From Thermoplasmata archaeon (GTDB lineage Archaea > Thermoplasmatota > Thermoplasmata > RBG-16-68-12 > SOIM01), in assembly GCA_023140195.1 (NCBI GenBank), contig JAGLME010000004.1, forward strand, positions 8,578 through 72,577: DNA of 64,000 bases, written 5' to 3'. The stretch's first letter is position 1. Each line of letters opens with the position of its first letter. This document shows positions 1 to 64,000 of this stretch, one piece after another. The notes under the pieces are model-generated. The model was given only the letters and a program-made list of their open reading frames with translations, did not search any database and was not told the DNA's origin. The translations under genes and the position numbers were made by a program.

Positions 1-56
1 GGGTCACGAGTTCGAAGAAGGCGCGGGTACTGGCGCGATAGTAGAGTATATGTAGA

Positions 57-1037
57 CTATCTCCAGGTCACGTCCACGTCATCCGTTCTGAATCTTTGAT
101 TGATATGAGTATCATCTATTGTCATTCTTATCCCGGACTCGTACTCCAGAAAGCCGGTCCAGGCTATCATGGCACCGTTGTCGACGCATAGCGATGGATC
201 CGGAACGAACTTGCTGGCTCCCCTATCCTTTGCCATCCGATCCACCATTTCACCCAGCCTCTTGTTGCAGGCGACTCCCCCGCCGAGCAGGACCTCGTTC
301 TTCTCCAGATGCGCCATGGCCCTCTCGGTCACTTCCGTCACCATCGCGAAACTTGTCTCCTGAAGCGAGGCGCAGACGTCCTCCAGGCCCTCGCCCTTCT
401 TGTGGAGGTTCAAAGCCGCGGTCAGGATGCCCGAGAACGACACGTCCATACCTTTCACCGAGTATGGCAGTTGTAATAGCTTGTCGCCTTTTTCCGCGAG
501 TCCCTCTATGGCCGGACCCGAGGGGAAGGAAAGACCGACCTCCCTGCCGAACTTGTCCAGCATGTTCCCTATGCCGATGTCGAGCGTTTCCCCGAGAACG
601 CGGTATCTCTTCTCTGTAAATGCGATGACCTGTGTATTCCCGCCGGAAAGGTACAGCAGAACCGGGTCCTCGCAGCCCGTGGTCTTCCTCCCGATCTCCA
701 GGTGTGCGATACAGTGGTTCACTCCCATGATGGGTTTTTCGAGGGAAATGGCAAGCGCTCTGGCACCTGTGGCTACCGTCCTCAGACACGGACCAAGACC
801 GGGACCCTGGGAGAAGGCCACAAGATCCACGTCTTCAAACCTCTTCCCCGCTGACTTGAGCGACTTCTTGACGAGGTGGATAAGGACGTCGGCATGGTGG
901 TTGGCCGCCTCTCTGGGATGTATCCCTCCCTCCAGAGGTTCATACATGTCCGTGAGGTTGGACAGGATGTTGCAGTTCTCGTCGACGATGCCCACACCAA
1001 CGGTGTGAGCCGTTCCTTCGATGCCAAGACAGAGCAC
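57..1037 (-). CDS. kae1: tRNA N6-adenosine threonylcarbamoyltransferase Kae1 (TsaD/Kae1/Qri7 family)
   Basis: N-term GIEGTAHTVGVGIV and metal-binding NHCIAH motif. Length and domain order are typical of archaeal Kae1 with no Bud32 fusion. Confidence 0.85.
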   Translation of the reverse strand: MLCLGIEGTAHTVGVGIVDENCNILSNLTDMYEPLEGGIHPREAANHHADVLIHLVKKSLKSAGKRFEDVDLVAFSQGPGLGPCLRTVATGARALAISLEKPIMGVNHCIAHLEIGRKTTGCEDPVLLYLSGGNTQVIAFTEKRYRVLGETLDIGIGNMLDKFGREVGLSFPSGPAIEGLAEKGDKLLQLPYSVKGMDVSFSGILTAALNLHKKGEGLEDVCASLQETSFAMVTEVTERAMAHLEKNEVLLGGGVACNKRLGEMVDRMAKDRGASKFVPDPSLCVDNGAMIAWTGFLEYESGIRMTIDDTHINQRFRTDDVDVTWR

Positions 1038-1269
1038 GCAAGAAGATTGACGACCTTCCTAAAATCCTTTCCCAATCGGTTTGTTGCTGGTTTCGGACAT
1101 TGGAAGCCATGATTAGTCTTTTCGATGTTCGGATTCGTCTAGAAGTTCTCGTTTCATGAGAAATAGTTAAGTAGAAATCAGCATATCCTCGAGAACGTAC
1201 CCGCGCCCTATTGTGGAAGGCGAGGGTGAGAACTCTGTAGATCTATGACTTATCGGGGAGGAACGGGAA

Positions 1270-2658
1270 ATGAATGACGCTGCTGAGGAAGGCGACAAGA
1301 GCAAGAAAGCTCCTAGCGAGGAAGAAGTAGAGAAGTTGATTCACAAGGCTGAACTGCCGGCAAGGCAGGCTGCCGTCTACCATCCATTCTATGAAGGAAA
1401 GATCGAGATCATGCCCAAGGTCAGAATCAAGGATTTCAACGACTTTTCCATCTGGTACACACCGGGGGTCGCGGAACCGTGCAGGATAATCGAAAAGGAC
1501 CCTGAAGAAGGGTTCAGACACACGAACAGATGGAACACCATCGCGGTCGTCTCGGACGGCACGCGGGTCCTGGGTCTGGGGGACATCGGTCCTCTTGCCG
1601 GACTTCCGGTAATGGAGGGCAAGGCCTTGCTCTTTAAGTACCTGGGAGGAGTGGACGCCTACCCCATTGTCCTGGACACAAAGGACCCGGACGAGATCAT
1701 CACCGCGGTGAAATGGCTGACTCCCTCATTCGGCGGGATAAACCTCGAGGATCTGTCCCAACCGAAGTGCTTCTACATACTTGACACTTTGAGAAAAGAG
1801 GCGACCATTCCGGTCTGGCACGACGACCAACAGGGAACGGCGACCGTAGTCGTGGCGGGGGTCATCAATGCGCTCAAGGTGGTCGGGAAGAAGATGAACG
1901 AAGCGACGATCTCCATGATAGGAGCAGGCGCTTCCAACATCGCCATCGCGAGAGTCCTGATAGCAGCTGGAGCGAACGCCGACAACATCATAATGGCTGA
2001 CAGCAAAGGCATACTCGGGCTTAACAGAACCGACATCAAAGACAAGTACCCAGAGAAATGGGCGATGGCACAGATGTCCAATAAGGAGGGACGCGAGGGT
2101 GGCACTTCAGAGTGTATGAAAGGCACCGATGTCTGCATTTCTGCCACGAAGCCAGGCCCGGGAGTCCTGAAGAAAGAATGGGTATCCTCCATGGCAGACG
2201 ACTCCATCATTTTCCCGATAGCAAACCCGGTTCCCGAGATTTGGCCTTGGGAGGCGAAGGAAGCTGGTGCGAGGATTATCGGTACCGGCAGGTCCGATTT
2301 CCCCAATCAAGTGAACAATTCCCTGGGTTTCCCGGGGATATTCAGGGGTACTCTTGACGTCTACGCCAAGACGATCACCGACGAGATGGTCATAGCTGCC
2401 GCGGAGGAGCTTGCACAGACAGCCGAGGACAACGGGATCCACGAAGAATACATCGTTCCAACGATGGACGAATGGGAGGTCTTCCCGAGGGAGGCCACAG
2501 CCGTAGCACTGAAAGCCATCGAACAAGGCATCGCAAGGGTGAAGAAGAGCAGGCAGGAGATCTTCGAGAGGGCCGAGTTCCTCATAAGGACGGCGAGGGA
2601 GAAGGTTCAGTTATTCATGAAAGAAGGTTTTATCAAAGAACCGCCACACGTTGAGTGA
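1270..2658 (+). CDS. NAD(P)-dependent malic enzyme
   Basis: Classic malic-enzyme signature [24 protein letters not shown] with Rossmann [10 protein letters not shown]. About 460 aa, the short prokaryotic form. Confidence 0.85.
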
Positions 2659-2674
2659 GGGGGGAGAGACCGGC

Positions 2675-3847
2675 TCATTCCAGCTTTCCGGTAACGAACC
2701 CGGGCAATCGGTCCTTGGGTAGGATCCACCAGTAGAACTTGTTGAAGAACATCTTCTTGAAGTACGCCATTCTTGAGAAGGGCGGAGGCACGGGCGGGTG
2801 CTCATAGTCGAAGTCCAGCATTATTCCCCTCCTGAAGCCAGCGTCGCAGAAACAGGTGACCCTTCCATCATACTTCTCACCCTTTGAGGTCCCCCGGATG
2901 TCCCCGATAATGCTCCCGGTAACAACCGAGTTCTCGTAATGGGCGGCAGCGCCAGATTTCGAAACCGGTAGATTTGTGGCGTCACCTATGGCATAGACAT
3001 CGTCGTAGTCAAGCACCTTCAGTGTTTCCCTGTCCGTTATGATCCAACCTCCCCTGTCACACAGTTGAGTCGCCCGAATTACCTTGGCTCCCTTGTGGGG
3101 GGGAATGAGTATCAGAAGATCATAATCGGCCGACTCTCCTTCCAATGAATGGACCAGCTTCTTCTCCGGTTCAACGCTCTCAACGTTGAAGAATGTCTGG
3201 CTCTTGATGTTCTTCATCTCGAAGACCTCAGAGACGAGAGGGTCGATCGGCTCGATCGGGAAAATTCGGGGGAGAGGGGAAAGGAGCTCAATTGTAACCT
3301 TGTCCCTGATGCCCCTTCTGTGGAAGTAATAGTCCATGAGGCAGGCCGACTCTGCAGGAGCTGGAGGGCATTTGTACGGAATACCGCCGATACCTATGAC
3401 GATCCTACCGCCGTTGAATTCGGCCAATGCTTTCCGCAGTTTCACTGAGGATTCAGTGTCGTAGAAATGATAGGCGTCCTCGCACCCGGGTATATCTTCC
3501 GGATGTATTTCCGCACCCGTTGCCAGCACGAGGTAATCATATTCCAGCTTCTTGTCCTTCGAAGTTGTAACTTTTCGATCATCCACATCGATCTTGACCG
3601 CCTTGTCGACCACCAGATTCACTTTCCTCCTGAGCAGTTTCCTTTCATCCTTCACGATCTTGTGCGGTTTCTCATTTCCAAAGGAGATGTAAATGAAACC
3701 TGGCTGGTAGACATGCTTTCCATCCTCGTCCACGAGGGTAATCTCGGCCTCTTCCTTCTTCAGGCTCTTGGCAAGTGAGTTGGCGACCATCGTTCCCCCC
3801 ACTCCACCACCTAGAACCACAACTTTCTTCGTCACTTGATGCAACAC
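2675..3847 (-). CDS. FAD-dependent pyridine nucleotide-disulfide oxidoreductase, sulfide:quinone oxidoreductase-like
   Basis: N-terminal dinucleotide fold KKVVVLGGGVGG and a second GxGxxG (VIGIGGIPYKCPPAP). Family call from motifs; SQR versus NDH-2 is inferred from the TusA/DsrE neighbours. Confidence 0.55.
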   Translation of the reverse strand: MLHQVTKKVVVLGGGVGGTMVANSLAKSLKKEEAEITLVDEDGKHVYQPGFIYISFGNEKPHKIVKDERKLLRRKVNLVVDKAVKIDVDDRKVTTSKDKKLEYDYLVLATGAEIHPEDIPGCEDAYHFYDTESSVKLRKALAEFNGGRIVIGIGGIPYKCPPAPAESACLMDYYFHRRGIRDKVTIELLSPLPRIFPIEPIDPLVSEVFEMKNIKSQTFFNVESVEPEKKLVHSLEGESADYDLLILIPPHKGAKVIRATQLCDRGGWIITDRETLKVLDYDDVYAIGDATNLPVSKSGAAAHYENSVVTGSIIGDIRGTSKGEKYDGRVTCFCDAGFRRGIMLDFDYEHPPVPPPFSRMAYFKKMFFNKFYWWILPKDRLPGFVTGKLE

Positions 3848-3881
3848 TCCGTTCGAAAGCGTACGAGAATAGCCATCACGA

Positions 3882-4124
3882 CTATTTCAATTTCTTCACG
3901 ACAATCCTGTCATGATCCTCTTTGTCGAATACTCCAATGAGCTCGTGTCCGGCCTTCCCGACCCAAAGAGGAATGTCTCTCTTTGACCCGTTATCATTGG
4001 AGAGGATGGCAATCGTCTCTCCGACTTCGCCTTCCCTTATCGCACGAATGAGTTCCATCAGAGGTCCTGGGCAGAAACTTCCCCTGGCATCTATCAGAAC
4101 ATCAGTTTCGACATCATCGGACAT
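3882..4124 (-). CDS. tusA: TusA-like sulfurtransferase
   Basis: 80 aa with the CPGP active-site motif (ARGSFCPGPLMEL) and the two-layer alpha/beta size typical of TusA. Confidence 0.7.
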   Translation of the reverse strand: MSDDVETDVLIDARGSFCPGPLMELIRAIREGEVGETIAILSNDNGSKRDIPLWVGKAGHELIGVFDKEDHDRIVVKKLK

Positions 4125-4148
4125 TGAACCACCTGTAAACCGACCAGC

Positions 4149-4574
4149 TTAGATAAAGAGTGTTATCTTCGCGTCCTTGGCGCTGTCGACGAACTCACCC
4201 ACGCCGACGATATCGTCCACGATGTCATCGAAGCTGTCTTTGTCCATTCCCATGAGGTCTGCGGTCATGGCGCACGCCAAGACCTTGACATTCCCTAGCT
4301 CCTTTGCGGTCCTCAATGTGTCCAACCATGATGGGACGTTCTTCTCCTTCATCATCTGCATCATCATAGGGGCCATATCCTCGAAGTCCTTGCTCATTCT
4401 CGGCGGTTGCTCTGACGCGCCTTTGGCCAACGATTGGAGTCCCCAGAAGGTCGCGAAGATCTCCACGTCCATTCCCATTGCCACTCCCCCGGACGCCAGA
4501 ATGCCCACGGGCATCAGCTTGTCCATCGTTCCTGAGAACACTATCAATGACATTTTGTCTGCCATATTTGACAC
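4149..4574 (-). CDS. DsrE/DsrF-like family protein
   Basis: 141 aa. The start LIVFSGTMDKL...SGGV...ATFWG is typical of DsrE/DsrF-like sulfur-relay proteins. Adjacent to TusA. Confidence 0.55.
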   Translation of the reverse strand: MSNMADKMSLIVFSGTMDKLMPVGILASGGVAMGMDVEIFATFWGLQSLAKGASEQPPRMSKDFEDMAPMMMQMMKEKNVPSWLDTLRTAKELGNVKVLACAMTADLMGMDKDSFDDIVDDIVGVGEFVDSAKDAKITLFI

Positions 4575-4645
4575 CTTTAGTCGACTTCATGTCGATTTCC
4601 GATTTAAGTGTTTGCAGATACTGGACAGACCTGTTGCGACTATCG

Positions 4646-4984
4646 TCACTTCTTGAGCGATTCCCGAACATCGAATGCGAATCTCACATTCGGAATTGCG
4701 ATTGAGCCGCCTATGACGAGAGCGATAGAGAGAGATTCGTCAATCTCCTCGTTCGTTGCGCCTTCCTCTAAACATCTATCGATGTGGTAGAATATGCACT
4801 CATTGCATCTGAGCACGACAGAAGCGACCAGCCCCATCAGCTCCTTGGTCTTTACAGGCAGTGCGCCTCCCTTGTAGGCCCGATCGTCCAATGCGAAGAA
4901 CCTCTGTATCTCCAGATTTCCAGATGCCAGGACCTTCTCGTTCATCCTTGCTCGGTATTCTCTCATCTCCTCGATGTTGACCAT
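4646..4984 (-). CDS. carboxymuconolactone decarboxylase / AhpD-like family protein
   Basis: 112 aa with an AhpD-like core including the Cys-containing helix (VVLRCNECIFYHI). Confidence 0.55.
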   Translation of the reverse strand: MVNIEEMREYRARMNEKVLASGNLEIQRFFALDDRAYKGGALPVKTKELMGLVASVVLRCNECIFYHIDRCLEEGATNEEIDESLSIALVIGGSIAIPNVRFAFDVRESLKK

Positions 4985-5065
4985 GGTAATTCCCCCTGTT
5001 ACGACGTCAGTACTGAAACACGGTCAAACGAAAAAAACGTTCGCTTTGGAGGGACTCGGCACTGG

Positions 5066-5635
5066 CTAGTTGTCCACAAGCTTTGCCCTGAGGTTCTGTC
5101 TTGCGAGAAGTCGTGCGATGTCTTCGAACGCCGGCTCCACGTTCGAGCCTGTCTTTGCGCTGGTCAGTCTATGAGTGGACTCGTAGTTCTGGGACAGCTT
5201 CTCGATGTCGCTCTCGGTGATGACGTACTCACCCTCGAGGTCGGCCTTGTTGGCCAGGAGCTCGACAGGGATCTTGCCGGTGACGTTGAAGGCGTTCATT
5301 ATCCAGTCCTCGAGACTCTCGAACGTCTCTCCGGATGTCAGATCGCAAACCGCTATCAGTCCTTGAGCGCCGAAGAAATAGGCCTCCCTAAGCAGGCTCC
5401 TGAACTCCTTGGCACCCATGATATCGTAGATTATCATGGCGATCTCGTACTCGATCCCCAGCTCCGGGAATGGAACTATCTCGCTCTTCTTGGTGACCTT
5501 TGCTCCGAGAGTTGCCAGATACTTGTCCTCAAAGCTGTCATAAACGAACCTTCTGACCAAGCTGGTCTTCCCCACGGAGCTGTCTCCGACCATGCAGACC
5601 TTGGCCTTTATCTTCTCACGTCTCAGGGGCGCCAC
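5066..5635 (-). CDS. Ras-superfamily small GTPase (Rab/Arf-like)
   Basis: G1 GDSSVGKTSL, G3 DIMGAKEF, G4 NKAD and G5 SAK, all at canonical spacing. Confidence 0.7.
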   Translation of the reverse strand: MAPLRREKIKAKVCMVGDSSVGKTSLVRRFVYDSFEDKYLATLGAKVTKKSEIVPFPELGIEYEIAMIIYDIMGAKEFRSLLREAYFFGAQGLIAVCDLTSGETFESLEDWIMNAFNVTGKIPVELLANKADLEGEYVITESDIEKLSQNYESTHRLTSAKTGSNVEPAFEDIARLLARQNLRAKLVDN

Positions 5636-5763
5636 GGGTGAATCCTCCGTGGCATTCCATTCGGTAGTGTGGGAATAAGAGTTTCTTTTTCATTATCATA
5701 TATGATAAGTGTAGGCCAGACAGTCCCGAAATGCTCTGAAATCACCTCGAAAAGGAGAAGAAC

Positions 5764-6132
5764 TTGGAGATCCGGGGCAGAACATCGGACAAGGTCCGGG
5801 CCGAGGTTCGGAAATCGAACTTAAAGGAAGGAATGTGCATCCTCTTCGTGCCTCACACGACAGCGGGGGTGGCCATAAACGAGAACGCGGACCCGAGCGT
5901 CAAGAGGGACATTGTGATGGAGACCACCAAAATGGTCCCGTTCCAGGATGGATACCAGCACTCAGAAGGCAACGCGGCTGCTCACATCAAGTCAGTGCTT
6001 TTCGGACCCAATCTCACCTTGTTCATAGAAGACGGGGATATTGTTCTTGGAACCTGGCAGGGGGTGTTCTTCTGCGAGTTCGACGGACCGAGGAAGAGAA
6101 GAGTTCACCTGAGAATAGTTGAAAGTTCGTAG
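5764..6132 (+). CDS. YjbQ/UPF0047 family protein (secondary thiamine-phosphate synthase-like)
   Basis: HTTAGVAINENADPSVKRD motif and C-terminal GTWQG are conserved in YjbQ. Probable TTG start at 5764 preceded by GGAG. Confidence 0.6.
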   Translation: MEIRGRTSDKVRAEVRKSNLKEGMCILFVPHTTAGVAINENADPSVKRDIVMETTKMVPFQDGYQHSEGNAAAHIKSVLFGPNLTLFIEDGDIVLGTWQGVFFCEFDGPRKRRVHLRIVESS

Positions 6133-6566
6133 TGCGCCCTCCAGCAGAGCTGTGTAAACGATAAAGAAAGCTTCGAATGCCAAAGGAAGTTGTAGAGACC
6201 TCGGGAAAAGTGTCTCATGTCATTACCATCTACGACGAAACCAAACGGCCTTTGCTTGATGTCTACTCAGAAGTATGAAGGAAGAAGACTTCGAAACATC
6301 GACAACGACGTTTTAGAGAGTTTAGTACACAAGGAGTCTTCATACGGGCCATTGATGCAATAGCTTCTAGTCGATAGAACTAGTTGCTTCAGCCCAGATC
6401 TGGATTTCCAAGGCCTCAGACAATGAATGGCCTCACTTTCTTTGGAAAGATTCCACTACCTAACTATACCTTGCGCAAGAATAGAAAAATAGAGTAAAGA
6501 AGTTGTAGGAGAACCAACAACTTCCGAAAACAGATTCTATATCGATTCAAGAATCAGATGCGGTAT

Positions 6567-6734
6567 TTAGAATCTTCTTGCTGGTTTGTGCTTCTGAAAG
6601 CACTCCCGGCAGTAAACAGGCTTGCCTTGCGTAGGTTTGAATGGTACTTCACATTCCTGCTTGCAGTCAGAGCACGTTGCTTTGTGCATTTCTCTTGGTC
6701 CTCTATCACCATATCCCATATTCTTACTCTCCAT
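6567..6734 (-). CDS. small zinc-ribbon protein (zf-trcl-like CxxC...CxxC), 55 aa, not in the ORF track
   Basis: Minus-strand ORF ATG..TAA giving MESKNMGYGDRGPREMHKATCSDCKQECEVPFKPTQGKPVYCRECFQKHKPARRF. The pattern C-x2-C-x17-C-x2-CF with FKP...RPVYC resembles the probable zinc-ribbon family found alone and at helicase C-termini. Confidence 0.4.
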   Translation of the reverse strand: MESKNMGYGDRGPREMHKATCSDCKQECEVPFKPTQGKPVYCRECFQKHKPARRF

Positions 6735-7602
6735 AACGACCAGCAAAAGTCAATTGTGAACCTGACGTTACGCGTCTTGGAAGAAGCGGAGCGACAATTC
6801 CATACCTTGACAATTCCAATCGGTTATTAGCGGGAGAGAGTGTTATCACGTATTTAGCCTTTATTCTACGGTCTGAATCCCACGTTCTTTGGACGGGAGG
6901 TCAATACTGCTCTCAGGGTCGAAGGAATCGGTCTCTCTGGCAAACCGTACCGATTAGTGATCTTGCAGGAAACTGATGTGCTGGAGGCAGGGTATCCATA
7001 TTGGATTGAGGCGGCTGAAGATACCTGCTGGCTTACCTCCAACTGAGGGAAGACACTTCTAAACGCTCGTCACACTCTTCACAGAAGAAGCCCTGGAATC
7101 TGTCATGATTGATGGCTTCTGCCAAGCACAGTCAAATGAATACTCTCCCCAAACCTACGACCCAAGCCCTTATGTCGTAGATGATAATGAACCACGTCTT
7201 ATTCCATTTCAGTTCCGGAAATAGCCCAGGAAACCACTGAGAAGTGCCTGAAGATTTGATGAGGACGGGACCTAATTCCTGTCAACATCAGGCTTTCCAC
7301 CCAGGGGGTTTCAGGTTGACAACAAAATTACCAGAGTCCTTGTACCCCATGTTCATAGTTCAACCGTCGAGATAGGAATTGAGATTGTGGGATAGATTCA
7401 ATCCTCAGAACTGTTCGGCTCCCCGTGTATCGGACAACTCCTCCCCAAACGGCAAAACCTGCACTTCTTGCGTTCGACCGGCATCAGAGGTTTTACCATT
7501 CTCCCGTACTTCCTTCTCGGGATGCAAGCACCGATCCTGTATGGAGCTGTTGGAGATAAGAATAGCGATTGAATCCCGAAAGAACCTTCATTCACATCAT
7601 CC

Positions 7603-8268
7603 ATGGCAGGCCCGATGAGGATTGAGATCGATGCCTCTTTGAAGAGGACGCATGAAGGGTTGAGCGTTCATGAGATAGACATCGAGGGGTTGTCAATCAT
7701 GAGAGAGACCCCTGAGCTCAATGACTTCAAGAACGAAGTTGCCAGCAAGGTCAGGAACGAGTACGACCTGGAGAAGCTCAAGGATGTGGAGACGATAAGG
7801 AAGTACAGGGATTTCTTCTGGCGACTGGGCATCGACCCCACCAAGATAAGGCCAGCCAGCGAGGCGCTCATCAGGAGGATCCTGCAGGGAAAGGACCTCC
7901 CCAAGATCAACACGGCGGTGGACGCATACAACCTGGTCAGCATCGAGACCCACATTGCGATTGGAGCCTTCGACGATGCATTGCTCAAGGGTCGGTTGTT
8001 GATGAGAACAGCTGAAGAGGGGGAGAACTTCCTGGGAATAGGAATGAAAGAGACCAAGGTCTTGAAAGGTCAGGAGATAGTGATCTCAGACGAAGAGAAG
8101 CTCATCGCGGTATATCCGTACAGGGACGCGGACAACACCAAGGTCACCGATAGAACAGAGAGCATCTACATCCTCTCATGTGGAGTACCTGGGATAGAAA
8201 TGGAACAGCTGAGAGGGGGCAGCCTCCTCACGAAAGAGTACTTCGAGAAGTTCTGCAAGCGGGGCTAG
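7603..8268 (+). CDS. B3/B4 tRNA-binding domain protein
   Basis: Core of about 220 aa with conserved AVDAYNLVSIETHIAIGAFD typical of standalone B3/4 domains (PheT-related). Confidence 0.55.
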   Translation: MAGPMRIEIDASLKRTHEGLSVHEIDIEGLSIMRETPELNDFKNEVASKVRNEYDLEKLKDVETIRKYRDFFWRLGIDPTKIRPASEALIRRILQGKDLPKINTAVDAYNLVSIETHIAIGAFDDALLKGRLLMRTAEEGENFLGIGMKETKVLKGQEIVISDEEKLIAVYPYRDADNTKVTDRTESIYILSCGVPGIEMEQLRGGSLLTKEYFEKFCKRG

Positions 8269-8282
8269 GATAGAAGTTGGGT

Positions 8283-8693
8283 TCACTCAGAAATCTCTTC
8301 AAGGTACAACTTGCCCTCGTTCGTGATCCCGAGCTTCCTTATCACGCTTGTAGCGTATCCGTTGAGCACTTCGGACTCAACGCTGGTGACCATTACGAGG
8401 TCGCGATAGAGCATTGAGGCGGTGTAACATCTGAGATCCGCCAGTTCGAGGTTGATCTCGTTCGATATGGCCCTCTCCGAGGCTTCCGGAACAGTCTCCA
8501 GATAGCTGAGCATCTTCCTTTCTTTCTCTTCATCCCGCAGGTCGCAGAAGTGAGTTATCCCGCTGATGTCCTCGAGCCTCTTCATCCGCTTCTTTATCTC
8601 CACCAGCTCGTCATAGAGCTTTGCCACATCCATGTTATGTCTCCATTCGAATCGTATGCCACCAAGCATATTTATTGGTTGTTGAGCAACCAA
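8283..8693 (-). CDS. hypothetical protein, terminal gene of the tldD-pmbA operon
   Basis: ORF abuts the pmbA stop with 0 nt spacing. No recognisable motif. True start may be the internal Met (MDVAKLYDEL...). Confidence 0.4.
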   Translation of the reverse strand: MVAQQPINMLGGIRFEWRHNMDVAKLYDELVEIKKRMKRLEDISGITHFCDLRDEEKERKMLSYLETVPEASERAISNEINLELADLRCYTASMLYRDLVMVTSVESEVLNGYATSVIRKLGITNEGKLYLEEISE

Positions 8694-10085
8694 TCAGTCC
8701 TGGCCAATTAGCTTGAAGCCGTCGAATGCAATTGATGGACAATATGTGTCTCCGGGGTCGGAGATCATGTAAGGCCCGCCGAACTCCAGATCATTGCCGA
8801 TGGAGATTATCTTGCCGAGGCTCTCATACAGGTTCCCGGACAGCAGTGCGAACTTGACGTATTCCTTGAGTTCCCCTTTCTCGATTATGCTGGCATTCCT
8901 CACTTCCAGGCCGAAGGCGCCCATGAACGGGTTGACCTCCGGGGCGGCGAACTTCTCCACATATATGCCCTTGTCCATTTCAGATATCATGTCCTCCAGG
9001 CTCTTGTTCCCGGGAGGTATTGTGAGGCTGGAGACCGAGCATCTGGCAGGGCCCAAGTAGCTCTTCTCTATGGTCCCGACCCCTCTTCTGTAACCGTTCC
9101 CGGCCTCCTGGCCGGATATCCCGGCATTGTAATGGTCGTTGATGAATCGTTTCAGAACGCCTTTCTCGATAAGTGCCCTGTCCTCGGTCTGGGTGCCCTC
9201 GTCATCCACGGGAGCGGACTGCATTGCGTTGGGAAGCAGGGGTCTGTCAAGTACCGAGAGTTCCTCCGAGAACATCTTGGTCCCCATCTTGTCAGCCCAT
9301 GGACTTCTCTTCTTGTTCACGTTCTCTCCGCTCAATGCAGATGCAAGGCTCGAAAGGAGCATCTGGCCCAGCTCCACGTTGGCTATGATGGTCGGGGCCT
9401 CCAGCTTTCCCTTGAAGGGTGTTGCGTTGAGTGTGTTGACCGCCCTGGTCGAGATCTTCTTGCCTATTTCCTCGAAATCGATGCCAGTGATCTTCGTGGA
9501 GTAGACCTTCTCAATGCCCTCCCCGCTCTTGCCTCCATCTGTGAGCTTGGACGAGAAGAACGCGAAAAGAAGTGTGCCCTTGTGCCCGTTCTCCAGTCCG
9601 GTGGAGTTGGATATCCTGAACTCGTACTCCTGGGCCCTGATATGGCCCTTGGGGACCTCCATTCCGTCGGATTCCATCGCAGAATCGACCACTATCATCG
9701 CCCTGTCCATCAGCTCTTCGGAAGCGGCATCCAGGATCGCTCTGTCGTAAACGCCTTCGACCGTCCGTGTGACCTTCTTGACCGACGGGAAGGAAACGAA
9801 GTTCGGATCGTCCGGTGAGAGTTTCGCTATCCTGATGGCCGACTCAAGAGCGGACAAAGCATCCTCTTCTCGCTCAATGGTCGCGGAGGCGAAGCCGACC
9901 TTCTTCCCTATGGCCACATTCACCCCGATACCTGATTCTTCGTCGTGCAGCGCGATGCTCGGACGAGAATCTTCGATATAGGCAGATCTGGAACGCCATC
10001 TTAGAGAGAAGCATTCAACATCGGAAACTCCTTCCTTTGATGCTTTGGATATCACTATATCATTGATGGAACCCAAGTCGGTCAT
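8694..10085 (-). CDS. pmbA: PmbA/TldE family metalloprotease-like protein
   Basis: 463 aa paralogue of the adjacent TldD lacking the HExxxH motif, as expected for PmbA/TldE. Adjacent to tldD. Confidence 0.7.
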   Translation of the reverse strand: MTDLGSINDIVISKASKEGVSDVECFSLRWRSRSAYIEDSRPSIALHDEESGIGVNVAIGKKVGFASATIEREEDALSALESAIRIAKLSPDDPNFVSFPSVKKVTRTVEGVYDRAILDAASEELMDRAMIVVDSAMESDGMEVPKGHIRAQEYEFRISNSTGLENGHKGTLLFAFFSSKLTDGGKSGEGIEKVYSTKITGIDFEEIGKKISTRAVNTLNATPFKGKLEAPTIIANVELGQMLLSSLASALSGENVNKKRSPWADKMGTKMFSEELSVLDRPLLPNAMQSAPVDDEGTQTEDRALIEKGVLKRFINDHYNAGISGQEAGNGYRRGVGTIEKSYLGPARCSVSSLTIPPGNKSLEDMISEMDKGIYVEKFAAPEVNPFMGAFGLEVRNASIIEKGELKEYVKFALLSGNLYESLGKIISIGNDLEFGGPYMISDPGDTYCPSIAFDGFKLIGQD

Positions 10086-11471
10086 CTATGCACCCCCAAC
10101 CACGATCTTGGCCCGTACATACGGACCTCCAGAGGAGACGTTCACCCAGTCCTCGTCGCCCTTTCCGCACATGCCCCCGCTGAGCTTGAATTCCTTGCTG
10201 ACCAGATCTGCTGTGCTGAGTATATCAAGAGCACTTCCAGTTAGAGTGAACGATGGAATGGGATCGGTAACCTCGCCGTTCTTGATCAAGTAGCCCTTGA
10301 GCGCCACCGCCTCAAAGCCGCCGCCGACAGGGTCCTCCATACCCCTCATCGCTTTGGCGGTGAGGATGCCTTCCTTTGTTTCTTCGATCATCTCGTCCAG
10401 GCTGTCCGAGCCCTTTTCGAAATAAGTGTTTGTCATCCTTACGTAGATGCGTCTGGAGTAATCCTCGGCCCTGCCGTTGCCGGTCGGTAGAACACCCATC
10501 TCATTGGCGGTCTCCAAGCTCTGCATGAAGCCCCTGTAAATCCCGTTCTCGATTATCAGTGTGTTGGCGGATGGCGAACCCTCGCTGTCGAAAGGTATGG
10601 TTCCATTGGCACCTGGATACGTTCCGTCATCGACCATGGAGATCTTATCGGTCGCTACCCTCTTGCCCACCATTGCTGTAAGGAAGGACCTGTTCTTGAC
10701 CACTTCATCAGCTTCGGAAGCGTGTCCCATTACCTCATGAGCCAGCATCCCTGAGATGTCCGGGTCGGCGACCACGGTCATCATGCCGTTGGGAGGCCTC
10801 TTGGCGCCCAGAAGTTCCACCGCCTCGGAACCGACCCTCTGCCCCATGGCATTCGGGTCGATCCCATCGATCAGCTCGTATCCTCTGGACCCATCGTACA
10901 CGTCGTAGGAGAACTCCCTCTTTTCCCCCTCGGCGGCGATTGCGTGAGCCACTGCCAGCGTCCTTATCTCGCTCCATTCCAGTTCGCTGCCGAGTGAGTT
11001 CACAAGCCCGAACTTGTAGATCTTCTCCCCGTACCTGGAATTGGTATTGACGACCCTGTCGTCCACCTTCTGGGCCTTGGACAGGTCCGTGGTGAACTCG
11101 AGTTTGGTGTCTGCGTCCACGTCCTCAGGGTCCTTCTTGACATGTGCCTCGATGCTCTTCTTGATCGTCGCCATAGATTCCAGGGAGACTTCCTTCTTGG
11201 TCTTCCCTGAATTGTGCTTGGCCATCTTCACCGCCCTTTGAGCGGCTTCGAGCAGGGAATCTGGGTCCAATCGAGATGTGGAGCTCTGCCCCCATGACCC
11301 GCCCACAAGAGCCCTGATGCCCACACCCTTCTTGGACATGTCCTGGAAACTGCGCAGCTGGTCGTTCACAACTAGGATGGTGGAGATCTTCCTGTCCTCG
11401 AACCTCGCGTCCGCGAAGTCGGCACCCATGTCCATAGCCTTGTCAACGGATCTGGATAATCTCTGAATCAT
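10086..11471 (-). CDS. tldD: TldD family metalloprotease
   Basis: HEVMGHASEAD (TldD HExxxH-type motif), about 460 aa, followed by a Gly-rich C-terminal domain. Confidence 0.8.
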   Translation of the reverse strand: MIQRLSRSVDKAMDMGADFADARFEDRKISTILVVNDQLRSFQDMSKKGVGIRALVGGSWGQSSTSRLDPDSLLEAAQRAVKMAKHNSGKTKKEVSLESMATIKKSIEAHVKKDPEDVDADTKLEFTTDLSKAQKVDDRVVNTNSRYGEKIYKFGLVNSLGSELEWSEIRTLAVAHAIAAEGEKREFSYDVYDGSRGYELIDGIDPNAMGQRVGSEAVELLGAKRPPNGMMTVVADPDISGMLAHEVMGHASEADEVVKNRSFLTAMVGKRVATDKISMVDDGTYPGANGTIPFDSEGSPSANTLIIENGIYRGFMQSLETANEMGVLPTGNGRAEDYSRRIYVRMTNTYFEKGSDSLDEMIEETKEGILTAKAMRGMEDPVGGGFEAVALKGYLIKNGEVTDPIPSFTLTGSALDILSTADLVSKEFKLSGGMCGKGDEDWVNVSSGGPYVRAKIVVGGA

Positions 11472-11578
11472 GTGGATTCCGCCCCCAATGGATAGGAAAG
11501 AAAGGATGGAAAACGATCCTTTCCGCTCTCAAGATGTACACGCCATTCGCAGATAAAAGGGTTTGTGAATCGGGACAT

Positions 11579-12352
11579 TCATAACGAAAAATCTGTCTCC
11601 ATCACCGTCTTCGCCTGGTCTTCCGGAAGGTGCTTCACCGCCTCTTTGACATCGGTCTTGTTGAACTTGGACTTGTTGAACATCATATACTCGAACACGA
11701 AATCTGGATATCCCTTGCCCATCTCCCTCAGCACCCAGCCGTACACCTTCCTCACATAGTACTCATCGTCGTCCAGAACATCGTTCAACATTGTCAAGGT
11801 CCAGAACGGGTCGCCTTTTCCTGCGCGGTTGCCGAGCATGGTGGATGTCAACGCTGCCCTCCTCCTCCAGAAGTTATCGGACTTGGTCCACTCCATTATC
11901 TCCGAGATCACCGAATCGTCCTTGAGCAAGATCGAGCCCAGAACGTACACGGACATCCCGTCGCAGTGCGCCCAGTTGTCGATATCGTCCCACCACGCCT
12001 TGACCACGTCGAAGGTGGACACATCCAACTTCCTGCGAAACCTCCTCAGTATGGATATGGCCAGTGTCTTGACGTCGTATATCGGGACAGCCCAAAGCTC
12101 GCCGGCGGTCCGGTGGACTTCGCTGAGGTCCCCGTCCTTCTTGTGCAGGTCAAAGAACTCCTTTGCGATCGAATCCAGTATGGGCATTCTTACTCCAAGG
12201 AGCTCCAGATTGGTCTTGATGTACTTCTGTGCATGAGGAGCGTCCTCGGGACTCGCATTCTTCCTGACCAGGTCCACCAGTCTTTCGGTCCCTTTCCGCA
12301 CGGAGGAGAATCCAGTTCGAGGTATATCGTTCTTTGTAGGGAATGGGTCCAC
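11579..12352 (-). CDS. DNA alkylation repair enzyme (AlkD-like HEAT-repeat glycosylase family)
   Basis: All-helical protein of about 257 aa with a conserved W/Y/R-rich repeat pattern. Probable GTG start. Confidence 0.55.
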   Translation of the reverse strand: MDPFPTKNDIPRTGFSSVRKGTERLVDLVRKNASPEDAPHAQKYIKTNLELLGVRMPILDSIAKEFFDLHKKDGDLSEVHRTAGELWAVPIYDVKTLAISILRRFRRKLDVSTFDVVKAWWDDIDNWAHCDGMSVYVLGSILLKDDSVISEIMEWTKSDNFWRRRAALTSTMLGNRAGKGDPFWTLTMLNDVLDDDEYYVRKVYGWVLREMGKGYPDFVFEYMMFNKSKFNKTDVKEAVKHLPEDQAKTVMETDFSL

Positions 12353-13617
12353 TTGTTACAGTGCCAGCACAAGCCTTATATTCAGATTTATGGTTCAAAG
12401 GAATTGTGTCCCTCATTCCGGACTATGGTGACCCGTCCGACCCAGATGTAAGGGCCAAATACGGATATCTGGAATCCGCGGTGGGTATCGTAGGCAACTC
12501 ATCTCTCCTTGTCTCCAAACTGGTCCTCGGACTCACCATCTCCAGCATCGCCCTTTTTGGAGACTCGATGAACCATCTAACTGACCTTGGTATCTCGATA
12601 GTGATCATCTTCGGCTTCAGGCTGGCCAAGAAAGAGGCCGACCAAGAACATCCGTACGGGCACGCGAGGGCAGAAGGCATCCTTTCGATAGTGGTGGCGT
12701 CCTTGGTGGTCGCGATGGGCGTGGTCGTTCTGGTTGCTTCCGCCCAAGGCCTCTGGGAACCGGAGATCCAGGGAAGTCTTACGGTTGCCGTTCTGATACT
12801 GTTCTTCGCAGTTGTCAAGGAGGCAATGGCCAGGTTCGCATTCAGAATCGCAGACAAGATAGACAGCAGAGCGTTGAGAGCGGACGCCTGGAACCATAGG
12901 TTTGACGCATTGATCTCGGTGGTGATCGCTGTCGGTATCTACGTGTCGAGCATCAATGCACATTTCAGGATAATTGACCCGATAATGGGGATTGTCGTGG
13001 CGGTCTTCGTGATATCCACCGGGATCATGCTCATCAAGGAGTCTGGGAACGAGTTGCTGGGACGCGCACCTTCGGAAGAGACGCTCAGGACAGTGAAGGA
13101 GGCGGCGTCATCGGTCGAGGGTGTTGAGGATGCTCACGACATTCTGGTGCATGATTACGGAAGCTACAAGGCCATCTCCATGCACATAACCGTGGACGAG
13201 TCCATCTCGGCAGGGGAAGCACACAAGATCGCGTCAGACCTGGAAGCAAGGATCAGAGATAGCATCGACGCCGAGCCGACGGTGCATGTTGAATCCAGAG
13301 AAGACACTGAAGGAGTGAGACGGGTGGAGGAAGAAGTGGAGGATGTGATCACTGGATACGACGAGATACTGTCCTCCCACAAGATCGAGGTCATCCGTTC
13401 TGCCAAGGGCGGGAAGATCGAGATGCACATTCTGATCGCCAAGCATACGACGGTTGAGGATGCGCACAGACTTGTCCATGATATAGAATCCAGGATCTCC
13501 AACCGAGTGCCAGATTACGAAGTGAACGTCCATGTGGAGCCGTGCTCCGGAGACTGCAAGATATGCGAGGAGATCTGTTCAAAGGGTTTTGAGGAAGGGG
13601 CGGACGACGGGAATTGA
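12343..13617 (+). CDS. cation diffusion facilitator (CDF) family metal efflux transporter
   Basis: Six-TM N-domain with HLTDLG and HxxxD motifs plus a cytoplasmic C-domain. The start is uncertain and may lie downstream of 12343. Confidence 0.8.
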   Translation: MGPLVTVPAQALYSDLWFKGIVSLIPDYGDPSDPDVRAKYGYLESAVGIVGNSSLLVSKLVLGLTISSIALFGDSMNHLTDLGISIVIIFGFRLAKKEADQEHPYGHARAEGILSIVVASLVVAMGVVVLVASAQGLWEPEIQGSLTVAVLILFFAVVKEAMARFAFRIADKIDSRALRADAWNHRFDALISVVIAVGIYVSSINAHFRIIDPIMGIVVAVFVISTGIMLIKESGNELLGRAPSEETLRTVKEAASSVEGVEDAHDILVHDYGSYKAISMHITVDESISAGEAHKIASDLEARIRDSIDAEPTVHVESREDTEGVRRVEEEVEDVITGYDEILSSHKIEVIRSAKGGKIEMHILIAKHTTVEDAHRLVHDIESRISNRVPDYEVNVHVEPCSGDCKICEEICSKGFEEGADDGN

Positions 13618-13653
13618 AAACCAATTAATATTGTATAGGGATTCTTGGGGTCA

Positions 13654-14313
13654 ATGAACAAGGTCATCATCTTGGTCGGGAGCCCGAGGTCCAAGGGGAA
13701 CACGGCCAGAATCGTTGAGCGGGTCGATGAGATTCTGCAGAAGAGAGATATTGAATCGGAGATTGTGAAGCTGAACAAACTGGACATAAGACCCTGCAGG
13801 AACTGCGGTGCATGCGAGGAAGATGGCCAATGCGTTCAGAAAGATGATATGCGAGAACTCTGGGAGAAGGTGGAATCGAGCGACGGGTTGGTACTTGCAT
13901 CACCGACATACTATTCGGGCGTCACTGCACAGATGAAGATCTTCATAGACCGGACCGGGAGAGCGAAGGTCATATGGGACTACAAGAGGAACTTGCCGAG
14001 CGGGAGTAGATTCTCAGAAGGGAAGAGGGCGATGGTCATTGGGGTCTGCGGCCAACCTGGTGAGAGGTGGCTCAAGTGTTCGATCATGCAGATGAAGTCC
14101 TTGCTATCGGACCTACAGATTCCGTTGTACTCAATTATCAAAGGCGATGGCGCGGATGTGGGTGGAGGCCTTTTTAAGGGAAGACCGGAGGTGATGATAG
14201 ATATCGATGAGGCGACCGAGGGGTTCGTAGAAGGTGATGAGGAGATAACGCTATCCTATAAGGAGAATTGGAACCTAGGCCGTGATTCCCCCCAAGAGTC
14301 TGGGGAGTCATAA
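13654..14313 (+). CDS. iron-sulfur flavoprotein (Isf; NADPH-dependent FMN reductase fold)
   Basis: Flavodoxin-like ILVGSPRSKGNT plus the compact Cys motif CRNCGACEEDGQC that is diagnostic of Isf. Start moved to the ATG at 13654. Confidence 0.7.
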   Translation: MNKVIILVGSPRSKGNTARIVERVDEILQKRDIESEIVKLNKLDIRPCRNCGACEEDGQCVQKDDMRELWEKVESSDGLVLASPTYYSGVTAQMKIFIDRTGRAKVIWDYKRNLPSGSRFSEGKRAMVIGVCGQPGERWLKCSIMQMKSLLSDLQIPLYSIIKGDGADVGGGLFKGRPEVMIDIDEATEGFVEGDEEITLSYKENWNLGRDSPQESGES

Positions 14314-14319
14314 AGGCTC

Positions 14320-14343
14320 AAAAACTCAACACGTTTTTATTTG
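14320..14343 (+). terminator. weak hairpin (aaaaac/gttttt) followed by an oligo-T tract downstream of isf
   Basis: 6-bp stem 14320-14325/14333-14338, then tttttattt. Confidence 0.3.
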
Positions 14344-14370
14344 AAACAGCATTAGAAGACTGGGGACACC

Positions 14371-14829
14371 ATGGCTGACCTCTCATTAGTGGGACGATGC
14401 GGGTTGTTTTGCGGTACTTGTGGGATCTATCGTGCTTACAAGGACAACGGGTCTTACTTGGAGAAGGTGGCCGAATCCTTTGATTGTGCTCCGGAACTTG
14501 TGAGGTGTGAAGGGTGCCAGACGCTGACGCCAGACTGCTGGGGGAACAGGTGTAAGATCGTCATCTGCCTGAGAAAGAAGGGTCTGGAGTTCTGCTACGA
14601 GTGTGGGGAATTGGACGGATGCGGGAAGTTCTCAGAATTGAGCGATGGTTACATGGAGCTCGGCATAAACCTGCGGGGCAATATGGATAGGATTAGAACC
14701 GGCGACGCCGAGAGATGGTTGGAGGAAGAGGATATGAGGTGGCGCTGTGGATCTTGCGGGGAGCCCATATCCTGCCACATGGAAGAATGCAATCAGTGCG
14801 GGGCCGGACTGGTAAAAGTGAAGTATTGA
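14371..14829 (+). CDS. Cys-rich DUF3795-like zinc-binding protein
   Basis: Multiple CxxC pairs (CGLFCGTCG, CEGC, CYEC, CGSCG, CNQCG) across 152 aa. Confidence 0.45.
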   Translation: MADLSLVGRCGLFCGTCGIYRAYKDNGSYLEKVAESFDCAPELVRCEGCQTLTPDCWGNRCKIVICLRKKGLEFCYECGELDGCGKFSELSDGYMELGINLRGNMDRIRTGDAERWLEEEDMRWRCGSCGEPISCHMEECNQCGAGLVKVKY

Positions 14830-14845
14830 TTTCGTCTCAGCGTCC

Positions 14846-16249
14846 TCAAACTGCGCCTCTTCTTCTAGCGGCTACGACCGCCACCAGTACGACCACGATG
14901 ATTACTATCAGCAATAACAGGAGGATACCTCCCAAGTTCTCTTGGGCGCATTCGTCTCCTTCACATTCCGGTTCTGGTGCCGGTTCGAGATAAGCGGTGT
15001 ACACTGGATCGTGTTCGACCCTGAAGCTGTTCCATCTGGGGAATGAGACCGCGTACCAGAGAGTTGATGTTATGAAAGAATTCTTTCCATTCTGGAAGAG
15101 ATCAAGCGGTCCGTTGTACTGGGCCTGAAGGTCGGGGCTCAATGCGTACGCCATTGTCGCCATCACGCCCAGGCTGAAACCGCCCTGCCAGGCAACGAGT
15201 ATCAGATCCCAGAGCCTGGCCTCGACAATCATGTTGTAAGCATCCTCGTCCTCTGCGACAACCTGTCCTGTGGTCTCGTTGATCAGATCGAAGGTGCCTC
15301 GCAGGCCCAAGTTGAAGACCTTCCTTTCAGGAGAGCCGACAGAGAGGTCCAGTCCCTCATTGAGCTTCCGTTGAATTCCGGTATCGATGACATGATTGGT
15401 GGTATCACCTGTGACCTTGTAGGTGGAACCGAATCTGGCTACATAGTGAACTGCTGCAACCCCCCAGTTATCAGGGATCTCCAGCGGGTCAACTTCCTGG
15501 CCCCAAAGCCATAGCTGTGTTACCTGGCCGAGTGTGTAGAAGGTCTCGGTGGTGATCGTGTTGTCATCGTTGAATGTGATGTCATAGACGATCGTCAGCT
15601 CACTGAACCGGGCAATATACAGCGGAAACGCGGCACTGAGGATCAAAGCAAGCGGGTTGTTGGCATCGATGATCTTCGCATACATATTCTCGTAGGTCAT
15701 TCCGAACCTGTAGCGGTTGCCGGGCAGGCTCTCGGCCTCGATGGCGGAAACGGTTGGGACATATGTCCCATTGGTCAATGTGCCGCCCACTCCGTAGGGT
15801 ATGACGTAGTACACGTCCTCATGAGCTGGATCTGGCATCCCGTTCTCGCCCGGTCCCGAACCGTTGTACGTATCATTGAAGACCATCAGAAACGCCAGAA
15901 CTGCGCCAATGAACACATCGTGCCCCCCAAGACCGGTAAAATGCATCCCGAAGAGCTGGTAAGGTAGAGTGGAGACGTTACCATCCTTCTCATAGGTCTT
16001 GAAGGCCAGAAGGAACGCTTGGGCTTCGTTTCTATTGACATAGGACATTGTCATGGTTATCTCCGCGCCATCATCGGTCGTATTGGAGATGTCGGCCGTC
16101 CAGTACTCCTCGTCGAACGAATGGCCGGTGATAGCGACCTCGTCCCCGGCTTCCCAGTGTTCCGGAGGAAGGCCTATCACGACAGGAGCGAACATCATGC
16201 TCAGCATCAAACACACGGCGAACACACTTGCGAAACTTCTAAACCTCAT
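14846..16249 (-). CDS. secreted protein with N-terminal signal peptide and C-terminal TM anchor plus basic tail
   Basis: Hydrophobic signal-like N-terminus and a C-terminal ILLLLLIVIIVVVLVAVVAARRRGAV anchor (sortase-signal-like; no PGF motif). Confidence 0.45.
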   Translation of the reverse strand: MRFRSFASVFAVCLMLSMMFAPVVIGLPPEHWEAGDEVAITGHSFDEEYWTADISNTTDDGAEITMTMSYVNRNEAQAFLLAFKTYEKDGNVSTLPYQLFGMHFTGLGGHDVFIGAVLAFLMVFNDTYNGSGPGENGMPDPAHEDVYYVIPYGVGGTLTNGTYVPTVSAIEAESLPGNRYRFGMTYENMYAKIIDANNPLALILSAAFPLYIARFSELTIVYDITFNDDNTITTETFYTLGQVTQLWLWGQEVDPLEIPDNWGVAAVHYVARFGSTYKVTGDTTNHVIDTGIQRKLNEGLDLSVGSPERKVFNLGLRGTFDLINETTGQVVAEDEDAYNMIVEARLWDLILVAWQGGFSLGVMATMAYALSPDLQAQYNGPLDLFQNGKNSFITSTLWYAVSFPRWNSFRVEHDPVYTAYLEPAPEPECEGDECAQENLGGILLLLLIVIIVVVLVAVVAARRRGAV

Positions 16250-16322
16250 TTATCCCACCAGCGGCAGATGAAAAATGGATGCATAAAAAGATTGTGGGAA
16301 GCTTATCAAATCGAGAGAATCA

Positions 16323-17072
16323 TCATCCACCAAAGACGATCTTGGTCAGGTACATCAAGGCTATACCCAGAACGAAGACCATCATGGTCGTAACAGATTT
16401 CCTGAGGGCGGTCTCCTTCTTGATCTCGGGCAAGAGGTCGGTCGCTGCTATGTAGATGAACCCTCCAGCGGCAAATGGCAGGAGAGCGTTGGCAATGTCA
16501 GTGGCCTGACTGGCTATGAAGAAGCCGACAACTCCTCCGACGACCGTTGCCAGAGCAACAAGGAAGTTCAGGGCAAGCGCCTTCTTCTTGGTGAACCCGG
16601 CATACACCAGGACACCGAAGTCGGCGATCTCCTGAGGTATCTCATGTGATGCAATGGCCACTGTGGTCGCAAACCCCAGCGGTACGGAAACCACGAAGCT
16701 GGCTGCAATTATCAGACCGTCAATGACGCTGTGAACTCCGTCCCCTATCAGGTTCATGTAGCTGAAGGTGTGCACGTCGCAGATCCCGTCGTGACAATGG
16801 TGCCACATGAGGACCTTCTCTATCACGAAGAAGAGCAAGAAGCCGACCAGGGCAAAGGCGATTATGTCAGGGCCGGACACCTCCGCGGCCTCGGGGAGCA
16901 GATGGATGAATGCGCCGCCGATCAGGGTCCCCGCCGACAGACTGACCAGTACCAGGAGTGCCTTTCTAAGGAGCGCGTCGTTGGAGGAAAGCGTGAATGC
17001 CCCGTTGAAGGCGATGAGGCTGATGATCAAAGTACTCAGTAGTATGTAGACCAGTATTATGTCCAAGGCCAA
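16323..17072 (-). CDS. ZIP family zinc/iron permease
   Basis: HEIPQEIADF (ZIP signature HEIPHELGDF-like), about 8 TM segments, 249 aa. Confidence 0.75.
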   Translation of the reverse strand: MALDIILVYILLSTLIISLIAFNGAFTLSSNDALLRKALLVLVSLSAGTLIGGAFIHLLPEAAEVSGPDIIAFALVGFLLFFVIEKVLMWHHCHDGICDVHTFSYMNLIGDGVHSVIDGLIIAASFVVSVPLGFATTVAIASHEIPQEIADFGVLVYAGFTKKKALALNFLVALATVVGGVVGFFIASQATDIANALLPFAAGGFIYIAATDLLPEIKKETALRKSVTTMMVFVLGIALMYLTKIVFGG

Positions 17073-17172
17073 CAGCTCTCCGTGACCATTTCCTCGAGCA
17101 GTTTAAACCTTTTGCACTTCCATTATGAAAAGCTTATCAACATAATCGTAGTAGGCATGATGAGGTGATGTA

Positions 17173-17646
17173 GTGGCAGCAGAAGTGGAAGACAAAGCGC
17201 CGGATTTCGAACTTCTGGATGTTGAGAGGAACAAGCGGACACTCGGCGAGTTCTCGGGCAGCAAACTTGTCATCGCATTCTATCCTGGGGCCTTCACATC
17301 AGTGTGCACGCAGGAGATGTGCGCTCTCAGGGACTCTCTGGCGAGGTTCAACGAGATGAACGCCACCGTCGTGGGGATAAGCGTCAATGATCCGTTCTCC
17401 AACAAGGCCTTCTCTGACCAGAACCAGCTGAATTTTCCTCTATTGAGCGACTACGCGAGAAGGGCGGTGACCGATTATGATGTCGCTTTGAACGATTTCG
17501 CGGGAATGAGCGGCTACACGGCCGCAAAGCGATCGGTATTCGTAGTTGACGGGGAGGGAACGATCCGGTACAAGTGGGTGTCTGAGGACCCTGGCGTGGA
17601 ACCCAACTACGATGATATCGCGGAAAAGCTGAGAGAGATCGCTTAA
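17173..17646 (+). CDS. peroxiredoxin (AhpC/TSA family, Bcp/PrxQ-like)
   Basis: PGAFTSVCTQE peroxidatic Cys motif. 157 aa. Confidence 0.8.
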   Translation: MAAEVEDKAPDFELLDVERNKRTLGEFSGSKLVIAFYPGAFTSVCTQEMCALRDSLARFNEMNATVVGISVNDPFSNKAFSDQNQLNFPLLSDYARRAVTDYDVALNDFAGMSGYTAAKRSVFVVDGEGTIRYKWVSEDPGVEPNYDDIAEKLREIA

Positions 17647-17647
17647 A

Positions 17648-18286
17648 TCAGCCAAACGGGAAGAAAGCCTCAATGGCCACGATGATCCCGATAACGATGA
17701 AGAGTATTCCGGACACCAGCACTATCCACTTTGCGTCCACCCTTTTGCCAATCTCTTTGCCTATCAACACCCCTATGGCAACAACCACTGCGAAACCAAG
17801 CAGAGCACCGAAAAGGACAGATAGAGGTGCTTCGTAGTGTGCGGTCAGCCAGATGACCATGACTTGGGTCTTATCTCCGAGCTCGGCCAAGACAAGAAAG
17901 ATGAACGTATGAGAAAAGACCTTCTTGTCCGGAATGTCCTTCTTGACCTCCTCTTCCTCTCTTTTGACGAGTGTCCACACGCCGAAGACGATGAAGATCA
18001 CTGAGGCGATTATCTTGATCCAGAAATCGTCAAATGCGGCTCCGAGTAGAATCCCTATCACAACTCCGATGACCGTTACCAGCCCCATTCCAAGCCAGCC
18101 CCCCAGGAATACCATCTTCTTTGAATACCTGGAGGCAAAAGAGATCGTTATCAACTGAGTCTTGTCTCCCAACTCGAGTAGAATGATGAAGCCAAACGCC
18201 AACAGGAAAGGAAGAACGACATCCATGGGCATGACACCAAAGTTGGATTCGTAAATAAACGTTCCCGATTGTCGAGTCTGATTCAT
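17648..18286 (-). CDS. UPF0016/GDT1 (TMEM165) family cation transporter
   Basis: Two E-L-G-D-K-T-Q motifs, one in each internal repeat. 212 aa with 6 TM segments. Confidence 0.7.
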   Translation of the reverse strand: MNQTRQSGTFIYESNFGVMPMDVVLPFLLAFGFIILLELGDKTQLITISFASRYSKKMVFLGGWLGMGLVTVIGVVIGILLGAAFDDFWIKIIASVIFIVFGVWTLVKREEEEVKKDIPDKKVFSHTFIFLVLAELGDKTQVMVIWLTAHYEAPLSVLFGALLGFAVVVAIGVLIGKEIGKRVDAKWIVLVSGILFIVIGIIVAIEAFFPFG

Positions 18287-18324
18287 CCAGTCGCGGCTGT
18301 GCTGAAAGATGACAGTGGAGTTTT

Positions 18325-19740
18325 TCAGAAGTTGTCTATAAAGATGCTGACCTCATCCGAGCCAGCGTTGCCAGCGTTGTCGGTCATTGTCGCCATGATG
18401 AAGTAGGGTCCGTTCGGCAAGGTCTTGGTGTCGAACTCTATCCACCAGCCATCTGAGGGATCTGGGTCGACCCCTATCTCGGTCCATATTGCCCCATCAG
18501 GCGAGATCTCGAAGACCGTTGACACAACATCATCAGCTCCGGTGAGCTCGACGGCTTCTACGATGGACCATCGTCCAATTATCATGCCATCGAGAGGATT
18601 GATGATCTCTGGCTGCGGCGGGAAGACATCCACGACCGTCATGTATGAGCGCATGTGGTCCACGAACTCCAAAGCTCCATCGCAGACCTCATCTCCGTAC
18701 TTGCTCCTCTGGGCGTTGATGTGATTGATGTATGCGTCCAGCTGGTTCAATGCGACCCCGAAGTTCCCTTTGTAATACGACATGACCCCGTTGGCCAGCA
18801 CATGACCTCGGATCTCTTTCTCATACTTCAGATACTTGAATCCTTCAACGATGACCTGCCCGTAACCTAGACCGTAGATCAGGCCGTCCTCCTCGCTGTC
18901 AAAGACCTCCATCATGGTAGTGACTTCCATCACATGGGACACCTCGTCAACCTTGATGGTTCCACTAGTGGCAAAGCCGTACAGCATCAGTTTCTTCCAG
19001 AGTATCAACTTGATCAGGTCCAGCGGGAACCACTTCTTTAGAAGATCCGCGCCCCAACCCTGAGCTGTGATGTTCTTCGCGTCGTCGACGGCCCTCTTGA
19101 GGTGCTTCTGAAGGTTCCCCATTTCCCTCTTTATCTCCGCCCAAATGCTGCTCTTCTTGAACTCTCCTTTCTTCAGGAGCTTCTGCAGGAGCTTGATCGT
19201 CAATCCCGAAGCCTGGATCTCCTTGATGTCGGTCAGATTCGCTTCCTTTGTCCAGTTGTACGGAGTGGTTCCGCCCACGCTGTCGTAGTGTCCTTCAGGA
19301 TCCCGCCATTGACCCACGTGTACAAGTTCGTGGGCCAGGACGGTCTTCATCCTCAAGAGGTCGGAGTCCACATACGAACGATTGATGGCGACGTAAACTG
19401 TTCCTCCTCTCTTGGGTGGAAGATCGGGATAGGTCACACCTGCTGAGGTGGGCGCCGCAGTTCCGGTGTTGTCTGCGGGAAGGACTATCGTCGTACTGTC
19501 GAACGTCAAGGAGGGAGTGGCCCCACTGGTCGCTGTCAGACCGCTCTCACTGCCGTCCCATCCGCTCCAAGTCCCCTCTGGGAAATCATCTCCGAACTCG
19601 TTCCTGAGCTGCAGAAGTGCACTTCTCAATGTCTCAGAAGGTGTCATCGGTGAGCCGGACTCAACAATCGATGAGAACGCAGGCATCAGAAATATCGTTA
19701 GAACTAATACAACTCCAACTGCTAGTCTTCTGTTCTTCAT
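18325..19740 (-). CDS. secreted putative zinc metallopeptidase with C-terminal Ig-like/CARDB-like domain
   Basis: Signal peptide MKNRRLAVGVVLVLTIFLMPAFSS and an HELVH (HExxH) motif. Start trimmed to the ATG at 19740. Confidence 0.45.
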   Translation of the reverse strand: MKNRRLAVGVVLVLTIFLMPAFSSIVESGSPMTPSETLRSALLQLRNEFGDDFPEGTWSGWDGSESGLTATSGATPSLTFDSTTIVLPADNTGTAAPTSAGVTYPDLPPKRGGTVYVAINRSYVDSDLLRMKTVLAHELVHVGQWRDPEGHYDSVGGTTPYNWTKEANLTDIKEIQASGLTIKLLQKLLKKGEFKKSSIWAEIKREMGNLQKHLKRAVDDAKNITAQGWGADLLKKWFPLDLIKLILWKKLMLYGFATSGTIKVDEVSHVMEVTTMMEVFDSEEDGLIYGLGYGQVIVEGFKYLKYEKEIRGHVLANGVMSYYKGNFGVALNQLDAYINHINAQRSKYGDEVCDGALEFVDHMRSYMTVVDVFPPQPEIINPLDGMIIGRWSIVEAVELTGADDVVSTVFEISPDGAIWTEIGVDPDPSDGWWIEFDTKTLPNGPYFIMATMTDNAGNAGSDEVSIFIDNF

Positions 19741-19863
19741 TGGACCCCCTCCCCTTTTCCTCCAGGGCTGGACTATCCATCGGATTGTGCAACTAAATAA
19801 GTTTCGGCGCTTTGGCGCCATTGACCTTGCTATAGACCGTTCAGCAAAGATAAAACGCAATAA

Positions 19864-20784
19864 GTGCATGCGTTGCCCGTGGACCCCAAATTGAGCCCCA
19901 AAGGCGCTATAGTCGTCGCCGTGGTGTCGATCTCGTTCGCGTCCATCTTCATCAAGTGGAGCCAAGCACCCGCGTTAGCCATCGCTGCGTACCGGTTGCT
20001 CTTCGCCACCCTGATACTCCTGATACCAACGTTGGCGTTCCAAAGGAAGGAATTGCTGGCACTCACAAGAAAGGAATACGTTGTCCTCTCTCTGGTTGGT
20101 ATTGCACTTGCCTTCCATTTCGGGTTCTGGATATCCTCGCTCAAGTACACGACGGTGGCAAATTCGGTCATCCTGGTGAGCACGCATCCCATTCTCATTG
20201 CAGTGGTCTCCCACTACTACCTCAAGGAGCGGATCTCGATGGCCGCTGGTGCAGGTGTTGGAATAGCACTTGCCGGAATGGTCATAATTGGATTCAGCGA
20301 TTTCGCGGTGAGCCAGGAGAGCTTGTACGGAGATCTTCTTGCATTGATAGGGATGTTCGCCTTGGCGGCATATATTCTGAGCGGGAGGCGGATAAGACAG
20401 AAAACGCCTGTACTTCCATATGTGACGGTTGTCTACGGGGTTGCGACGATAGTGCTCTTCATGGGTTGCTTCATCTTCACCGTCCCGTTGCTTCCTTATC
20501 CCGTTGAGGAGTGGGTCCTCTTCCTGGCACTGGCGATAGTCCCGATGATCCTCGGCCACACGGTATACAACTGGACACTGCGATATGTGACAGCATTGAT
20601 GGTCTCCATGAGCATCCTGGGCGAGCCGATACTCTCTGCGGTACTGGCATACATCCTGTTGAGTGAAGTCCCTACGAATTGGGTCATACTCGGAGGCATC
20701 CTGATCTTGGTGGGGATCTATCTGGTCGCTTCTCGCTCAAGAGAAAAGAACCCGGAGAAACAACCCGGTTCTGCTCCTACCTAG
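19864..20784 (+). CDS. EamA/DMT family transporter
   Basis: Ten TM segments in two duplicated EamA halves. 306 aa. Confidence 0.7.
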   Translation: MHALPVDPKLSPKGAIVVAVVSISFASIFIKWSQAPALAIAAYRLLFATLILLIPTLAFQRKELLALTRKEYVVLSLVGIALAFHFGFWISSLKYTTVANSVILVSTHPILIAVVSHYYLKERISMAAGAGVGIALAGMVIIGFSDFAVSQESLYGDLLALIGMFALAAYILSGRRIRQKTPVLPYVTVVYGVATIVLFMGCFIFTVPLLPYPVEEWVLFLALAIVPMILGHTVYNWTLRYVTALMVSMSILGEPILSAVLAYILLSEVPTNWVILGGILILVGIYLVASRSREKNPEKQPGSAPT

Positions 20785-21731
20785 AGCTTGCTGAAATCTA
20801 TCGAGAAATCGAGATTGAGGTTGTCCGAGGCCGCTGTGATCTTCTTCCACTCTTCCTCGCTCAACGTCCACTTTGAGGCATTGATGTTGCTTTGGGCTTG
20901 CTCGATGTTCTTCGAACCGAATATCGGGAAGACATCATCGGACTTCAGCAGCCAGTTGAGTGCCACTTCAGCAGGTGTGGCTTCGTGAGATGCTCCGACC
21001 TCTCTCATGACACTGATGAGCTTCTGAGCCTCTCCGAGGTTCTCCTTGTTCATGAACAATGGATCATTTCGACGGTAGTCCTTCTCGTCAAGCTCAGTTT
21101 TCTCATCATACTTGCCAGACAGCATCCCCATGGCCAGTGGTGAATAGGCAATGGTGGCGATCCCGTTCTCCCTCTGGAAGGGTAGGATCTCAGTTTCGAC
21201 ATCTCGCATTAGCAGGCTGTATTCCATCTGATTGGAAATTATCTCCCCGTTCTTCAGGAGGGACATGGCCTCTTTCATCAGTGAGACCGAGTAGTTGGAG
21301 ACTCCCACATACCTCACTTTTCCTTCCTTCAACAACTGGTCAAGCGCCCTCATCGTTCCAGAAGCTGGAACATATGCGTTATGATGGTGTACCTGGTAGA
21401 GATCGATGACATCTGTTTGCAGGCGCTTCAGGCTGCCCTCGGCGGCCTTGATCACGTCATCATACCTGAGATTGAACGGATGGACCTTTGTGGCTATGAT
21501 CAGATCGTCCCTATCGCCCCTCTCTTTGAGCCCTTCGCCGATGACCGTCTCGGACATGTACTTGCCGTAGACCTCTGCTGTATCGATGAAGTTGACACCA
21601 TTATCCAATGCGTGGTTCAGAATGTCCATCATCACTTCCTTTTCCTTTATCCACATCGGCCCGAACTGCATTGCTCCGAGTCCTATCCTGGAGACTTTCA
21701 GATCACTATTGCCCAGTTTCAGATATTCCAT
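20781..21731 (-). CDS. aldo/keto reductase
   Basis: AKR fold with N-terminal LGNSDLKVSRIGLGAMQFG and catalytic D/Y/K/H context. Confidence 0.8.
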   Translation of the reverse strand: MEYLKLGNSDLKVSRIGLGAMQFGPMWIKEKEVMMDILNHALDNGVNFIDTAEVYGKYMSETVIGEGLKERGDRDDLIIATKVHPFNLRYDDVIKAAEGSLKRLQTDVIDLYQVHHHNAYVPASGTMRALDQLLKEGKVRYVGVSNYSVSLMKEAMSLLKNGEIISNQMEYSLLMRDVETEILPFQRENGIATIAYSPLAMGMLSGKYDEKTELDEKDYRRNDPLFMNKENLGEAQKLISVMREVGASHEATPAEVALNWLLKSDDVFPIFGSKNIEQAQSNINASKWTLSEEEWKKITAASDNLNLDFSIDFSKL

Positions 21732-21900
21732 ACGTCCAACCTCCCCTGGTTACAGAGTACCAAAGGATTGCGAAAATAAAAACTTGATGCAACTGTTCGT
21801 CGCTCACTTCTGTCTCGAATTCAAGAGTCATAAAAACCTAAATACTAATCTTTCATTGGGATATACCAGTCGACTTCATAAGGGAATCAGAGGAGATAGA

Positions 21901-24900
21901 ATGATGAAAGAAAGGAGACTGATGACGTTTGTGTCTTTGTTCGTTGCGGGTTTGATCCTTGTCAGTGTGGTGATTGAAGGGTCGAATGGTGGTGTTGGAA
22001 GCTTCGATCGTGAGTACTTCTGTGGAAACGGAGCCTGCCACACTGACCCGAGTGTAGCAACCGTGTCGATGAGTGCAAGCACACTGAATCCAAATCCTGG
22101 AGAGACCATCACGGTTACCGTAACCGTCGCAGGTGCTGAAGCGGCAAATACAGAACTAGGTGTCTTCTTGGTCAGGAGTGCGACATTGACAAACAGTATG
22201 CCATCGGTGGATGGGTGGGTCATAATATCTGACCCAAGTGGCACTACCGCTTTCAACTACTATGAGCAGGTGGTTGTCACAGGAGACGTTGTTTGGACAT
22301 GGACCCTTCAGGCACCATTGGCTGGTGGAACTTACAATCTGTATGCCCGTGAGCATCATGCTAGTCCAGGTGGTGGGAACGATAGATTCTTCTCAGAAGA
22401 TCTGGTGGGACTCACATTCACAATAATCGCTGCTGACAACCCGCCTTCATTCTACATAACAGCACCGGGCTCAGCCCCAGGAGAACAGTATGTTCAGGGA
22501 ACCATGCTCGCAATTGACTGGACTGCTTCGGACGAAAATCCGTGGCCGGCCGGAGGACTTGTTGTCAACCTCACCTACGGAGGAGTGCCGACAGGAGGCA
22601 TACCATTGGCGAACGACCTGGATGTTACTCTGGGCACGTACGCATGGGACACTTCGGTCATAGCTCCTGGCATCTACTACATCAACGGGTCGGTTTGGGA
22701 CTCCAGCGGACAATTGGGATTCAACAACTGCAACAACAGCTTCGAGATCATCCTACCCGACAATGCTCCGTCATTCTTCGTGACAGGACCTGGGTCAACA
22801 CCTGGAGAGCAGTACGTGCAAGGTACGATGCTGCCAATAACATGGGCAGCGGCTGATGACAATCCCTGGCCAGCGGCAGGATTAGTAGTCAACCTCACAT
22901 ATGGCGGAATGCCAACGGGCGGGATACCGATCGCGAACGACCTAGATGTGGCTTCGGGCACGTATGATTGGGATACTTCCGTCATCCCCCCTGGCATCTA
23001 CTACATCAACGGTTCGGTTTGGGATTCCAGCAGTCAGAACGCATTCAACAACTGCAACAACAGCTTCGAGATAACGGCCCCAATAGACAATCCTCCGACG
23101 TTCTTCATCACAGGACCTGGATCGACACCGGGCGAAATCTACTCGCAGGGTACTGTCGTGCCCATTTCATGGGCCGCTTCAGATGATAATCCATGGCCTG
23201 CAACCGGCCTGATCGTGAATCTTACTTACGGACCGACCCCTGCAGGCGGAACACCGATAGCCAACAACCAGGATGTGGCAACCATATTCGCCTGGGACAC
23301 TTCAGGAGTTGCTCCAGGAATATACTTCATCAACGGGTCGGTCTATGATTCACCTGGTCAAACGGTGAATGCCAGCTCAAACAATAGCTTCGAGATAGTC
23401 ATTATTGATGTGTCCCCGACACTCTACGTCACCAATCCGGGTTCTACGCCGGGAGAGATCTATGGGCAGGGTTCGTTGATAATGATATCATGGGCGGCTT
23501 GGGACGAATCGCCATGGCCGTTCGCGGGGAGCATCGTCAATCTCAGCTATGGGGGCACTCCCGCCGGTGGAACGCCGATAGCCAATGATCAGGACGTGAC
23601 TGTCGGTTTCTCGTGGGACACCACCCCTGTGCCACTTGGGTTCTACTACATCAACGCATCAGTGTACGATTCGTCTGGGAACGTGACGTTCGCCAGCTGC
23701 AACAACAGCTTTGAGATAACGGCACCGGACGTTAGTCCACCCATAATCCTGAATGCACTGGCAATGCCCAGCCCTCAAGAACTGGGACTGCCGACTAACA
23801 TATCGGCCAGCATCACTGATGACACAACGATGGACGCGGCAACCGTCTACGTTAACGTGACCTACCCGTCTCTGGCAACTGCGAACATATCCATGTCCAG
23901 AAGTGTGGACCTTTTCTGGGTCGACCAACCATTCATGGAGATCGGGCTGTACAGTTTCATCATCTGGGCCGCGGACACCAGCGCCAATTGGGCAAGCGAC
24001 GTGGGAGCCTTCGAGGTCGTTGATACAACACCTCCTGCGATCATAGGAACGACCGCTCTGCCTTCTCCACAGATTTCCGGCGGACTGGTCAACATCTCGG
24101 CGCAGATAACCGATCTGGATTCCGTTGCGACAGCGGACGTGCAGGTCTTCGATCCGCTTGGTGTACCTCTTTTCAACGCCTCAATGCTCATTGACCCGGG
24201 AACTGGGAGGTATTACTGGGAGACGACCTACATACCATTCGGCATTTACACCTTCGACATCTGGGCATCCGATCCTTCTGGAAACTGGGGAACGGACACC
24301 GGGAACTTCGAGATCGTCGGGGACATCATACCGCCGGTGATCAACAACGTCAACGCCATCCCGCCGGTTCAGGTGAGCGGGGGCAACGTGAACGTGTCGG
24401 CGAACGTGACAGATGAAACCGCCCTGTTCGGAGTCTGGATAGAGCTCTTCGATCCCAGTATGGTTTCATTCATTAACACGACCATGAGCTATGATGCACT
24501 GAATGCACTCTATTTCTATGATTCTTCATACATAACAATCGGTCAATGGACCTTCGTGATTTCAGCAAATGACACAAGCGACAACTGGGCATCGGCCCAA
24601 GGAAACTTCGATATAACGGACGGAACACCCCCAAGCATATTCAACGCACTGGCACAGCCATCGCCTCAAGAAATGGGCGGAATGGTCAACATCTCGGCCA
24701 TAGTCACCGACAATGTTGCGGTAAATGAGGTGTGGGTGGAGGTGTGGGACCCGAACATGGTCTCTCTTGGCAACTTCACCATGCTCTTCGACGCGATATC
24801 AGGAAGATACTACAACGAGAACTCGTACGTGGATCTGGGAACCCACACGTTCACCATAACGGCCTGGGACAGCGAGGGGAACGTTGCGATCGACACAGGG

Positions 24901-26124
24901 AGCTTCGTCATCGAGGATGCAACCCCACCGTTGATAGCCCATATCCCAGTCACGAGCGCCAACTTGGGCGTGGCAATACCAATCACCGCGGACGTGACAG
25001 ATGCTGGAACGATTGCTTCCGTTACACTGTACTACATGAACGTTGGAGACGTGGTGTACACGAATATTCCGATGGTCCTGGGAGTGGGAAGCGAATACTC
25101 AGCGAACATACCACCACAGGCCCTGACGGGAGATGTGAAGTACTACATCGATGCAACCGACGCTTCAACGAACACGGCTAGGGAGCCAGTGGCCGGCGAT
25201 TACACGATCGTCATCATTGACAGCACCCCACCCACAATCACAAACCCCATCGCTGACCCAACAACGGTCGAATCTGGAGAGGACACTACCATCTCGGCGG
25301 ACATCCAAGATGACTCTGGCATCACAGAAGTGGATGTCTTCGTGGACGGACCCGGAGATTCCGGGGGAGCATACGTGGCTGTCCTCAATACTGTGAGTGG
25401 ATTGTATGAGGTCACTGTAACTCAGACCGAACCTGGGTCATACACATACACGATCTGGGCCATGGATGGGGCCGGAAACTGGGGATCGTCCAGCGGTTCG
25501 TTCAACGTAACCTCGATTGCGGGAAAGACACCCAATCCTCCGAACGACGTACAGACGCTGAGCGTCAACGGCAACTCCATACTGGTTTCATGGGTCGGAC
25601 CGGATGAGTACAACGATTCCAGCTCGCTGGACCCGGATGATATCAAGGGTTACTTCGTGTACAGGTCTGAAACGCCAACAGGCACATACCAGATCTTGTC
25701 CAGCCAAGCAGTGAGAGGAGGACTATACCTTGACGGGGATGTCCAAGTGGGTGACACCTACTACTACAAGGTCGCCGCGGTAATGATGGACGATTCGGCG
25801 TCAGAACTGTCCGCCTTTGCTCTCGGAGAGCTGGAGGAAGTAGAGGACCAGGTATCGGTTGACATGCTGCCTTGGGTAATTGCCATTGTCTTCCTGGTGC
25901 TGTGGATAATCACACTGATCGCCTTCATGCTCGGTAAGAAGGGCGAGAAAGGTCTAGGCGAGCCAACAGTTACAGAGACGGCGCCACCGACGACTGAGCA
26001 ACCGGTGATGGAACAGCCAGTAGAAGAAGAACCCCGTACGGAGGCCCCAGAAGAACAAGCTCCTGAGGAACAGTACGCCGAGGTCGAACACGAAGAAGAG
26101 CTGCTGGACGAAATCGACGGATAG
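21901..26124 (+). CDS. giant cell-surface protein with tandem repeat domains, FN3, C-terminal TM and acidic tail
   Basis: Signal peptide after the ATG at 21901, preceded by GGAGA. Four ~105-aa repeats, six ~100-aa repeats (PP..N.A.PSPQ), an FN3-like domain, TM LPWVIAIVFLVLWIITLIAF and a Glu-rich tail. Confidence 0.7.
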   Translation: MMKERRLMTFVSLFVAGLILVSVVIEGSNGGVGSFDREYFCGNGACHTDPSVATVSMSASTLNPNPGETITVTVTVAGAEAANTELGVFLVRSATLTNSMPSVDGWVIISDPSGTTAFNYYEQVVVTGDVVWTWTLQAPLAGGTYNLYAREHHASPGGGNDRFFSEDLVGLTFTIIAADNPPSFYITAPGSAPGEQYVQGTMLAIDWTASDENPWPAGGLVVNLTYGGVPTGGIPLANDLDVTLGTYAWDTSVIAPGIYYINGSVWDSSGQLGFNNCNNSFEIILPDNAPSFFVTGPGSTPGEQYVQGTMLPITWAAADDNPWPAAGLVVNLTYGGMPTGGIPIANDLDVASGTYDWDTSVIPPGIYYINGSVWDSSSQNAFNNCNNSFEITAPIDNPPTFFITGPGSTPGEIYSQGTVVPISWAASDDNPWPATGLIVNLTYGPTPAGGTPIANNQDVATIFAWDTSGVAPGIYFINGSVYDSPGQTVNASSNNSFEIVIIDVSPTLYVTNPGSTPGEIYGQGSLIMISWAAWDESPWPFAGSIVNLSYGGTPAGGTPIANDQDVTVGFSWDTTPVPLGFYYINASVYDSSGNVTFASCNNSFEITAPDVSPPIILNALAMPSPQELGLPTNISASITDDTTMDAATVYVNVTYPSLATANISMSRSVDLFWVDQPFMEIGLYSFIIWAADTSANWASDVGAFEVVDTTPPAIIGTTALPSPQISGGLVNISAQITDLDSVATADVQVFDPLGVPLFNASMLIDPGTGRYYWETTYIPFGIYTFDIWASDPSGNWGTDTGNFEIVGDIIPPVINNVNAIPPVQVSGGNVNVSANVTDETALFGVWIELFDPSMVSFINTTMSYDALNALYFYDSSYITIGQWTFVISANDTSDNWASAQGNFDITDGTPPSIFNALAQPSPQEMGGMVNISAIVTDNVAVNEVWVEVWDPNMVSLGNFTMLFDAISGRYYNENSYVDLGTHTFTITAWDSEGNVAIDTGSFVIEDATPPLIAHIPVTSANLGVAIPITADVTDAGTIASVTLYYMNVGDVVYTNIPMVLGVGSEYSANIPPQALTGDVKYYIDATDASTNTAREPVAGDYTIVIIDSTPPTITNPIADPTTVESGEDTTISADIQDDSGITEVDVFVDGPGDSGGAYVAVLNTVSGLYEVTVTQTEPGSYTYTIWAMDGAGNWGSSSGSFNVTSIAGKTPNPPNDVQTLSVNGNSILVSWVGPDEYNDSSSLDPDDIKGYFVYRSETPTGTYQILSSQAVRGGLYLDGDVQVGDTYYYKVAAVMMDDSASELSAFALGELEEVEDQVSVDMLPWVIAIVFLVLWIITLIAFMLGKKGEKGLGEPTVTETAPPTTEQPVMEQPVEEEPRTEAPEEQAPEEQYAEVEHEEELLDEIDG

Positions 26125-26152
26125 GTCAACAGAGGGAAGGAGTGGACAGGAT

Positions 26153-27229
26153 CTAACCTTCTTCCTTCACTTTCTCCTTTGGAACTGAAGGAACAGATGA
26201 GAACACTTCAGTGGGCACGGCCACGGAACGGCTCTCGAAGGGCCTGTGCTTATAGGGAACAACCTCAACATGAGGATAGGCGATCTGGACATCGTCGTCC
26301 TTAGCGATCTTTCCCAGTACGCGTGTTATGATCTTGGACCTGACCTCTCTTCGTCTGTGGGCGGGGCAGAAGTAGACCGCGTAGAACTTAACGCAGAAAT
26401 CGCCTAGTGTAAGAACCACCCTTGGCTCCTCGACGACCATTCCCTGGATATCGCTGAACTCGTACTTCGCGCGAACGGTCTCGGAGTGTTTTCGCATGAA
26501 CTTACCGATGACCTCTTCGGTAGCTTTCAGGATATGTCCCCGAGCGGCATCCATATCGCTCTCGTACGTGATGCTGACCGTGACCTCGTCCCAAATGAAC
26601 TTGGTGTCCTTGGTGTAGTTGTAGACATTGGCCTCGGTTATCATGCTGTTGGGGATAGAGACAAGCCGTCCAGTGAAGCTGTCTCCGCTCATCCAGCCAC
26701 CGAACTCACGTACTGTTGTGTTCATCACCGATATGCTGGTGACGTAGCCTTTGACATCGTTGATCTTGATCCTGTCACCGAGATGGTATATGCTCCTGTA
26801 CATCAGAACTGCCCAACCCACGATGTTCAATAACGGCTTCTGAAGCACGTATATCATCGCGGCGCTCACCAATCCGAGACTTATGAAGTCGATTCCCTGA
26901 GGGCCGCCAGCAACGACCCATATCACAACTCCTAGGGTAACGAACCAGACGACATAGCTGGTCATCTGGAAGATGGAGGTGGCATCGGCTTCTGACTTCG
27001 TCCTTGAAGAGAAAGCACGTACGAACAGCCCTTCAATCAGGTCAAGCCATATCTTGGTGGCTGCGATGATGAGGAGCGCGACCAGGAAATGATCATATTC
27101 CGCTAGATTCAGTTCAAAAGGTAGGTAATTGGGTATGATCGAATTGCTCATTAGGAGCAGTGTCAGGACGACTCCCAGCAGGATCATGAGGAGCACAGTT
27201 GGCCACTTTCTCTTCTTTTGGGCTGGCAT
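26153..27229 (-). CDS. mechanosensitive ion channel (MscS family)
   Basis: N-terminal TM helices followed by MscS beta-domain architecture. 358 aa. Confidence 0.7.
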   Translation of the reverse strand: MPAQKKRKWPTVLLMILLGVVLTLLLMSNSIIPNYLPFELNLAEYDHFLVALLIIAATKIWLDLIEGLFVRAFSSRTKSEADATSIFQMTSYVVWFVTLGVVIWVVAGGPQGIDFISLGLVSAAMIYVLQKPLLNIVGWAVLMYRSIYHLGDRIKINDVKGYVTSISVMNTTVREFGGWMSGDSFTGRLVSIPNSMITEANVYNYTKDTKFIWDEVTVSITYESDMDAARGHILKATEEVIGKFMRKHSETVRAKYEFSDIQGMVVEEPRVVLTLGDFCVKFYAVYFCPAHRRREVRSKIITRVLGKIAKDDDVQIAYPHVEVVPYKHRPFESRSVAVPTEVFSSVPSVPKEKVKEEG

Positions 27230-27452
27230 TCCGTAGATTTAGTCGGCTGAGACTACTTAGACGTTGGTTCAGAATTATCACTTAAGAGAATTTGATTGGA
27301 CTGCCAAAGCGTTAGGCCCAGCTCTCGAACTCCACGATGAGCGTGGAGAAGACCAATATTCTATGATTCGTGTAGCCAGCCTCGATCCAGAGGTAAGTAT
27401 TAAGGAATGTGAGACCAATATTCACACAGGGGAGGCAGGATGTGTGACTGAA

Positions 27453-27761
27453 ATGAAGTTCTCGGCGATCAAGAGAATGGAGAAGAGAATCCTGGTTTTG
27501 ACCGTGATACTCTTCGCAGCAGGGATTGCCCTGATGATCGGGTCATTTCTGAGTGTCGTTTTTTCAACTACAAGTGCCTTGGACACACCCGTAGAGGACG
27601 CAGTTGGGTACTCCGAGCTCTTACAGGGCACCGTATTCGGTTTCCAGGGACTCATGGTGTTGGGTGTCTCACTCATGGCCGCCGCGGTCGTACTCGCCAT
27701 TTGGTGGGAAAACGTCCAGCTCAAACGTATCAGATCGTTCTACGAGAGTTGGTTGTACTAG
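27453..27761 (+). CDS. small two-TM membrane protein (paralogue of 28038-28343)
   Basis: ATG at 27453 preceded by GGAGG. KRMEKRILVLTVILFAAGIALMIG and AIWWENVQLKR are mirrored in the downstream paralogue. Confidence 0.45.
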   Translation: MKFSAIKRMEKRILVLTVILFAAGIALMIGSFLSVVFSTTSALDTPVEDAVGYSELLQGTVFGFQGLMVLGVSLMAAAVVLAIWWENVQLKRIRSFYESWLY

Positions 27762-27769
27762 AAGAAATA

Positions 27770-27842
27770 TGGGCCCAGCCGGAATCGAACCGGCGACCTT
27801 CACTGTGTGAGAGTGACGTCATAACCGCTAGACCATGGGCCC
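27770..27842 (-). tRNA. tRNA-Val (anticodon CAC)
   Basis: Minus-strand GGGCCCATGGTCTAGCGGTTATGACGTCACTCTCACACAGTGAAGGTCGCCGGTTCGATTCCGGCTGGGCCCA. Acceptor stem 7 bp, anticodon stem TCACT/AGTGA, loop CTCACAC, T-arm GCCGG-TTCGATT-CCGGC. No encoded CCA. Confidence 0.85.
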
Positions 27843-28037
27843 ATGAGAGTATTTGCAAATCAGGATTGGCATATATAAAGACTGGCGGGAATAAGCCAGT
27901 GGCTCATTTGTACATCTCCCAGAAGGAACGAGAAGCGAGCTTCTTAGACGAGGGGTACCACTCTTGACAGATGTTCTCTAGGTGGTCTCGGGAAAAGACT
28001 TAAGAAGTTCCAGGACAGTGTTTTGACCGAAATGTAG

Positions 28038-28343
28038 GTGGGGTGTTTGACAGAATATGTGACGGAGTCTGAAGTCCTTCAGAGAAAGGAGAAGAGGCTA
28101 GTAGCATTCATCTTGGTCTTCTTCTCATTCGGGATTACCATTTTGTTCATTTCTTTTGTCTATTTTATCGTTTCAATGAGTTCGGTTCACGGAGATGCGA
28201 CTGAGACGACAGAGTTCATAAGGGGCTATGAGCCCACTTGGAACGTTCTCAAAGTTATTGGCTCCTCACTTACCACGACAGCCTTCATTCTAGTGGTGTG
28301 GTGGATTAATGTGAGGGGGCAACGGCGTTCTATCATGACTTGA
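28038..28343 (+). CDS. small two-TM membrane protein (paralogue of 27453-27761)
   Basis: QRKEKRLVAFILVFFSFGITILFI and VVWWINVRGQRR align with the upstream copy. Non-ATG start: GTG at 28038 or 28059. Confidence 0.4.
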   Translation: MGCLTEYVTESEVLQRKEKRLVAFILVFFSFGITILFISFVYFIVSMSSVHGDATETTEFIRGYEPTWNVLKVIGSSLTTTAFILVVWWINVRGQRRSIMT

Positions 28344-28424
28344 AGTGTTACTAGATGAAGAATCTCGCTGCAAGAAGGAGAGAACTTGAAGCCTGTCATG
28401 ACCGAAATGTCTTGACGGGGGCGG

Positions 28425-28455
28425 GTCAGAATAGGCGCTAGACCATGAGCTCACG
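28425..28455 (-). pseudogene. decayed partial tRNA-Val copy (acceptor/D-arm remnant only)
   Basis: Minus strand reads GAGCTCATGGTCTAGCG, compared with GGGCCCATGGTCTAGCG in the intact tRNA. No anticodon or T-arm follows. Confidence 0.4.
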
Positions 28456-28563
28456 AGATCATTTGAAAATCAAGATTGGCATACATCCAAGTGATGAAAT
28501 CGGCAAACTTGAAAGGTAAATGGTTGTATATCCAACGTCAAATACACTAACCTGGGGTGGCAA

Positions 28564-29133
28564 ATGTCGACAAAGGAAATCAAGGGAAGAATCTCCCTGA
28601 GAGAGATCCTCCACGACCGCTCGTTTGAGATATACGAAGCACTTGAGATTCGAGACCTGAGTAGAGCACTTGAGACGAGTATTACAGTCAAGCCGCATCG
28701 TGTGAAATCGGGAGAGATTGTCAGTGTTGACCTCTCAATCAAGAACACCAGTGAGCAACCCGTCATACTCTCATTCGTCGCTCATGAAGGTCCGATGATG
28801 TATCTCAAAGTGACCGGGCCAGACTCGGACGAATCTGTCTACCCGCCGCCAGACGAGCCGATGATATCGCGACCAGGTCCTCCCTACGCGATTGGCGTGA
28901 CTCTTATGCCAGGGGGAGAGATCTTTCATGAGTCCAAGTGGGAAGTGGTACGTTACGATTGGCATCCGGATGTAATGGGACCGGTTCCGATGCCGCTACG
29001 GGGATACGGGTCGGCGGTCCTCCCAGTAGGCCCCCTTGCCCCCGGACGTTACAGGATTCAAGTCAACGCCATGTTTCATTACGCTGGCTACGGCATCAAA
29101 GATCCCGTGGGTCTGTTAGAAGTCATTGAGTGA
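28564..29133 (+). CDS. hypothetical protein (predicted beta-rich; 189 aa)
   Basis: ORF with reasonable codon usage and no recognised motif. Lies just downstream of the duplicated region. Confidence 0.35.
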   Translation: MSTKEIKGRISLREILHDRSFEIYEALEIRDLSRALETSITVKPHRVKSGEIVSVDLSIKNTSEQPVILSFVAHEGPMMYLKVTGPDSDESVYPPPDEPMISRPGPPYAIGVTLMPGGEIFHESKWEVVRYDWHPDVMGPVPMPLRGYGSAVLPVGPLAPGRYRIQVNAMFHYAGYGIKDPVGLLEVIE

Positions 29134-29188
29134 AGGGCTTCTGAGGGCGGCTTCGCTCGTGCAACTCAGATCAGAATGTAAACTTGAA

Positions 29189-29449
29189 CTAGGCCTTCCT
29201 TCTCTTTCTGGAAAAACCCAAGACGACCAAGCCGATGATTATCAACATCACCACCAACAGGAAGATCGTCGACAAGCAGACGGTCGTGTCATCGGCTCCT
29301 TCGTGTGTCTCACCGTTCTCTTCATCCTCGGCAATGACGACTCCCCCTAACTGTGCAAGCAGAAGGAACGAGAGCAACAAACTCAGGCTAATGACCGCCT
29401 TCCTCATTCGATATCGAGAAAGCCAGATGCGTATATCACTCTTTCGCAA
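29189..29449 (-). CDS. small membrane-anchored acidic protein
   Basis: 86 aa with a signal/TM at the N-terminus, an acidic middle (EDEENGETHEGADD) and a C-terminal TM plus RKRRKA. Confidence 0.3.
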   Translation of the reverse strand: MRKSDIRIWLSRYRMRKAVISLSLLLSFLLLAQLGGVVIAEDEENGETHEGADDTTVCLSTIFLLVVMLIIIGLVVLGFSRKRRKA

Positions 29450-29515
29450 ATGAATGGGCGCATGCCCAACTGCAACATGTATTTATAGAACCAATCTGCA
29501 TAAAGAACGGGGCGC

Positions 29516-29740
29516 ATGGAAGTAGAAAACGTTCTTCTGGCTCTGGAGGAGAAGAATAAGTGGATCCGGAGGCGAGAGAAGCTCCAGAAGAGACTGGAGA
29601 AGGTCCGCAAGCAGAAGAGGACGCACCTCGATCAGCTTGATGACGTGAAGAAGCACGTGGCTCACTACGACGAGATAGTGACCTCTCTGAAGGAGTCCAA
29701 GGGCATACCTGACATCCCTACCGCGCCGCCTCTGAGGTGA
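29516..29740 (+). CDS. small coiled-coil protein
   Basis: Charged heptad-rich 74 aa. Its stop overlaps the next start in GTGA. Confidence 0.3.
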   Translation: MEVENVLLALEEKNKWIRRREKLQKRLEKVRKQKRTHLDQLDDVKKHVAHYDEIVTSLKESKGIPDIPTAPPLR

Positions 29741-29976
29741 GAGACCTGGATGAGCAATTGAGAGTGGCCCAGCTGGAATTGGAGGACTGGAAGGAGAAGC
29801 AGGTCCATGTGGAGAAGGAGCTCAACGAAACTGAAGAGGAGGAGAAAGGCCTTCTCGCGGAGCTTGCCAGGGTCCAAGAACAGATATCGTACTACGAATC
29901 ATTGCAGAGCGACATGAAGAAGGAGCTGGGTCCGCCCAAGCTCTCCGGAATGCTCAGTTCGCTCAAGAAGGGATAG
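29737..29976 (+). CDS. small coiled-coil protein (translationally coupled to the previous one)
   Basis: GTG start inside the GTGA overlap. 79 aa, Glu/Leu/Lys-rich. Confidence 0.3.
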   Translation: MRDLDEQLRVAQLELEDWKEKQVHVEKELNETEEEEKGLLAELARVQEQISYYESLQSDMKKELGPPKLSGMLSSLKKG

Positions 29977-29984
29977 GTGGTCCT

Positions 29985-30986
29985 TTGAAGGTTATCATTG
30001 AGGGGGAGAAGAGAGAGGTCAAGACTGTCTGGATGGAAGATGGCATCGTGAAGCTGATCGACCAGAGGAAGCTCCCGGACAAGTATGATCTCTTCAATGC
30101 CAGAAGCGTGGAGGAAGTGGGTTTCGCCATTGAGGACATGGTTGTGAGAGGCGCACCAGCGATCGGTGCGACCGCGGCATACGGAATGGCCCAAGCAAGC
30201 CTTAAGAACAGGGACCTGGAGGAGGCTGCACACATCCTGAGGGACACCAGACCGACGGCGCACGACCTATTCCATGCGATTGACCACATGCTGAAGGAAT
30301 TGAAGGAGGGGAAGGATCCGGTGGTCGCGGCAGACCTCTACGCGGATGATATCACGGAAAGGTGCAGGAAGATAGGCATCAACGGCAACGAGGTCATCAA
30401 GGACGGGGATAGGATACTCACTCACTGCAATGCTGGTGCTCTCGCCACGGTGGATTATGGAACGGCTCTCGCTCCCATGCGTTCGGCACACGAGAGCGGG
30501 AAGGAGATATTCATCTGGGTGGACGAGACCAGACCGAGATTGCAGGGAGCATGCTTGACCTCCTGGGAGCTCGTGGGTGAAGGCATTCCCCACGCTATAG
30601 TGGCCGATAACGCGGCTGGATACTACATGAAGGATGGGCAGGTCAACCTGTGCATAGTCGGGGCGGACAGGATAGCGGCCAACGGAGACGTGGCAAACAA
30701 GATCGGTACCTACAGCAAGGCGGTCATAGCCAAGGAGAACGGCATCCCATTCTACGTCGCGGCTCCGGTCAGCACCTTCGACTTCAAACTCGCGGAGGGG
30801 GATATGATACCCATCGAGGAGAGGGACCCCCAGGAAGTGTTGGTATTTAGGGGCAAGAGAATCGCACCCTTGCAGGCGGAAGCAAGGAACCCGGCATTCG
30901 ACGTGACGCCCGCGAAGTACATCACCGGCTACATAACAGAGAAAGGGGTGCTCGCTGCCGAGGAACTTATAATATTGTCGCAATGA
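29985..30986 (+). CDS. eIF-2B alpha/beta/delta-like isomerase (MtnA / ribose-1,5-bisphosphate isomerase family)
   Basis: VRGAPAIGATAAYGMA plus family-typical TRPTAHDLF and ANKIGTY motifs. 333 aa. Confidence 0.8.
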   Translation: MKVIIEGEKREVKTVWMEDGIVKLIDQRKLPDKYDLFNARSVEEVGFAIEDMVVRGAPAIGATAAYGMAQASLKNRDLEEAAHILRDTRPTAHDLFHAIDHMLKELKEGKDPVVAADLYADDITERCRKIGINGNEVIKDGDRILTHCNAGALATVDYGTALAPMRSAHESGKEIFIWVDETRPRLQGACLTSWELVGEGIPHAIVADNAAGYYMKDGQVNLCIVGADRIAANGDVANKIGTYSKAVIAKENGIPFYVAAPVSTFDFKLAEGDMIPIEERDPQEVLVFRGKRIAPLQAEARNPAFDVTPAKYITGYITEKGVLAAEELIILSQ

Positions 30987-31174
30987 TTTTAAGGTTTGAG
31001 TGTTCTCTTATTCCGATGGACTGTCCAGTATGCGGATATCATAATGATGAAAATGTTAATTGCTGCGAGAGATGCGGCACCGATTTCTCATTTCTGAAGA
31101 CAAAAGATGGAACCGGGGACAATCCTTTCAATAGGGTCAAGAGGGGAGCAAAGGACGAGGACGAAAGCGACTGA
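30983..31174 (+). CDS. small zinc-ribbon protein
   Basis: CPVCGY...CCERCG. 63 aa. Start overlaps the upstream stop. Confidence 0.35.
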   Translation: MILRFECSLIPMDCPVCGYHNDENVNCCERCGTDFSFLKTKDGTGDNPFNRVKRGAKDEDESD

Positions 31175-31223
31175 GGCGGTCTTCTGAGATAAGATTTTAA
31201 CCTATCAGCACTTTTTCCGCCAC

Positions 31224-32261
31224 ATGTACCTGGTCACTACCTGGTTCGGTTCGTTTCTCATCAAAGATGATGAAATCGTTGAGAAGAAGCTGTTCCCAGC
31301 GGACAAGGAGGAGATAGCTCAGAGGTTGATCAGGGTCGAAGACTGGAAGATGGTCAGGGAAGAAAATGAACTGGTAAAGAACCTGGAGGAGTTCTTCGTT
31401 CTGGAGAAGAGGTTGGAGAGGATCGGAGGAACGTACTCACAGGAGGAGCTGGAACAGCCGAAGCCGGAGGACCATGGGTTCAACAAGTCCCTTCTCAGGG
31501 ACGCGATGATAGAGGTCGCCAAGAAAAGGCTGAGAAAGGCGGTCGGGACGGATGATCATGTCTCCCAGGCGGTGCATGCGATCGATGACCTGATCCGGAC
31601 GTCAAACCTTCTTTCCGAGAGGCTCCATGCATGGTACAATCTTCATTTCCCGGAGCTGGAGAAGTTCGTGAGCGGGGCCAAATATGCCAAGTTGATTGCG
31701 GAACATGGAGACAGGGAGAGCATCCCGAGTGTGGAGTTCGAAGGGTCGGTTGGTGCAGAACTGGCCGAGGAGGACAGGGAGACCATAATGCACTTTGCAC
31801 AGCTCCTGACCGAGGTGGACTCCGAGAAGAGGAAACTGGAGGAGTACATAGAAGCCAACATGAAGGATCTGGCTTCCAACTTGTCCCACCTGGCAGGTCC
31901 CCTGATAGGTGCAAGACTGATCTCACTGGCCGGGGGTCTGGACGAGCTCGCGAAGATGCCCTCGAGCACCATTCAACTTCTGGGAGCGGAGAAGGCGTTG
32001 TTCAGGCACATCAAGGAAGGGACGAAACCTCCCAAACATGGAGTCATATTTCAGCATCCTTACCTCCACAAGGCACCATACTGGCAGAGAGGTAACATCG
32101 CAAGGACCTTCGCGGGGAAGATCGCGATAGCCGCAAGGGCGGACCACTACTCCAAGGAGTTCATAGCGGATGGGTTGAAGATTGACCTGGAGAAGGCCTT
32201 CAAGGAAATCAGGAAAAAGCACAAGGACCCTCCAGTGCGCCTGAAGAAGAGAAGGAAGTAG
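31224..32261 (+). CDS. nop5: C/D box sRNP protein Nop5 (Nop56/58)
   Basis: NOSIC (LHAWYNLHFPELEKF) and Nop domain (LLGAEKALFRHIKEGTKPPKHGVIFQHP), with a KKRRK tail. Confidence 0.8.
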   Translation: MYLVTTWFGSFLIKDDEIVEKKLFPADKEEIAQRLIRVEDWKMVREENELVKNLEEFFVLEKRLERIGGTYSQEELEQPKPEDHGFNKSLLRDAMIEVAKKRLRKAVGTDDHVSQAVHAIDDLIRTSNLLSERLHAWYNLHFPELEKFVSGAKYAKLIAEHGDRESIPSVEFEGSVGAELAEEDRETIMHFAQLLTEVDSEKRKLEEYIEANMKDLASNLSHLAGPLIGARLISLAGGLDELAKMPSSTIQLLGAEKALFRHIKEGTKPPKHGVIFQHPYLHKAPYWQRGNIARTFAGKIAIAARADHYSKEFIADGLKIDLEKAFKEIRKKHKDPPVRLKKRRK

Positions 32262-32306
32262 ACCGCCGATAGACAAAACTATATGTAAAACAGCCATTAT
32301 CACCGA

Positions 32307-32702
32307 GTGGTATCCATGTCCTGGAATATGGCTGAACTGAGAACTCTGAAACCCAACAGATTCATCATAATCGATGACGAACCATGCAAGATAACGAGCC
32401 TGAGCAAATCCAAGCCAGGGAAGCACGGAGAGGCCAAGGCAAGGGTGGAAGCGGTAGGGATCTTCGACAACCAGAAGAGGACCCTCGTTCATCCGGTCAC
32501 TCACAAGGTCAAGGTGCCCATAATAGACAAAAGGAAGGCGCAGGTGCTCGTATTGATGGGGTCAGAGGTCCAGCTGATGGACATGGAAACATATGAGACG
32601 TTCAACTTGCCCATCCCGGACGAGTTCGCTGGGAAATTGGACCCCGGGAAGGAGATCCTGTACTTCGTGGCGATGGGAAGGAAGAGGATAACCAGGGTGT
32701 AG
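32307..32702 (+). CDS. translation initiation factor 5A (aIF-5A)
   Basis: Hypusine loop [14 protein letters not shown]. 131 aa with SH3-like plus OB domains. Confidence 0.85.
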
Positions 32703-32712
32703 TGGGGGACTC

Positions 32713-33570
32713 ATGCCAGGACTCCTATTCGCTGATGCAAGTTCGACTCTAGATGATTCTGATTTTGCCATCTTTGGCGTACCTTTCGACGGCACCAGCT
32801 CGTTCAGGTCAGGAACCGCACAGGCACCCGAACGGATAAGGGAGGCCTCTCACAACTTCGAGACCTTCAAGTTCGAGCATGGTGAGGACATGGAATCCAT
32901 CAGGTATTGCGACCTTGGGGACCTGGAGGGGTTCAAGAACGTTGACCTCATGATGCAGGGAGTGGAGGCCTTCTCAAGTGACCTGGTGAGAAAGAACAAG
33001 TTCCCCATAGCTCTGGGCGGCGAGCATTCTATCAGTCCGGCCATCGTGAAGAGCTTCGAGGACATAGGGGTCATCTCCCTGGATGCGCACCTGGATTTCA
33101 GGAACGAATACGAGGGGGAGAAGAACAGCCATGCATGCTCCACCAGGCGGATATCGGATTCCGTAGGCGTGGAGGGTGTGGTCCCAATAGGGGTAAGGTC
33201 AATGTCAAAGGAGGAGTCCAAGGATGCAGAGGAACTGGGGCTGAGGTTCATATCCAGCTACGCCTTCCAGAAGAATCCGAACATGAAGGAAACAGTGGAA
33301 AGGGCCCTGAAATGGATGGGCAGGGAGAGGATCTACTTGACGCTGGATATGGACGTGTTCGATCCTGCTTATGCCCCGGGCATCAGCAACCCAGAGCCTT
33401 TCGGACTTGAACCCATCGAGATCAAAAGGTGCATAAATCACCTTTCGGACAGGTTGGTGGGCTTTGATGTGGTCGAGGTCTCTCCTCCATTCGATAACGG
33501 CAACACTTCCGCTCTCGCAGCGAGACTTGTGAGAGAAGTGATCATGGCGGTCTGGAAAGCTCAGATGTAG
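32713..33570 (+). CDS. speB: agmatinase (arginase/ureohydrolase family)
   Basis: Mn-binding motifs GGEHSIS, DAHLDF and LTLDMDVFDPAYAPG. Confidence 0.8.
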   Translation: MPGLLFADASSTLDDSDFAIFGVPFDGTSSFRSGTAQAPERIREASHNFETFKFEHGEDMESIRYCDLGDLEGFKNVDLMMQGVEAFSSDLVRKNKFPIALGGEHSISPAIVKSFEDIGVISLDAHLDFRNEYEGEKNSHACSTRRISDSVGVEGVVPIGVRSMSKEESKDAEELGLRFISSYAFQKNPNMKETVERALKWMGRERIYLTLDMDVFDPAYAPGISNPEPFGLEPIEIKRCINHLSDRLVGFDVVEVSPPFDNGNTSALAARLVREVIMAVWKAQM

Positions 33571-34187
33571 CCGGGTATGTCCTTCTTTTTCTTCCAGATT
33601 GTGTCCAGGTCGTATCGGTCCAGCTCATTCCCGAACTTCTTGTCCAGCTTGTCCTTGCTCTTCCTGAGGTCCGCAGGAGAGATGCTCGGATCGTCGGATG
33701 CCGTCTTCAGCTTGTTTATTTCTTTAAGGAGAGTGCCGTCAAAACTAACGCCACCCATGACCAGTATTGCAAGGGTGTTCTTCATGATGTCGAGCTCCAT
33801 CCTTATCCTCTCCCGCGTGTCCACCTTGTAGACCTTCCTGTTCATCCTCACCAGGAACTCGCGGTGGTTCTTCAGAGATGTCAGAATGTTCTCTATCCTC
33901 TCGCTGGTCCTGAGAAGGTACTCCTCCAGCTTCAAGATGGAATCGTTGAGCTTCCCGAGGCCGGCCTTGTCCCCCTTCCGGGTCCTGGTCGACATGCCCA
34001 GGGCGTCCATAACGATTTCCTCCCTCCTGATCCGGGTTTCCATCTTCCTGGCCAGCTTCCGGGTCTCCTTCTTCTCCCTCCTCATTTTCTCGGAGACCTT
34101 GGAGACGTCGGACTCAAGCTTCTTGAACGATCTTTCCAGATCCTTAAGCCTGGAGGACGTGTCGTCATCCTGGGAGACCATCATCAA
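33561..34187 (-). CDS. hypothetical coiled-coil protein
   Basis: 208 aa, Lys/Glu/Arg-rich heptads, no catalytic motif. Confidence 0.35.
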   Translation of the reverse strand: MMMVSQDDDTSSRLKDLERSFKKLESDVSKVSEKMRREKKETRKLARKMETRIRREEIVMDALGMSTRTRKGDKAGLGKLNDSILKLEEYLLRTSERIENILTSLKNHREFLVRMNRKVYKVDTRERIRMELDIMKNTLAILVMGGVSFDGTLLKEINKLKTASDDPSISPADLRKSKDKLDKKFGNELDRYDLDTIWKKKKDIPGYI

Positions 34188-34300
34188 TTCATACCGAAGT
34201 ATCGGTTATTAAACTTCCGTTTTGAGTTTCACCAGATGGAACGTTCGTTCCCAGAAACCGAAATAATCATTATCCATAAGCCACTATTGAGGGCAGTTCT

Positions 34301-35347
34301 ATGGCACAGGCTATCATCAAGGTGGAGAACCTCTCGAAGACCTTCATTTCGAAAGAGCGCAAGAAATTTCTCAGACCGAAAAAAAGGACGATCGAAGCGT
34401 TGAAGGATGTAGACCTGACAATCTACGACGGAGAGATATTCGGCCTCCTGGGACCCAACGGAGCAGGAAAGACCACCCTCATCAAATGCCTCACCACCCT
34501 CCTCATACCCTCGGGAGGGGCAGCCTGGGTGAACGGTTTCGACCTTCTGAAGGAGGAGAACATGGTGAGGGCGTCCCTGGGCTGCATGCTCATGGGTGAG
34601 AGGGGGCTCTACTGGAAGCTCACCGGCAGGGAGAACCTGGACTACTTCGGGGCCCTGTACCACGTGCCCAAGGAGAAGAGGGTTGAGAGGATAACCTACC
34701 TCAAGGAACTGCTGAAGATGGGGGAGTTCATCGACAGGACGGTGGAGACGTACTCCAGCGGCCAAAAGATGATAATGGCATTCGCCAAATCCCTGATCAA
34801 CAACGCCCCAATTCTCTTCCTGGACGAGCCGACGGTCACCATGGATGTGCACGCTGCAAGAGACCTCCGAAGGATCGTCAAACAGCTCAACAAGGAAGGC
34901 CACACCATAGTCTACACGACCCACCAGATGTACGAGGCCGAGGAGCTCTGCGATAGGGTCGCCATCATCGACAAAGGGGAGATCATCGCACTGGGAACCC
35001 CAACAGAACTGAAGAAGTCATTGAATGTGAAGGACGCAATCGAGCTGGAAGGAGCAATACCGAAGGGCGTCGTCCAGATAATCAAAGAGATGCCTGGGGT
35101 CATAGAGGCTGCAATCAAGGAGGAGAAGAGAGGGACAACCACGCTTGGGATCATGTGTGAGAACAGCCGGATTATACTGCCCAAGCTGATGGAGGTCCTG
35201 CTGGAGAACGAGGTGCAGATCGAGTACATCAAGCCCATGGACGCGACACTGGAGGACGTTTTCATAGTCAAGACCGGAAGGGCCTTGAGCGTGGACACCG
35301 CCGAATTGGCGAAAGAGAAGGACAGGGGCGCTGGGGGCCTGGATTAG
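34301..35347 (+). CDS. ABC transporter ATP-binding protein
   Basis: Walker A GPNGAGKTT, signature SSGQK and Walker B ILFLDEPT. C-terminal regulatory extension. Confidence 0.85.
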   Translation: MAQAIIKVENLSKTFISKERKKFLRPKKRTIEALKDVDLTIYDGEIFGLLGPNGAGKTTLIKCLTTLLIPSGGAAWVNGFDLLKEENMVRASLGCMLMGERGLYWKLTGRENLDYFGALYHVPKEKRVERITYLKELLKMGEFIDRTVETYSSGQKMIMAFAKSLINNAPILFLDEPTVTMDVHAARDLRRIVKQLNKEGHTIVYTTHQMYEAEELCDRVAIIDKGEIIALGTPTELKKSLNVKDAIELEGAIPKGVVQIIKEMPGVIEAAIKEEKRGTTTLGIMCENSRIILPKLMEVLLENEVQIEYIKPMDATLEDVFIVKTGRALSVDTAELAKEKDRGAGGLD

Positions 35348-36222
35348 TGGCGGGACCGATAGCTGGCTTGGGTTACTACGAGAAAAGCGCCAGGACCAGT
35401 TTTGGAGTATTCTCGTCCGTGCTGAAGGCGAGGTTCAGGATCGTCTCCAGATACAAGGGCGCCCTTTTGATGGAACTCTTCATGCCGATCGTCTTCGCGG
35501 CACTGCCCATACTTCTGGGCGTCTCGATAGCCAGCGGAGGAGTGGACGTCGGGCAGAACTGGAAGGACACCACAGGAACGGCCGACTTCAAGGCCTACAT
35601 GCTGATCGGCTCCTCCACATTCATGGTTGTGATGCTGATGACCTGGCTTGTGGGCTTCTGGCTGCGGAGGGAGATGGTCTCCGGTACTCTCGAGTCGGTC
35701 TGGGTATCCCCAGCAAAGAAATACCTGATCATAGGCGGGGTCACTGGTTATGCACTGATACGAGCATTCGTCGCTTTCGTCCTGTCCTTCGTTCTCGGTT
35801 CATTCGTGTTCGGCATCAATCTCTTCCAAGGTAACATGTTGATGGCGGCGATGTTCATTCTGGTCGGGCTGCTTCCCCTGTGGGGGATCAGCTTCATGTT
35901 CGGTGCGTTGATCCTGAGGATTAAGGAAGCGGACTCGATAATCAACCTTCTACAGTGGGTCCTATCCTTCTTCATGGGGGTCTTCTTCCCGATCACCGTG
36001 CTCCCGGGCTTCCTCCGGTTGATCGCCCAGTCCTTTCCTCCCACCTGGATGACCAACGGTGTCAGGGCGGCCCTGCTGGACGTGAGCTTCTTCTTCGAGA
36101 CCTGGTACCTCGACCTGGCCATGATTTTAGTTTTCGCCGCAGTGTTCCCGTTGATGGGTTACGGTATTTTCATCGCCACTGAGAGGAGAATGAAAAAGAC
36201 CCAAGGGATGGGGATGTATTGA
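35347..36222 (+). CDS. ABC-2 type transporter permease
   Basis: Six TM segments. Start overlaps the ATPase stop. Confidence 0.6.
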   Translation: MAGPIAGLGYYEKSARTSFGVFSSVLKARFRIVSRYKGALLMELFMPIVFAALPILLGVSIASGGVDVGQNWKDTTGTADFKAYMLIGSSTFMVVMLMTWLVGFWLRREMVSGTLESVWVSPAKKYLIIGGVTGYALIRAFVAFVLSFVLGSFVFGINLFQGNMLMAAMFILVGLLPLWGISFMFGALILRIKEADSIINLLQWVLSFFMGVFFPITVLPGFLRLIAQSFPPTWMTNGVRAALLDVSFFFETWYLDLAMILVFAAVFPLMGYGIFIATERRMKKTQGMGMY

Positions 36223-37079
36223 GCGCCGGCGGAACGATCCACAGGGGTTTTGGGCTTTCTGATCTGGGCTTACGGCAGACATTCTACACGTTCTTGAGCA
36301 TGTCCAAGAAGACGGTGGTGGAGTTCTCTCGCTATCCTGTGTCCTTCGTGGCGACATTCGCGCAGACCCTCATGATACTAGCCATGTTCATGCTGGCTGC
36401 GATCGTGTTCATGGGCAGTGAGTCCGGACTGTCCGAACTGGCGGGGATAATGGTGTACGGTTTCATCCTGAACATGTTCCTGATCTTCGTCCTTTGGGAG
36501 ATAGGGTTCTCCATAAGGGAGGAGCAGTACCGAGGGACTCTGGAATCTCTCTATCTGTCGCCTGCAAACAAGTTCAGCAACCTGATATCGAGGGTCTTCG
36601 CAATCGGTTCATGGACAGTTGTGATGGTGATCGCCGCCTTGGCCATCGTCAACTACTACGTCGGGGGACTGCCGGCCAACGACGTCATGCTGGCGTTGTT
36701 CGTGCTGTTCTTTTCGATCACTGGCATCCTGGGAATCGGTTTCGTGGTGTCCGCGATAGTCCTGAGGCTCAAGGAGAGCGCCGAGCTGCTGGTAAGTGTG
36801 CTACAGTTCTTCTTCATGATATTCTGCGCCATGTTCTTCCCGTTCTATGCCCTGCCCGACGAGATACTGAACTACGTGAGCAGATGGATCCCCCTGAGCT
36901 ACGGCGTGGATTCGTTCAGGTCCATTCTTGTTGGCCAAACACCTGAGCTCATCGCCAACGTTGGCATCGAGATAGTGATCGTCGTCCTGTTCGGGATCCT
37001 CTCGCCGCTCATTGGCTATTTCCTCTACAAGTACAACGAAAGAAAGGCAAGACTGGAAGGGTCCCTGGCCGAGTACTGA
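36219..37079 (+). CDS. ABC-2 type transporter permease (second subunit)
   Basis: Six TM segments with a 4-nt overlap to the previous gene. Paralogous to 35347-36222. Confidence 0.6.
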   Translation: MSAGGTIHRGFGLSDLGLRQTFYTFLSMSKKTVVEFSRYPVSFVATFAQTLMILAMFMLAAIVFMGSESGLSELAGIMVYGFILNMFLIFVLWEIGFSIREEQYRGTLESLYLSPANKFSNLISRVFAIGSWTVVMVIAALAIVNYYVGGLPANDVMLALFVLFFSITGILGIGFVVSAIVLRLKESAELLVSVLQFFFMIFCAMFFPFYALPDEILNYVSRWIPLSYGVDSFRSILVGQTPELIANVGIEIVIVVLFGILSPLIGYFLYKYNERKARLEGSLAEY

Positions 37080-37083
37080 TCGC

Positions 37084-38157
37084 TCAGGTCTTCAAGATCT
37101 TCTCGCACAGATCAAGGTCCTTTACCAAGCGGTCATGTATCGAAGAGTTCTCATCCATTACGAGCTTGACCTTCCCGTTGGTATAGTCCTGGCTGGTCTT
37201 TCCCCTCCATTCACCGAACATAACGACGCCCGTCCCGCCAAGGACCAGGACACCGAACTTCACAGCAAGGTCGTGGAACATCTGAAGGGTGCCCCAGGGA
37301 CTTATCGGACCTCCGCGGTATTCTGTCTTGGGATACACCAGAGTATGATACATGAGTGAGTGGTTCTTGGCATGATCGGCCATGTTCTGGTCCATTGTGA
37401 TCAGGGCGATGTTCATCCCGCATTGCTGACCGAAGAACTTGTAGCTCTTCACGATCTCGATGTCCACCTGCTCCTTGTCCCGAGGGATGGTGGTTTGATC
37501 TGTGGCGTGGGCGGACAGCTCTCTTGTGAAGTAGTCGAGCTCCTGCTGGGCGAGTTTCGCCTTCCTGGTCATGAGCATGTTCCGGTTTGCGAACTCGTTC
37601 AGGTATTTTCGGTTCTTGAAGGAACTCTTCATCTTCACCAGGTTGCCGGACCTGTACTTGTACTTGATGCGGTTGGATATCTCGGTCCTGACCAGATCGC
37701 TGATGACCACCTCAATGTCTTCTGCGCTGAAGCCCATGTCTTTTGCAGGTAGCGTGCCGGTGAAGAACCTGTTGTAGAGGATGTTGGTGTCGATCGCGAA
37801 ACACAGGGTACCCGCCATTCTCCTTGGGTCTTTGGAACCTCCCACAAGATCGCTCAACCACTTGCTGAACTCGTCCCAGTTGGCGTAATCCTGGGCGCCG
37901 CATGAGAGGAATGTGCTTTCAAGATCCCCAAAGGCGGGCAGATCCGAGATCAAGAAGTTGCTATCCGGCATATGCTCGGAGCGGATGGTCTGCATCTTCT
38001 CCTTCCTTATCACGTTCCTGATCCTGAAATCCAGATAGAAATCGAACAGGCTGACGTCATAGAAAGGGTACTTGACCACGAAGGAGCTTTTCCCCTGGGA
38101 ATGAAGCTCGTTGAAGAGCACCATCAGAAGGTCCTGAGCAATCACCCTCTCGGTCAT
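37084..38157 (-). CDS. PIN-domain-containing protein (predicted nuclease), 357 aa
   Basis: FAIDTNILY (first Asp), VISDLVRTEI (Glu) and ALITMDQNMADHA (third/fourth Asp) fit PIN catalytic residues. N- and C-terminal regions are unassigned. 4-nt overlap with the upstream gene. Confidence 0.4.
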   Translation of the reverse strand: MTERVIAQDLLMVLFNELHSQGKSSFVVKYPFYDVSLFDFYLDFRIRNVIRKEKMQTIRSEHMPDSNFLISDLPAFGDLESTFLSCGAQDYANWDEFSKWLSDLVGGSKDPRRMAGTLCFAIDTNILYNRFFTGTLPAKDMGFSAEDIEVVISDLVRTEISNRIKYKYRSGNLVKMKSSFKNRKYLNEFANRNMLMTRKAKLAQQELDYFTRELSAHATDQTTIPRDKEQVDIEIVKSYKFFGQQCGMNIALITMDQNMADHAKNHSLMYHTLVYPKTEYRGGPISPWGTLQMFHDLAVKFGVLVLGGTGVVMFGEWRGKTSQDYTNGKVKLVMDENSSIHDRLVKDLDLCEKILKT

Positions 38158-38720
38158 TCATTGCCCCCTTGGAGAAAATCGTTGGAGTGCTGGATGATGA
38201 GAGGTATCATCAGGTAAGGCCTGTCCGCGTTGGTGGTGTCCTCGATGTAAAGATAGAAGATGTGGTCGGCCTTGTGCCTGTCAGCGGCTATCAGAGAAGG
38301 GCTGGATATCGCCTTCCTGGCCGAGGTGATGTCCAGGGCGACCTTGTTCTTCGCCTTCTTCTCCTTCTTGATGATGTCGGAGATCTTCTTGCCGGTTGCA
38401 ATGAAATCGTTCTCAGGGAGCTCCACGATGATTATTGAAGGCTTCTTGTCACGGCCCTCCAAAAGCGTCAGGATCCGTTGCTCATTCCTCTGGGCGCCCT
38501 TCATGTTCTTCTTGGTGCTGCAGATGTACACCTTATCCGGGATGTAGCCCTGCTCGCGGACGCTGGCCCAAAGGCTGTTGATCAACGCCCATTCTGACTG
38601 GCCTGACAGGGTGATGTATACCTTCAGCCGTTCTCCTCCTCGTCTTTGGATAGGATACTGGCGTAATATAGATTTTGGATTATTGGTGGAGATTCTCCCT
38701 GTGGTATCTCTGGACATCAT
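38154..38720 (-). CDS. CARF-like Rossmann-domain protein without HTH (Csa3 N-domain-like)
   Basis: LKVYITLSGQSEWALINSLWA, then SIIIVELPEN and ALDITSARKAIS, parallel the two CARF motifs of its neighbours. Start uncertain (41-nt overlap with the upstream gene). Confidence 0.3.
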   Translation of the reverse strand: MMSRDTTGRISTNNPKSILRQYPIQRRGGERLKVYITLSGQSEWALINSLWASVREQGYIPDKVYICSTKKNMKGAQRNEQRILTLLEGRDKKPSIIIVELPENDFIATGKKISDIIKKEKKAKNKVALDITSARKAISSPSLIAADRHKADHIFYLYIEDTTNADRPYLMIPLIIQHSNDFLQGGNE

Positions 38721-39312
38721 TCCCTGAGAGGTAGATGTTCCCGTCCTCCACGGTCACGTCCAGAAACTCCATCTTCTTCAATCCCCTGATCGCCTTCTGC
38801 ACGGACGAAATGGCATGCCCGTCCTCGACAAGCATCTGCTCGAACTCCTTGCGCTCCACCTTCCCCTCCATCTTGAGGATGACCTTTCTCTCCATCTCTG
38901 TTAGCATCTCTCTTGCGGACAATCCCACTATGGTCGGGAGTTCAATGAGCTGGTCTTCACAATGATACGCTTTGACACCTTCCTGGAAGCTGGCCAGCAG
39001 AGCAGCATCGGATAATACCTTGGTCCCGCCGCTGAAATTGACGATCACTTCCGCACCTGTTCTGGAGTACTTGTCAATGGCCTCCCTGACCTTCTTCAGG
39101 CAATCCATGAAGTCAAAGACGTTGACAACAACCGTGTCCATTCCTGTGGGTCCACCCGACTCTATCTCCTGAAGGCGTTTGTAACTGTCCTTCTTGAGGG
39201 AATCCTCACCGGTCACCACGACGAGTCGGTCATAGGCCAGCATTCTCATCGCAGATTGGATCTTCGTATCGTCGAAGCCGAATGTGGTTATGAGAATGCG
39301 CGTGGGGTTCAA
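38680..39312 (-). CDS. Csa3-like CARF + winged-HTH transcription regulator
   Basis: ILITTFGFDDTKIQSAMRMLAYDRLVVVTGE, VIVNFSGGTKVLSDAALLASF and a C-terminal wHTH, compared with Csa3 VTMGFNE...LVIVVP and DLTMGMR (recalled from memory). Confidence 0.45.
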   Translation of the reverse strand: MNPTRILITTFGFDDTKIQSAMRMLAYDRLVVVTGEDSLKKDSYKRLQEIESGGPTGMDTVVVNVFDFMDCLKKVREAIDKYSRTGAEVIVNFSGGTKVLSDAALLASFQEGVKAYHCEDQLIELPTIVGLSAREMLTEMERKVILKMEGKVERKEFEQMLVEDGHAISSVQKAIRGLKKMEFLDVTVEDGNIYLSGNDVQRYHRENLHQ

Positions 39313-39316
39313 TCAA

Positions 39317-39955
39317 TCACTCCAACAGAAGGTCCACGTGAGGTGCCAAGCTTATCATCCTCACCCTCGAATCATCCTCACCCGGAGCAATCGTTATGAC
39401 GCCCTTCTTCTTGAGCTCCTTGATGTGGTGGTTCATGGTCGCCTTATGAATCCCGATTTTTTCTGCCAGATCGGTCTGCGAGATGGGTCTCTCCTTGTTC
39501 TTCCGCAGGAAGTTCAGTATCACTTTCTGTTTGCTGGTGAAGTTGGATGAGTAGTCCATCTGAAGCAAGGGAAGCCGTATCTCCTCGAATGTCTCGTCAT
39601 GAACGTACATCGTGGGAATTCCCTTCAGTATGCAGACCAGGAGAGCAGCGGAGCTGGTGAGCCTGGTGCCGCCAGCGATGTTGAAACGGATGTTCGCGTT
39701 TCCTTCGGACCGGACCTTCTCGATGTCCTCCTTCATCCTCTCGGCGATGTCGATGAGATTGAACACATTGGGCAGTTGTATTGGTTGGACCGGAAGGCCG
39801 ATCGAATTGCAGTGCTCGACGACCTTGTCTCTGGCCTTGATCGTTTCTGGATTGTCGCTGTGATAGAAATAGAGCTTCTCGATGTGCTTAGTGGACCTGA
39901 TCGAAGGTATGAGGCTCTGAGGCCTCCATCCCAGGGTTCCGAACAATATCGTCAT
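39317..39955 (-). CDS. Csa3-like CARF + winged-HTH transcription regulator
   Basis: TILFGTLGW..., IRFNIAGGTRLTSSAALLVCIL, and a C-terminal HTH ISQTDLAEKIGIHKATMNHHIKELKKKGVI. Confidence 0.5.
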   Translation of the reverse strand: MTILFGTLGWRPQSLIPSIRSTKHIEKLYFYHSDNPETIKARDKVVEHCNSIGLPVQPIQLPNVFNLIDIAERMKEDIEKVRSEGNANIRFNIAGGTRLTSSAALLVCILKGIPTMYVHDETFEEIRLPLLQMDYSSNFTSKQKVILNFLRKNKERPISQTDLAEKIGIHKATMNHHIKELKKKGVITIAPGEDDSRVRMISLAPHVDLLLE

Positions 39956-40073
39956 GGTCTACCTCTAACTATGATGTGCTCTCAGTCCTTTAGTCTATGT
40001 TAATACTATCTGCATAATATTCAAACTATATTAGAGTTAGCAGATATACTCAACCGCCAATCCCTTCATGTAG

Positions 40074-40538
40074 ATGACAAACAGCCAAAGAATAGTGTTC
40101 TTTGACGCGGAGGGAACGCTGTACGTGCCCAAGAAGGGGAAGACCTTTGATGATTTCTGGGAAGGCGGCGAACACACTCTCAAGAGGGCTCTGGAGAACT
40201 TCGAATTGAACCAGGGAGTCGAGGAAACACTTGGGGAGCTGTTGAAGAAGGGACACGAACTCGTCGTTGTTTCGGTGCACAAGCCAGATCTGCTACCAGA
40301 TCTCCTGAAAGGCCTGGGGATCGGGAGATGTTTTTCCGATGTTCTGGTCAACGGGGATAAAGGGAAGCTGATGGAGGAATACCTCGATCAAAAGGAGGTT
40401 CCCAAGGAGAACGCGATGATAGTCGGGGACATCTACCACATGGACATCGAGCCAGCTGAGAAGGTTGGCATCAGAGGGCTGCTACTTCCCGGATCAGAAC
40501 TGAGAGAGTTTCGAGACATTATCCACCATATTGACTGA
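40074..40538 (+). CDS. HAD-superfamily hydrolase
   Basis: Motif I FFDAEGTLY and a C-terminal IVGDIYHMDIEPAEKVG (motif IV-like). Confidence 0.55.
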   Translation: MTNSQRIVFFDAEGTLYVPKKGKTFDDFWEGGEHTLKRALENFELNQGVEETLGELLKKGHELVVVSVHKPDLLPDLLKGLGIGRCFSDVLVNGDKGKLMEEYLDQKEVPKENAMIVGDIYHMDIEPAEKVGIRGLLLPGSELREFRDIIHHID

Positions 40539-40588
40539 TTCCATTCTGTCATGGGAACATTTTTTATGCAAGAGGGTTTCAGCGCCAT

Positions 40589-41122
40589 GTGGACCCGTTT
40601 TCCCATTACATGGTGGCGTACGCTGCAGGACGCAGGGCGGACATCAGCGTCAACAAGATGAGAGCTATCACTCTTGCCGGGGTGATACCTGACGTTGACA
40701 GCATTTCGATCGTTTTCGGAATAGAAGCGTTCAAGGACTTTCACGGCGGTCCGGTGCACTCCATCCTCGTCGGAATGATCCTGGCCCTGGTCATCGCCTT
40801 GGGTTTCTACCTGTACACGAAGGAGAACGTCCTGCTCTGGTCGATCATAGGGGTATTCTTCCATCTCCTTCTGGACATACCGAACACCCTAAACTACGAG
40901 ATGGCGCAGGATGGACTTAGGTATCTCTGGCCCTTCTCAGACTACAGGATAGCACTGCAGAACGTGGTCCCGAGCCCGGAGGCATGGCATCTGTTGATCA
41001 TAACAACCATCTTCGGCCTCTCAATGGTGTACTTCGTGATACTGGCTAGAAAGGACGCCTACCCTTGGAGAATCTGGTTTGATGAGAAGAAGCTATTCGG
41101 GAAGAAAGAGGACACTGCCTAG
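40589..41122 (+). CDS. membrane-bound metal-dependent hydrolase (DUF457/YdjM-like)
   Basis: N-terminal MDPFSHYMVAYA and a His-containing TM core. 177 aa. Confidence 0.45.
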   Translation: MDPFSHYMVAYAAGRRADISVNKMRAITLAGVIPDVDSISIVFGIEAFKDFHGGPVHSILVGMILALVIALGFYLYTKENVLLWSIIGVFFHLLLDIPNTLNYEMAQDGLRYLWPFSDYRIALQNVVPSPEAWHLLIITTIFGLSMVYFVILARKDAYPWRIWFDEKKLFGKKEDTA

Positions 41123-42066
41123 AACTCGTCCAGTCCCAGCAGGCAGAATTTGCCATCTTTGAGTCCGTACATCCTTGAGATCTCCTTGTAAGCAAGACTC
41201 TTCTTGAGGGGGGCCACCATGACCTTCTCCCAGCTGTGTTCATCGGTCATATATCCCCTGGATCCGACATAATCGATCTGCTTCCTCCCTCCCAAGGGAA
41301 GGACGGTGATGTAATCTCCTTTATCTCCGCATTCAATCTCACGGAACATTCGGTCCATGTTCTTCTTTGCAGTGACTACCATTTCCTGGACGAAGATGTC
41401 GGCACCTAACTGTCTCTTCACGATGTAGCCGCCAACACCATCTTTCGTTTCAACGATATAGATCATGGCCTTCAACGAATCCGAAATCTTCAACCTCCAG
41501 TCGAAGTAGTTCTTCTGTCTCAGAACATGACCGTAGAGGTCCCTGGAGAACCGTTCGAAGACCTTATCGAGATCGCGGACATCCTTCTTCCTGAATTTCC
41601 TTAGGATGCTCTCCTTGGGCTTCTTCCTCCTTATCAGAGGCTTGGTACACCTCGGGACGTCGACAGCATCTCGGTAGCCTAATTTCACGTACAATGGATA
41701 TGCAACGAATGACGATCGGGTCAGCAGGAACGACAACCTCATCCCTTCATCGGCGGAGCGATCGTGAAGCTCCTTCATGAGTATTGTCGAGAAACCTCTC
41801 CTCTTGTGTGATGGATGGCTGGCGACTCCGGCAACGCCCAAGGATAGTTCTTCTCCGTCAGTTGTCTTTGTTGGAATTCGCAGGCCCACGACCTGGGACA
41901 CGATCTTCCCCTTATCGACCGCGTAGAGGAGCGAATCCGAGGACCATCTATCGTCATACTTGATCAAGTCCTCGACCCTTGATGGGGTCAGCGGCCACCA
42001 CAACGCGTTGATGTTCAGCATGAACGCTTCCTGGGGGTCGATCTCATCGTAGTGGAGGATCTTCAT
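41119..42066 (-). CDS. GNAT family N-acetyltransferase (Eis-like, with C-terminal extension)
   Basis: Acetyl-CoA motif A HPSHKRRGFSTILMKEL and a GNAT beta-alpha core. 315 aa. Confidence 0.5.
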   Translation of the reverse strand: MKILHYDEIDPQEAFMLNINALWWPLTPSRVEDLIKYDDRWSSDSLLYAVDKGKIVSQVVGLRIPTKTTDGEELSLGVAGVASHPSHKRRGFSTILMKELHDRSADEGMRLSFLLTRSSFVAYPLYVKLGYRDAVDVPRCTKPLIRRKKPKESILRKFRKKDVRDLDKVFERFSRDLYGHVLRQKNYFDWRLKISDSLKAMIYIVETKDGVGGYIVKRQLGADIFVQEMVVTAKKNMDRMFREIECGDKGDYITVLPLGGRKQIDYVGSRGYMTDEHSWEKVMVAPLKKSLAYKEISRMYGLKDGKFCLLGLDEF

Positions 42067-42144
42067 TGGAAATCCTCCAGAACCTGAATCTACTTAACAT
42101 TGGCGGTAATCCAGCCTTCTGAAAAGGGGAAAGCGAAGTGTCGC

Positions 42145-42981
42145 CTATCTCTCGGAGAATATCGCCTTGATCTCGCCCATCTTCACTTCCGGATTCTCCG
42201 ATGGATTGAGATCGCCCAGGAGCTCTTTCTCGTAGGTGGGTGCCTTGGTCTGATAGAAGATCCCCAGCGGCATCTTGTCCTCCTCACGGCTCCGTTTCCA
42301 GGCAGCATCGAAATCGCTTGGGTCGTGGTCCTCCATGATGTACGCCAACTCGTTCCACTCTTTGAAGGTGTTCAGGAAGGTGACGCATGGCTGCATCACC
42401 TGGACGAATGAAAAACCCTCATGCTTGATAGCTGCCTTGAAGATTTCCTGCAGGTGCTTTATCTTCCCGACATAAGCTCTTGCTACGAAGGTTGCTCCAG
42501 AGGCCAATGCCAGCGCGATGGGGTTCATCGGTTCCTCCACGTTGCCCATTGGGGTGCTCTTGCCCTTGAATCCCTTTGCACTAGTGGGCGTGAACTGGCC
42601 TGTTGTGAGCGAATAGACCCGGTTGTCATGTACGATGAGTGTGACGTCGATGTTCCTCTTTGCGCCATGAACGATGTGTGCGATGCCCTCGGCCAGAGCA
42701 TCTCCGTCTCCTTGGAATGAGACCACCTTTAAATCGGGGTTTCCCAGTTTTATGCCAGAGATCGTTGTGAGCGCCCTTCCGTGTAGAGAGTAAAAGCTGT
42801 TCAGGTTAAGGTAATCCATGATCTTAGCGTGGCATCCGATGCCTGCGGAGATAACGATGTTCTCCTTCTTCACATAGCCTTCCTCAACGAGTGCAGTGAC
42901 GGATCTCTTGAATGCGTTCTGCAGTCCCATGTCCCCGCATCCGGGGCACCAGGTGTTCTCGGCATATGTTCCAAGCTCCAC
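42145..42981 (-). CDS. korB: 2-oxoacid:ferredoxin oxidoreductase beta subunit (TPP-binding)
   Basis: CPGCGD and SAGIGCHAK/GDGD TPP-binding motifs. Confidence 0.85.
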   Translation of the reverse strand: MELGTYAENTWCPGCGDMGLQNAFKRSVTALVEEGYVKKENIVISAGIGCHAKIMDYLNLNSFYSLHGRALTTISGIKLGNPDLKVVSFQGDGDALAEGIAHIVHGAKRNIDVTLIVHDNRVYSLTTGQFTPTSAKGFKGKSTPMGNVEEPMNPIALALASGATFVARAYVGKIKHLQEIFKAAIKHEGFSFVQVMQPCVTFLNTFKEWNELAYIMEDHDPSDFDAAWKRSREEDKMPLGIFYQTKAPTYEKELLGDLNPSENPEVKMGEIKAIFSER

Positions 42982-44646
42982 TCAGATCACCTCCTTTATC
43001 TGCTTGGCCAGATCAAGCGGGTCGAAAGGCCTGCCGTCATACTTCCTCACAGAACCATCTGCTTTGATGCCGTTCTGCTTCAGAAGCGTGGTGAACTGTC
43101 CGTCGATGCTGAGCTCTATCGTCACGATCTTCTCGGCGCCCTGAAGCGCCTCTTCAACGGCCCATATCGGGAAGGGTTCCAGGTAGATGACTTGCACAAT
43201 CCTGACGTCGTCCAGATACTTCGCCGCCTCCCGTACTGAGCATGTGGTGGACCCGTATGTCACCAACGCGATCTTTCCATCTCCCTCGGTTTCGACCGTC
43301 TTGATCTGTCTCAGACCGTCTTCGATTGCCTTCCGCTTCCTGGCTCTCTTCTCCATCATCGCAACTATGGCTTGCGGGTCCTCGGTCGTGATCCCGTTCT
43401 CATCGTGCTCGTAGCTGGTGGCCTTGATGACTGCATTCTCCACGGGAGGGAACAGCATCGGGGACATTCCCGATTCGGTGATCTTGTACCTTCCATAGTC
43501 CTCGGGATTGCCGTCATACATCAGGAGTTCCTCTGTCTTGATGGAATCGAAGTCGAACCTTGTGGTCATGGTGCTCTCGGCCAGATGTTTCTCGGTCAGC
43601 AGTATGCCTGGTATCTGATATCTCCAGAGCAGGTTCATGAGCTCTGCAGTGGTGGTAAAGGCCTGGTCGTTGTCGGCCGGCGACATGACGATCCTGGAGA
43701 ACTCCCCATGGCCCTGGTACAGTGCGAAGTTCAGATCCCCTTGGGAAGTGTAAGTTGGAACGCCTGTGGACGGTCCGGGTCTGGTCCCGAGATAGCATAG
43801 AAGAGGAGTCTCTGACTGTCCAGCAAGGCTGAACGCCTCCTGCATCAAGGCAAACCCTCCGCCGCTTGAACCAATCATAGTCTTTACACCTGTATAGGCA
43901 CAGCCGATCGCCATGTTGATTGCGGCAATCTCGCTCTCCGGGTGAGAAACCACGATACCCAACCTTTTTGCCTGCGCGGCGAGATAATGAAGAACGGATG
44001 ACATGGGAGTCATTGGATAGGCGATATAACACTTCATGCCGCCCGCAACGGCGCCCAGAGAGATGGCTTCATTGCCGGTCATGACAGCCCCGAGCTTCCC
44101 ATCGCCGGTCTCGATCTGGTACTTGCCAATATGTTCGGAAACGGCATCATACGTCTTCTTGGCCAGGCGAACGTTAGGGTCGGCGTACTTGGGATACGCT
44201 TCCCTGATGGATTCTTCGAGAACGGCGAAGTCCACACCGCCAAGAGCGCACGCAGATGCGACGCCGATTGTACCAGCCAAGACAGGATTGTTGCCTTCTT
44301 CTTTGATCCATGAATACACCGGAATGGGTATCCCCTCTGCACCTTCGACCGCATCAGAGTTGTATACGAGGGTTCCATCATCCCGCACCTTGTCCTTCTG
44401 GATCTCATATGCACAATCGTCCAAACAGGCGAAAACGTGGACTTGTTCGTAGTGACTGAAAACGGGTTTGATACTGGATGCGATTAGGGAGGCGTTGTGT
44501 CCGCCCCGTATCAAAGAAGGATAATCATCCATCTCGAAAACGTGCCTTCCGACCTTGTTCATGATCCGCGAGAACAGTATCCCGCTCATTCGGACCCCTT
44601 GTCCCGCTTCTCCCCCAATGAGGACGGAGTAAATGTTATCTTTCAT
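42982..44646 (-). CDS. korA: 2-oxoacid:ferredoxin oxidoreductase alpha subunit (gamma-alpha fusion)
   Basis: N-terminal gamma-like IGGEAGQGV, then alpha domain GAVAGGMKCYIAYPMTPMS. Zero spacing to korB, as in two-subunit archaeal OFOR. Confidence 0.85.
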   Translation of the reverse strand: MKDNIYSVLIGGEAGQGVRMSGILFSRIMNKVGRHVFEMDDYPSLIRGGHNASLIASSIKPVFSHYEQVHVFACLDDCAYEIQKDKVRDDGTLVYNSDAVEGAEGIPIPVYSWIKEEGNNPVLAGTIGVASACALGGVDFAVLEESIREAYPKYADPNVRLAKKTYDAVSEHIGKYQIETGDGKLGAVMTGNEAISLGAVAGGMKCYIAYPMTPMSSVLHYLAAQAKRLGIVVSHPESEIAAINMAIGCAYTGVKTMIGSSGGGFALMQEAFSLAGQSETPLLCYLGTRPGPSTGVPTYTSQGDLNFALYQGHGEFSRIVMSPADNDQAFTTTAELMNLLWRYQIPGILLTEKHLAESTMTTRFDFDSIKTEELLMYDGNPEDYGRYKITESGMSPMLFPPVENAVIKATSYEHDENGITTEDPQAIVAMMEKRARKRKAIEDGLRQIKTVETEGDGKIALVTYGSTTCSVREAAKYLDDVRIVQVIYLEPFPIWAVEEALQGAEKIVTIELSIDGQFTTLLKQNGIKADGSVRKYDGRPFDPLDLAKQIKEVI

Positions 44647-44776
44647 ACGAAATTCTCCTCTATGTTGCCCCTAGATATCGTTAGGGTTTTTCCTTCTTTC
44701 GATTTGAACCAGTGTATGTCACCAAGTATTAAAGGAATTCGCAACCAAAAAGAACGGAATCGCCAAATAGCGCCAA

Positions 44777-45691
44777 CTAATCTAATCCCTTCATGAGGTG
44801 GGAAACCTCCCTGAGAGCCACCATACTCTCTTCGCTGGCTTCTTCCGAGATTATTTCGATGCATCTTGTGCATGTGCTCAGAGCCTTGTCATGCTCGCCT
44901 TTGGATCTGTAGACCTCCGCCAGAGACAGGTAGGTCCATGGGTTTTCTGGTTCCACTTCCAGAGATCTCTCGTAAAGGGCCACGGACTCGTCCAGGTTCC
45001 CGTTGCTCTCCATCATCAGACCGAACTGGTTGAGCGGTGTGTAGTTGTCGGGCTGCATCTCGGCCCATTTCTGATAGACCCACTGCTCGTGAGAAGAAAA
45101 GCCAACGGCACCGGCGAAGTAAGCGAAGTTCTCCAGGACCTCTTCGGGATCGTTCTCGGTGGATGCAAGGGCGACCGCCTTCTGGAGGTATCTCGAATCG
45201 TCTGGATGCATCAACCTGTCCCATATCATTCCCATGTAGAAGTTGCAGTACGGGTCCTCAGGATCTCGTTTGAGAAAGGCCCTACAGTATTCTGCGGCCT
45301 CATCAAATCGACCGATCATGGCCAGTGACTGGATCAAGAACAGACGCGCCTCTGCCAGTGACTCGTCCCTCTTCAATGCCCTCCGAAGTTGCTCGATCGC
45401 AGCGGCCGGCTTGCCGGTCTCCATCAGGTGTTTGGCATAGATTACCCTGAGCGTCGGTATCTCCGGATATCGCGTGATCATTCCTCTCAAGGACTCCTCA
45501 AAGTTCTCGGGATCGACCTCGGACAAAAAGTAAGACAGGCCAGTAGGACCCAGCCTCTCGAAGTAATCCCTCAATGAACTCTGGAAGACCTTGTCCCTTG
45601 CGTCTGTCTTGGACTCACCAGAATCTCCCGTCATTTCCCATCCCATCCTAAAAGGGTTATGGAATACAGGTCTATAATTCTTTCTGGGCAC
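44777..45691 (-). CDS. TPR-repeat protein
   Basis: Multiple 34-aa W/LG/Y/A/F/A/P-pattern repeats. 304 aa. Confidence 0.55.
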   Translation of the reverse strand: MPRKNYRPVFHNPFRMGWEMTGDSGESKTDARDKVFQSSLRDYFERLGPTGLSYFLSEVDPENFEESLRGMITRYPEIPTLRVIYAKHLMETGKPAAAIEQLRRALKRDESLAEARLFLIQSLAMIGRFDEAAEYCRAFLKRDPEDPYCNFYMGMIWDRLMHPDDSRYLQKAVALASTENDPEEVLENFAYFAGAVGFSSHEQWVYQKWAEMQPDNYTPLNQFGLMMESNGNLDESVALYERSLEVEPENPWTYLSLAEVYRSKGEHDKALSTCTRCIEIISEEASEESMVALREVSHLMKGLD

Positions 45692-45841
45692 TAGACATTG
45701 GAAAACAGGGACCTTTCAAAAACACGACAAATGCTCAATTCTGATGCTAAGTAGAAAAACGAACAACACTGTTTAAATACGCTCAAAGACAATTAGAATG
45801 TACCTGTGAGGGACACCTGTAGCCCGTTGGAGAGAGGCGGG

Positions 45842-47722
45842 ATGACCCACGTAAGGAAGGAAAGAGGTTCTGGAACGATACGCATCGGCATACTTCTGCC
45901 AATGGTCGCTCTGGTCGTCATGTCTTTGGCCCCTTTTCTTTCCCAAAGTGCCGAGGCACGACCTTCCATGAGCGTCGAATTGAGTGTTAGCGACGCCAAC
46001 CTGGAACCCATGGACATTTTCAAATGTACGGTCTTCTTCAACAACAACGGTCATTCGTCAGCACCTCTGGTTTGGATCAATGTCACGATTCCTGACAGTG
46101 TGATGTATCTCTCTGATGACTCTGGAATGGAAAGGGGTGTGAAGGAAGGAGATCACATCTGGAGATTCCCGAACGTTGCCGAAGGAGAGCACACCTTCGA
46201 TATCAACATGCAGGTTTCGGTCAATGTTCATGAGGGAGATGTCACCATCATTTCCCATCTCGACTACCTGGACGACCTCCATATTCCCATGCCATCCTCT
46301 GAGGCCTTTGCCACTCTGTCGATCACCGGATCAGAGTGGAATCTCGCAGACCAGGTCGCGTTCAAACCAGAAGGCACCGTAGGCATACTGAAGGACATAG
46401 GGTCCTCCAAATCCAATACCTCGGTCAACTTCGATATTCAGTCCATCGGGCATGAGACAGGTGATGAGACGGCGCCGGTAGGCGATGACAAGGAGGTGGA
46501 GAATCCTGCACCGCCCCTGCCAGTCACGGACCCTGGCACATCACTTCCAGAAGACCGTATGGAAGACCCAGGGATCGATACGGGAATCGCACTGGACCCG
46601 ATTGACCAGGCTCAGGAGTCCTCCTCAAATCACCATGATCAACGTGAACCGGCCTCTACTCAATCTGAACCGGCAGCTACCGTAGAGGAAGATGCCAGGA
46701 TTGGGAGCGAGCAGCCAGATTCGTACACTGACTACAGCGTACCTACCGAGGTCGTGCAACCAGCGGTCAGCCCAGTAACGAAGATCGAGCCGTCCGAAGT
46801 ATCATCAAAGATCGTCAGCAACAACAATGTATACGGCGCCGGGGACGTGCTTTCGTTCACGATTTACCTGAACAACACCGGTTCTCAGACCGCGAGTCAG
46901 GTCTGGGTCGAGCTCGTGATCCCTTCCTCGGTCCGGTTGGTCGATGACACTTCAGCCCTGATCGGCGGCAAGTCGCTGGGGGAACTGGTCTATGTGTTCT
47001 CCGACATCGGTCCGGGCAACCACGAGTTCTTGATCTACTTAAGCTTCGAGGGAGAAGCGGACGAGTCCACCGAGGTGGAGATCTGGGCGCATGTGTCCTA
47101 CACGGACAGCGTGGGAGGTTTTGTGGGCGAATCTTCCCATCGCGCCAAGTGTGAGATCGTCGCTCAGCCAGGGGAGTTCCCGTTGATGCAGGTGTCAATC
47201 GCCATTCTCTTCGCGGGCCTGATGACCGTGGTGGCGTACTCGACCAAGGAATGGGGAACATACTCGCTTCTCCCGTTCATCGCCCCCCTGTATTCCAGGC
47301 TGAAAAGAAGAGAGGTCATGGACCACGAGTCGAGAGGGATGATAATGGGGTACATAAAGGAGAACCCTGGCGAGCATTTCAACTCCCTCAAGTCAAAGCT
47401 GGACTTCAGGAATGGAACCCTTGCGCATCACTTACACATCTTGGAGAGAGAAAGGGTGATAAAATCGGTGAGGTACGGGAAATACCGCAGGTTCTTCCCA
47501 GTGGGAATGATGGTCTCCAGAAAGGCTTACCCGACCGAGCTGGAGAGAGAGATCCTAGACGTGGTCAAGGAAAGACCAGGCATAAACCAGAAGACCATCG
47601 CCAAGAAGGTGGGCAGGAGCAAATCAACCGTCAACTACCACATTGACATACTGAGGAGAACGAATAAGATACGCACCGAGAAGAACGGGCTGAGCCTCAG
47701 ACACTACGTAATTGAATCCTAG
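45842..47722 (+). CDS. membrane-anchored transcription regulator: signal peptide + extracellular beta-domains + TM + two C-terminal wHTH (MarR/ArsR-like)
   Basis: Signal peptide MTHVRKERGSGTIRIGILLPMVALVVMSLAPFLSQSAEA. Ig/DUF11-like repeats, Pro/Asp/Glu linker, TM VSIAILFAGLMTVVAYS, then HTH units (HFNSLKSKLD...HILERERVIKS and GINQKTIAKKVGRSKSTVNYHIDILRR). Confidence 0.5.
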   Translation: MTHVRKERGSGTIRIGILLPMVALVVMSLAPFLSQSAEARPSMSVELSVSDANLEPMDIFKCTVFFNNNGHSSAPLVWINVTIPDSVMYLSDDSGMERGVKEGDHIWRFPNVAEGEHTFDINMQVSVNVHEGDVTIISHLDYLDDLHIPMPSSEAFATLSITGSEWNLADQVAFKPEGTVGILKDIGSSKSNTSVNFDIQSIGHETGDETAPVGDDKEVENPAPPLPVTDPGTSLPEDRMEDPGIDTGIALDPIDQAQESSSNHHDQREPASTQSEPAATVEEDARIGSEQPDSYTDYSVPTEVVQPAVSPVTKIEPSEVSSKIVSNNNVYGAGDVLSFTIYLNNTGSQTASQVWVELVIPSSVRLVDDTSALIGGKSLGELVYVFSDIGPGNHEFLIYLSFEGEADESTEVEIWAHVSYTDSVGGFVGESSHRAKCEIVAQPGEFPLMQVSIAILFAGLMTVVAYSTKEWGTYSLLPFIAPLYSRLKRREVMDHESRGMIMGYIKENPGEHFNSLKSKLDFRNGTLAHHLHILERERVIKSVRYGKYRRFFPVGMMVSRKAYPTELEREILDVVKERPGINQKTIAKKVGRSKSTVNYHIDILRRTNKIRTEKNGLSLRHYVIES

Positions 47723-47740
47723 GACTCGAAAAACGACTCT

Positions 47741-48040
47741 CTACTCGACGTACCTGCTGGACAGGTCGAGGCATTCCCGGAGCCTGTCGTCGTCGCCCAG
47801 TTTCTTATAGAGATTCCCAAGCACCCTCCAGCCGCCTGGATATTCCGGATTCCGGGTGAGAAGCCCATACAATATCTCGACGGCCTCGTTTAGATTGCCG
47901 AGTTTGGCCAGAAGGAGACCTTTCATGAAAAGGGCGTCCACGTCGTAAGGATTGGTTGCCAACCTCATTCCGGACATTGCCGCGATCTGCTTGAGGTTCT
48001 CGTCCATCCCTTCGGAGTTGTTCCAGTCTGACCCTTTCAT
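47741..48040 (-). CDS. small TPR-like protein
   Basis: 99 aa with two TPR-like helices (ALFMKGLLLAKLGNLNEAVEILYGLL...). Confidence 0.35.
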   Translation of the reverse strand: MKGSDWNNSEGMDENLKQIAAMSGMRLATNPYDVDALFMKGLLLAKLGNLNEAVEILYGLLTRNPEYPGGWRVLGNLYKKLGDDDRLRECLDLSSRYVE

Positions 48041-48109
48041 CTCCTATTCAATCGATGGCTGATATAAGAATGATATCGATAAGAAAATCAAAGTCGATAA
48101 ACAGTCTGG

Positions 48110-50236
48110 CTATTCTTGCACCATATCCTCTGGCTCTTCTTCAGCGGGATCTTCATCTTCATCTTCATCTGAGGGTTCTTCCTCCGTAACAAGGGCCGCC
48201 TTCTTCCTCCTTGTCAGGATCAGAACAACTACAAGAACGACCACGATCACCACGATTGCGGCAATGATAAGAATGAGGTCAATGCCGGGTTCTGGGCGGT
48301 CTTCTGGATCTAGTAGATCTGTTCCGGCTCTGCATTCCTGCCCGTTGTCATATCCATCGTCGTCCCAATCATCGTCGGCATCTGTCGCGTTGACGGGGTC
48401 CATTCCGCAGTCGATCTCCTTCAGGTCGTCCACGCCGTCGCTGTCGCTGTCCGCAAAGTCGGGAAATGTCCCGTTGAGGTACTCTTCAAGATTGGTAAGA
48501 CCGTCCCCGTCGGGGTCAAGAGAGGAATCACCAGCGAACAAGGGGTCAAGTATCTGATAATCGAACTCATACCCATCTGGGATGCCGTCAGAGTCGGAAT
48601 CGGGATTTGTGGGGTCAGTACCTACGACGCCTTCAACAGTGTTGTCCAGACCGTCTCCGTCAATATCGCCATCACTGAAATCCGGCTCCCCGTCCCCATC
48701 GAGATCGTTCACGCTACCGTTGAATACCTCAGTGTGGCTCTTATCCATGAACACCGAACGGTTGTTCTGCTGGAAGGCCAGATCATACCACGACACATGG
48801 ATCCTTGTGATGTTGTTGATGAGAGTCGGTAGGTAGGTCATGTCAGTGACCACCATGAGCTGAGAGAACCCGCTGGCATCAGTGGTCACATTGTAGACCC
48901 GGTTGGACCCATCATAGACGTCCACACTTGCGTTTGCCAGATGTGTGCCGTTGTCATGAGAGATCACTTCGACCGTGAGGAAGTTCTGAATGTAAAGTAC
49001 TGAATCGTCGGCTGGGCTGATCGAAACGCCCGGATTCATCTGAAAGGTCGCGAAGGATGTGTTCACCAGGTGAACGGTACAGCCCCGAGAGAGCTCGAAC
49101 GTGAGGACCTCGACCTGGTCGACCGTTGAGTTCCAGAGCGTCGCCTTAGAATGGTCATATGCCAGAAATCCTTCCTTGAATCCAGTTACGGTCAGGTCCT
49201 CGAAGACAACATTGGCGTGGTCGTCCAGCTGGACACCTTTCCAATTGCCCAGAAGGGTGTCGCCTGTGGAGTTGACGATGGAGTTGACAATGTACATGCC
49301 GATAGTCTTGGAATCCATCACAAGGTTGCCCTTGGTGGTATCATTGGTGTTCAAAAGGTATATGCCCACGCTCATGAAGTGTATCTCGTTGCCTTCTATG
49401 GTCAAAGTGGATCCGACTGAGAGTATCCCATAGGGTGAAATTCCAGAAACATCCTTCTCGATGTAGTTGTCCCTGATGGTGCTGTTGGAGGAGATGGCAT
49501 GAATGGCCTTTTCCAGGTTGTTGACGAAATGGGAGTTGGTCACGTTGACCGAAGCGCCGTTCAGAACGAGTCCTTCCCTGGAGTAAGCGACGGTGATGTG
49601 GTCGAGAACTGACGTCTTATCGATGCTGCTGTACAATTTCAAAGAGGCCCAATCGCCAGAAGTTTTAGGGAGCAGGTTCGAAGTGAAGACGATGGGATTG
49701 GCTCCATCTCCTTGAGCGATTATCTTGCCTTCGACCGCCAAGCTCTTGTTCTGGTCGAAAGCGACAGTGGTCCCGGGTTCGATGGTGAGTGTTGCGTCAG
49801 TGGACACGAGTGTGGTTCTGCTGACAACGTGATTGCCCGGACCCCAGTGGTCAGGCACCGCGCTGAAGCTCTTGTTATTCACAATAGAGGCGTTCGCCGC
49901 ATAAGAAACGTTCACGAACCAGTCTCCCAGAGCCTCGACATGGTAGTAGCTCCAGGCGACCGCTTCAACATCTGGATCAATGATGTCAGTGAACGCCAGG
50001 CTGCCGTTGGGTGCATACCACTCGAATATGAGGTTGTCCACAGAGCCAGGATTGGGCTTGTTCTCCGAATCGAAATTGAGCCAGGAAAGGGCCTTGGCAG
50101 TTGAGTTGTTCAGGAAGTCGTTGACGATAAGATTGACGCCTGTCACCTCAACTGCCTGGACGGGCATAGGGACAGATACCAAAGAAAGGATGAGTAGAGA
50201 AGCCAGTATAACTCGCAGCCACTTCACACCATACAC
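48110..50236 (-). CDS. secreted right-handed beta-helix (pectin-lyase fold) protein with thrombospondin type-3-like Ca-binding repeats, C-terminal TM and acidic tail
   Basis: GTG start followed by a signal peptide. Beta-helix repeat segments, DLDGDGEPDFSDGDIDGDGLDN...DSDSDGIPDGYE repeats, TM LILIIAAIVVIVVVLVVVLIL and a Glu/Asp tail. Confidence 0.6.
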   Translation of the reverse strand: MYGVKWLRVILASLLILSLVSVPMPVQAVEVTGVNLIVNDFLNNSTAKALSWLNFDSENKPNPGSVDNLIFEWYAPNGSLAFTDIIDPDVEAVAWSYYHVEALGDWFVNVSYAANASIVNNKSFSAVPDHWGPGNHVVSRTTLVSTDATLTIEPGTTVAFDQNKSLAVEGKIIAQGDGANPIVFTSNLLPKTSGDWASLKLYSSIDKTSVLDHITVAYSREGLVLNGASVNVTNSHFVNNLEKAIHAISSNSTIRDNYIEKDVSGISPYGILSVGSTLTIEGNEIHFMSVGIYLLNTNDTTKGNLVMDSKTIGMYIVNSIVNSTGDTLLGNWKGVQLDDHANVVFEDLTVTGFKEGFLAYDHSKATLWNSTVDQVEVLTFELSRGCTVHLVNTSFATFQMNPGVSISPADDSVLYIQNFLTVEVISHDNGTHLANASVDVYDGSNRVYNVTTDASGFSQLMVVTDMTYLPTLINNITRIHVSWYDLAFQQNNRSVFMDKSHTEVFNGSVNDLDGDGEPDFSDGDIDGDGLDNTVEGVVGTDPTNPDSDSDGIPDGYEFDYQILDPLFAGDSSLDPDGDGLTNLEEYLNGTFPDFADSDSDGVDDLKEIDCGMDPVNATDADDDWDDDGYDNGQECRAGTDLLDPEDRPEPGIDLILIIAAIVVIVVVLVVVLILTRRKKAALVTEEEPSDEDEDEDPAEEEPEDMVQE

Positions 50237-50258
50237 CTCACTCTCAATTCAGGTATCT

Positions 50259-53200
50259 CTATTTAGCGTTTTCTGGGACAATATCGTCTCCCGTCCCTTC
50301 ATTCCCATTTCCGCCGTCATCGATCTGGACGGGTTTCCTGATGAGCAGAAGAAGCGGCACTGAAAGCCCCACAAAGAGAATCACTAAGTCCACCGCCAAT
50401 CCAGCTCCGGCCACAGGAGGAATGCTGAGCGCTCCAGTTGCCGCAGAAACACCTCCAGTCATGCCTTCGGCTATGGCGAAAGGCAGGAACCAGTACTTCT
50501 TCATCTTGTCATCCACGTCCAGCTTCAAGAGGACCAGTACACCCACTAACAGGAGGATGATGGTGAGAACGAGCGCAAGAACAGGCTTGTAATTCGCTTG
50601 CTCCGCTGGTGCGGGTTCCAACACTTCGAAAGACCCGTCATTGCTGGCCCAATTCCCTCCGTCGTCTCTAGCCCAGACTGCAATGTTATAGATCCCAAAT
50701 TGATCATAGTTGAGCTCAGCCACATATCCACCATGGGCCGCATCATAATCCACCGTAACATTGTCTACGATAACTCCGCCAGGACCGGTCACTTCAACGC
50801 GCACCTCTTCCACAGAGCCATCGTCACTGACGCCGATAATCACTGAAACCATCTCTCCTTCCTCAACTTCTGGTGGTTGAATGGCAACGATCTCAACGTT
50901 AGGTGGATTGTCGACCACAACGACTGGGACGACATACAGAATCGCGTACTCCGACGGAGTGATGTTGAGGTTGTTCCAGGCATCCCAACCGTAGACCCAG
51001 ATCTCATACGTTCCCTCGGGGAGGGTCGATGTGTCCATCGTGAATTCGAGAACCTCATTGGGAGTGTCCAGGGGCGGGATCGAAGGTGTCATCATGGTCG
51101 AGTTCTCCCAAGAAAGGGAAGGAGAGGTGAAGTTCGCTCCGCCGATGATCGAATCTCCTCTAAGTGAATCATCAACCCGCGCGGAAAGAGTCACGCTGGA
51201 AGTCCCCGCCAGTATCGTTTTTGCAGCCATACCGTCTATCATCACATCAGAGACCACAGGGGGCAGATCGTCCACGACATCCAGGGTAGCACACGCTCCG
51301 GTAGTGTTGTGATTACCTTCTTGGTCGGAACCGTACACGCAGTATGTGTAAGTTCCAGGCTGCGATGGAGTGCCAACCGTTGCTTCCACATCCTCTACGA
51401 CCTCGTCCCAAGATCCGTCGGCAGGACTCATCGGAATGCCTGGCCAGGAACCTGGACCCAAAGTACGGTTGGCGGCACCAATCAGAGACGCGCCAGTTGA
51501 GGAATCATCCAAGACTGCAGTGAGAACAAATGACGGTGGAAGTGAGGAAAGGAAGAGGGTCTGCGAAGATGATCCATCCAGAAGGACGCTGATTATCTCC
51601 GGTGGAAGAGTGTCAATGGCTCCTGGAGGATTCACGATCAAGGTCCCGCATGAACCGACAGTGTTGTTGTTGAAGGCTTCATCCCATCCGTACGCGCAGA
51701 GGTCGTAGCTCCCCACGCTCATTGATGACGTGTCAACGGTGGCGTGGAAGCCTTCCATTATCGAGTCAAGGAAATCGTCCGGTATCATGGGCGTGGAGTT
51801 GACCCAGTTCTGAGATGGAGAAGTATAGTTGGCGCCAGCAATAATCGACCCACCGGTCAAAGAGTCGTCAACGGTGGCGAACAGTGTGACGGTCGGAGAC
51901 CCCACTGCGATGTTCCTCACGGGAATGCCGTCGATGAGGACCCCGCTCACGTCGGGAGCTATGTCGTCGAATACTGTAAGAGTCGCACAAGATCCGGTTT
52001 CGTTCAGATTGGGTATGGCGTCCCAACCGTACACGCAGAACTGCCAGCTCCCTGGATTGATGGGTGGGGAAGGCGATGTATGGAATCCCTCGACTGGAGT
52101 ATCGAGTATGCCGTCGGGTGTCATGAGCGTCGATGTGGGCCAATTGGCTGGACCCGTGGTGTAGTTCGCACCTCCGATGATGGAGTTGCCAGTAGCAGAA
52201 TCGTCCATGGTAGCAGTCAGAATCAAGGCGGGTATTGAAGACACGCCGTACATTGCGGCGGTCATCCCATTGACGTAAACGTCCAGAATGGCCGGAGGAT
52301 CGGTTTCCAACGCCACGATGAGGGTCGCGCACGTGTCGGTCAGGTTGTTGTTTGGCACATCGTCCCAGCCATAGACACAGAATGTGTACGTCCCGGATAT
52401 CAGAGCACCGGTCGGAACGGTCGCAGCGAAGTCCTCAAGCGAGGAGTCTAGAGGAGGGTTCACTGGGTTCATTGCAGTTCCAGGGAAAGCAGCCGGACCA
52501 TTCGTGTAGTTCGCGCCTCCTATCAGAGAGTTCCCGGTCGAAGTATCGTCCACGGTAGCCGTCAGCTGGACACTGGGAATGCCTTCCAGGATCACTCGAA
52601 CAGTGAGACCGTCGATCAGGACATTGCGCACTTCGGGTGCCAGGTCATCAAGAACGGTTAGATCAGCACAAGCCCCCAGAGTGTTGTAGTTTGGGACCTC
52701 GTCCCAGCCATATGTGCACACCTGATGAACCCCAACCGAGAATAAAGGACCATCCAGCGCAGCGTTGAATCCTTCTACGGATGTATCAAGAACATTGTCA
52801 GGTGTCATAGGGGCCGAAGTAGGCCAGTTCTGTGGGCCGAGTGTACGATTCGCTCCGCCGATATTGGAACCACCAGTGGTCGAATCATCCACTGTCGCGG
52901 TAAGTGTGAGAGCAGGAATGGAAGATATTCCGAAAGAGTAGGACGGCTGACCGTTTATCAGGACATTGGTGACCAAGGGTGCCTGGGTGTCGACAGCGAC
53001 GTTCAGGGTCGCACAATCTCCATCTGTATTGTAGTTCGGGATAACATCCCAACCATACACGCAGATCTCGTAGGATCCGAATCCAAGTGTTGATGTGTCT
53101 ACGGTAGCGTGGAACCCTTCGATCGGGCTGTCCAGAAAGTCATCAGGTATCATCAGAGAGGAGTTGGTCCAGTCCTTTTGCGGTGAAGTGTAGTTCGCCC

Positions 53201-54857
53201 CGACTATGTTTGAGTCTCCGGTTGATGAGTCGTCAAGGGTCCCGGTGAGAAATACGCTCGGAGTGCCTGCAGGAATCGTTCTTATGGCAAATCCATCGAT
53301 GAGAACATTGACAACAGGAGGTAGATCGTCGATAATGGTAAGGGTTGCACAAGAGCCAATGGTGTTATCATTGGGGACGATGTCCCATCCGTAGACACAG
53401 TACTGCCAGGTGCCCATTGAGGTTGGAGGAACGACATCGAAATGGAAGCCTTCGGTGGGAGAGTCCAGGAAGTCGTCAGGTACCATCATAGTTGATGTCG
53501 GCCAGTTCTGCGGACCGATGGTGAAGTTCGCGCCTCCAATGACCGAATTGCCCCTGGCGGAGTCGTCCACCGTTGCAGTGAGAGATACGGTAGCCGGAAG
53601 AGATGACATTGGGTATGTCTGTGCAGGCATGCCATCCAGCAGAACGTTCAGCACATCTGGCGGTGTGTTGTCCACGGGCGGAGCTTCGAACCCTCTCCTA
53701 TAGAATATGTCCTGGTCCCCGTCCCCCTGGTCCTCCCAGACCACGTGAACGACCCCGTTATCTGACGCCACGTATGGGTTCCACTGGTTCTCGGATGCCA
53801 CATCACCGCTGATCTCTTGTATGGCCGTCCATGATGTGCCATCGAACTGACGGTAGACGATGTCCCAGTCGCCGTCCCCTCGATCGGCCCATACTGTGTG
53901 GACCTTTCCGAACTCGGCTGCCACCGAAGGCACGTCCTGGAACTCGGTCCCGCTGTCAATGCTTATTTCAGTTATGGAAGAGAAGGTCGATCCGTCCCAG
54001 CTCCTGTGAAAAATGTCCCTATCGGTCCCCTGGACTTCTTGCCAGACCACGTGAAGTTTGCCGGAATCGTATGATATGTCGAGTTCATCCTGGGCTTCGC
54101 TCGCGGAGTCCTGGCTTACCTCGGTGATTGCTCCCCATGAGACTCCATTGAACACCTTCATCATGATATCGGTGTCCCCACCGCCGGCGTCGACCCATGC
54201 CACGAACACCCTGCCACCGCCCGCTGCGATACACGGGGAGGTCTGGGCCTCTGTTCCGACGTCCGCGCTCAATTCCTGCACCGAACTCCAGGAGACACCG
54301 TTATGAAACCTGTAGTATACATCCCAATCGCCATCCCTACCATCCTGCCAGACGACATGTACATTCCCACCGGAAACTGCCACTCTTGGATATTGCTGGG
54401 TCTCGATCCCGACATCCACACTTACCTCCTGGATCGGACCCAGGACGCCTGCAGATCTGCTCCGGTACATGATATCCCAGTCGCCGCTGATAGGGTCCTG
54501 CCACACGGTGTGAACCGTGCTACCCTCGACCGCAACGTCAGGCAGCCACTGGTCCACGGACCGGTCGTCCGTGTTCAGCTCCTCTTCGAGCTGCCATGCC
54601 GCGCCGTCGTGCTCCCTGAGGAATATGTCGTAGTCCCTGTCCCCGTTGTCAGACCACACCGCATAGGCCTTGCCAGCGTCCGCAGCGATCGCGGGATATC
54701 TCTGGTATTCTATCCTTTTGTCCTCACTGACCTCCTCTATGGGGTCCCAGGTGATGGCCAATGCTCCAGGTACAAAGAACAGTGGTGCGAGAAAGGACAT
54801 GAGAACTAGAACTGAGACCAAGATGCCACTTTCTCTCCTACCTAGAAGACCGCTCAT
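50259..54857 (-). CDS. giant (about 1530 aa) cell-surface protein: signal peptide, about eight D-x-D-I-x-Y-R ...W repeats, nine ~95-aa repeats, Ig-like module, multi-TM C-terminus
   Basis: Start trimmed to the ATG at 54857 (signal MSGLLGRRESGILVSVLVLMSFLAPLFFVPGALA). Repeats carry TATVDDSxTGxSxIGGANYT. C-terminal hydrophobic segments. Confidence 0.6.
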   Translation of the reverse strand: MSGLLGRRESGILVSVLVLMSFLAPLFFVPGALAITWDPIEEVSEDKRIEYQRYPAIAADAGKAYAVWSDNGDRDYDIFLREHDGAAWQLEEELNTDDRSVDQWLPDVAVEGSTVHTVWQDPISGDWDIMYRSRSAGVLGPIQEVSVDVGIETQQYPRVAVSGGNVHVVWQDGRDGDWDVYYRFHNGVSWSSVQELSADVGTEAQTSPCIAAGGGRVFVAWVDAGGGDTDIMMKVFNGVSWGAITEVSQDSASEAQDELDISYDSGKLHVVWQEVQGTDRDIFHRSWDGSTFSSITEISIDSGTEFQDVPSVAAEFGKVHTVWADRGDGDWDIVYRQFDGTSWTAIQEISGDVASENQWNPYVASDNGVVHVVWEDQGDGDQDIFYRRGFEAPPVDNTPPDVLNVLLDGMPAQTYPMSSLPATVSLTATVDDSARGNSVIGGANFTIGPQNWPTSTMMVPDDFLDSPTEGFHFDVVPPTSMGTWQYCVYGWDIVPNDNTIGSCATLTIIDDLPPVVNVLIDGFAIRTIPAGTPSVFLTGTLDDSSTGDSNIVGANYTSPQKDWTNSSLMIPDDFLDSPIEGFHATVDTSTLGFGSYEICVYGWDVIPNYNTDGDCATLNVAVDTQAPLVTNVLINGQPSYSFGISSIPALTLTATVDDSTTGGSNIGGANRTLGPQNWPTSAPMTPDNVLDTSVEGFNAALDGPLFSVGVHQVCTYGWDEVPNYNTLGACADLTVLDDLAPEVRNVLIDGLTVRVILEGIPSVQLTATVDDTSTGNSLIGGANYTNGPAAFPGTAMNPVNPPLDSSLEDFAATVPTGALISGTYTFCVYGWDDVPNNNLTDTCATLIVALETDPPAILDVYVNGMTAAMYGVSSIPALILTATMDDSATGNSIIGGANYTTGPANWPTSTLMTPDGILDTPVEGFHTSPSPPINPGSWQFCVYGWDAIPNLNETGSCATLTVFDDIAPDVSGVLIDGIPVRNIAVGSPTVTLFATVDDSLTGGSIIAGANYTSPSQNWVNSTPMIPDDFLDSIMEGFHATVDTSSMSVGSYDLCAYGWDEAFNNNTVGSCGTLIVNPPGAIDTLPPEIISVLLDGSSSQTLFLSSLPPSFVLTAVLDDSSTGASLIGAANRTLGPGSWPGIPMSPADGSWDEVVEDVEATVGTPSQPGTYTYCVYGSDQEGNHNTTGACATLDVVDDLPPVVSDVMIDGMAAKTILAGTSSVTLSARVDDSLRGDSIIGGANFTSPSLSWENSTMMTPSIPPLDTPNEVLEFTMDTSTLPEGTYEIWVYGWDAWNNLNITPSEYAILYVVPVVVVDNPPNVEIVAIQPPEVEEGEMVSVIIGVSDDGSVEEVRVEVTGPGGVIVDNVTVDYDAAHGGYVAELNYDQFGIYNIAVWARDDGGNWASNDGSFEVLEPAPAEQANYKPVLALVLTIILLLVGVLVLLKLDVDDKMKKYWFLPFAIAEGMTGGVSAATGALSIPPVAGAGLAVDLVILFVGLSVPLLLLIRKPVQIDDGGNGNEGTGDDIVPENAK

Positions 54858-54991
54858 GCAAATCTCCTCGCAGATGGCTTCTGCCAACTGACGCACCAAC
54901 CCAAGAATCCTGAGTGCTTAAGTAATTTTCAGCCTGGATATCAGTCTCGTGCTCCCCAAATAAAAAGAAGAAAGGGAGAGTGGTTGCGGCT

Positions 54992-56761
54992 CTACTTGCA
55001 GATAAAGCCGTCGCCAACTTCCAGGTCGAAGCTGAATGTATCCGTCCCACCATCGTCATCCGTGACGGTCAGTGTGACGGTGTAGGTACCAGCAACTCCG
55101 TATGTGTGGTAGGTCGTGTCCGTGACGATTATGGGTGGCATCTGTCCGGTTATGTTCGTGTACCACGGGTCCCATGGAGCGCCAAGTGGTTCGTACGGGC
55201 TGCCAGGCGGGAATGCCGGGTCGGGCCCTCTCAATGGGTCGTACAGGTACAGGTTGGACGTCCAATTGGCGTCGCCCCAGTCCCAGTCGAACGTAAGATC
55301 GTCCGACCCTGGATCGGTCGCGGTCGCAACGAACTTTATTGGCACTCCGGCAGCTGCACCGACGTTCAGGTCAATGATCCACGGCTCGACGTGGTTCCAG
55401 TGATCGCTGTCCCTCTTGATCGACTGCTGGACGTTGAAGGTGTGGCCCTCCTTGCAGGTTGTTCCATCCGGGAAGGTGGCTGTCAACCAGATCGGGTTCG
55501 CACCCCACAGCTGTCCGTTTATGGGTTGGTCGCCCAAGATGGCGTCACCCTGGTCCTCGAACGGATCGTAGGTGATAATTGCCGTGTAGGTGTCCTGTCC
55601 ACTCACATCGATGGCTATTGGAATGGAAGCTCCAGTGCTCGGATTCTGGTCCGGGGGTCCGGGCCATCTCTCCACTTCCATTGCACCGATCTCTTCATCC
55701 CAGGTCTCATTAATCGGATCGTAGTTCTTGACCACTTTGAGCTCGACGTTGTGCCACTTCTCACCAGCTACCCTTATGCTCAGCTCGAACTCTATGAACG
55801 CACCCTCGAAGTCCAGTTCTGGGGCCACGTTCAAGACGGTCACATGCTGGTATGCAGAGGCGAAAAGGCCGTCATCATCCGTGACGGTTAGCTTGACATC
55901 GACCTCGTAGTCGTCCCACCAAGTGAAGGTCACGATCGGACCAACGGCGTCAACATCGTTTGAAGGGTCTCCATCGCCATCCGAATCGACATCGGCGTCG
56001 AAGTCCCACTCGTAGCTGACTATTTCTCCGTCAGGATCGTTTGAGCAGGTTCCGTCGAACACTACCTCATTCCCCTCGTTGACGGTTCTCTCTTCTCCGC
56101 CCACGATACAGGGAATCGGTGGTTCCTTGTCCTGCGGTAGCGTCTCGGAAGATACCATGGTGACATCATGACCGTTGGGCGTCTTTGCCAACGTAATGGT
56201 GTCAAAAGCATCGAAGTGTATCTCGAAGTCCGGGCTCGGATCGGGTCCGAACAAGACACTTACTGTTAGGTATACAGTGCTCTTTGCCGGCACGGTCCCA
56301 GGTGCATGATGATATACATCCCATATCGCGTCCGTTCCAACATACACGTGATGCCGTCCACCGTGGGACTCGTCAAAGGGATTGTATTCGGTTGAACCGA
56401 AATCTCCCAGATAATGTGTGGAACTCTCGATCGTTATGCTCACAAAGTCGTCCGCGGTCGTCTCTGGTGGTGGCAGATCTGGTCCATGTATGGCCATGGC
56501 GATCCTGAGGTCCACGAGCGGATCCTTGCCACGGTTCTCCACGATCAGGGTGAAGTTATACACACCATTAGGCGTGTATTCTGCTGGGCAAATGAATCCC
56601 CCAGCTTGCCATCCGCCGCCGTGAGCCCTTTGTCCGGGATCACAATCCAGCCATATGTGCGCCGCACTCCCCGCCGAAACAGAGAGTGGTAGATACGACA
56701 GCGACATCACTATTGCCAGAATCATAACTACGGCTTTGTTTCCGTTTCTTGTCTCTTGCAT
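54992..56761 (-). CDS. secreted PKD-domain protein
   Basis: Signal peptide. Two PKD-like modules (VTFTWWDDYEVDVKLTVTDDDG...; TYGVAGTYTVTLTVTDDDGGTD). Confidence 0.55.
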   Translation of the reverse strand: MQETRNGNKAVVMILAIVMSLSYLPLSVSAGSAAHIWLDCDPGQRAHGGGWQAGGFICPAEYTPNGVYNFTLIVENRGKDPLVDLRIAMAIHGPDLPPPETTADDFVSITIESSTHYLGDFGSTEYNPFDESHGGRHHVYVGTDAIWDVYHHAPGTVPAKSTVYLTVSVLFGPDPSPDFEIHFDAFDTITLAKTPNGHDVTMVSSETLPQDKEPPIPCIVGGEERTVNEGNEVVFDGTCSNDPDGEIVSYEWDFDADVDSDGDGDPSNDVDAVGPIVTFTWWDDYEVDVKLTVTDDDGLFASAYQHVTVLNVAPELDFEGAFIEFELSIRVAGEKWHNVELKVVKNYDPINETWDEEIGAMEVERWPGPPDQNPSTGASIPIAIDVSGQDTYTAIITYDPFEDQGDAILGDQPINGQLWGANPIWLTATFPDGTTCKEGHTFNVQQSIKRDSDHWNHVEPWIIDLNVGAAAGVPIKFVATATDPGSDDLTFDWDWGDANWTSNLYLYDPLRGPDPAFPPGSPYEPLGAPWDPWYTNITGQMPPIIVTDTTYHTYGVAGTYTVTLTVTDDDGGTDTFSFDLEVGDGFICK

Positions 56762-56795
56762 TTTTCTTCCTCCTTAGAGGTCAAAAGGTATTTGT

Positions 56796-56819
56796 GTCCC
56801 TTTCCCCATGGAAAGGGAC
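56796..56819. promoter_or_regulatory. perfect 10-bp inverted repeat gtccctttcc-ccat-ggaaagggac in a divergent intergenic region
   Basis: Perfect 10-bp inverted repeat around a 4-nt loop, 35 nt upstream of the 54992-56761 start codon and 260 nt upstream of 57081. Confidence 0.4.
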
Positions 56820-57080
56820 CACCGTAAACGGCTATGCGCCCCTCCCCGGCGCCCACAGGCAGTCTCCCCCTCTCCTATTAGGTTTGAGATCCTTACCGCG
56901 TTGCTTTGCTTATTGGTCTGTAGATATATAAGAGAAATCTGGTCTTCACCAAGTTAGTTACCAATTACCAACCATGAAAACTAGATTGAAAACCTTTAAA
57001 AAGAGCCAGATTCTGTCATCACTCCCAGGTTAGCCACGAAAGTAATAAATCTACTACATCTGATATGAAGGCTGGGAACC

Positions 57081-59639
57081 ATGTCTCGCTCGGTCTCCCC
57101 TCTCCTAGTGTTGGTATTCTCGTTTCTCATACTGAACAGTCTGGTGATGGTTGTCAAGGCACCACCTGAGAATTGGGAAGTAACAACCCAGAGGTCGGGA
57201 TATTTTGTTGGGGAGAGAATCGAAGCACGGATGATATACACCTACCCGGGAAACCCGGCTGCCAATTTGACGGTCAAGTTCGAGTGGAAGGATCCGATGG
57301 GAGGGTGGATATTCAACGAAACCAAGGTGATGACGTTGTACTCCAACGACAAGTACGCGGCGGCCTTCAGCAACTGGACTGCCGACATGACTGGGACCGA
57401 CTTCACGGTCATAGGAACTCACGTATCTGAGGCGGAATTCTCCGAGGCTCATTTCGAAGTCTCAACATACGATGAAGTGGCGGTAGTGGAATCGCTCTCA
57501 ATAATCACCAGTCGACCCTTCTACGAGAACAACACTGTCGCCAAAGCAACAACGACAATGGGCTACCTGGGCAATGGAACCAAACTGGGGAACGTGACGG
57601 TCGAATGGCGATACCCCAACAGCACCCTTGCATTTTCAGAGAACGTCACTTCACCGGATGGGGGACCAAACGGAACCTCTGTGGTAAACAGCTTCTGGGC
57701 GGTAGACTTCGCGGGAACTGGCTTCGAGGTGCAGGCCACATACAACGGCGTCCAGCCGCTGACGGACACTGCCACCTTCGACGTGATTCCAGAAAGAGTG
57801 AAGACGTGGAAGAACGCGACCAGCGGGAGTGAAAATTGGACCGCGACCGATAGTCCTTATGGCGTGTGCGACAATATCACTGTCCAGCTAGGTACTACGT
57901 TGACGATCGAAGCCAGTTCAGTGATCAGGTTCTGTCCTGACACCGGGATCATAGTCCGCGGTGCACTGGTAATGGATGGCTCCCCGACCTCCAAGATCAA
58001 CCTGACATCATTCTCTTATCCCAGCAATAGAGGGGATTGGAAAGGTGTGAGCTTTGAACCGGAAAGCGTTGACTCGATATCCTTCGTCAACCAGGTAATC
58101 GTGGAATACTCCCGAATTGGACTTCTATTGAATGAGGCGTCACCGACTGTCACGAACGTATCAGTAGCGAACTCGTCGGTCAGCGGGATAGAGGTCCATC
58201 TTTCATACGTTCATATCGATGGAGTCAGGATTACCGACTCTGGACGCGGCATATACGCTGTTGATTCAACGCTTCAGCTAAGGAATTCGGAGATCCTCCG
58301 ATGCGACGACGGTGTCGCAATGGAGTACTCCAACGGGACACTGCAAGAGAACTGGATCCACCACAACACGAACAGAGGGATCTGGTTGGTAAGCTCCAAT
58401 CCGGGGATTTCGAGCAATACGATCCTGTCTAACACCAATGAAGGAATCAGGATAGACAACTCAATGGACGTTCTCCTGATGGACAACATCATCAGCGGGA
58501 GCACGATCGGGTTCTACGGCTTCCAATCAACCGGTTTGATTCTTCAGGAGAGTTACATTTCCAACGCTGCCTCGGTTGGGATCGCGGCATGGACATCGGA
58601 CGACGTTCTTGTCGAGAACTCGACCATTGCATCCTCGCTGACCAGCATCAGAGTGACGGCGGGATCCGATGTCACCACCTTGAACTGTACATTTGACGAT
58701 AATGCGACGTTCGTCTCCAGCGGATCCAGACTCTATGTCGACAACTACCTTGATGTGAGGGTGATGGACACGATTGGGACTCCTCTGGAGGATGCTTCTG
58801 TCACGCTTACGAAAGATGCTGTTCCGGGGCTGATAGGTTACTCCGGACCAGATGGGTGGCTGAAATGGAACATAGTCAGGTATGAGACGTTCATTGGGCC
58901 AAACCGGACTTTCACACAAGTGGCCTTGGATGTGAATCTCGATGGATACAACATTACCAACAGTCCGAGGGACGTGAACATGTCCGTGAGTCATACAGAG
59001 GACTTCGAAGGTCAACAGGTGGATATCCCGCCTGATGGGGATGGCATTGATGCATTCTTGATGATGATTCTCGGAATCGTGGGAGGTGTCATTGCGGCCC
59101 TAGCTGCGATCCTCTTCATATTGGCATGGCGTCGAAAGAAGAAGGCGGAGGAGCCCGATGAAGAGATCGGCGCTCCCGAGTTCGATCTGGAGGAAGGAAA
59201 AGCGTACATTGTGACTCAAGATGGGCCCAGCAGAGGATTCGAAAAGTTCGTCAGTGAGATTGGAGATGGGGCAAGTGGACTCTGCTTCACGAGAACGTAT
59301 CCCAAGAACCTCGAGAAGAGCTATGACCTGGAGAAGGCGAAGGTTCTCTGGCTGAGCAGGGACCTAGACAAGGGAGGACTCATACCAACTAACCTGGGCC
59401 TCATAACCAACGAGGTGGACAAGTTCCTCGACGAGAACAAAGACGGCAGAAGGCTCATACTACTGGACGGACTGGAATACCTAATCGCCCAGAACGGCTT
59501 CGGAAAGGTCCTCAAATTGTTGAACCATCTACGAGATATGATGGGCGTCAGCAACGGGACGCTCCTCATACCCTTCGACATGAAGAGCGTGGAGGAGAAG
59601 GAGGCCGCCATGCTCAAGGCGGATCTTGAGGTCGTGTAG
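57081..59639 (+). CDS. secreted beta-helix (NosD/CASH-like) protein with TM anchor and cytoplasmic DUF835-like domain
   Basis: Signal peptide, then parallel beta-helix repeats (N.T and GI.L motifs). TM LGIVGGVIAALAAILFILAW. The C-terminus (GLCFTRTYP...RLILLDGLEYLIAQNGF) matches the DUF835 pattern. Confidence 0.6.
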   Translation: MSRSVSPLLVLVFSFLILNSLVMVVKAPPENWEVTTQRSGYFVGERIEARMIYTYPGNPAANLTVKFEWKDPMGGWIFNETKVMTLYSNDKYAAAFSNWTADMTGTDFTVIGTHVSEAEFSEAHFEVSTYDEVAVVESLSIITSRPFYENNTVAKATTTMGYLGNGTKLGNVTVEWRYPNSTLAFSENVTSPDGGPNGTSVVNSFWAVDFAGTGFEVQATYNGVQPLTDTATFDVIPERVKTWKNATSGSENWTATDSPYGVCDNITVQLGTTLTIEASSVIRFCPDTGIIVRGALVMDGSPTSKINLTSFSYPSNRGDWKGVSFEPESVDSISFVNQVIVEYSRIGLLLNEASPTVTNVSVANSSVSGIEVHLSYVHIDGVRITDSGRGIYAVDSTLQLRNSEILRCDDGVAMEYSNGTLQENWIHHNTNRGIWLVSSNPGISSNTILSNTNEGIRIDNSMDVLLMDNIISGSTIGFYGFQSTGLILQESYISNAASVGIAAWTSDDVLVENSTIASSLTSIRVTAGSDVTTLNCTFDDNATFVSSGSRLYVDNYLDVRVMDTIGTPLEDASVTLTKDAVPGLIGYSGPDGWLKWNIVRYETFIGPNRTFTQVALDVNLDGYNITNSPRDVNMSVSHTEDFEGQQVDIPPDGDGIDAFLMMILGIVGGVIAALAAILFILAWRRKKKAEEPDEEIGAPEFDLEEGKAYIVTQDGPSRGFEKFVSEIGDGASGLCFTRTYPKNLEKSYDLEKAKVLWLSRDLDKGGLIPTNLGLITNEVDKFLDENKDGRRLILLDGLEYLIAQNGFGKVLKLLNHLRDMMGVSNGTLLIPFDMKSVEEKEAAMLKADLEVV

Positions 59640-59681
59640 GAGAGCTATTACATTTCAATTGACTTGGGAGTTGCACACTGA

Positions 59682-60356
59682 ATGAAGACCACGGTATTCA
59701 TTTCAATCGATGACACGGATATGGAGGGAGGAGAGGGAACAGGGAGATTGGCCAGGAGAATCGTAAGAGAGCTGGACCTGGACGTGGAAGGGGTCACAAG
59801 GCACCAATTGTTCATCCATCCCACCATCAAGTACACCAAAAGGAACAGCTGCAACGTGATAATGGCCAGGGCTGGTCTGGAGATACGGAATGCGGTGAAG
59901 GAGATAGTGTTGGAGAGGTTTCAAGAGGGTTCTGATCCAGGACTGGCAGTCGGATCGATCATCCCTAGATCCGTTCAGAGGTTCGGCCAGATGGCCCAGG
60001 GTAGGGTCCTTAGCAAACGGGATGCTGTCAAGATGGCTGAGGAAACCGGCATCTACCTGGAGGAACTGGGTGGAACAGGAGACGGTATCATCGGTGCACT
60101 TGCCGGACTGGGGCTGTGCTCGACCGGAGCCGACGGGAGATACGTATTGCTGGAGGGACTGAGGGAATTGCATGGCTCCGTCTCAGTGGAGAGGCTGTCA
60201 GGAATGGGTATCAACACAATTGTGCTGGACAGCGGAAAGAAGGTCCAAGTGGGAACGGTGATGACAGCCGAGAGGGTTCGTCCGAGCAGAGTTGCTGGAA
60301 GGCCACTCCTTTTCGTCAAAGAAGGTGAAGGGGGCTTCTACCCAGTCGTCCTTTGA
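59682..60356 (+). CDS. TiaS N-terminal kinase-domain (TCKD)-like protein, standalone 224 aa
   Basis: VFISIDDTDMEGGEGTGRLA and HQLFIHPTIKYTKRNSCNVIMA resemble TiaS IGIDDTDS..GMCTTYL and RLIRLNPTIPYKTRGNGAVSF (recalled from memory). No OB-fold or zinc ribbon. Confidence 0.4.
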   Translation: MKTTVFISIDDTDMEGGEGTGRLARRIVRELDLDVEGVTRHQLFIHPTIKYTKRNSCNVIMARAGLEIRNAVKEIVLERFQEGSDPGLAVGSIIPRSVQRFGQMAQGRVLSKRDAVKMAEETGIYLEELGGTGDGIIGALAGLGLCSTGADGRYVLLEGLRELHGSVSVERLSGMGINTIVLDSGKKVQVGTVMTAERVRPSRVAGRPLLFVKEGEGGFYPVVL

Positions 60357-60925
60357 TTCTGCAATCGTCCGAATGCCTTTATCGCGCCGAATGCCAAGAG
60401 GCCGCCTATTGCTCCAAATGTCAAGTGAGTGACCACCGAGTACGTGATCCCCAAGTGGATGAAGAAGACAGGTATCCCGACCATGGAAGCGATGACCAAT
60501 CCGACGAAGAACTTGGCGAAGTTTGCCAGAGCAGCCGCCGCGACCAGCTTGACCGCCCCAGAGTGTGCAGAGCCATTCCAAAGAATCACGTCGATAACGG
60601 CGCCCATGAACAAGTAGCGCGGTATCCCCAGCAGGAAACCTCCGCCCAATCCGAAGAAGGCCATCATGACACCGGATAGACCTCCGATCCCTGTTCCACC
60701 CAGCCTGTTCCGGGATGCGTTCCTTCCCAAAAGCATCAGCGGGATCACGTATAAGGCACTATGTCCCGGGATGTGTAGTGGCACTCGGAAGTAACCCTTT
60801 GCCAGGGCAACGAATAATGAGAATGAAGCAACGACAGCGACCGTGTACAGAACCTGTCCCAAGTATCCATATCTATCGCGGACCGGCGCGTCACTTTCAA
60901 ACACAGATGGTGTTCCCGTCCTCAA
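60338..60925 (-). CDS. integral membrane protein (5-6 TM)
   Basis: Hydrophobic Gly-rich helices throughout. 195 aa. Family not assigned. Confidence 0.4.
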   Translation of the reverse strand: MRTGTPSVFESDAPVRDRYGYLGQVLYTVAVVASFSLFVALAKGYFRVPLHIPGHSALYVIPLMLLGRNASRNRLGGTGIGGLSGVMMAFFGLGGGFLLGIPRYLFMGAVIDVILWNGSAHSGAVKLVAAAALANFAKFFVGLVIASMVGIPVFFIHLGITYSVVTHLTFGAIGGLLAFGAIKAFGRLQNQRTTG

Positions 60926-60929
60926 TCCC

Positions 60930-61421
60930 CTACGCTCCTACCCTAATATCAGTAACATCTCTTACTCTATCTTTCTTTTGCGTTTCTGGCGATGTGAACT
61001 TGGTCGTTCCCTTCTTGGTGAAATCCAATATGTATGAGTTGGATTCGTTTGAGATCTCGCCCCACGTGACCGTCCTTTCCTCCCCTGTGAGGTCACTAGT
61101 CAGAGTGATCTCAGTTGAATTGGTCAGCGAGGACTCGTTGACGATCAGGAGCATGACATCCTTCAACCGTGGTCCCTCGTCCGTGGCGCCAGAGCCGAGC
61201 GTGTCCACATAGCTGGTGGTTGGGAGCGTTTCCAGTTCAGACATCCTCACCTTCCCTATCGATTCGCTGCCGGACCAGAACTCGATCTTGTATTCGGTAT
61301 CATCAGTGCTGATGAGGTCGCTCAAGACGAACTCCCATAATGCAAATGCAAGGACTATGATGACGATCGCGGTGACTATGAGCACCACCGGTCGCTTGAG
61401 GCTTTCTGGGTTCTCCGCCAA
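60930..61421 (-). CDS. N-terminally anchored exported protein
   Basis: N-terminal TM VVLIVTAIVIIVLAFALW. 163 aa. 4-nt spacing to the previous gene. Confidence 0.35.
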   Translation of the reverse strand: MAENPESLKRPVVLIVTAIVIIVLAFALWEFVLSDLISTDDTEYKIEFWSGSESIGKVRMSELETLPTTSYVDTLGSGATDEGPRLKDVMLLIVNESSLTNSTEITLTSDLTGEERTVTWGEISNESNSYILDFTKKGTTKFTSPETQKKDRVRDVTDIRVGA

Positions 61422-61577
61422 CCTGATCCTGCTCCTTCGCAGGACATAATCGGATATGCTTACTTGAACATGTCGTCCCTGGACGACCTACAGCCAGAAT
61501 CTCTGTCTGGTCGTAGTTGGTGTGACAATACTACACAAATGATGCAAAAAGCCAGAACAAGATCCATTCTGGAAGAA

Positions 61578-62363
61578 TCATGCACCCCAATTCAGTTCGA
61601 TGCCGCATGCTGGGCAGTTGTCATCGTCGGAAGAGACGTCCGCATTGCATGATGGGCAGGAGAAGGCCTCATTCTGAAGCAGCTCCTCGAGTTCTTCCAG
61701 TCCGGAAGTGTCCTCGGGAGTATAATCCAACTCATCTAGGCCGGAAGTGTCCTTGGGAGTATAATCCAATTCATCCAGGCCGGCGTTCTTGAGCCTATCC
61801 CGCTTCTCCCTCAGAGTGTCCCTCAGAGTCTTGGCCTTTCTAGATGGGGCAGCTTCCTTGGTCCCAGAACGTTTCTTCTTGGCGCGAGTCTTGCGTCTCG
61901 GGAACTCTTCCCTTTTCTTCTTGGGTTTGTTCTTCAGAAAGCCCAATAACGGCTTCTTCTCCGCAGGTGTCTCCTCTTCCAAGAAATCCTCCAGTATGTC
62001 ATCATCATATGGAAGGCCTTCGAAGACGGAATCGGTCTTGTCCGACAGAGCGAGCATTTGCTGCCCGATCTCCCTGAGGTTCTGCTTCATTCCCTCAAGC
62101 TCTTCGCGCTCTTCCATGATTTCTGATTCTTTGCTCTTGAGGCTGACCTCCCAGGCGTCCAGGAATTCGTTTCTCTTGGCGAGTTTCTTTTCTGCCTCGA
62201 CCACCCTGACCTCCCTGGCCTTGAGCTTGTTCTGTACTGACTTGAGCGCCGCTTCCCGTTTCTGAACCCGGGCAATAACTCTGTTGAGGTCTTCCTTTGA
62301 ACGTATTCTGATTCCTTTGGTGGATTGAATAGGATAACCCAACGCGTCACTTGAGGAAGCCAT
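61578..62363 (-). CDS. coiled-coil protein with C-terminal zinc ribbon
   Basis: 261 aa, Lys/Glu-rich coiled coil, C-terminal CPSCN...CPACG. Confidence 0.4.
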   Translation of the reverse strand: MASSSDALGYPIQSTKGIRIRSKEDLNRVIARVQKREAALKSVQNKLKAREVRVVEAEKKLAKRNEFLDAWEVSLKSKESEIMEEREELEGMKQNLREIGQQMLALSDKTDSVFEGLPYDDDILEDFLEEETPAEKKPLLGFLKNKPKKKREEFPRRKTRAKKKRSGTKEAAPSRKAKTLRDTLREKRDRLKNAGLDELDYTPKDTSGLDELDYTPEDTSGLEELEELLQNEAFSCPSCNADVSSDDDNCPACGIELNWGA

Positions 62364-62559
62364 TGCGGAGAATCATAGAATGGGTATTGTAAAAGGGTTT
62401 TTGACAGTTTATCAAAAGTGATAGCCATATACGGAGGCGTTGGGATGATGGAAACGGCAAAATCCAAACAACAAGGAAGTGAGCCATTTCGATCCAAGCC
62501 AGGCCCGCCCCCAAAAACAATTTAAGCAATCATCCCATTGATAAGGCAAGGTGAGGTCG

Positions 62560-64000
62560 ATGCACGATTGGAATGGCCCCGTAAAGAAGCTGGATGATTT
62601 CCGCTACGAGATCCCCCAGAAGTACAAGAACGAGATGAGAACGAGAGGGATAATCTACGCGGACGAGAAGATGATAAGGTCCGTGGTCAAGGACAATGCC
62701 CCAGAGCAGGTTGCGAACGTCGCTACGCTGCCGGGGATAGTGGGCAGTTCGATGGCAATGCCGGACATACACTGGGGGTACGGCTTTCCGATAGGTGGCG
62801 TCGCCGCCTTCGGCATGGATGACGGTGTCGTTTCCCCCGGTGGAGTGGGGTTCGACATCAACTGCGGAGTCAGGATGCTGACCACGAACATGAACGTCAA
62901 CGATGTCACTCCCAAGATCAAGGACCTTGTGAACAAGATGTTCGAGAACGTGCCTTCGGGTGTGGGCTCCAGAGGAAAGATCCACGTGGACAACCAGACG
63001 CTCAGGAGGGTTCTGGAAGAAGGAGCTGGATGGGCCGTCGGCGAAGGGTACGGATGGGAGGGTGACATCGAACACCTGGAGGAGAACGGATGCTACAAGA
63101 TCGCGGACTCGGAGAAGGTCAGCCAGAAGGCCATTGAGAGGGGGAAGCCCCAGCTCGGGAGCCTTGGTGGGGGAAACCACTTCCTGGAGATCCAGAGGGT
63201 GGAGAAGATACTCCAGCCGGATATCGCCAGCAAGTGGGGAGTGACCCATAAGGACCAGGTGGTCGTAATGATCCACACCGGATCCAGGGGCTGCGGTCAC
63301 CAGATCGCGTCAGATTACATCAGGGTCATGGAACGGGCTGGAAAGAAGTATGGCATCAAGCTGTTGGACAGACAACTGGCTTGCGCTCCAGTTCATTCCG
63401 ATGAGGGTCAGGACTACCTGAAGGCGATGGCCTGCGGTGCGAACTATGCGTGGACGAACAGGCAGATGATACTGCACTGGGTCAGGCAGTCCTTCGAGAA
63501 GGTCTTCGACCAACCGGCAGAGGACATGGGTCTCAAGGTCATCTACGATGTGGCTCACAACATAGCGAAGATCGAGGAGCACGAGATAGAGGGAAAGAAG
63601 GTCGAGCTGTGTGTGCACAGGAAGGGGGCGACGAGGGCTTTCGGAAGCGGCAGGAACGAGGTCCCCCAGGATTACCGGGAGACAGGCCAGCCGGTCCTCA
63701 TACCGGGAGACATGGGAACCGCCAGCTACCTGCTGGTCGGGACGGACAAGGCGATGAAGGAATCGTGGGGTTCGACCTGCCACGGGGCCGGGAGGACCAT
63801 GTCAAGGAGGGCCGCGACGAGAAAGTTCAGCGTGGACCAGATCAAGAGCCAATTGAGCCGCAAGGGCATCTATATCCGCGCAGCCAGCAAGGACGGCATA
63901 GTGGAGGAGGCCCCGGATGCATACAAGGACATCGATGACGTGGTAAGGATCGCAGAAGGTGCGGGAATATCCAAGATCGTTGCAAGGATGCGCCCGATGG
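62560..64000 (+). CDS. rtcB: RNA-splicing ligase RtcB (3' end outside the window)
   Basis: ATG at 62560. Metal/GTP motifs GGGNHF and HTGSRGCGHQ. No stop before the window end. Missing from the ORF track because it is open-ended. Confidence 0.85.
   Translation, partial: MHDWNGPVKKLDDFRYEIPQKYKNEMRTRGIIYADEKMIRSVVKDNAPEQVANVATLPGIVGSSMAMPDIHWGYGFPIGGVAAFGMDDGVVSPGGVGFDINCGVRMLTTNMNVNDVTPKIKDLVNKMFENVPSGVGSRGKIHVDNQTLRRVLEEGAGWAVGEGYGWEGDIEHLEENGCYKIADSEKVSQKAIERGKPQLGSLGGGNHFLEIQRVEKILQPDIASKWGVTHKDQVVVMIHTGSRGCGHQIASDYIRVMERAGKKYGIKLLDRQLACAPVHSDEGQDYLKAMACGANYAWTNRQMILHWVRQSFEKVFDQPAEDMGLKVIYDVAHNIAKIEEHEIEGKKVELCVHRKGATRAFGSGRNEVPQDYRETGQPVLIPGDMGTASYLLVGTDKAMKESWGSTCHGAGRTMSRRAATRKFSVDQIKSQLSRKGIYIRAASKDGIVEEAPDAYKDIDDVVRIAEGAGISKIVARMRPM

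Follow-up and report, generated by a model that had tools for sequence, protein, structure and literature searches.

The gene described here lies on the + strand of the window, by which we mean the whole 64-kb stretch of DNA that was analysed, in an uninterrupted open reading frame called as 45806/45842..47722. The features assigned to the gene and its product are as follows.

45761..45779, + strand: promoter core, made up of a conserved block, GAACAACACTG, and then the TATA box TTTAAATA (45772-45779), from orthologue conservation
45829..45841, + strand: Shine-Dalgarno-like sequence GGAGAGAGGCGGG abutting the ATG, kept in orthologues
45842..47722, + strand: complete gene including the stop codon, encoding a transmembrane (TM) tandem winged helix-turn-helix (wHTH) protein of 626 aa, from ORF, Pfam, orthologues and dN/dS
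45842..45958, + strand: signal peptide, aa 1-39, with a basic n-region, an h-region (aa 16-35) and an AEA/R cleavage-type motif (aa 37-40), from hydropathy and charge
45968..46324, + strand: first Ig-like beta-sandwich (DUF11/CLIPPER-like), aa 43-161, from AF2, Pfam and fold search
46334..46798, + strand: acidic, Pro-rich, disordered spacer, aa 165-319 (about 155 aa), from AF2 and alignment
46799..47161, + strand: second Ig-like beta-sandwich (DUF11/CLIPPER), aa 320-440, from Pfam, NCBIfam and AF2
47177..47245, + strand: single TM helix, aa 446-468, from a Kyte-Doolittle peak of 2.05 and a helix in the AF2 module model
47246..47323, + strand: conserved juxtamembrane helix, aa 469-494, from family alignment and the AF2 module model
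47324..47500, + strand: winged HTH 1 (PF24266, HTH_HVO_0163_N; ArsR-like), aa 495-553, from Pfam, PDB and AF2
47537..47710, + strand: winged HTH 2 (HTH_24/MarR/HTH_20 type), aa 566-623, from Pfam, AF2 and fold search

The DNA from GTG 45806 to the ATG is conserved among orthologues, but the frame is lost in one of them (L001). GTG 45806 was rejected as the start because the upstream extension is out of frame in L001, and for the same reason 45806-45841 was taken as leader and not as coding sequence. The TATA box TTTAAATA, about 65 bp 5' of ATG 45842, and the Shine-Dalgarno-like block GGAGAGAGG immediately 5' of this codon, together with the loss of the upstream frame, identified ATG 45842 as the real start. 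The promoter block was invariant or nearly so across six orthologous loci, including the distant L005, and is unique within the window. Judged by the archaeal promoter consensus, it would act as a BRE/TATA element.

Orthologues with the same architecture, sharing 53-100% identity, were found in many independent assemblies, and an assembly or fusion artefact was rejected on this ground. These orthologues, along with dN/dS values of 0.07-0.14 in the wHTH region, confirmed that the gene is real, and it is under purifying selection. The C-terminus is nearly invariant even among orthologues only 56% identical overall. The spacer is the most variable region across orthologues, with dN/dS of 1.07-1.43 in close orthologue pairs, and in the syntenic orthologue at L005 extra DUF11-like domains stand in its place.

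The N-terminal part begins with the signal peptide, whose FLSQxAEARP motif is kept in orthologues and at which the chain would be cleaved. DUF11/CLIPPER (PF01345) was matched in two stretches at 46.2 bits against a gathering cut-off of 24.6, and the TIGR01451 repeat at 27.7 bits against a cut-off of 24. In AF2 models the first beta-sandwich is all-beta with pLDDT >80, the second, whose best Pfam DUF11 stretch covers aa 324-372, reaches pLDDT of about 70, and the spacer is without secondary structure at pLDDT <50. Searched against PDB sequences, the ectodomain had no significant match; its fold matches were integrin alpha calf/thigh domains, CNA, ClfB, RbmA and cohesins, MSCRAMM adhesins among them. 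A Lys-Asn isopeptide pair with a catalytic Asp/Glu is a feature of CLIPPER/DUF11 domains, though not universal in that family (bioRxiv 10.1101/2025.04.25.650565). In the orthologue alignment, domain 1 lacks a Lys in its first strand, and K323, the sole Lys close to the first strand of domain 2, is replaced by Glu in the majority of orthologues. The preliminary description of this DNA had given the protein a beta-rich ectodomain of about 430 aa; its Ig/DUF11 character was upheld, while its length after the signal peptide came to about 405 aa, of which about 155 aa is disordered spacer.

Both C-terminal wHTH units showed a canonical fold with pLDDT >90, and the model of the whole module had a pLDDT of 85.5. 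The first was matched by the Pfam HTH_HVO_0163_N profile over aa 496-554 (55.5 bits against a cut-off of 31, 6e-15) and by PDB chain 5duk_A (5.6e-6) over aa 34-99 of the C-terminal query. The second was matched by HTH_24 over aa 566-610 (37.7 bits against a cut-off of 21.9, 1.5e-9), and the MarR and HTH_20 profiles were likewise above Pfam gathering thresholds. The NCBIfam ArsR model NF033788 scored 33.2 bits, below its cut-off of 55. Singly, the wHTH units superposed on the DNA-bound repressors ArsR, SmtB, CzrA and NolR at 0.8-2.4 A. The best fold matches of the whole module were tandem winged-helix proteins, several of which bind protein and not DNA (ESCRT-II, ScpB).

Hydropathy revealed exactly one TM segment (aa 446-468) besides the signal peptide. 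Residues 41-445 hold 17 K/R against 69 D/E, and residues 481-626 hold 32 K/R against 16 D/E. The same arrangement is seen across the family described below, where the TM segment stands just before wHTH1 in 145/148 members, mean net charge is -1.0 before and +1.6 after the TM segment, and the N-terminal parts carry domains of extracytoplasmic type only. Hydropathy and charge thus place the wHTH pair in the cytoplasm and the ectodomain outside, as a prediction. The architecture proposed earlier, a signal peptide, a single TM helix and two wHTH domains, is borne out by Pfam, AF2, fold search and the positive-inside rule, for this protein as well as for 145 family members; the HTH region is not predicted to lie outside the cell, nor is the C-terminal region devoid of HTH similarity.

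We searched for relatives of the C-terminal module. A word-indexed homologue search with the module alone returned 3 proteins; the family became visible by exhaustive representative search, which gave 6333 homologous representatives at E<=1e-3, of which 2631 remained at E<=1e-10 and 213 at E<=1e-30. The TM + tandem-wHTH module is C-terminal in hundreds of protein clusters of 160-2185 aa, where it lies at the very end of the chain, followed by a median of 10 residues. PF24266 and HTH_24 were both present in 62/62 sampled members. The N-terminal surface modules are swapped among PKD, Big_9, He_PIG, DUF11/CLIPPER, CARDB, FG-GAP and beta-helix, and short homologues of 111-210 aa, many of which may be fragments, are little more than the module. 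The 68 genome loci found (68/68) all lie in archaeal MAGs, which with few exceptions carry the label Thermoplasmata, Thermoplasmatota or Methanomassiliicoccales; members with a taxonomic name come without exception from MAGs of Thermoplasmata type, and several genomes hold 2-3 copies; since this locus search used a 5-sequence alignment with narrow peptide patterns, the taxonomic picture is a lower bound.

Conservation within the family extends from the membrane into the first wHTH. The juxtamembrane segment follows the motif T-E-x-G-K-Y ... P-L-Y-[ST]-[RK]-[LI]-K ... L-D, with E470 conserved at 92%, P482 at 89%, L483 at 97% and Y484 at 95% in 146 modules. The window protein reads S-T-K-E-W-G-T-Y ... 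P-L-Y-S-R-L-K at this place, so that its E470, P482, L483 and Y484 fit columns conserved at 89-97%. In wHTH1, residues R498, P509, G510, N524, G525 and H530 are near-invariant family-wide (about 100% in the 146 modules), and its recognition helix hardly differs between paralogues whose ectodomains have nothing in common; that of wHTH2 is more variable across paralogues. The gene is one paralogue of a large, uncharacterised Thermoplasmatota family in which a near-constant TM + juxtamembrane + tandem-wHTH cassette is joined to interchangeable surface modules, a membership that the preliminary description had overlooked. The names under which members are annotated at present ('winged helix-turn-helix transcriptional regulator', 'MarR family', 'repeat protein') hide their membrane topology. 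In the literature on HVO_0163, PF24266, COG3398 and Thermoplasmatota we found no description of a TM tandem-wHTH family.

The gene sits beside an island of surface-protein genes (48-60 kb), which it had been suggested to regulate in response to extracellular cues. Synteny with surface-protein genes was kept in all nine orthologous loci examined, but the association did not extend to the family: at 64 other family loci, signal-peptide-like proteins were not enriched among neighbours (0.14 within two genes as compared to 0.14 among distant genes). Neighbours of at least 600 aa were slightly commoner at these 64 loci (0.13 within two genes, 0.07 distant), and the recurrent neighbour families were housekeeping genes, reflecting the synteny of one sub-lineage. 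In the orthologous lineage the whole neighbourhood is syntenic and not just the surface-protein island. No motif was common to the gene's own promoter and the promoter region of the island, the promoter block and an ACCA-repeat cluster each being unique in the window. Support for regulation of the island stays circumstantial, and lineage-specific synteny makes the surface-protein operon next to the gene no more than a candidate target.

The intergenic region at 56.76-57.08 kb holds a conserved structured leader RNA (56765-56889, minus strand) together with the invariant ACCA-repeat cluster (56940-56970), which has the form TGGT-N4-ACCA-N7-TACCAA-N-TACCA. The conserved RNA had no match in Rfam. 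A metagenome scan with a G+C-rich pattern taken from it returned chance matches only, among which nhmmer found no new homologue.

We consider the protein to be a type-I single-pass membrane protein and, with moderate confidence, most likely a transmembrane transcription regulator; the family probably links cell-surface events directly to gene control. DNA binding, signal-dependence and transcriptional output, which we infer, would proceed as follows. After removal of the Sec-type signal peptide, the two adhesin-type (DUF11/CLIPPER) Ig-like domains would stand outside the cell on an acidic flexible stalk, and the TM helix with the conserved juxtamembrane helix would connect them to the basic ArsR/MarR-like wHTH pair in the cytoplasm. 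A partner that binds or mechanically engages the ectodomain, whether surface, polymer, neighbouring cell or other envelope protein, would alter the oligomeric or conformational state of the cassette or, alternatively, lead to its proteolytic release. In either case the tandem wHTH unit would change its occupancy of DNA near the membrane, and with two recognition helices on one chain it could read two adjacent half-sites. As for the input, the ectodomain consists of adhesin/Ig-type modules and spacer without a recognised ligand-binding sensor domain, and its originally proposed role as a sensor has not gone beyond the circumstantial.

A bolder extension of the regulator model is offered tentatively, as possible though doubtful. 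It holds that the family is a plug-and-play set of receptors, in which adhesin-type ectodomains, as contact or ligand receptors on a constant tandem-wHTH cassette, would turn touch (of surfaces, polymers, partners or viruses) into transcription without kinases or second messengers, as an archaeal counterpart of Notch and RsgI, and that the invariant ACCA-repeat site at 56940-56970 would be the element by which the present gene controls the variable surface-protein operon beside it. The near-identity of the wHTH1 recognition helix across paralogues counts against the regulator model, since it would be unusual if each paralogue had a regulon of its own, and fits a common partner or generic DNA contact.

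The same conservation, taken with that of the juxtamembrane motif, suggests one common ligand and thereby lends weight to a structural and non-regulatory role, which we regard as rather unlikely. Here the protein would be a coat or adhesin glycoprotein whose tandem-WH tail serves as an anchor, tying the envelope either to the nucleoid, without specificity, or to some conserved protein of the cytoplasm. The ectodomains of the family, adhesin or stalk modules without exception (PKD, Big_9, He_PIG, CLIPPER, CARDB, FG-GAP, beta-helix), agree with such a role, as does the typical occurrence of CLIPPER/DUF11 domains as stalks of fibrillar adhesins (bioRxiv 10.1101/2025.04.25.650565); ScpB and ESCRT-II, found among the whole-module fold matches, use their tandem WH domains to bind partners. 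However, the sequence matches are to DNA-binding HTH families (ArsR, MarR, HTH_20, HTH_24), the wings and recognition helices are strongly basic, and the single wHTH domains superpose on DNA-binding repressors. Moreover, the wHTH2 recognition helix varies between paralogues in the manner of specificity determinants, and ordinary surface proteins of the same locus, such as that encoded at 48110-50236, have just a short tail after the TM helix.

A regulator that is released by proteolysis, in the manner of Notch, SREBP or RsgI, is unlikely. The membrane form would then be inactive, and engagement or shedding would bring about intramembrane or juxtamembrane cleavage, upon which the soluble tandem-wHTH unit would act as an ordinary cytoplasmic transcription factor. 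Conservation of the juxtamembrane segment to the degree of the DNA-binding domains, with an invariant P-L-Y motif, is in line with cleavage, as are the richness of the family's TM helices in small residues (Ala, Gly, Ser), the long, fast-evolving disordered spacer, which would be accessible to proteases, and the existence of module-only homologues of 111-210 aa, with the reservation on fragments made above. Yet neither the window nor the orthologous loci show a linked protease gene, and the characterised prokaryotic regulators ToxR, CadC and ArnR act while tethered (established knowledge and PMC10269533).

Reversed topology, with the juxtamembrane stretch as a second pass and the wHTH pair outside the cell binding extracellular DNA, for example in a biofilm matrix, is highly improbable: a second conserved hydrophobic run (aa 474-484) does follow the TM helix after a short polar turn, and the short homologue P0022 has an N-terminal hydrophobic segment and then an acidic stretch without an obvious second TM, but at about 11 residues the run would be too short to span the membrane, a K/R cluster and a strongly basic tail follow it, and AF2 renders it as one continuous helix into wHTH1.

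The transmembrane regulator remains our preferred reading, and it has a bearing beyond this locus. To our knowledge, signalling in archaea without abundant two-component systems is poorly understood, and we are aware of almost nothing on signalling in the uncultured Thermoplasmatota, which abound in sediments. Should the cassette bind DNA, it would rank among the simplest outside-to-gene pathways known; given that hundreds of different surface modules are fused to it and that one genome may carry several copies, it may be a principal means by which these organisms sense surfaces or partners. Since the family is compact and modular, with a conserved output of about 150 aa, the claim is directly testable with a recombinant fragment, and the cassette could serve as a chassis for engineered receptors.

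Bacteria and archaea alike are documented to contain transmembrane transcription regulators (TTRs; Demey et al. 2023, PMC10269533, in the passages drawn on here). The window protein has both a predicted DNA-binding domain and at least one predicted TM region, and by its domain content it fits the definition of this class, which is an umbrella class and not a homologous family. In the same passages, a single-pass single polypeptide, as here, is the commonest TTR type, and HTH_20 and HTH_24 are among the DNA-binding domains given for TTRs (PMC10269533). These passages, which cover few Thermoplasmatota genomes, include neither PKD, CARDB or DUF11 ectodomains nor a C-terminal tandem-wHTH cassette (PMC10269533).

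ToxR and CadC resemble the present protein as one-component, single-pass regulators in which a single chain, acting at the membrane, joins a winged-helix DNA-binding domain in the cytoplasm to an extracytoplasmic domain. Their DNA-binding domain, however, is N-terminal and there is no signal peptide, whereas here it is C-terminal and a signal peptide is present; Trans_reg_C, the single OmpR/PhoB-type domain of ToxR/CadC, had no Pfam match in the window protein. Further, their external part is a dedicated sensor domain, in contrast to the adhesin-type Ig modules found here.

It was fair to call such architectures poorly characterised in archaea, as ArnR/ArnR1 of Sulfolobus acidocaldarius are the only characterised archaeal membrane-bound regulators cited in those passages of the 2023 survey (PMC10269533). 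They share with the present protein an archaeal origin, membrane anchoring and an HTH DNA-binding domain, and they regulate cell-surface structures (archaellum, pili). ArnR is crenarchaeal and has an N-terminal HTH and C-terminal TM helices without a large ectodomain.

PF24266 is named after HVO_0163 of Haloferax volcanii, a transcription protein of ArsR type described as increasing under hypochlorite stress (PMC10294847), and 5duk is a 'putative DNA binding protein' of 77 aa; our literature search found no experimental study of the function of PF24266. The ArsR/SmtB metalloregulators are homodimers of a single wHTH with metal-binding sites, unlike the membrane-anchored tandem wHTH described here, and the two are alike in fold and recognition-helix pattern only. 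In RsgI-type anti-sigma factors of cellulolytic clostridia and in Notch-like receptors, a single TM helix likewise connects a constant cytoplasmic signalling part to extracellular binding modules that are exchanged across an array of paralogues, an arrangement that reads insoluble or surface-bound cues. These are functional analogues only, without homology to the present family: an anti-sigma domain or a released co-activator serves as their output, in place of the tandem wHTH of DNA-binding type that would act directly here.

Hydropathy and the charge pattern strongly indicate that the 626-aa product of the gene at 45842-47722 (+) begins with a signal peptide that is cleaved off, crosses the membrane once after an extracytoplasmic domain and ends in the cytoplasm. 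Its basic N-terminus (4 K/R within the first 15 residues) is followed by a hydrophobic core (aa 16-35) and an A-E-A|R motif (aa 37-40). Beyond this core there is exactly one more hydrophobic segment (aa 446-468), along with an acidic region of 405 residues (17 K/R vs 69 D/E) and a basic C-terminal tail (32 K/R vs 16 D/E). A TM segment lies directly N-terminal to the first wHTH in 145 of 148 homologues, with an average net charge of -1.0 over the 20 residues ahead of it and +1.6 over the 20 that follow. A conserved hydrophobic run (aa 474-484), set off from the TM helix by a polar T-E-x-G-K turn and followed by K/R residues, is unlikely to be a membrane pass because its approximately 11 residues are too few to cross the membrane. 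AlphaFold makes it part of one helix leading into wHTH1, and we interpret it as a helix that is juxtamembrane or sits at the membrane interface. The following domains were recognised.

Pfam matches of the 626-aa product, judged against gathering thresholds
aa 324-372: DUF11, the better of two stretches, 46.2 bits (cut-off 24.6)
aa 496-554: HTH_HVO_0163_N (PF24266), 55.5 bits (cut-off 31)
aa 566-610: HTH_24, 37.7 bits (cut-off 21.9)
aa 569-606: HTH_20, 29.0 bits (cut-off 27)
aa 569-608: MarR, 25.7 bits (cut-off 24.6)

In NCBIfam, HTH likeness to ArsR/SdpR/Csa3 was sub-threshold only. The full-length AlphaFold2 model (16 orthologues as input, mean pLDDT 58) resolved two beta-sandwiches, aa 43-161 (pLDDT >80) and aa 320-440 (about 70), and the two wHTH units. 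Modelling of the C-terminal module from a diverse alignment (n=23 sequences, pLDDT 85.5) gave a TM helix and a juxtamembrane helix followed by two canonical H-H-H-beta-beta winged helices, mostly at pLDDT >90. Pfam, hydropathy and AlphaFold2 thus agree with the signal peptide, single TM helix and two MarR/ArsR-like wHTH domains of the preliminary description, and we regard the architecture and C-in topology, taken together, as highly probable. The ectodomain of about 430 aa proposed there is revised to a 405-residue region with beta-sandwiches, of which aa 165-319 is disordered. Foldseek matched the ectodomain to integrin alpha-chain leg domains, RbmA, CNA/ClfB/ACE adhesins and cohesins. DUF11 was recently renamed CLIPPER and identified as a domain of adhesin stalks, in which an intramolecular isopeptide bond is frequent but not universal (bioRxiv 10.1101/2025.04.25.650565). 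Such a bond is doubtful here, since the sole Lys near the first strand of DUF11 domain 2 is not conserved in orthologues.

The + strand ORF ending at 47722 has two possible starts, GTG 45806 and ATG 45842, and sequence comparison places the true start at the ATG. A block, GAACAACACTG-TTTAAATA (45761-45779), about 65 bp 5' of the ATG, is conserved in six orthologous loci; TTTAAATA matches the archaeal TATA consensus, and a Shine-Dalgarno-like GGAGAGAGG immediately precedes the ATG. The GTG was rejected: the DNA between the two codons is conserved but is read in another frame in one orthologous locus (L001), so this stretch is leader and not coding.

The same architecture is found in 19 proteins with 53-100% identity to the 626-aa protein. 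Alignment of 16 orthologues showed a nearly invariant tail from about residue 480 and a variable ectodomain, aa 200-320 most of all. Nei-Gojobori dN/dS against three orthologous loci was 0.07-0.14 for the wHTH region and 0.13-0.50 for the two Ig-like domains; for the spacer (aa 165-319) it was 1.07-1.43 in two close comparisons. Judged by these comparisons, the gene is real and under selection. The syntenic orthologue in Methanomassiliicoccales archaeon E29_bin30 (locus L005, 8030-10576) has 848 aa, with extra DUF11-like domains in a row at the site of the 155-aa acidic spacer, which suggests that in the window lineage domains decayed into spacer or spacer replaced domains.

The protein belongs to a large modular family: when 1.84 billion cluster representatives were searched exhaustively by phmmer with aa 440-626 as query, 6333 matched at E<=1e-3, of which 2631 reached E<=1e-10 and 213 reached E<=1e-30. 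Among the best 150 of the 6333 matches, the module stood at the extreme C-terminus (median 10 residues beyond it) of proteins of 160-2185 aa. Most of these proteins have an N-terminal hydrophobic segment and one TM segment abutting the module. All 62 sampled members contain PF24266 and HTH_24, and their N-terminal parts carry PKD, Big_9, He_PIG, DUF11, CARDB, FG-GAP, NPCBM-associated and similar surface modules; for one member the annotation reads parallel beta-helix protein, and in a frequent subtype of about 330 aa the only such domain is one Big_1. The names given in the source records are generic ('winged helix-turn-helix transcriptional regulator', 'MarR family', 'repeat protein'). Scanning one genome per GTDB species gave at least 68 loci, a lower bound because the peptide patterns used were narrow. 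All come from archaeal MAGs, nearly all labelled Thermoplasmata, Thermoplasmatota, Thermoplasmatales or Methanomassiliicoccales; two or three copies occur in several genomes, and the nearest of these loci are in Methanomassiliicoccales archaeon CSMAG_404 and CSMAG_371.

The preliminary description also proposed that the protein regulates the adjacent surface-protein island (48-60 kb). The genes concerned are as follows.

Neighbours of the tandem-wHTH gene
44777-45691 (-): 304-aa TPR-repeat protein without TM, divergent from the tandem-wHTH gene
47741-48040 (-): 99-aa TPR-repeat protein without TM, convergent with the tandem-wHTH gene
48110-50236 (-): beta-helix/NosD protein with C-terminal TM anchor
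50259-54899 (-): 1546-aa ORF without Pfam match
54992-56761 (-): PKD protein
57081-59639 (+): 852-aa beta-helix/NosD protein with C-terminal DUF835 (6e-30), across the intergenic region from the PKD gene

This arrangement is kept in 9 of 9 orthologous loci, with the 1546-aa ORF and the 99-aa TPR gene as optional members, and the 304-aa TPR gene shares a 150-bp intergenic region with the tandem-wHTH gene in every one. The 99-aa TPR gene, last of the minus-strand row that starts with the PKD gene, is missing in L192. The 1546-aa ORF is present in five orthologous loci (L001-L003, L193, L194) and absent in the closest relatives (L004, L010) and in L192. Its product shares 40-42% identity with the ectodomains of tandem-wHTH paralogues in L007 and L008, so one domain pool serves both the surface proteins and these regulators. 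The 852-aa protein may be a second case, at this locus, of a surface-type region fused to a conserved C-terminal domain. Far outside the island lies a further large putative surface protein, a 1512-aa ORF (21586-26124, +) that has Big_7 and Y_Y_Y-like Ig domains towards the C-terminal end.

Adjacency is weak evidence of a functional link, because the entire 20-kb neighbourhood is syntenic throughout the orthologous loci, including an oxoacid:ferredoxin oxidoreductase, an acetyltransferase and a Csa3-like pair. The pair (38680-39312 and 39317-39955, -) is kept in all orthologous loci; one of these CARF/Csa3-like genes has HFX_2341_N/Csa3_N only, the other Cas_APE2256 and a MarR/HTH_24 wHTH. Recurrence of the fusion beside surface-protein genes in relatives, which the preliminary description put forward as a check, did not extend beyond the orthologous loci: neighbours of 64 non-orthologous family loci showed no signal-peptide-like enrichment (0.14 vs 0.14). 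Very large proteins were only slightly enriched there (0.13 vs 0.07), and the neighbours that recurred beside family members were housekeeping genes from a single sub-lineage. Among the genes found repeatedly beside other members are DUF835-like and KaiC-like ATPase genes. The proposal of island regulation thus keeps its synteny in all nine loci, but finds no family-wide neighbour enrichment and no motif common to the gene's own promoter and the island promoter region. We consider it unlikely that the protein controls these surface-protein genes specifically.

The intergenic region 56762-57080, which the preliminary description named as a binding target, exceeds the genes on either side in conservation, with a mean column identity of 83% over five loci, L005 among them. 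Between divergent TATA-like boxes (about 56924-56931 and 56996-57003) lies a repeat cluster, TGGT-N4-ACCA-N7-TACCAA-N-TACCA (56940-56970), unique in the window, whose repeat bases are invariant in 7 of 7 aligned loci, the distant L005 and L192 included. It is a candidate transcription-factor site common to both divergent surface-protein promoters and the most concrete candidate operator for the wHTH fragment; the TGGT/ACCA cluster is absent from the promoter of the tandem-wHTH gene itself. On the minus strand the region is the leader of the PKD gene, with a structured part of about 125 nt (56765-56889, 37 predicted pairs). The consensus has four local hairpins; the outer helices enclosing them take up some of the Shine-Dalgarno bases (AGGAGG) in their pairing. 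Across eight orthologous sequences 96% of cells were paired, against 46-62% with partners slid, and seven pairs had changed on both sides, a number reached in 1 of 500 shuffles. Rfam gave no match to 56765-56889. The leader RNA may act as a riboregulator in the translation of the surface-protein operon.

The most economical reading of the 626-aa protein is a transmembrane transcription regulator. DNA binding by the tail is probable, and signal-dependent control of transcription is favoured somewhat less strongly. Individual wHTH units superpose on ArsR, SmtB, CzrA and NolR at 0.8-2.4 A, and the nearest solved relative by sequence is 5duk_A, a 77-residue 'putative DNA binding protein' (over wHTH1, 5.6e-6). 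Conservation over 146 modules showed a variable TM helix rich in small residues, a retained juxtamembrane motif (E470 92%, P482 89%, L483 97%, Y484 95%) and, in wHTH1, R498, P509, G510, N524, G525 and H530 at or near 100%; the wHTH2 recognition helix varies where specificity usually resides. In the main rival to gene-specific regulation, the tail would tie the protein to the nucleoid or to some conserved partner protein. This rival stays in play through the near identity of wHTH1 across paralogues and the fold matches to ScpB and ESCRT-II, which are among the tandem winged-helix proteins matched by the entire module (TFIIIC, RPC34/62, ESCRT-II, ScpB and SelB). Under the regulator reading, the outside part would be a flexible, fast-evolving display of adhesin-type modules, and the inside part a rigidly conserved basic tandem wHTH kept near the membrane by the juxtamembrane helix. 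Two recognition helices per chain could read two adjacent half-sites without dimerising, which would suit a protein restricted to two dimensions. The signal might pass either by clustering or conformational change of the tethered protein or by proteolytic release.

In the non-subscription literature we found no published description of the tandem-wHTH family; the protein is of moderate interest as a lone gene and of greater interest as a family. Transmembrane transcription regulators, defined by a DNA-binding domain and a TM region, form a recognised class in bacteria and archaea, for which ArnR is cited as the characterised archaeal example (PMC10269533); both defining parts are predicted in the 626-aa protein. 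Against the ArsR/SmtB metalloregulators it falls below the NCBIfam threshold. In contrast to ToxR/CadC, its orientation is reversed, it has a signal peptide and an adhesin-like ectodomain, and it bears a tandem ArsR/MarR-type pair in place of a single OmpR-type domain.
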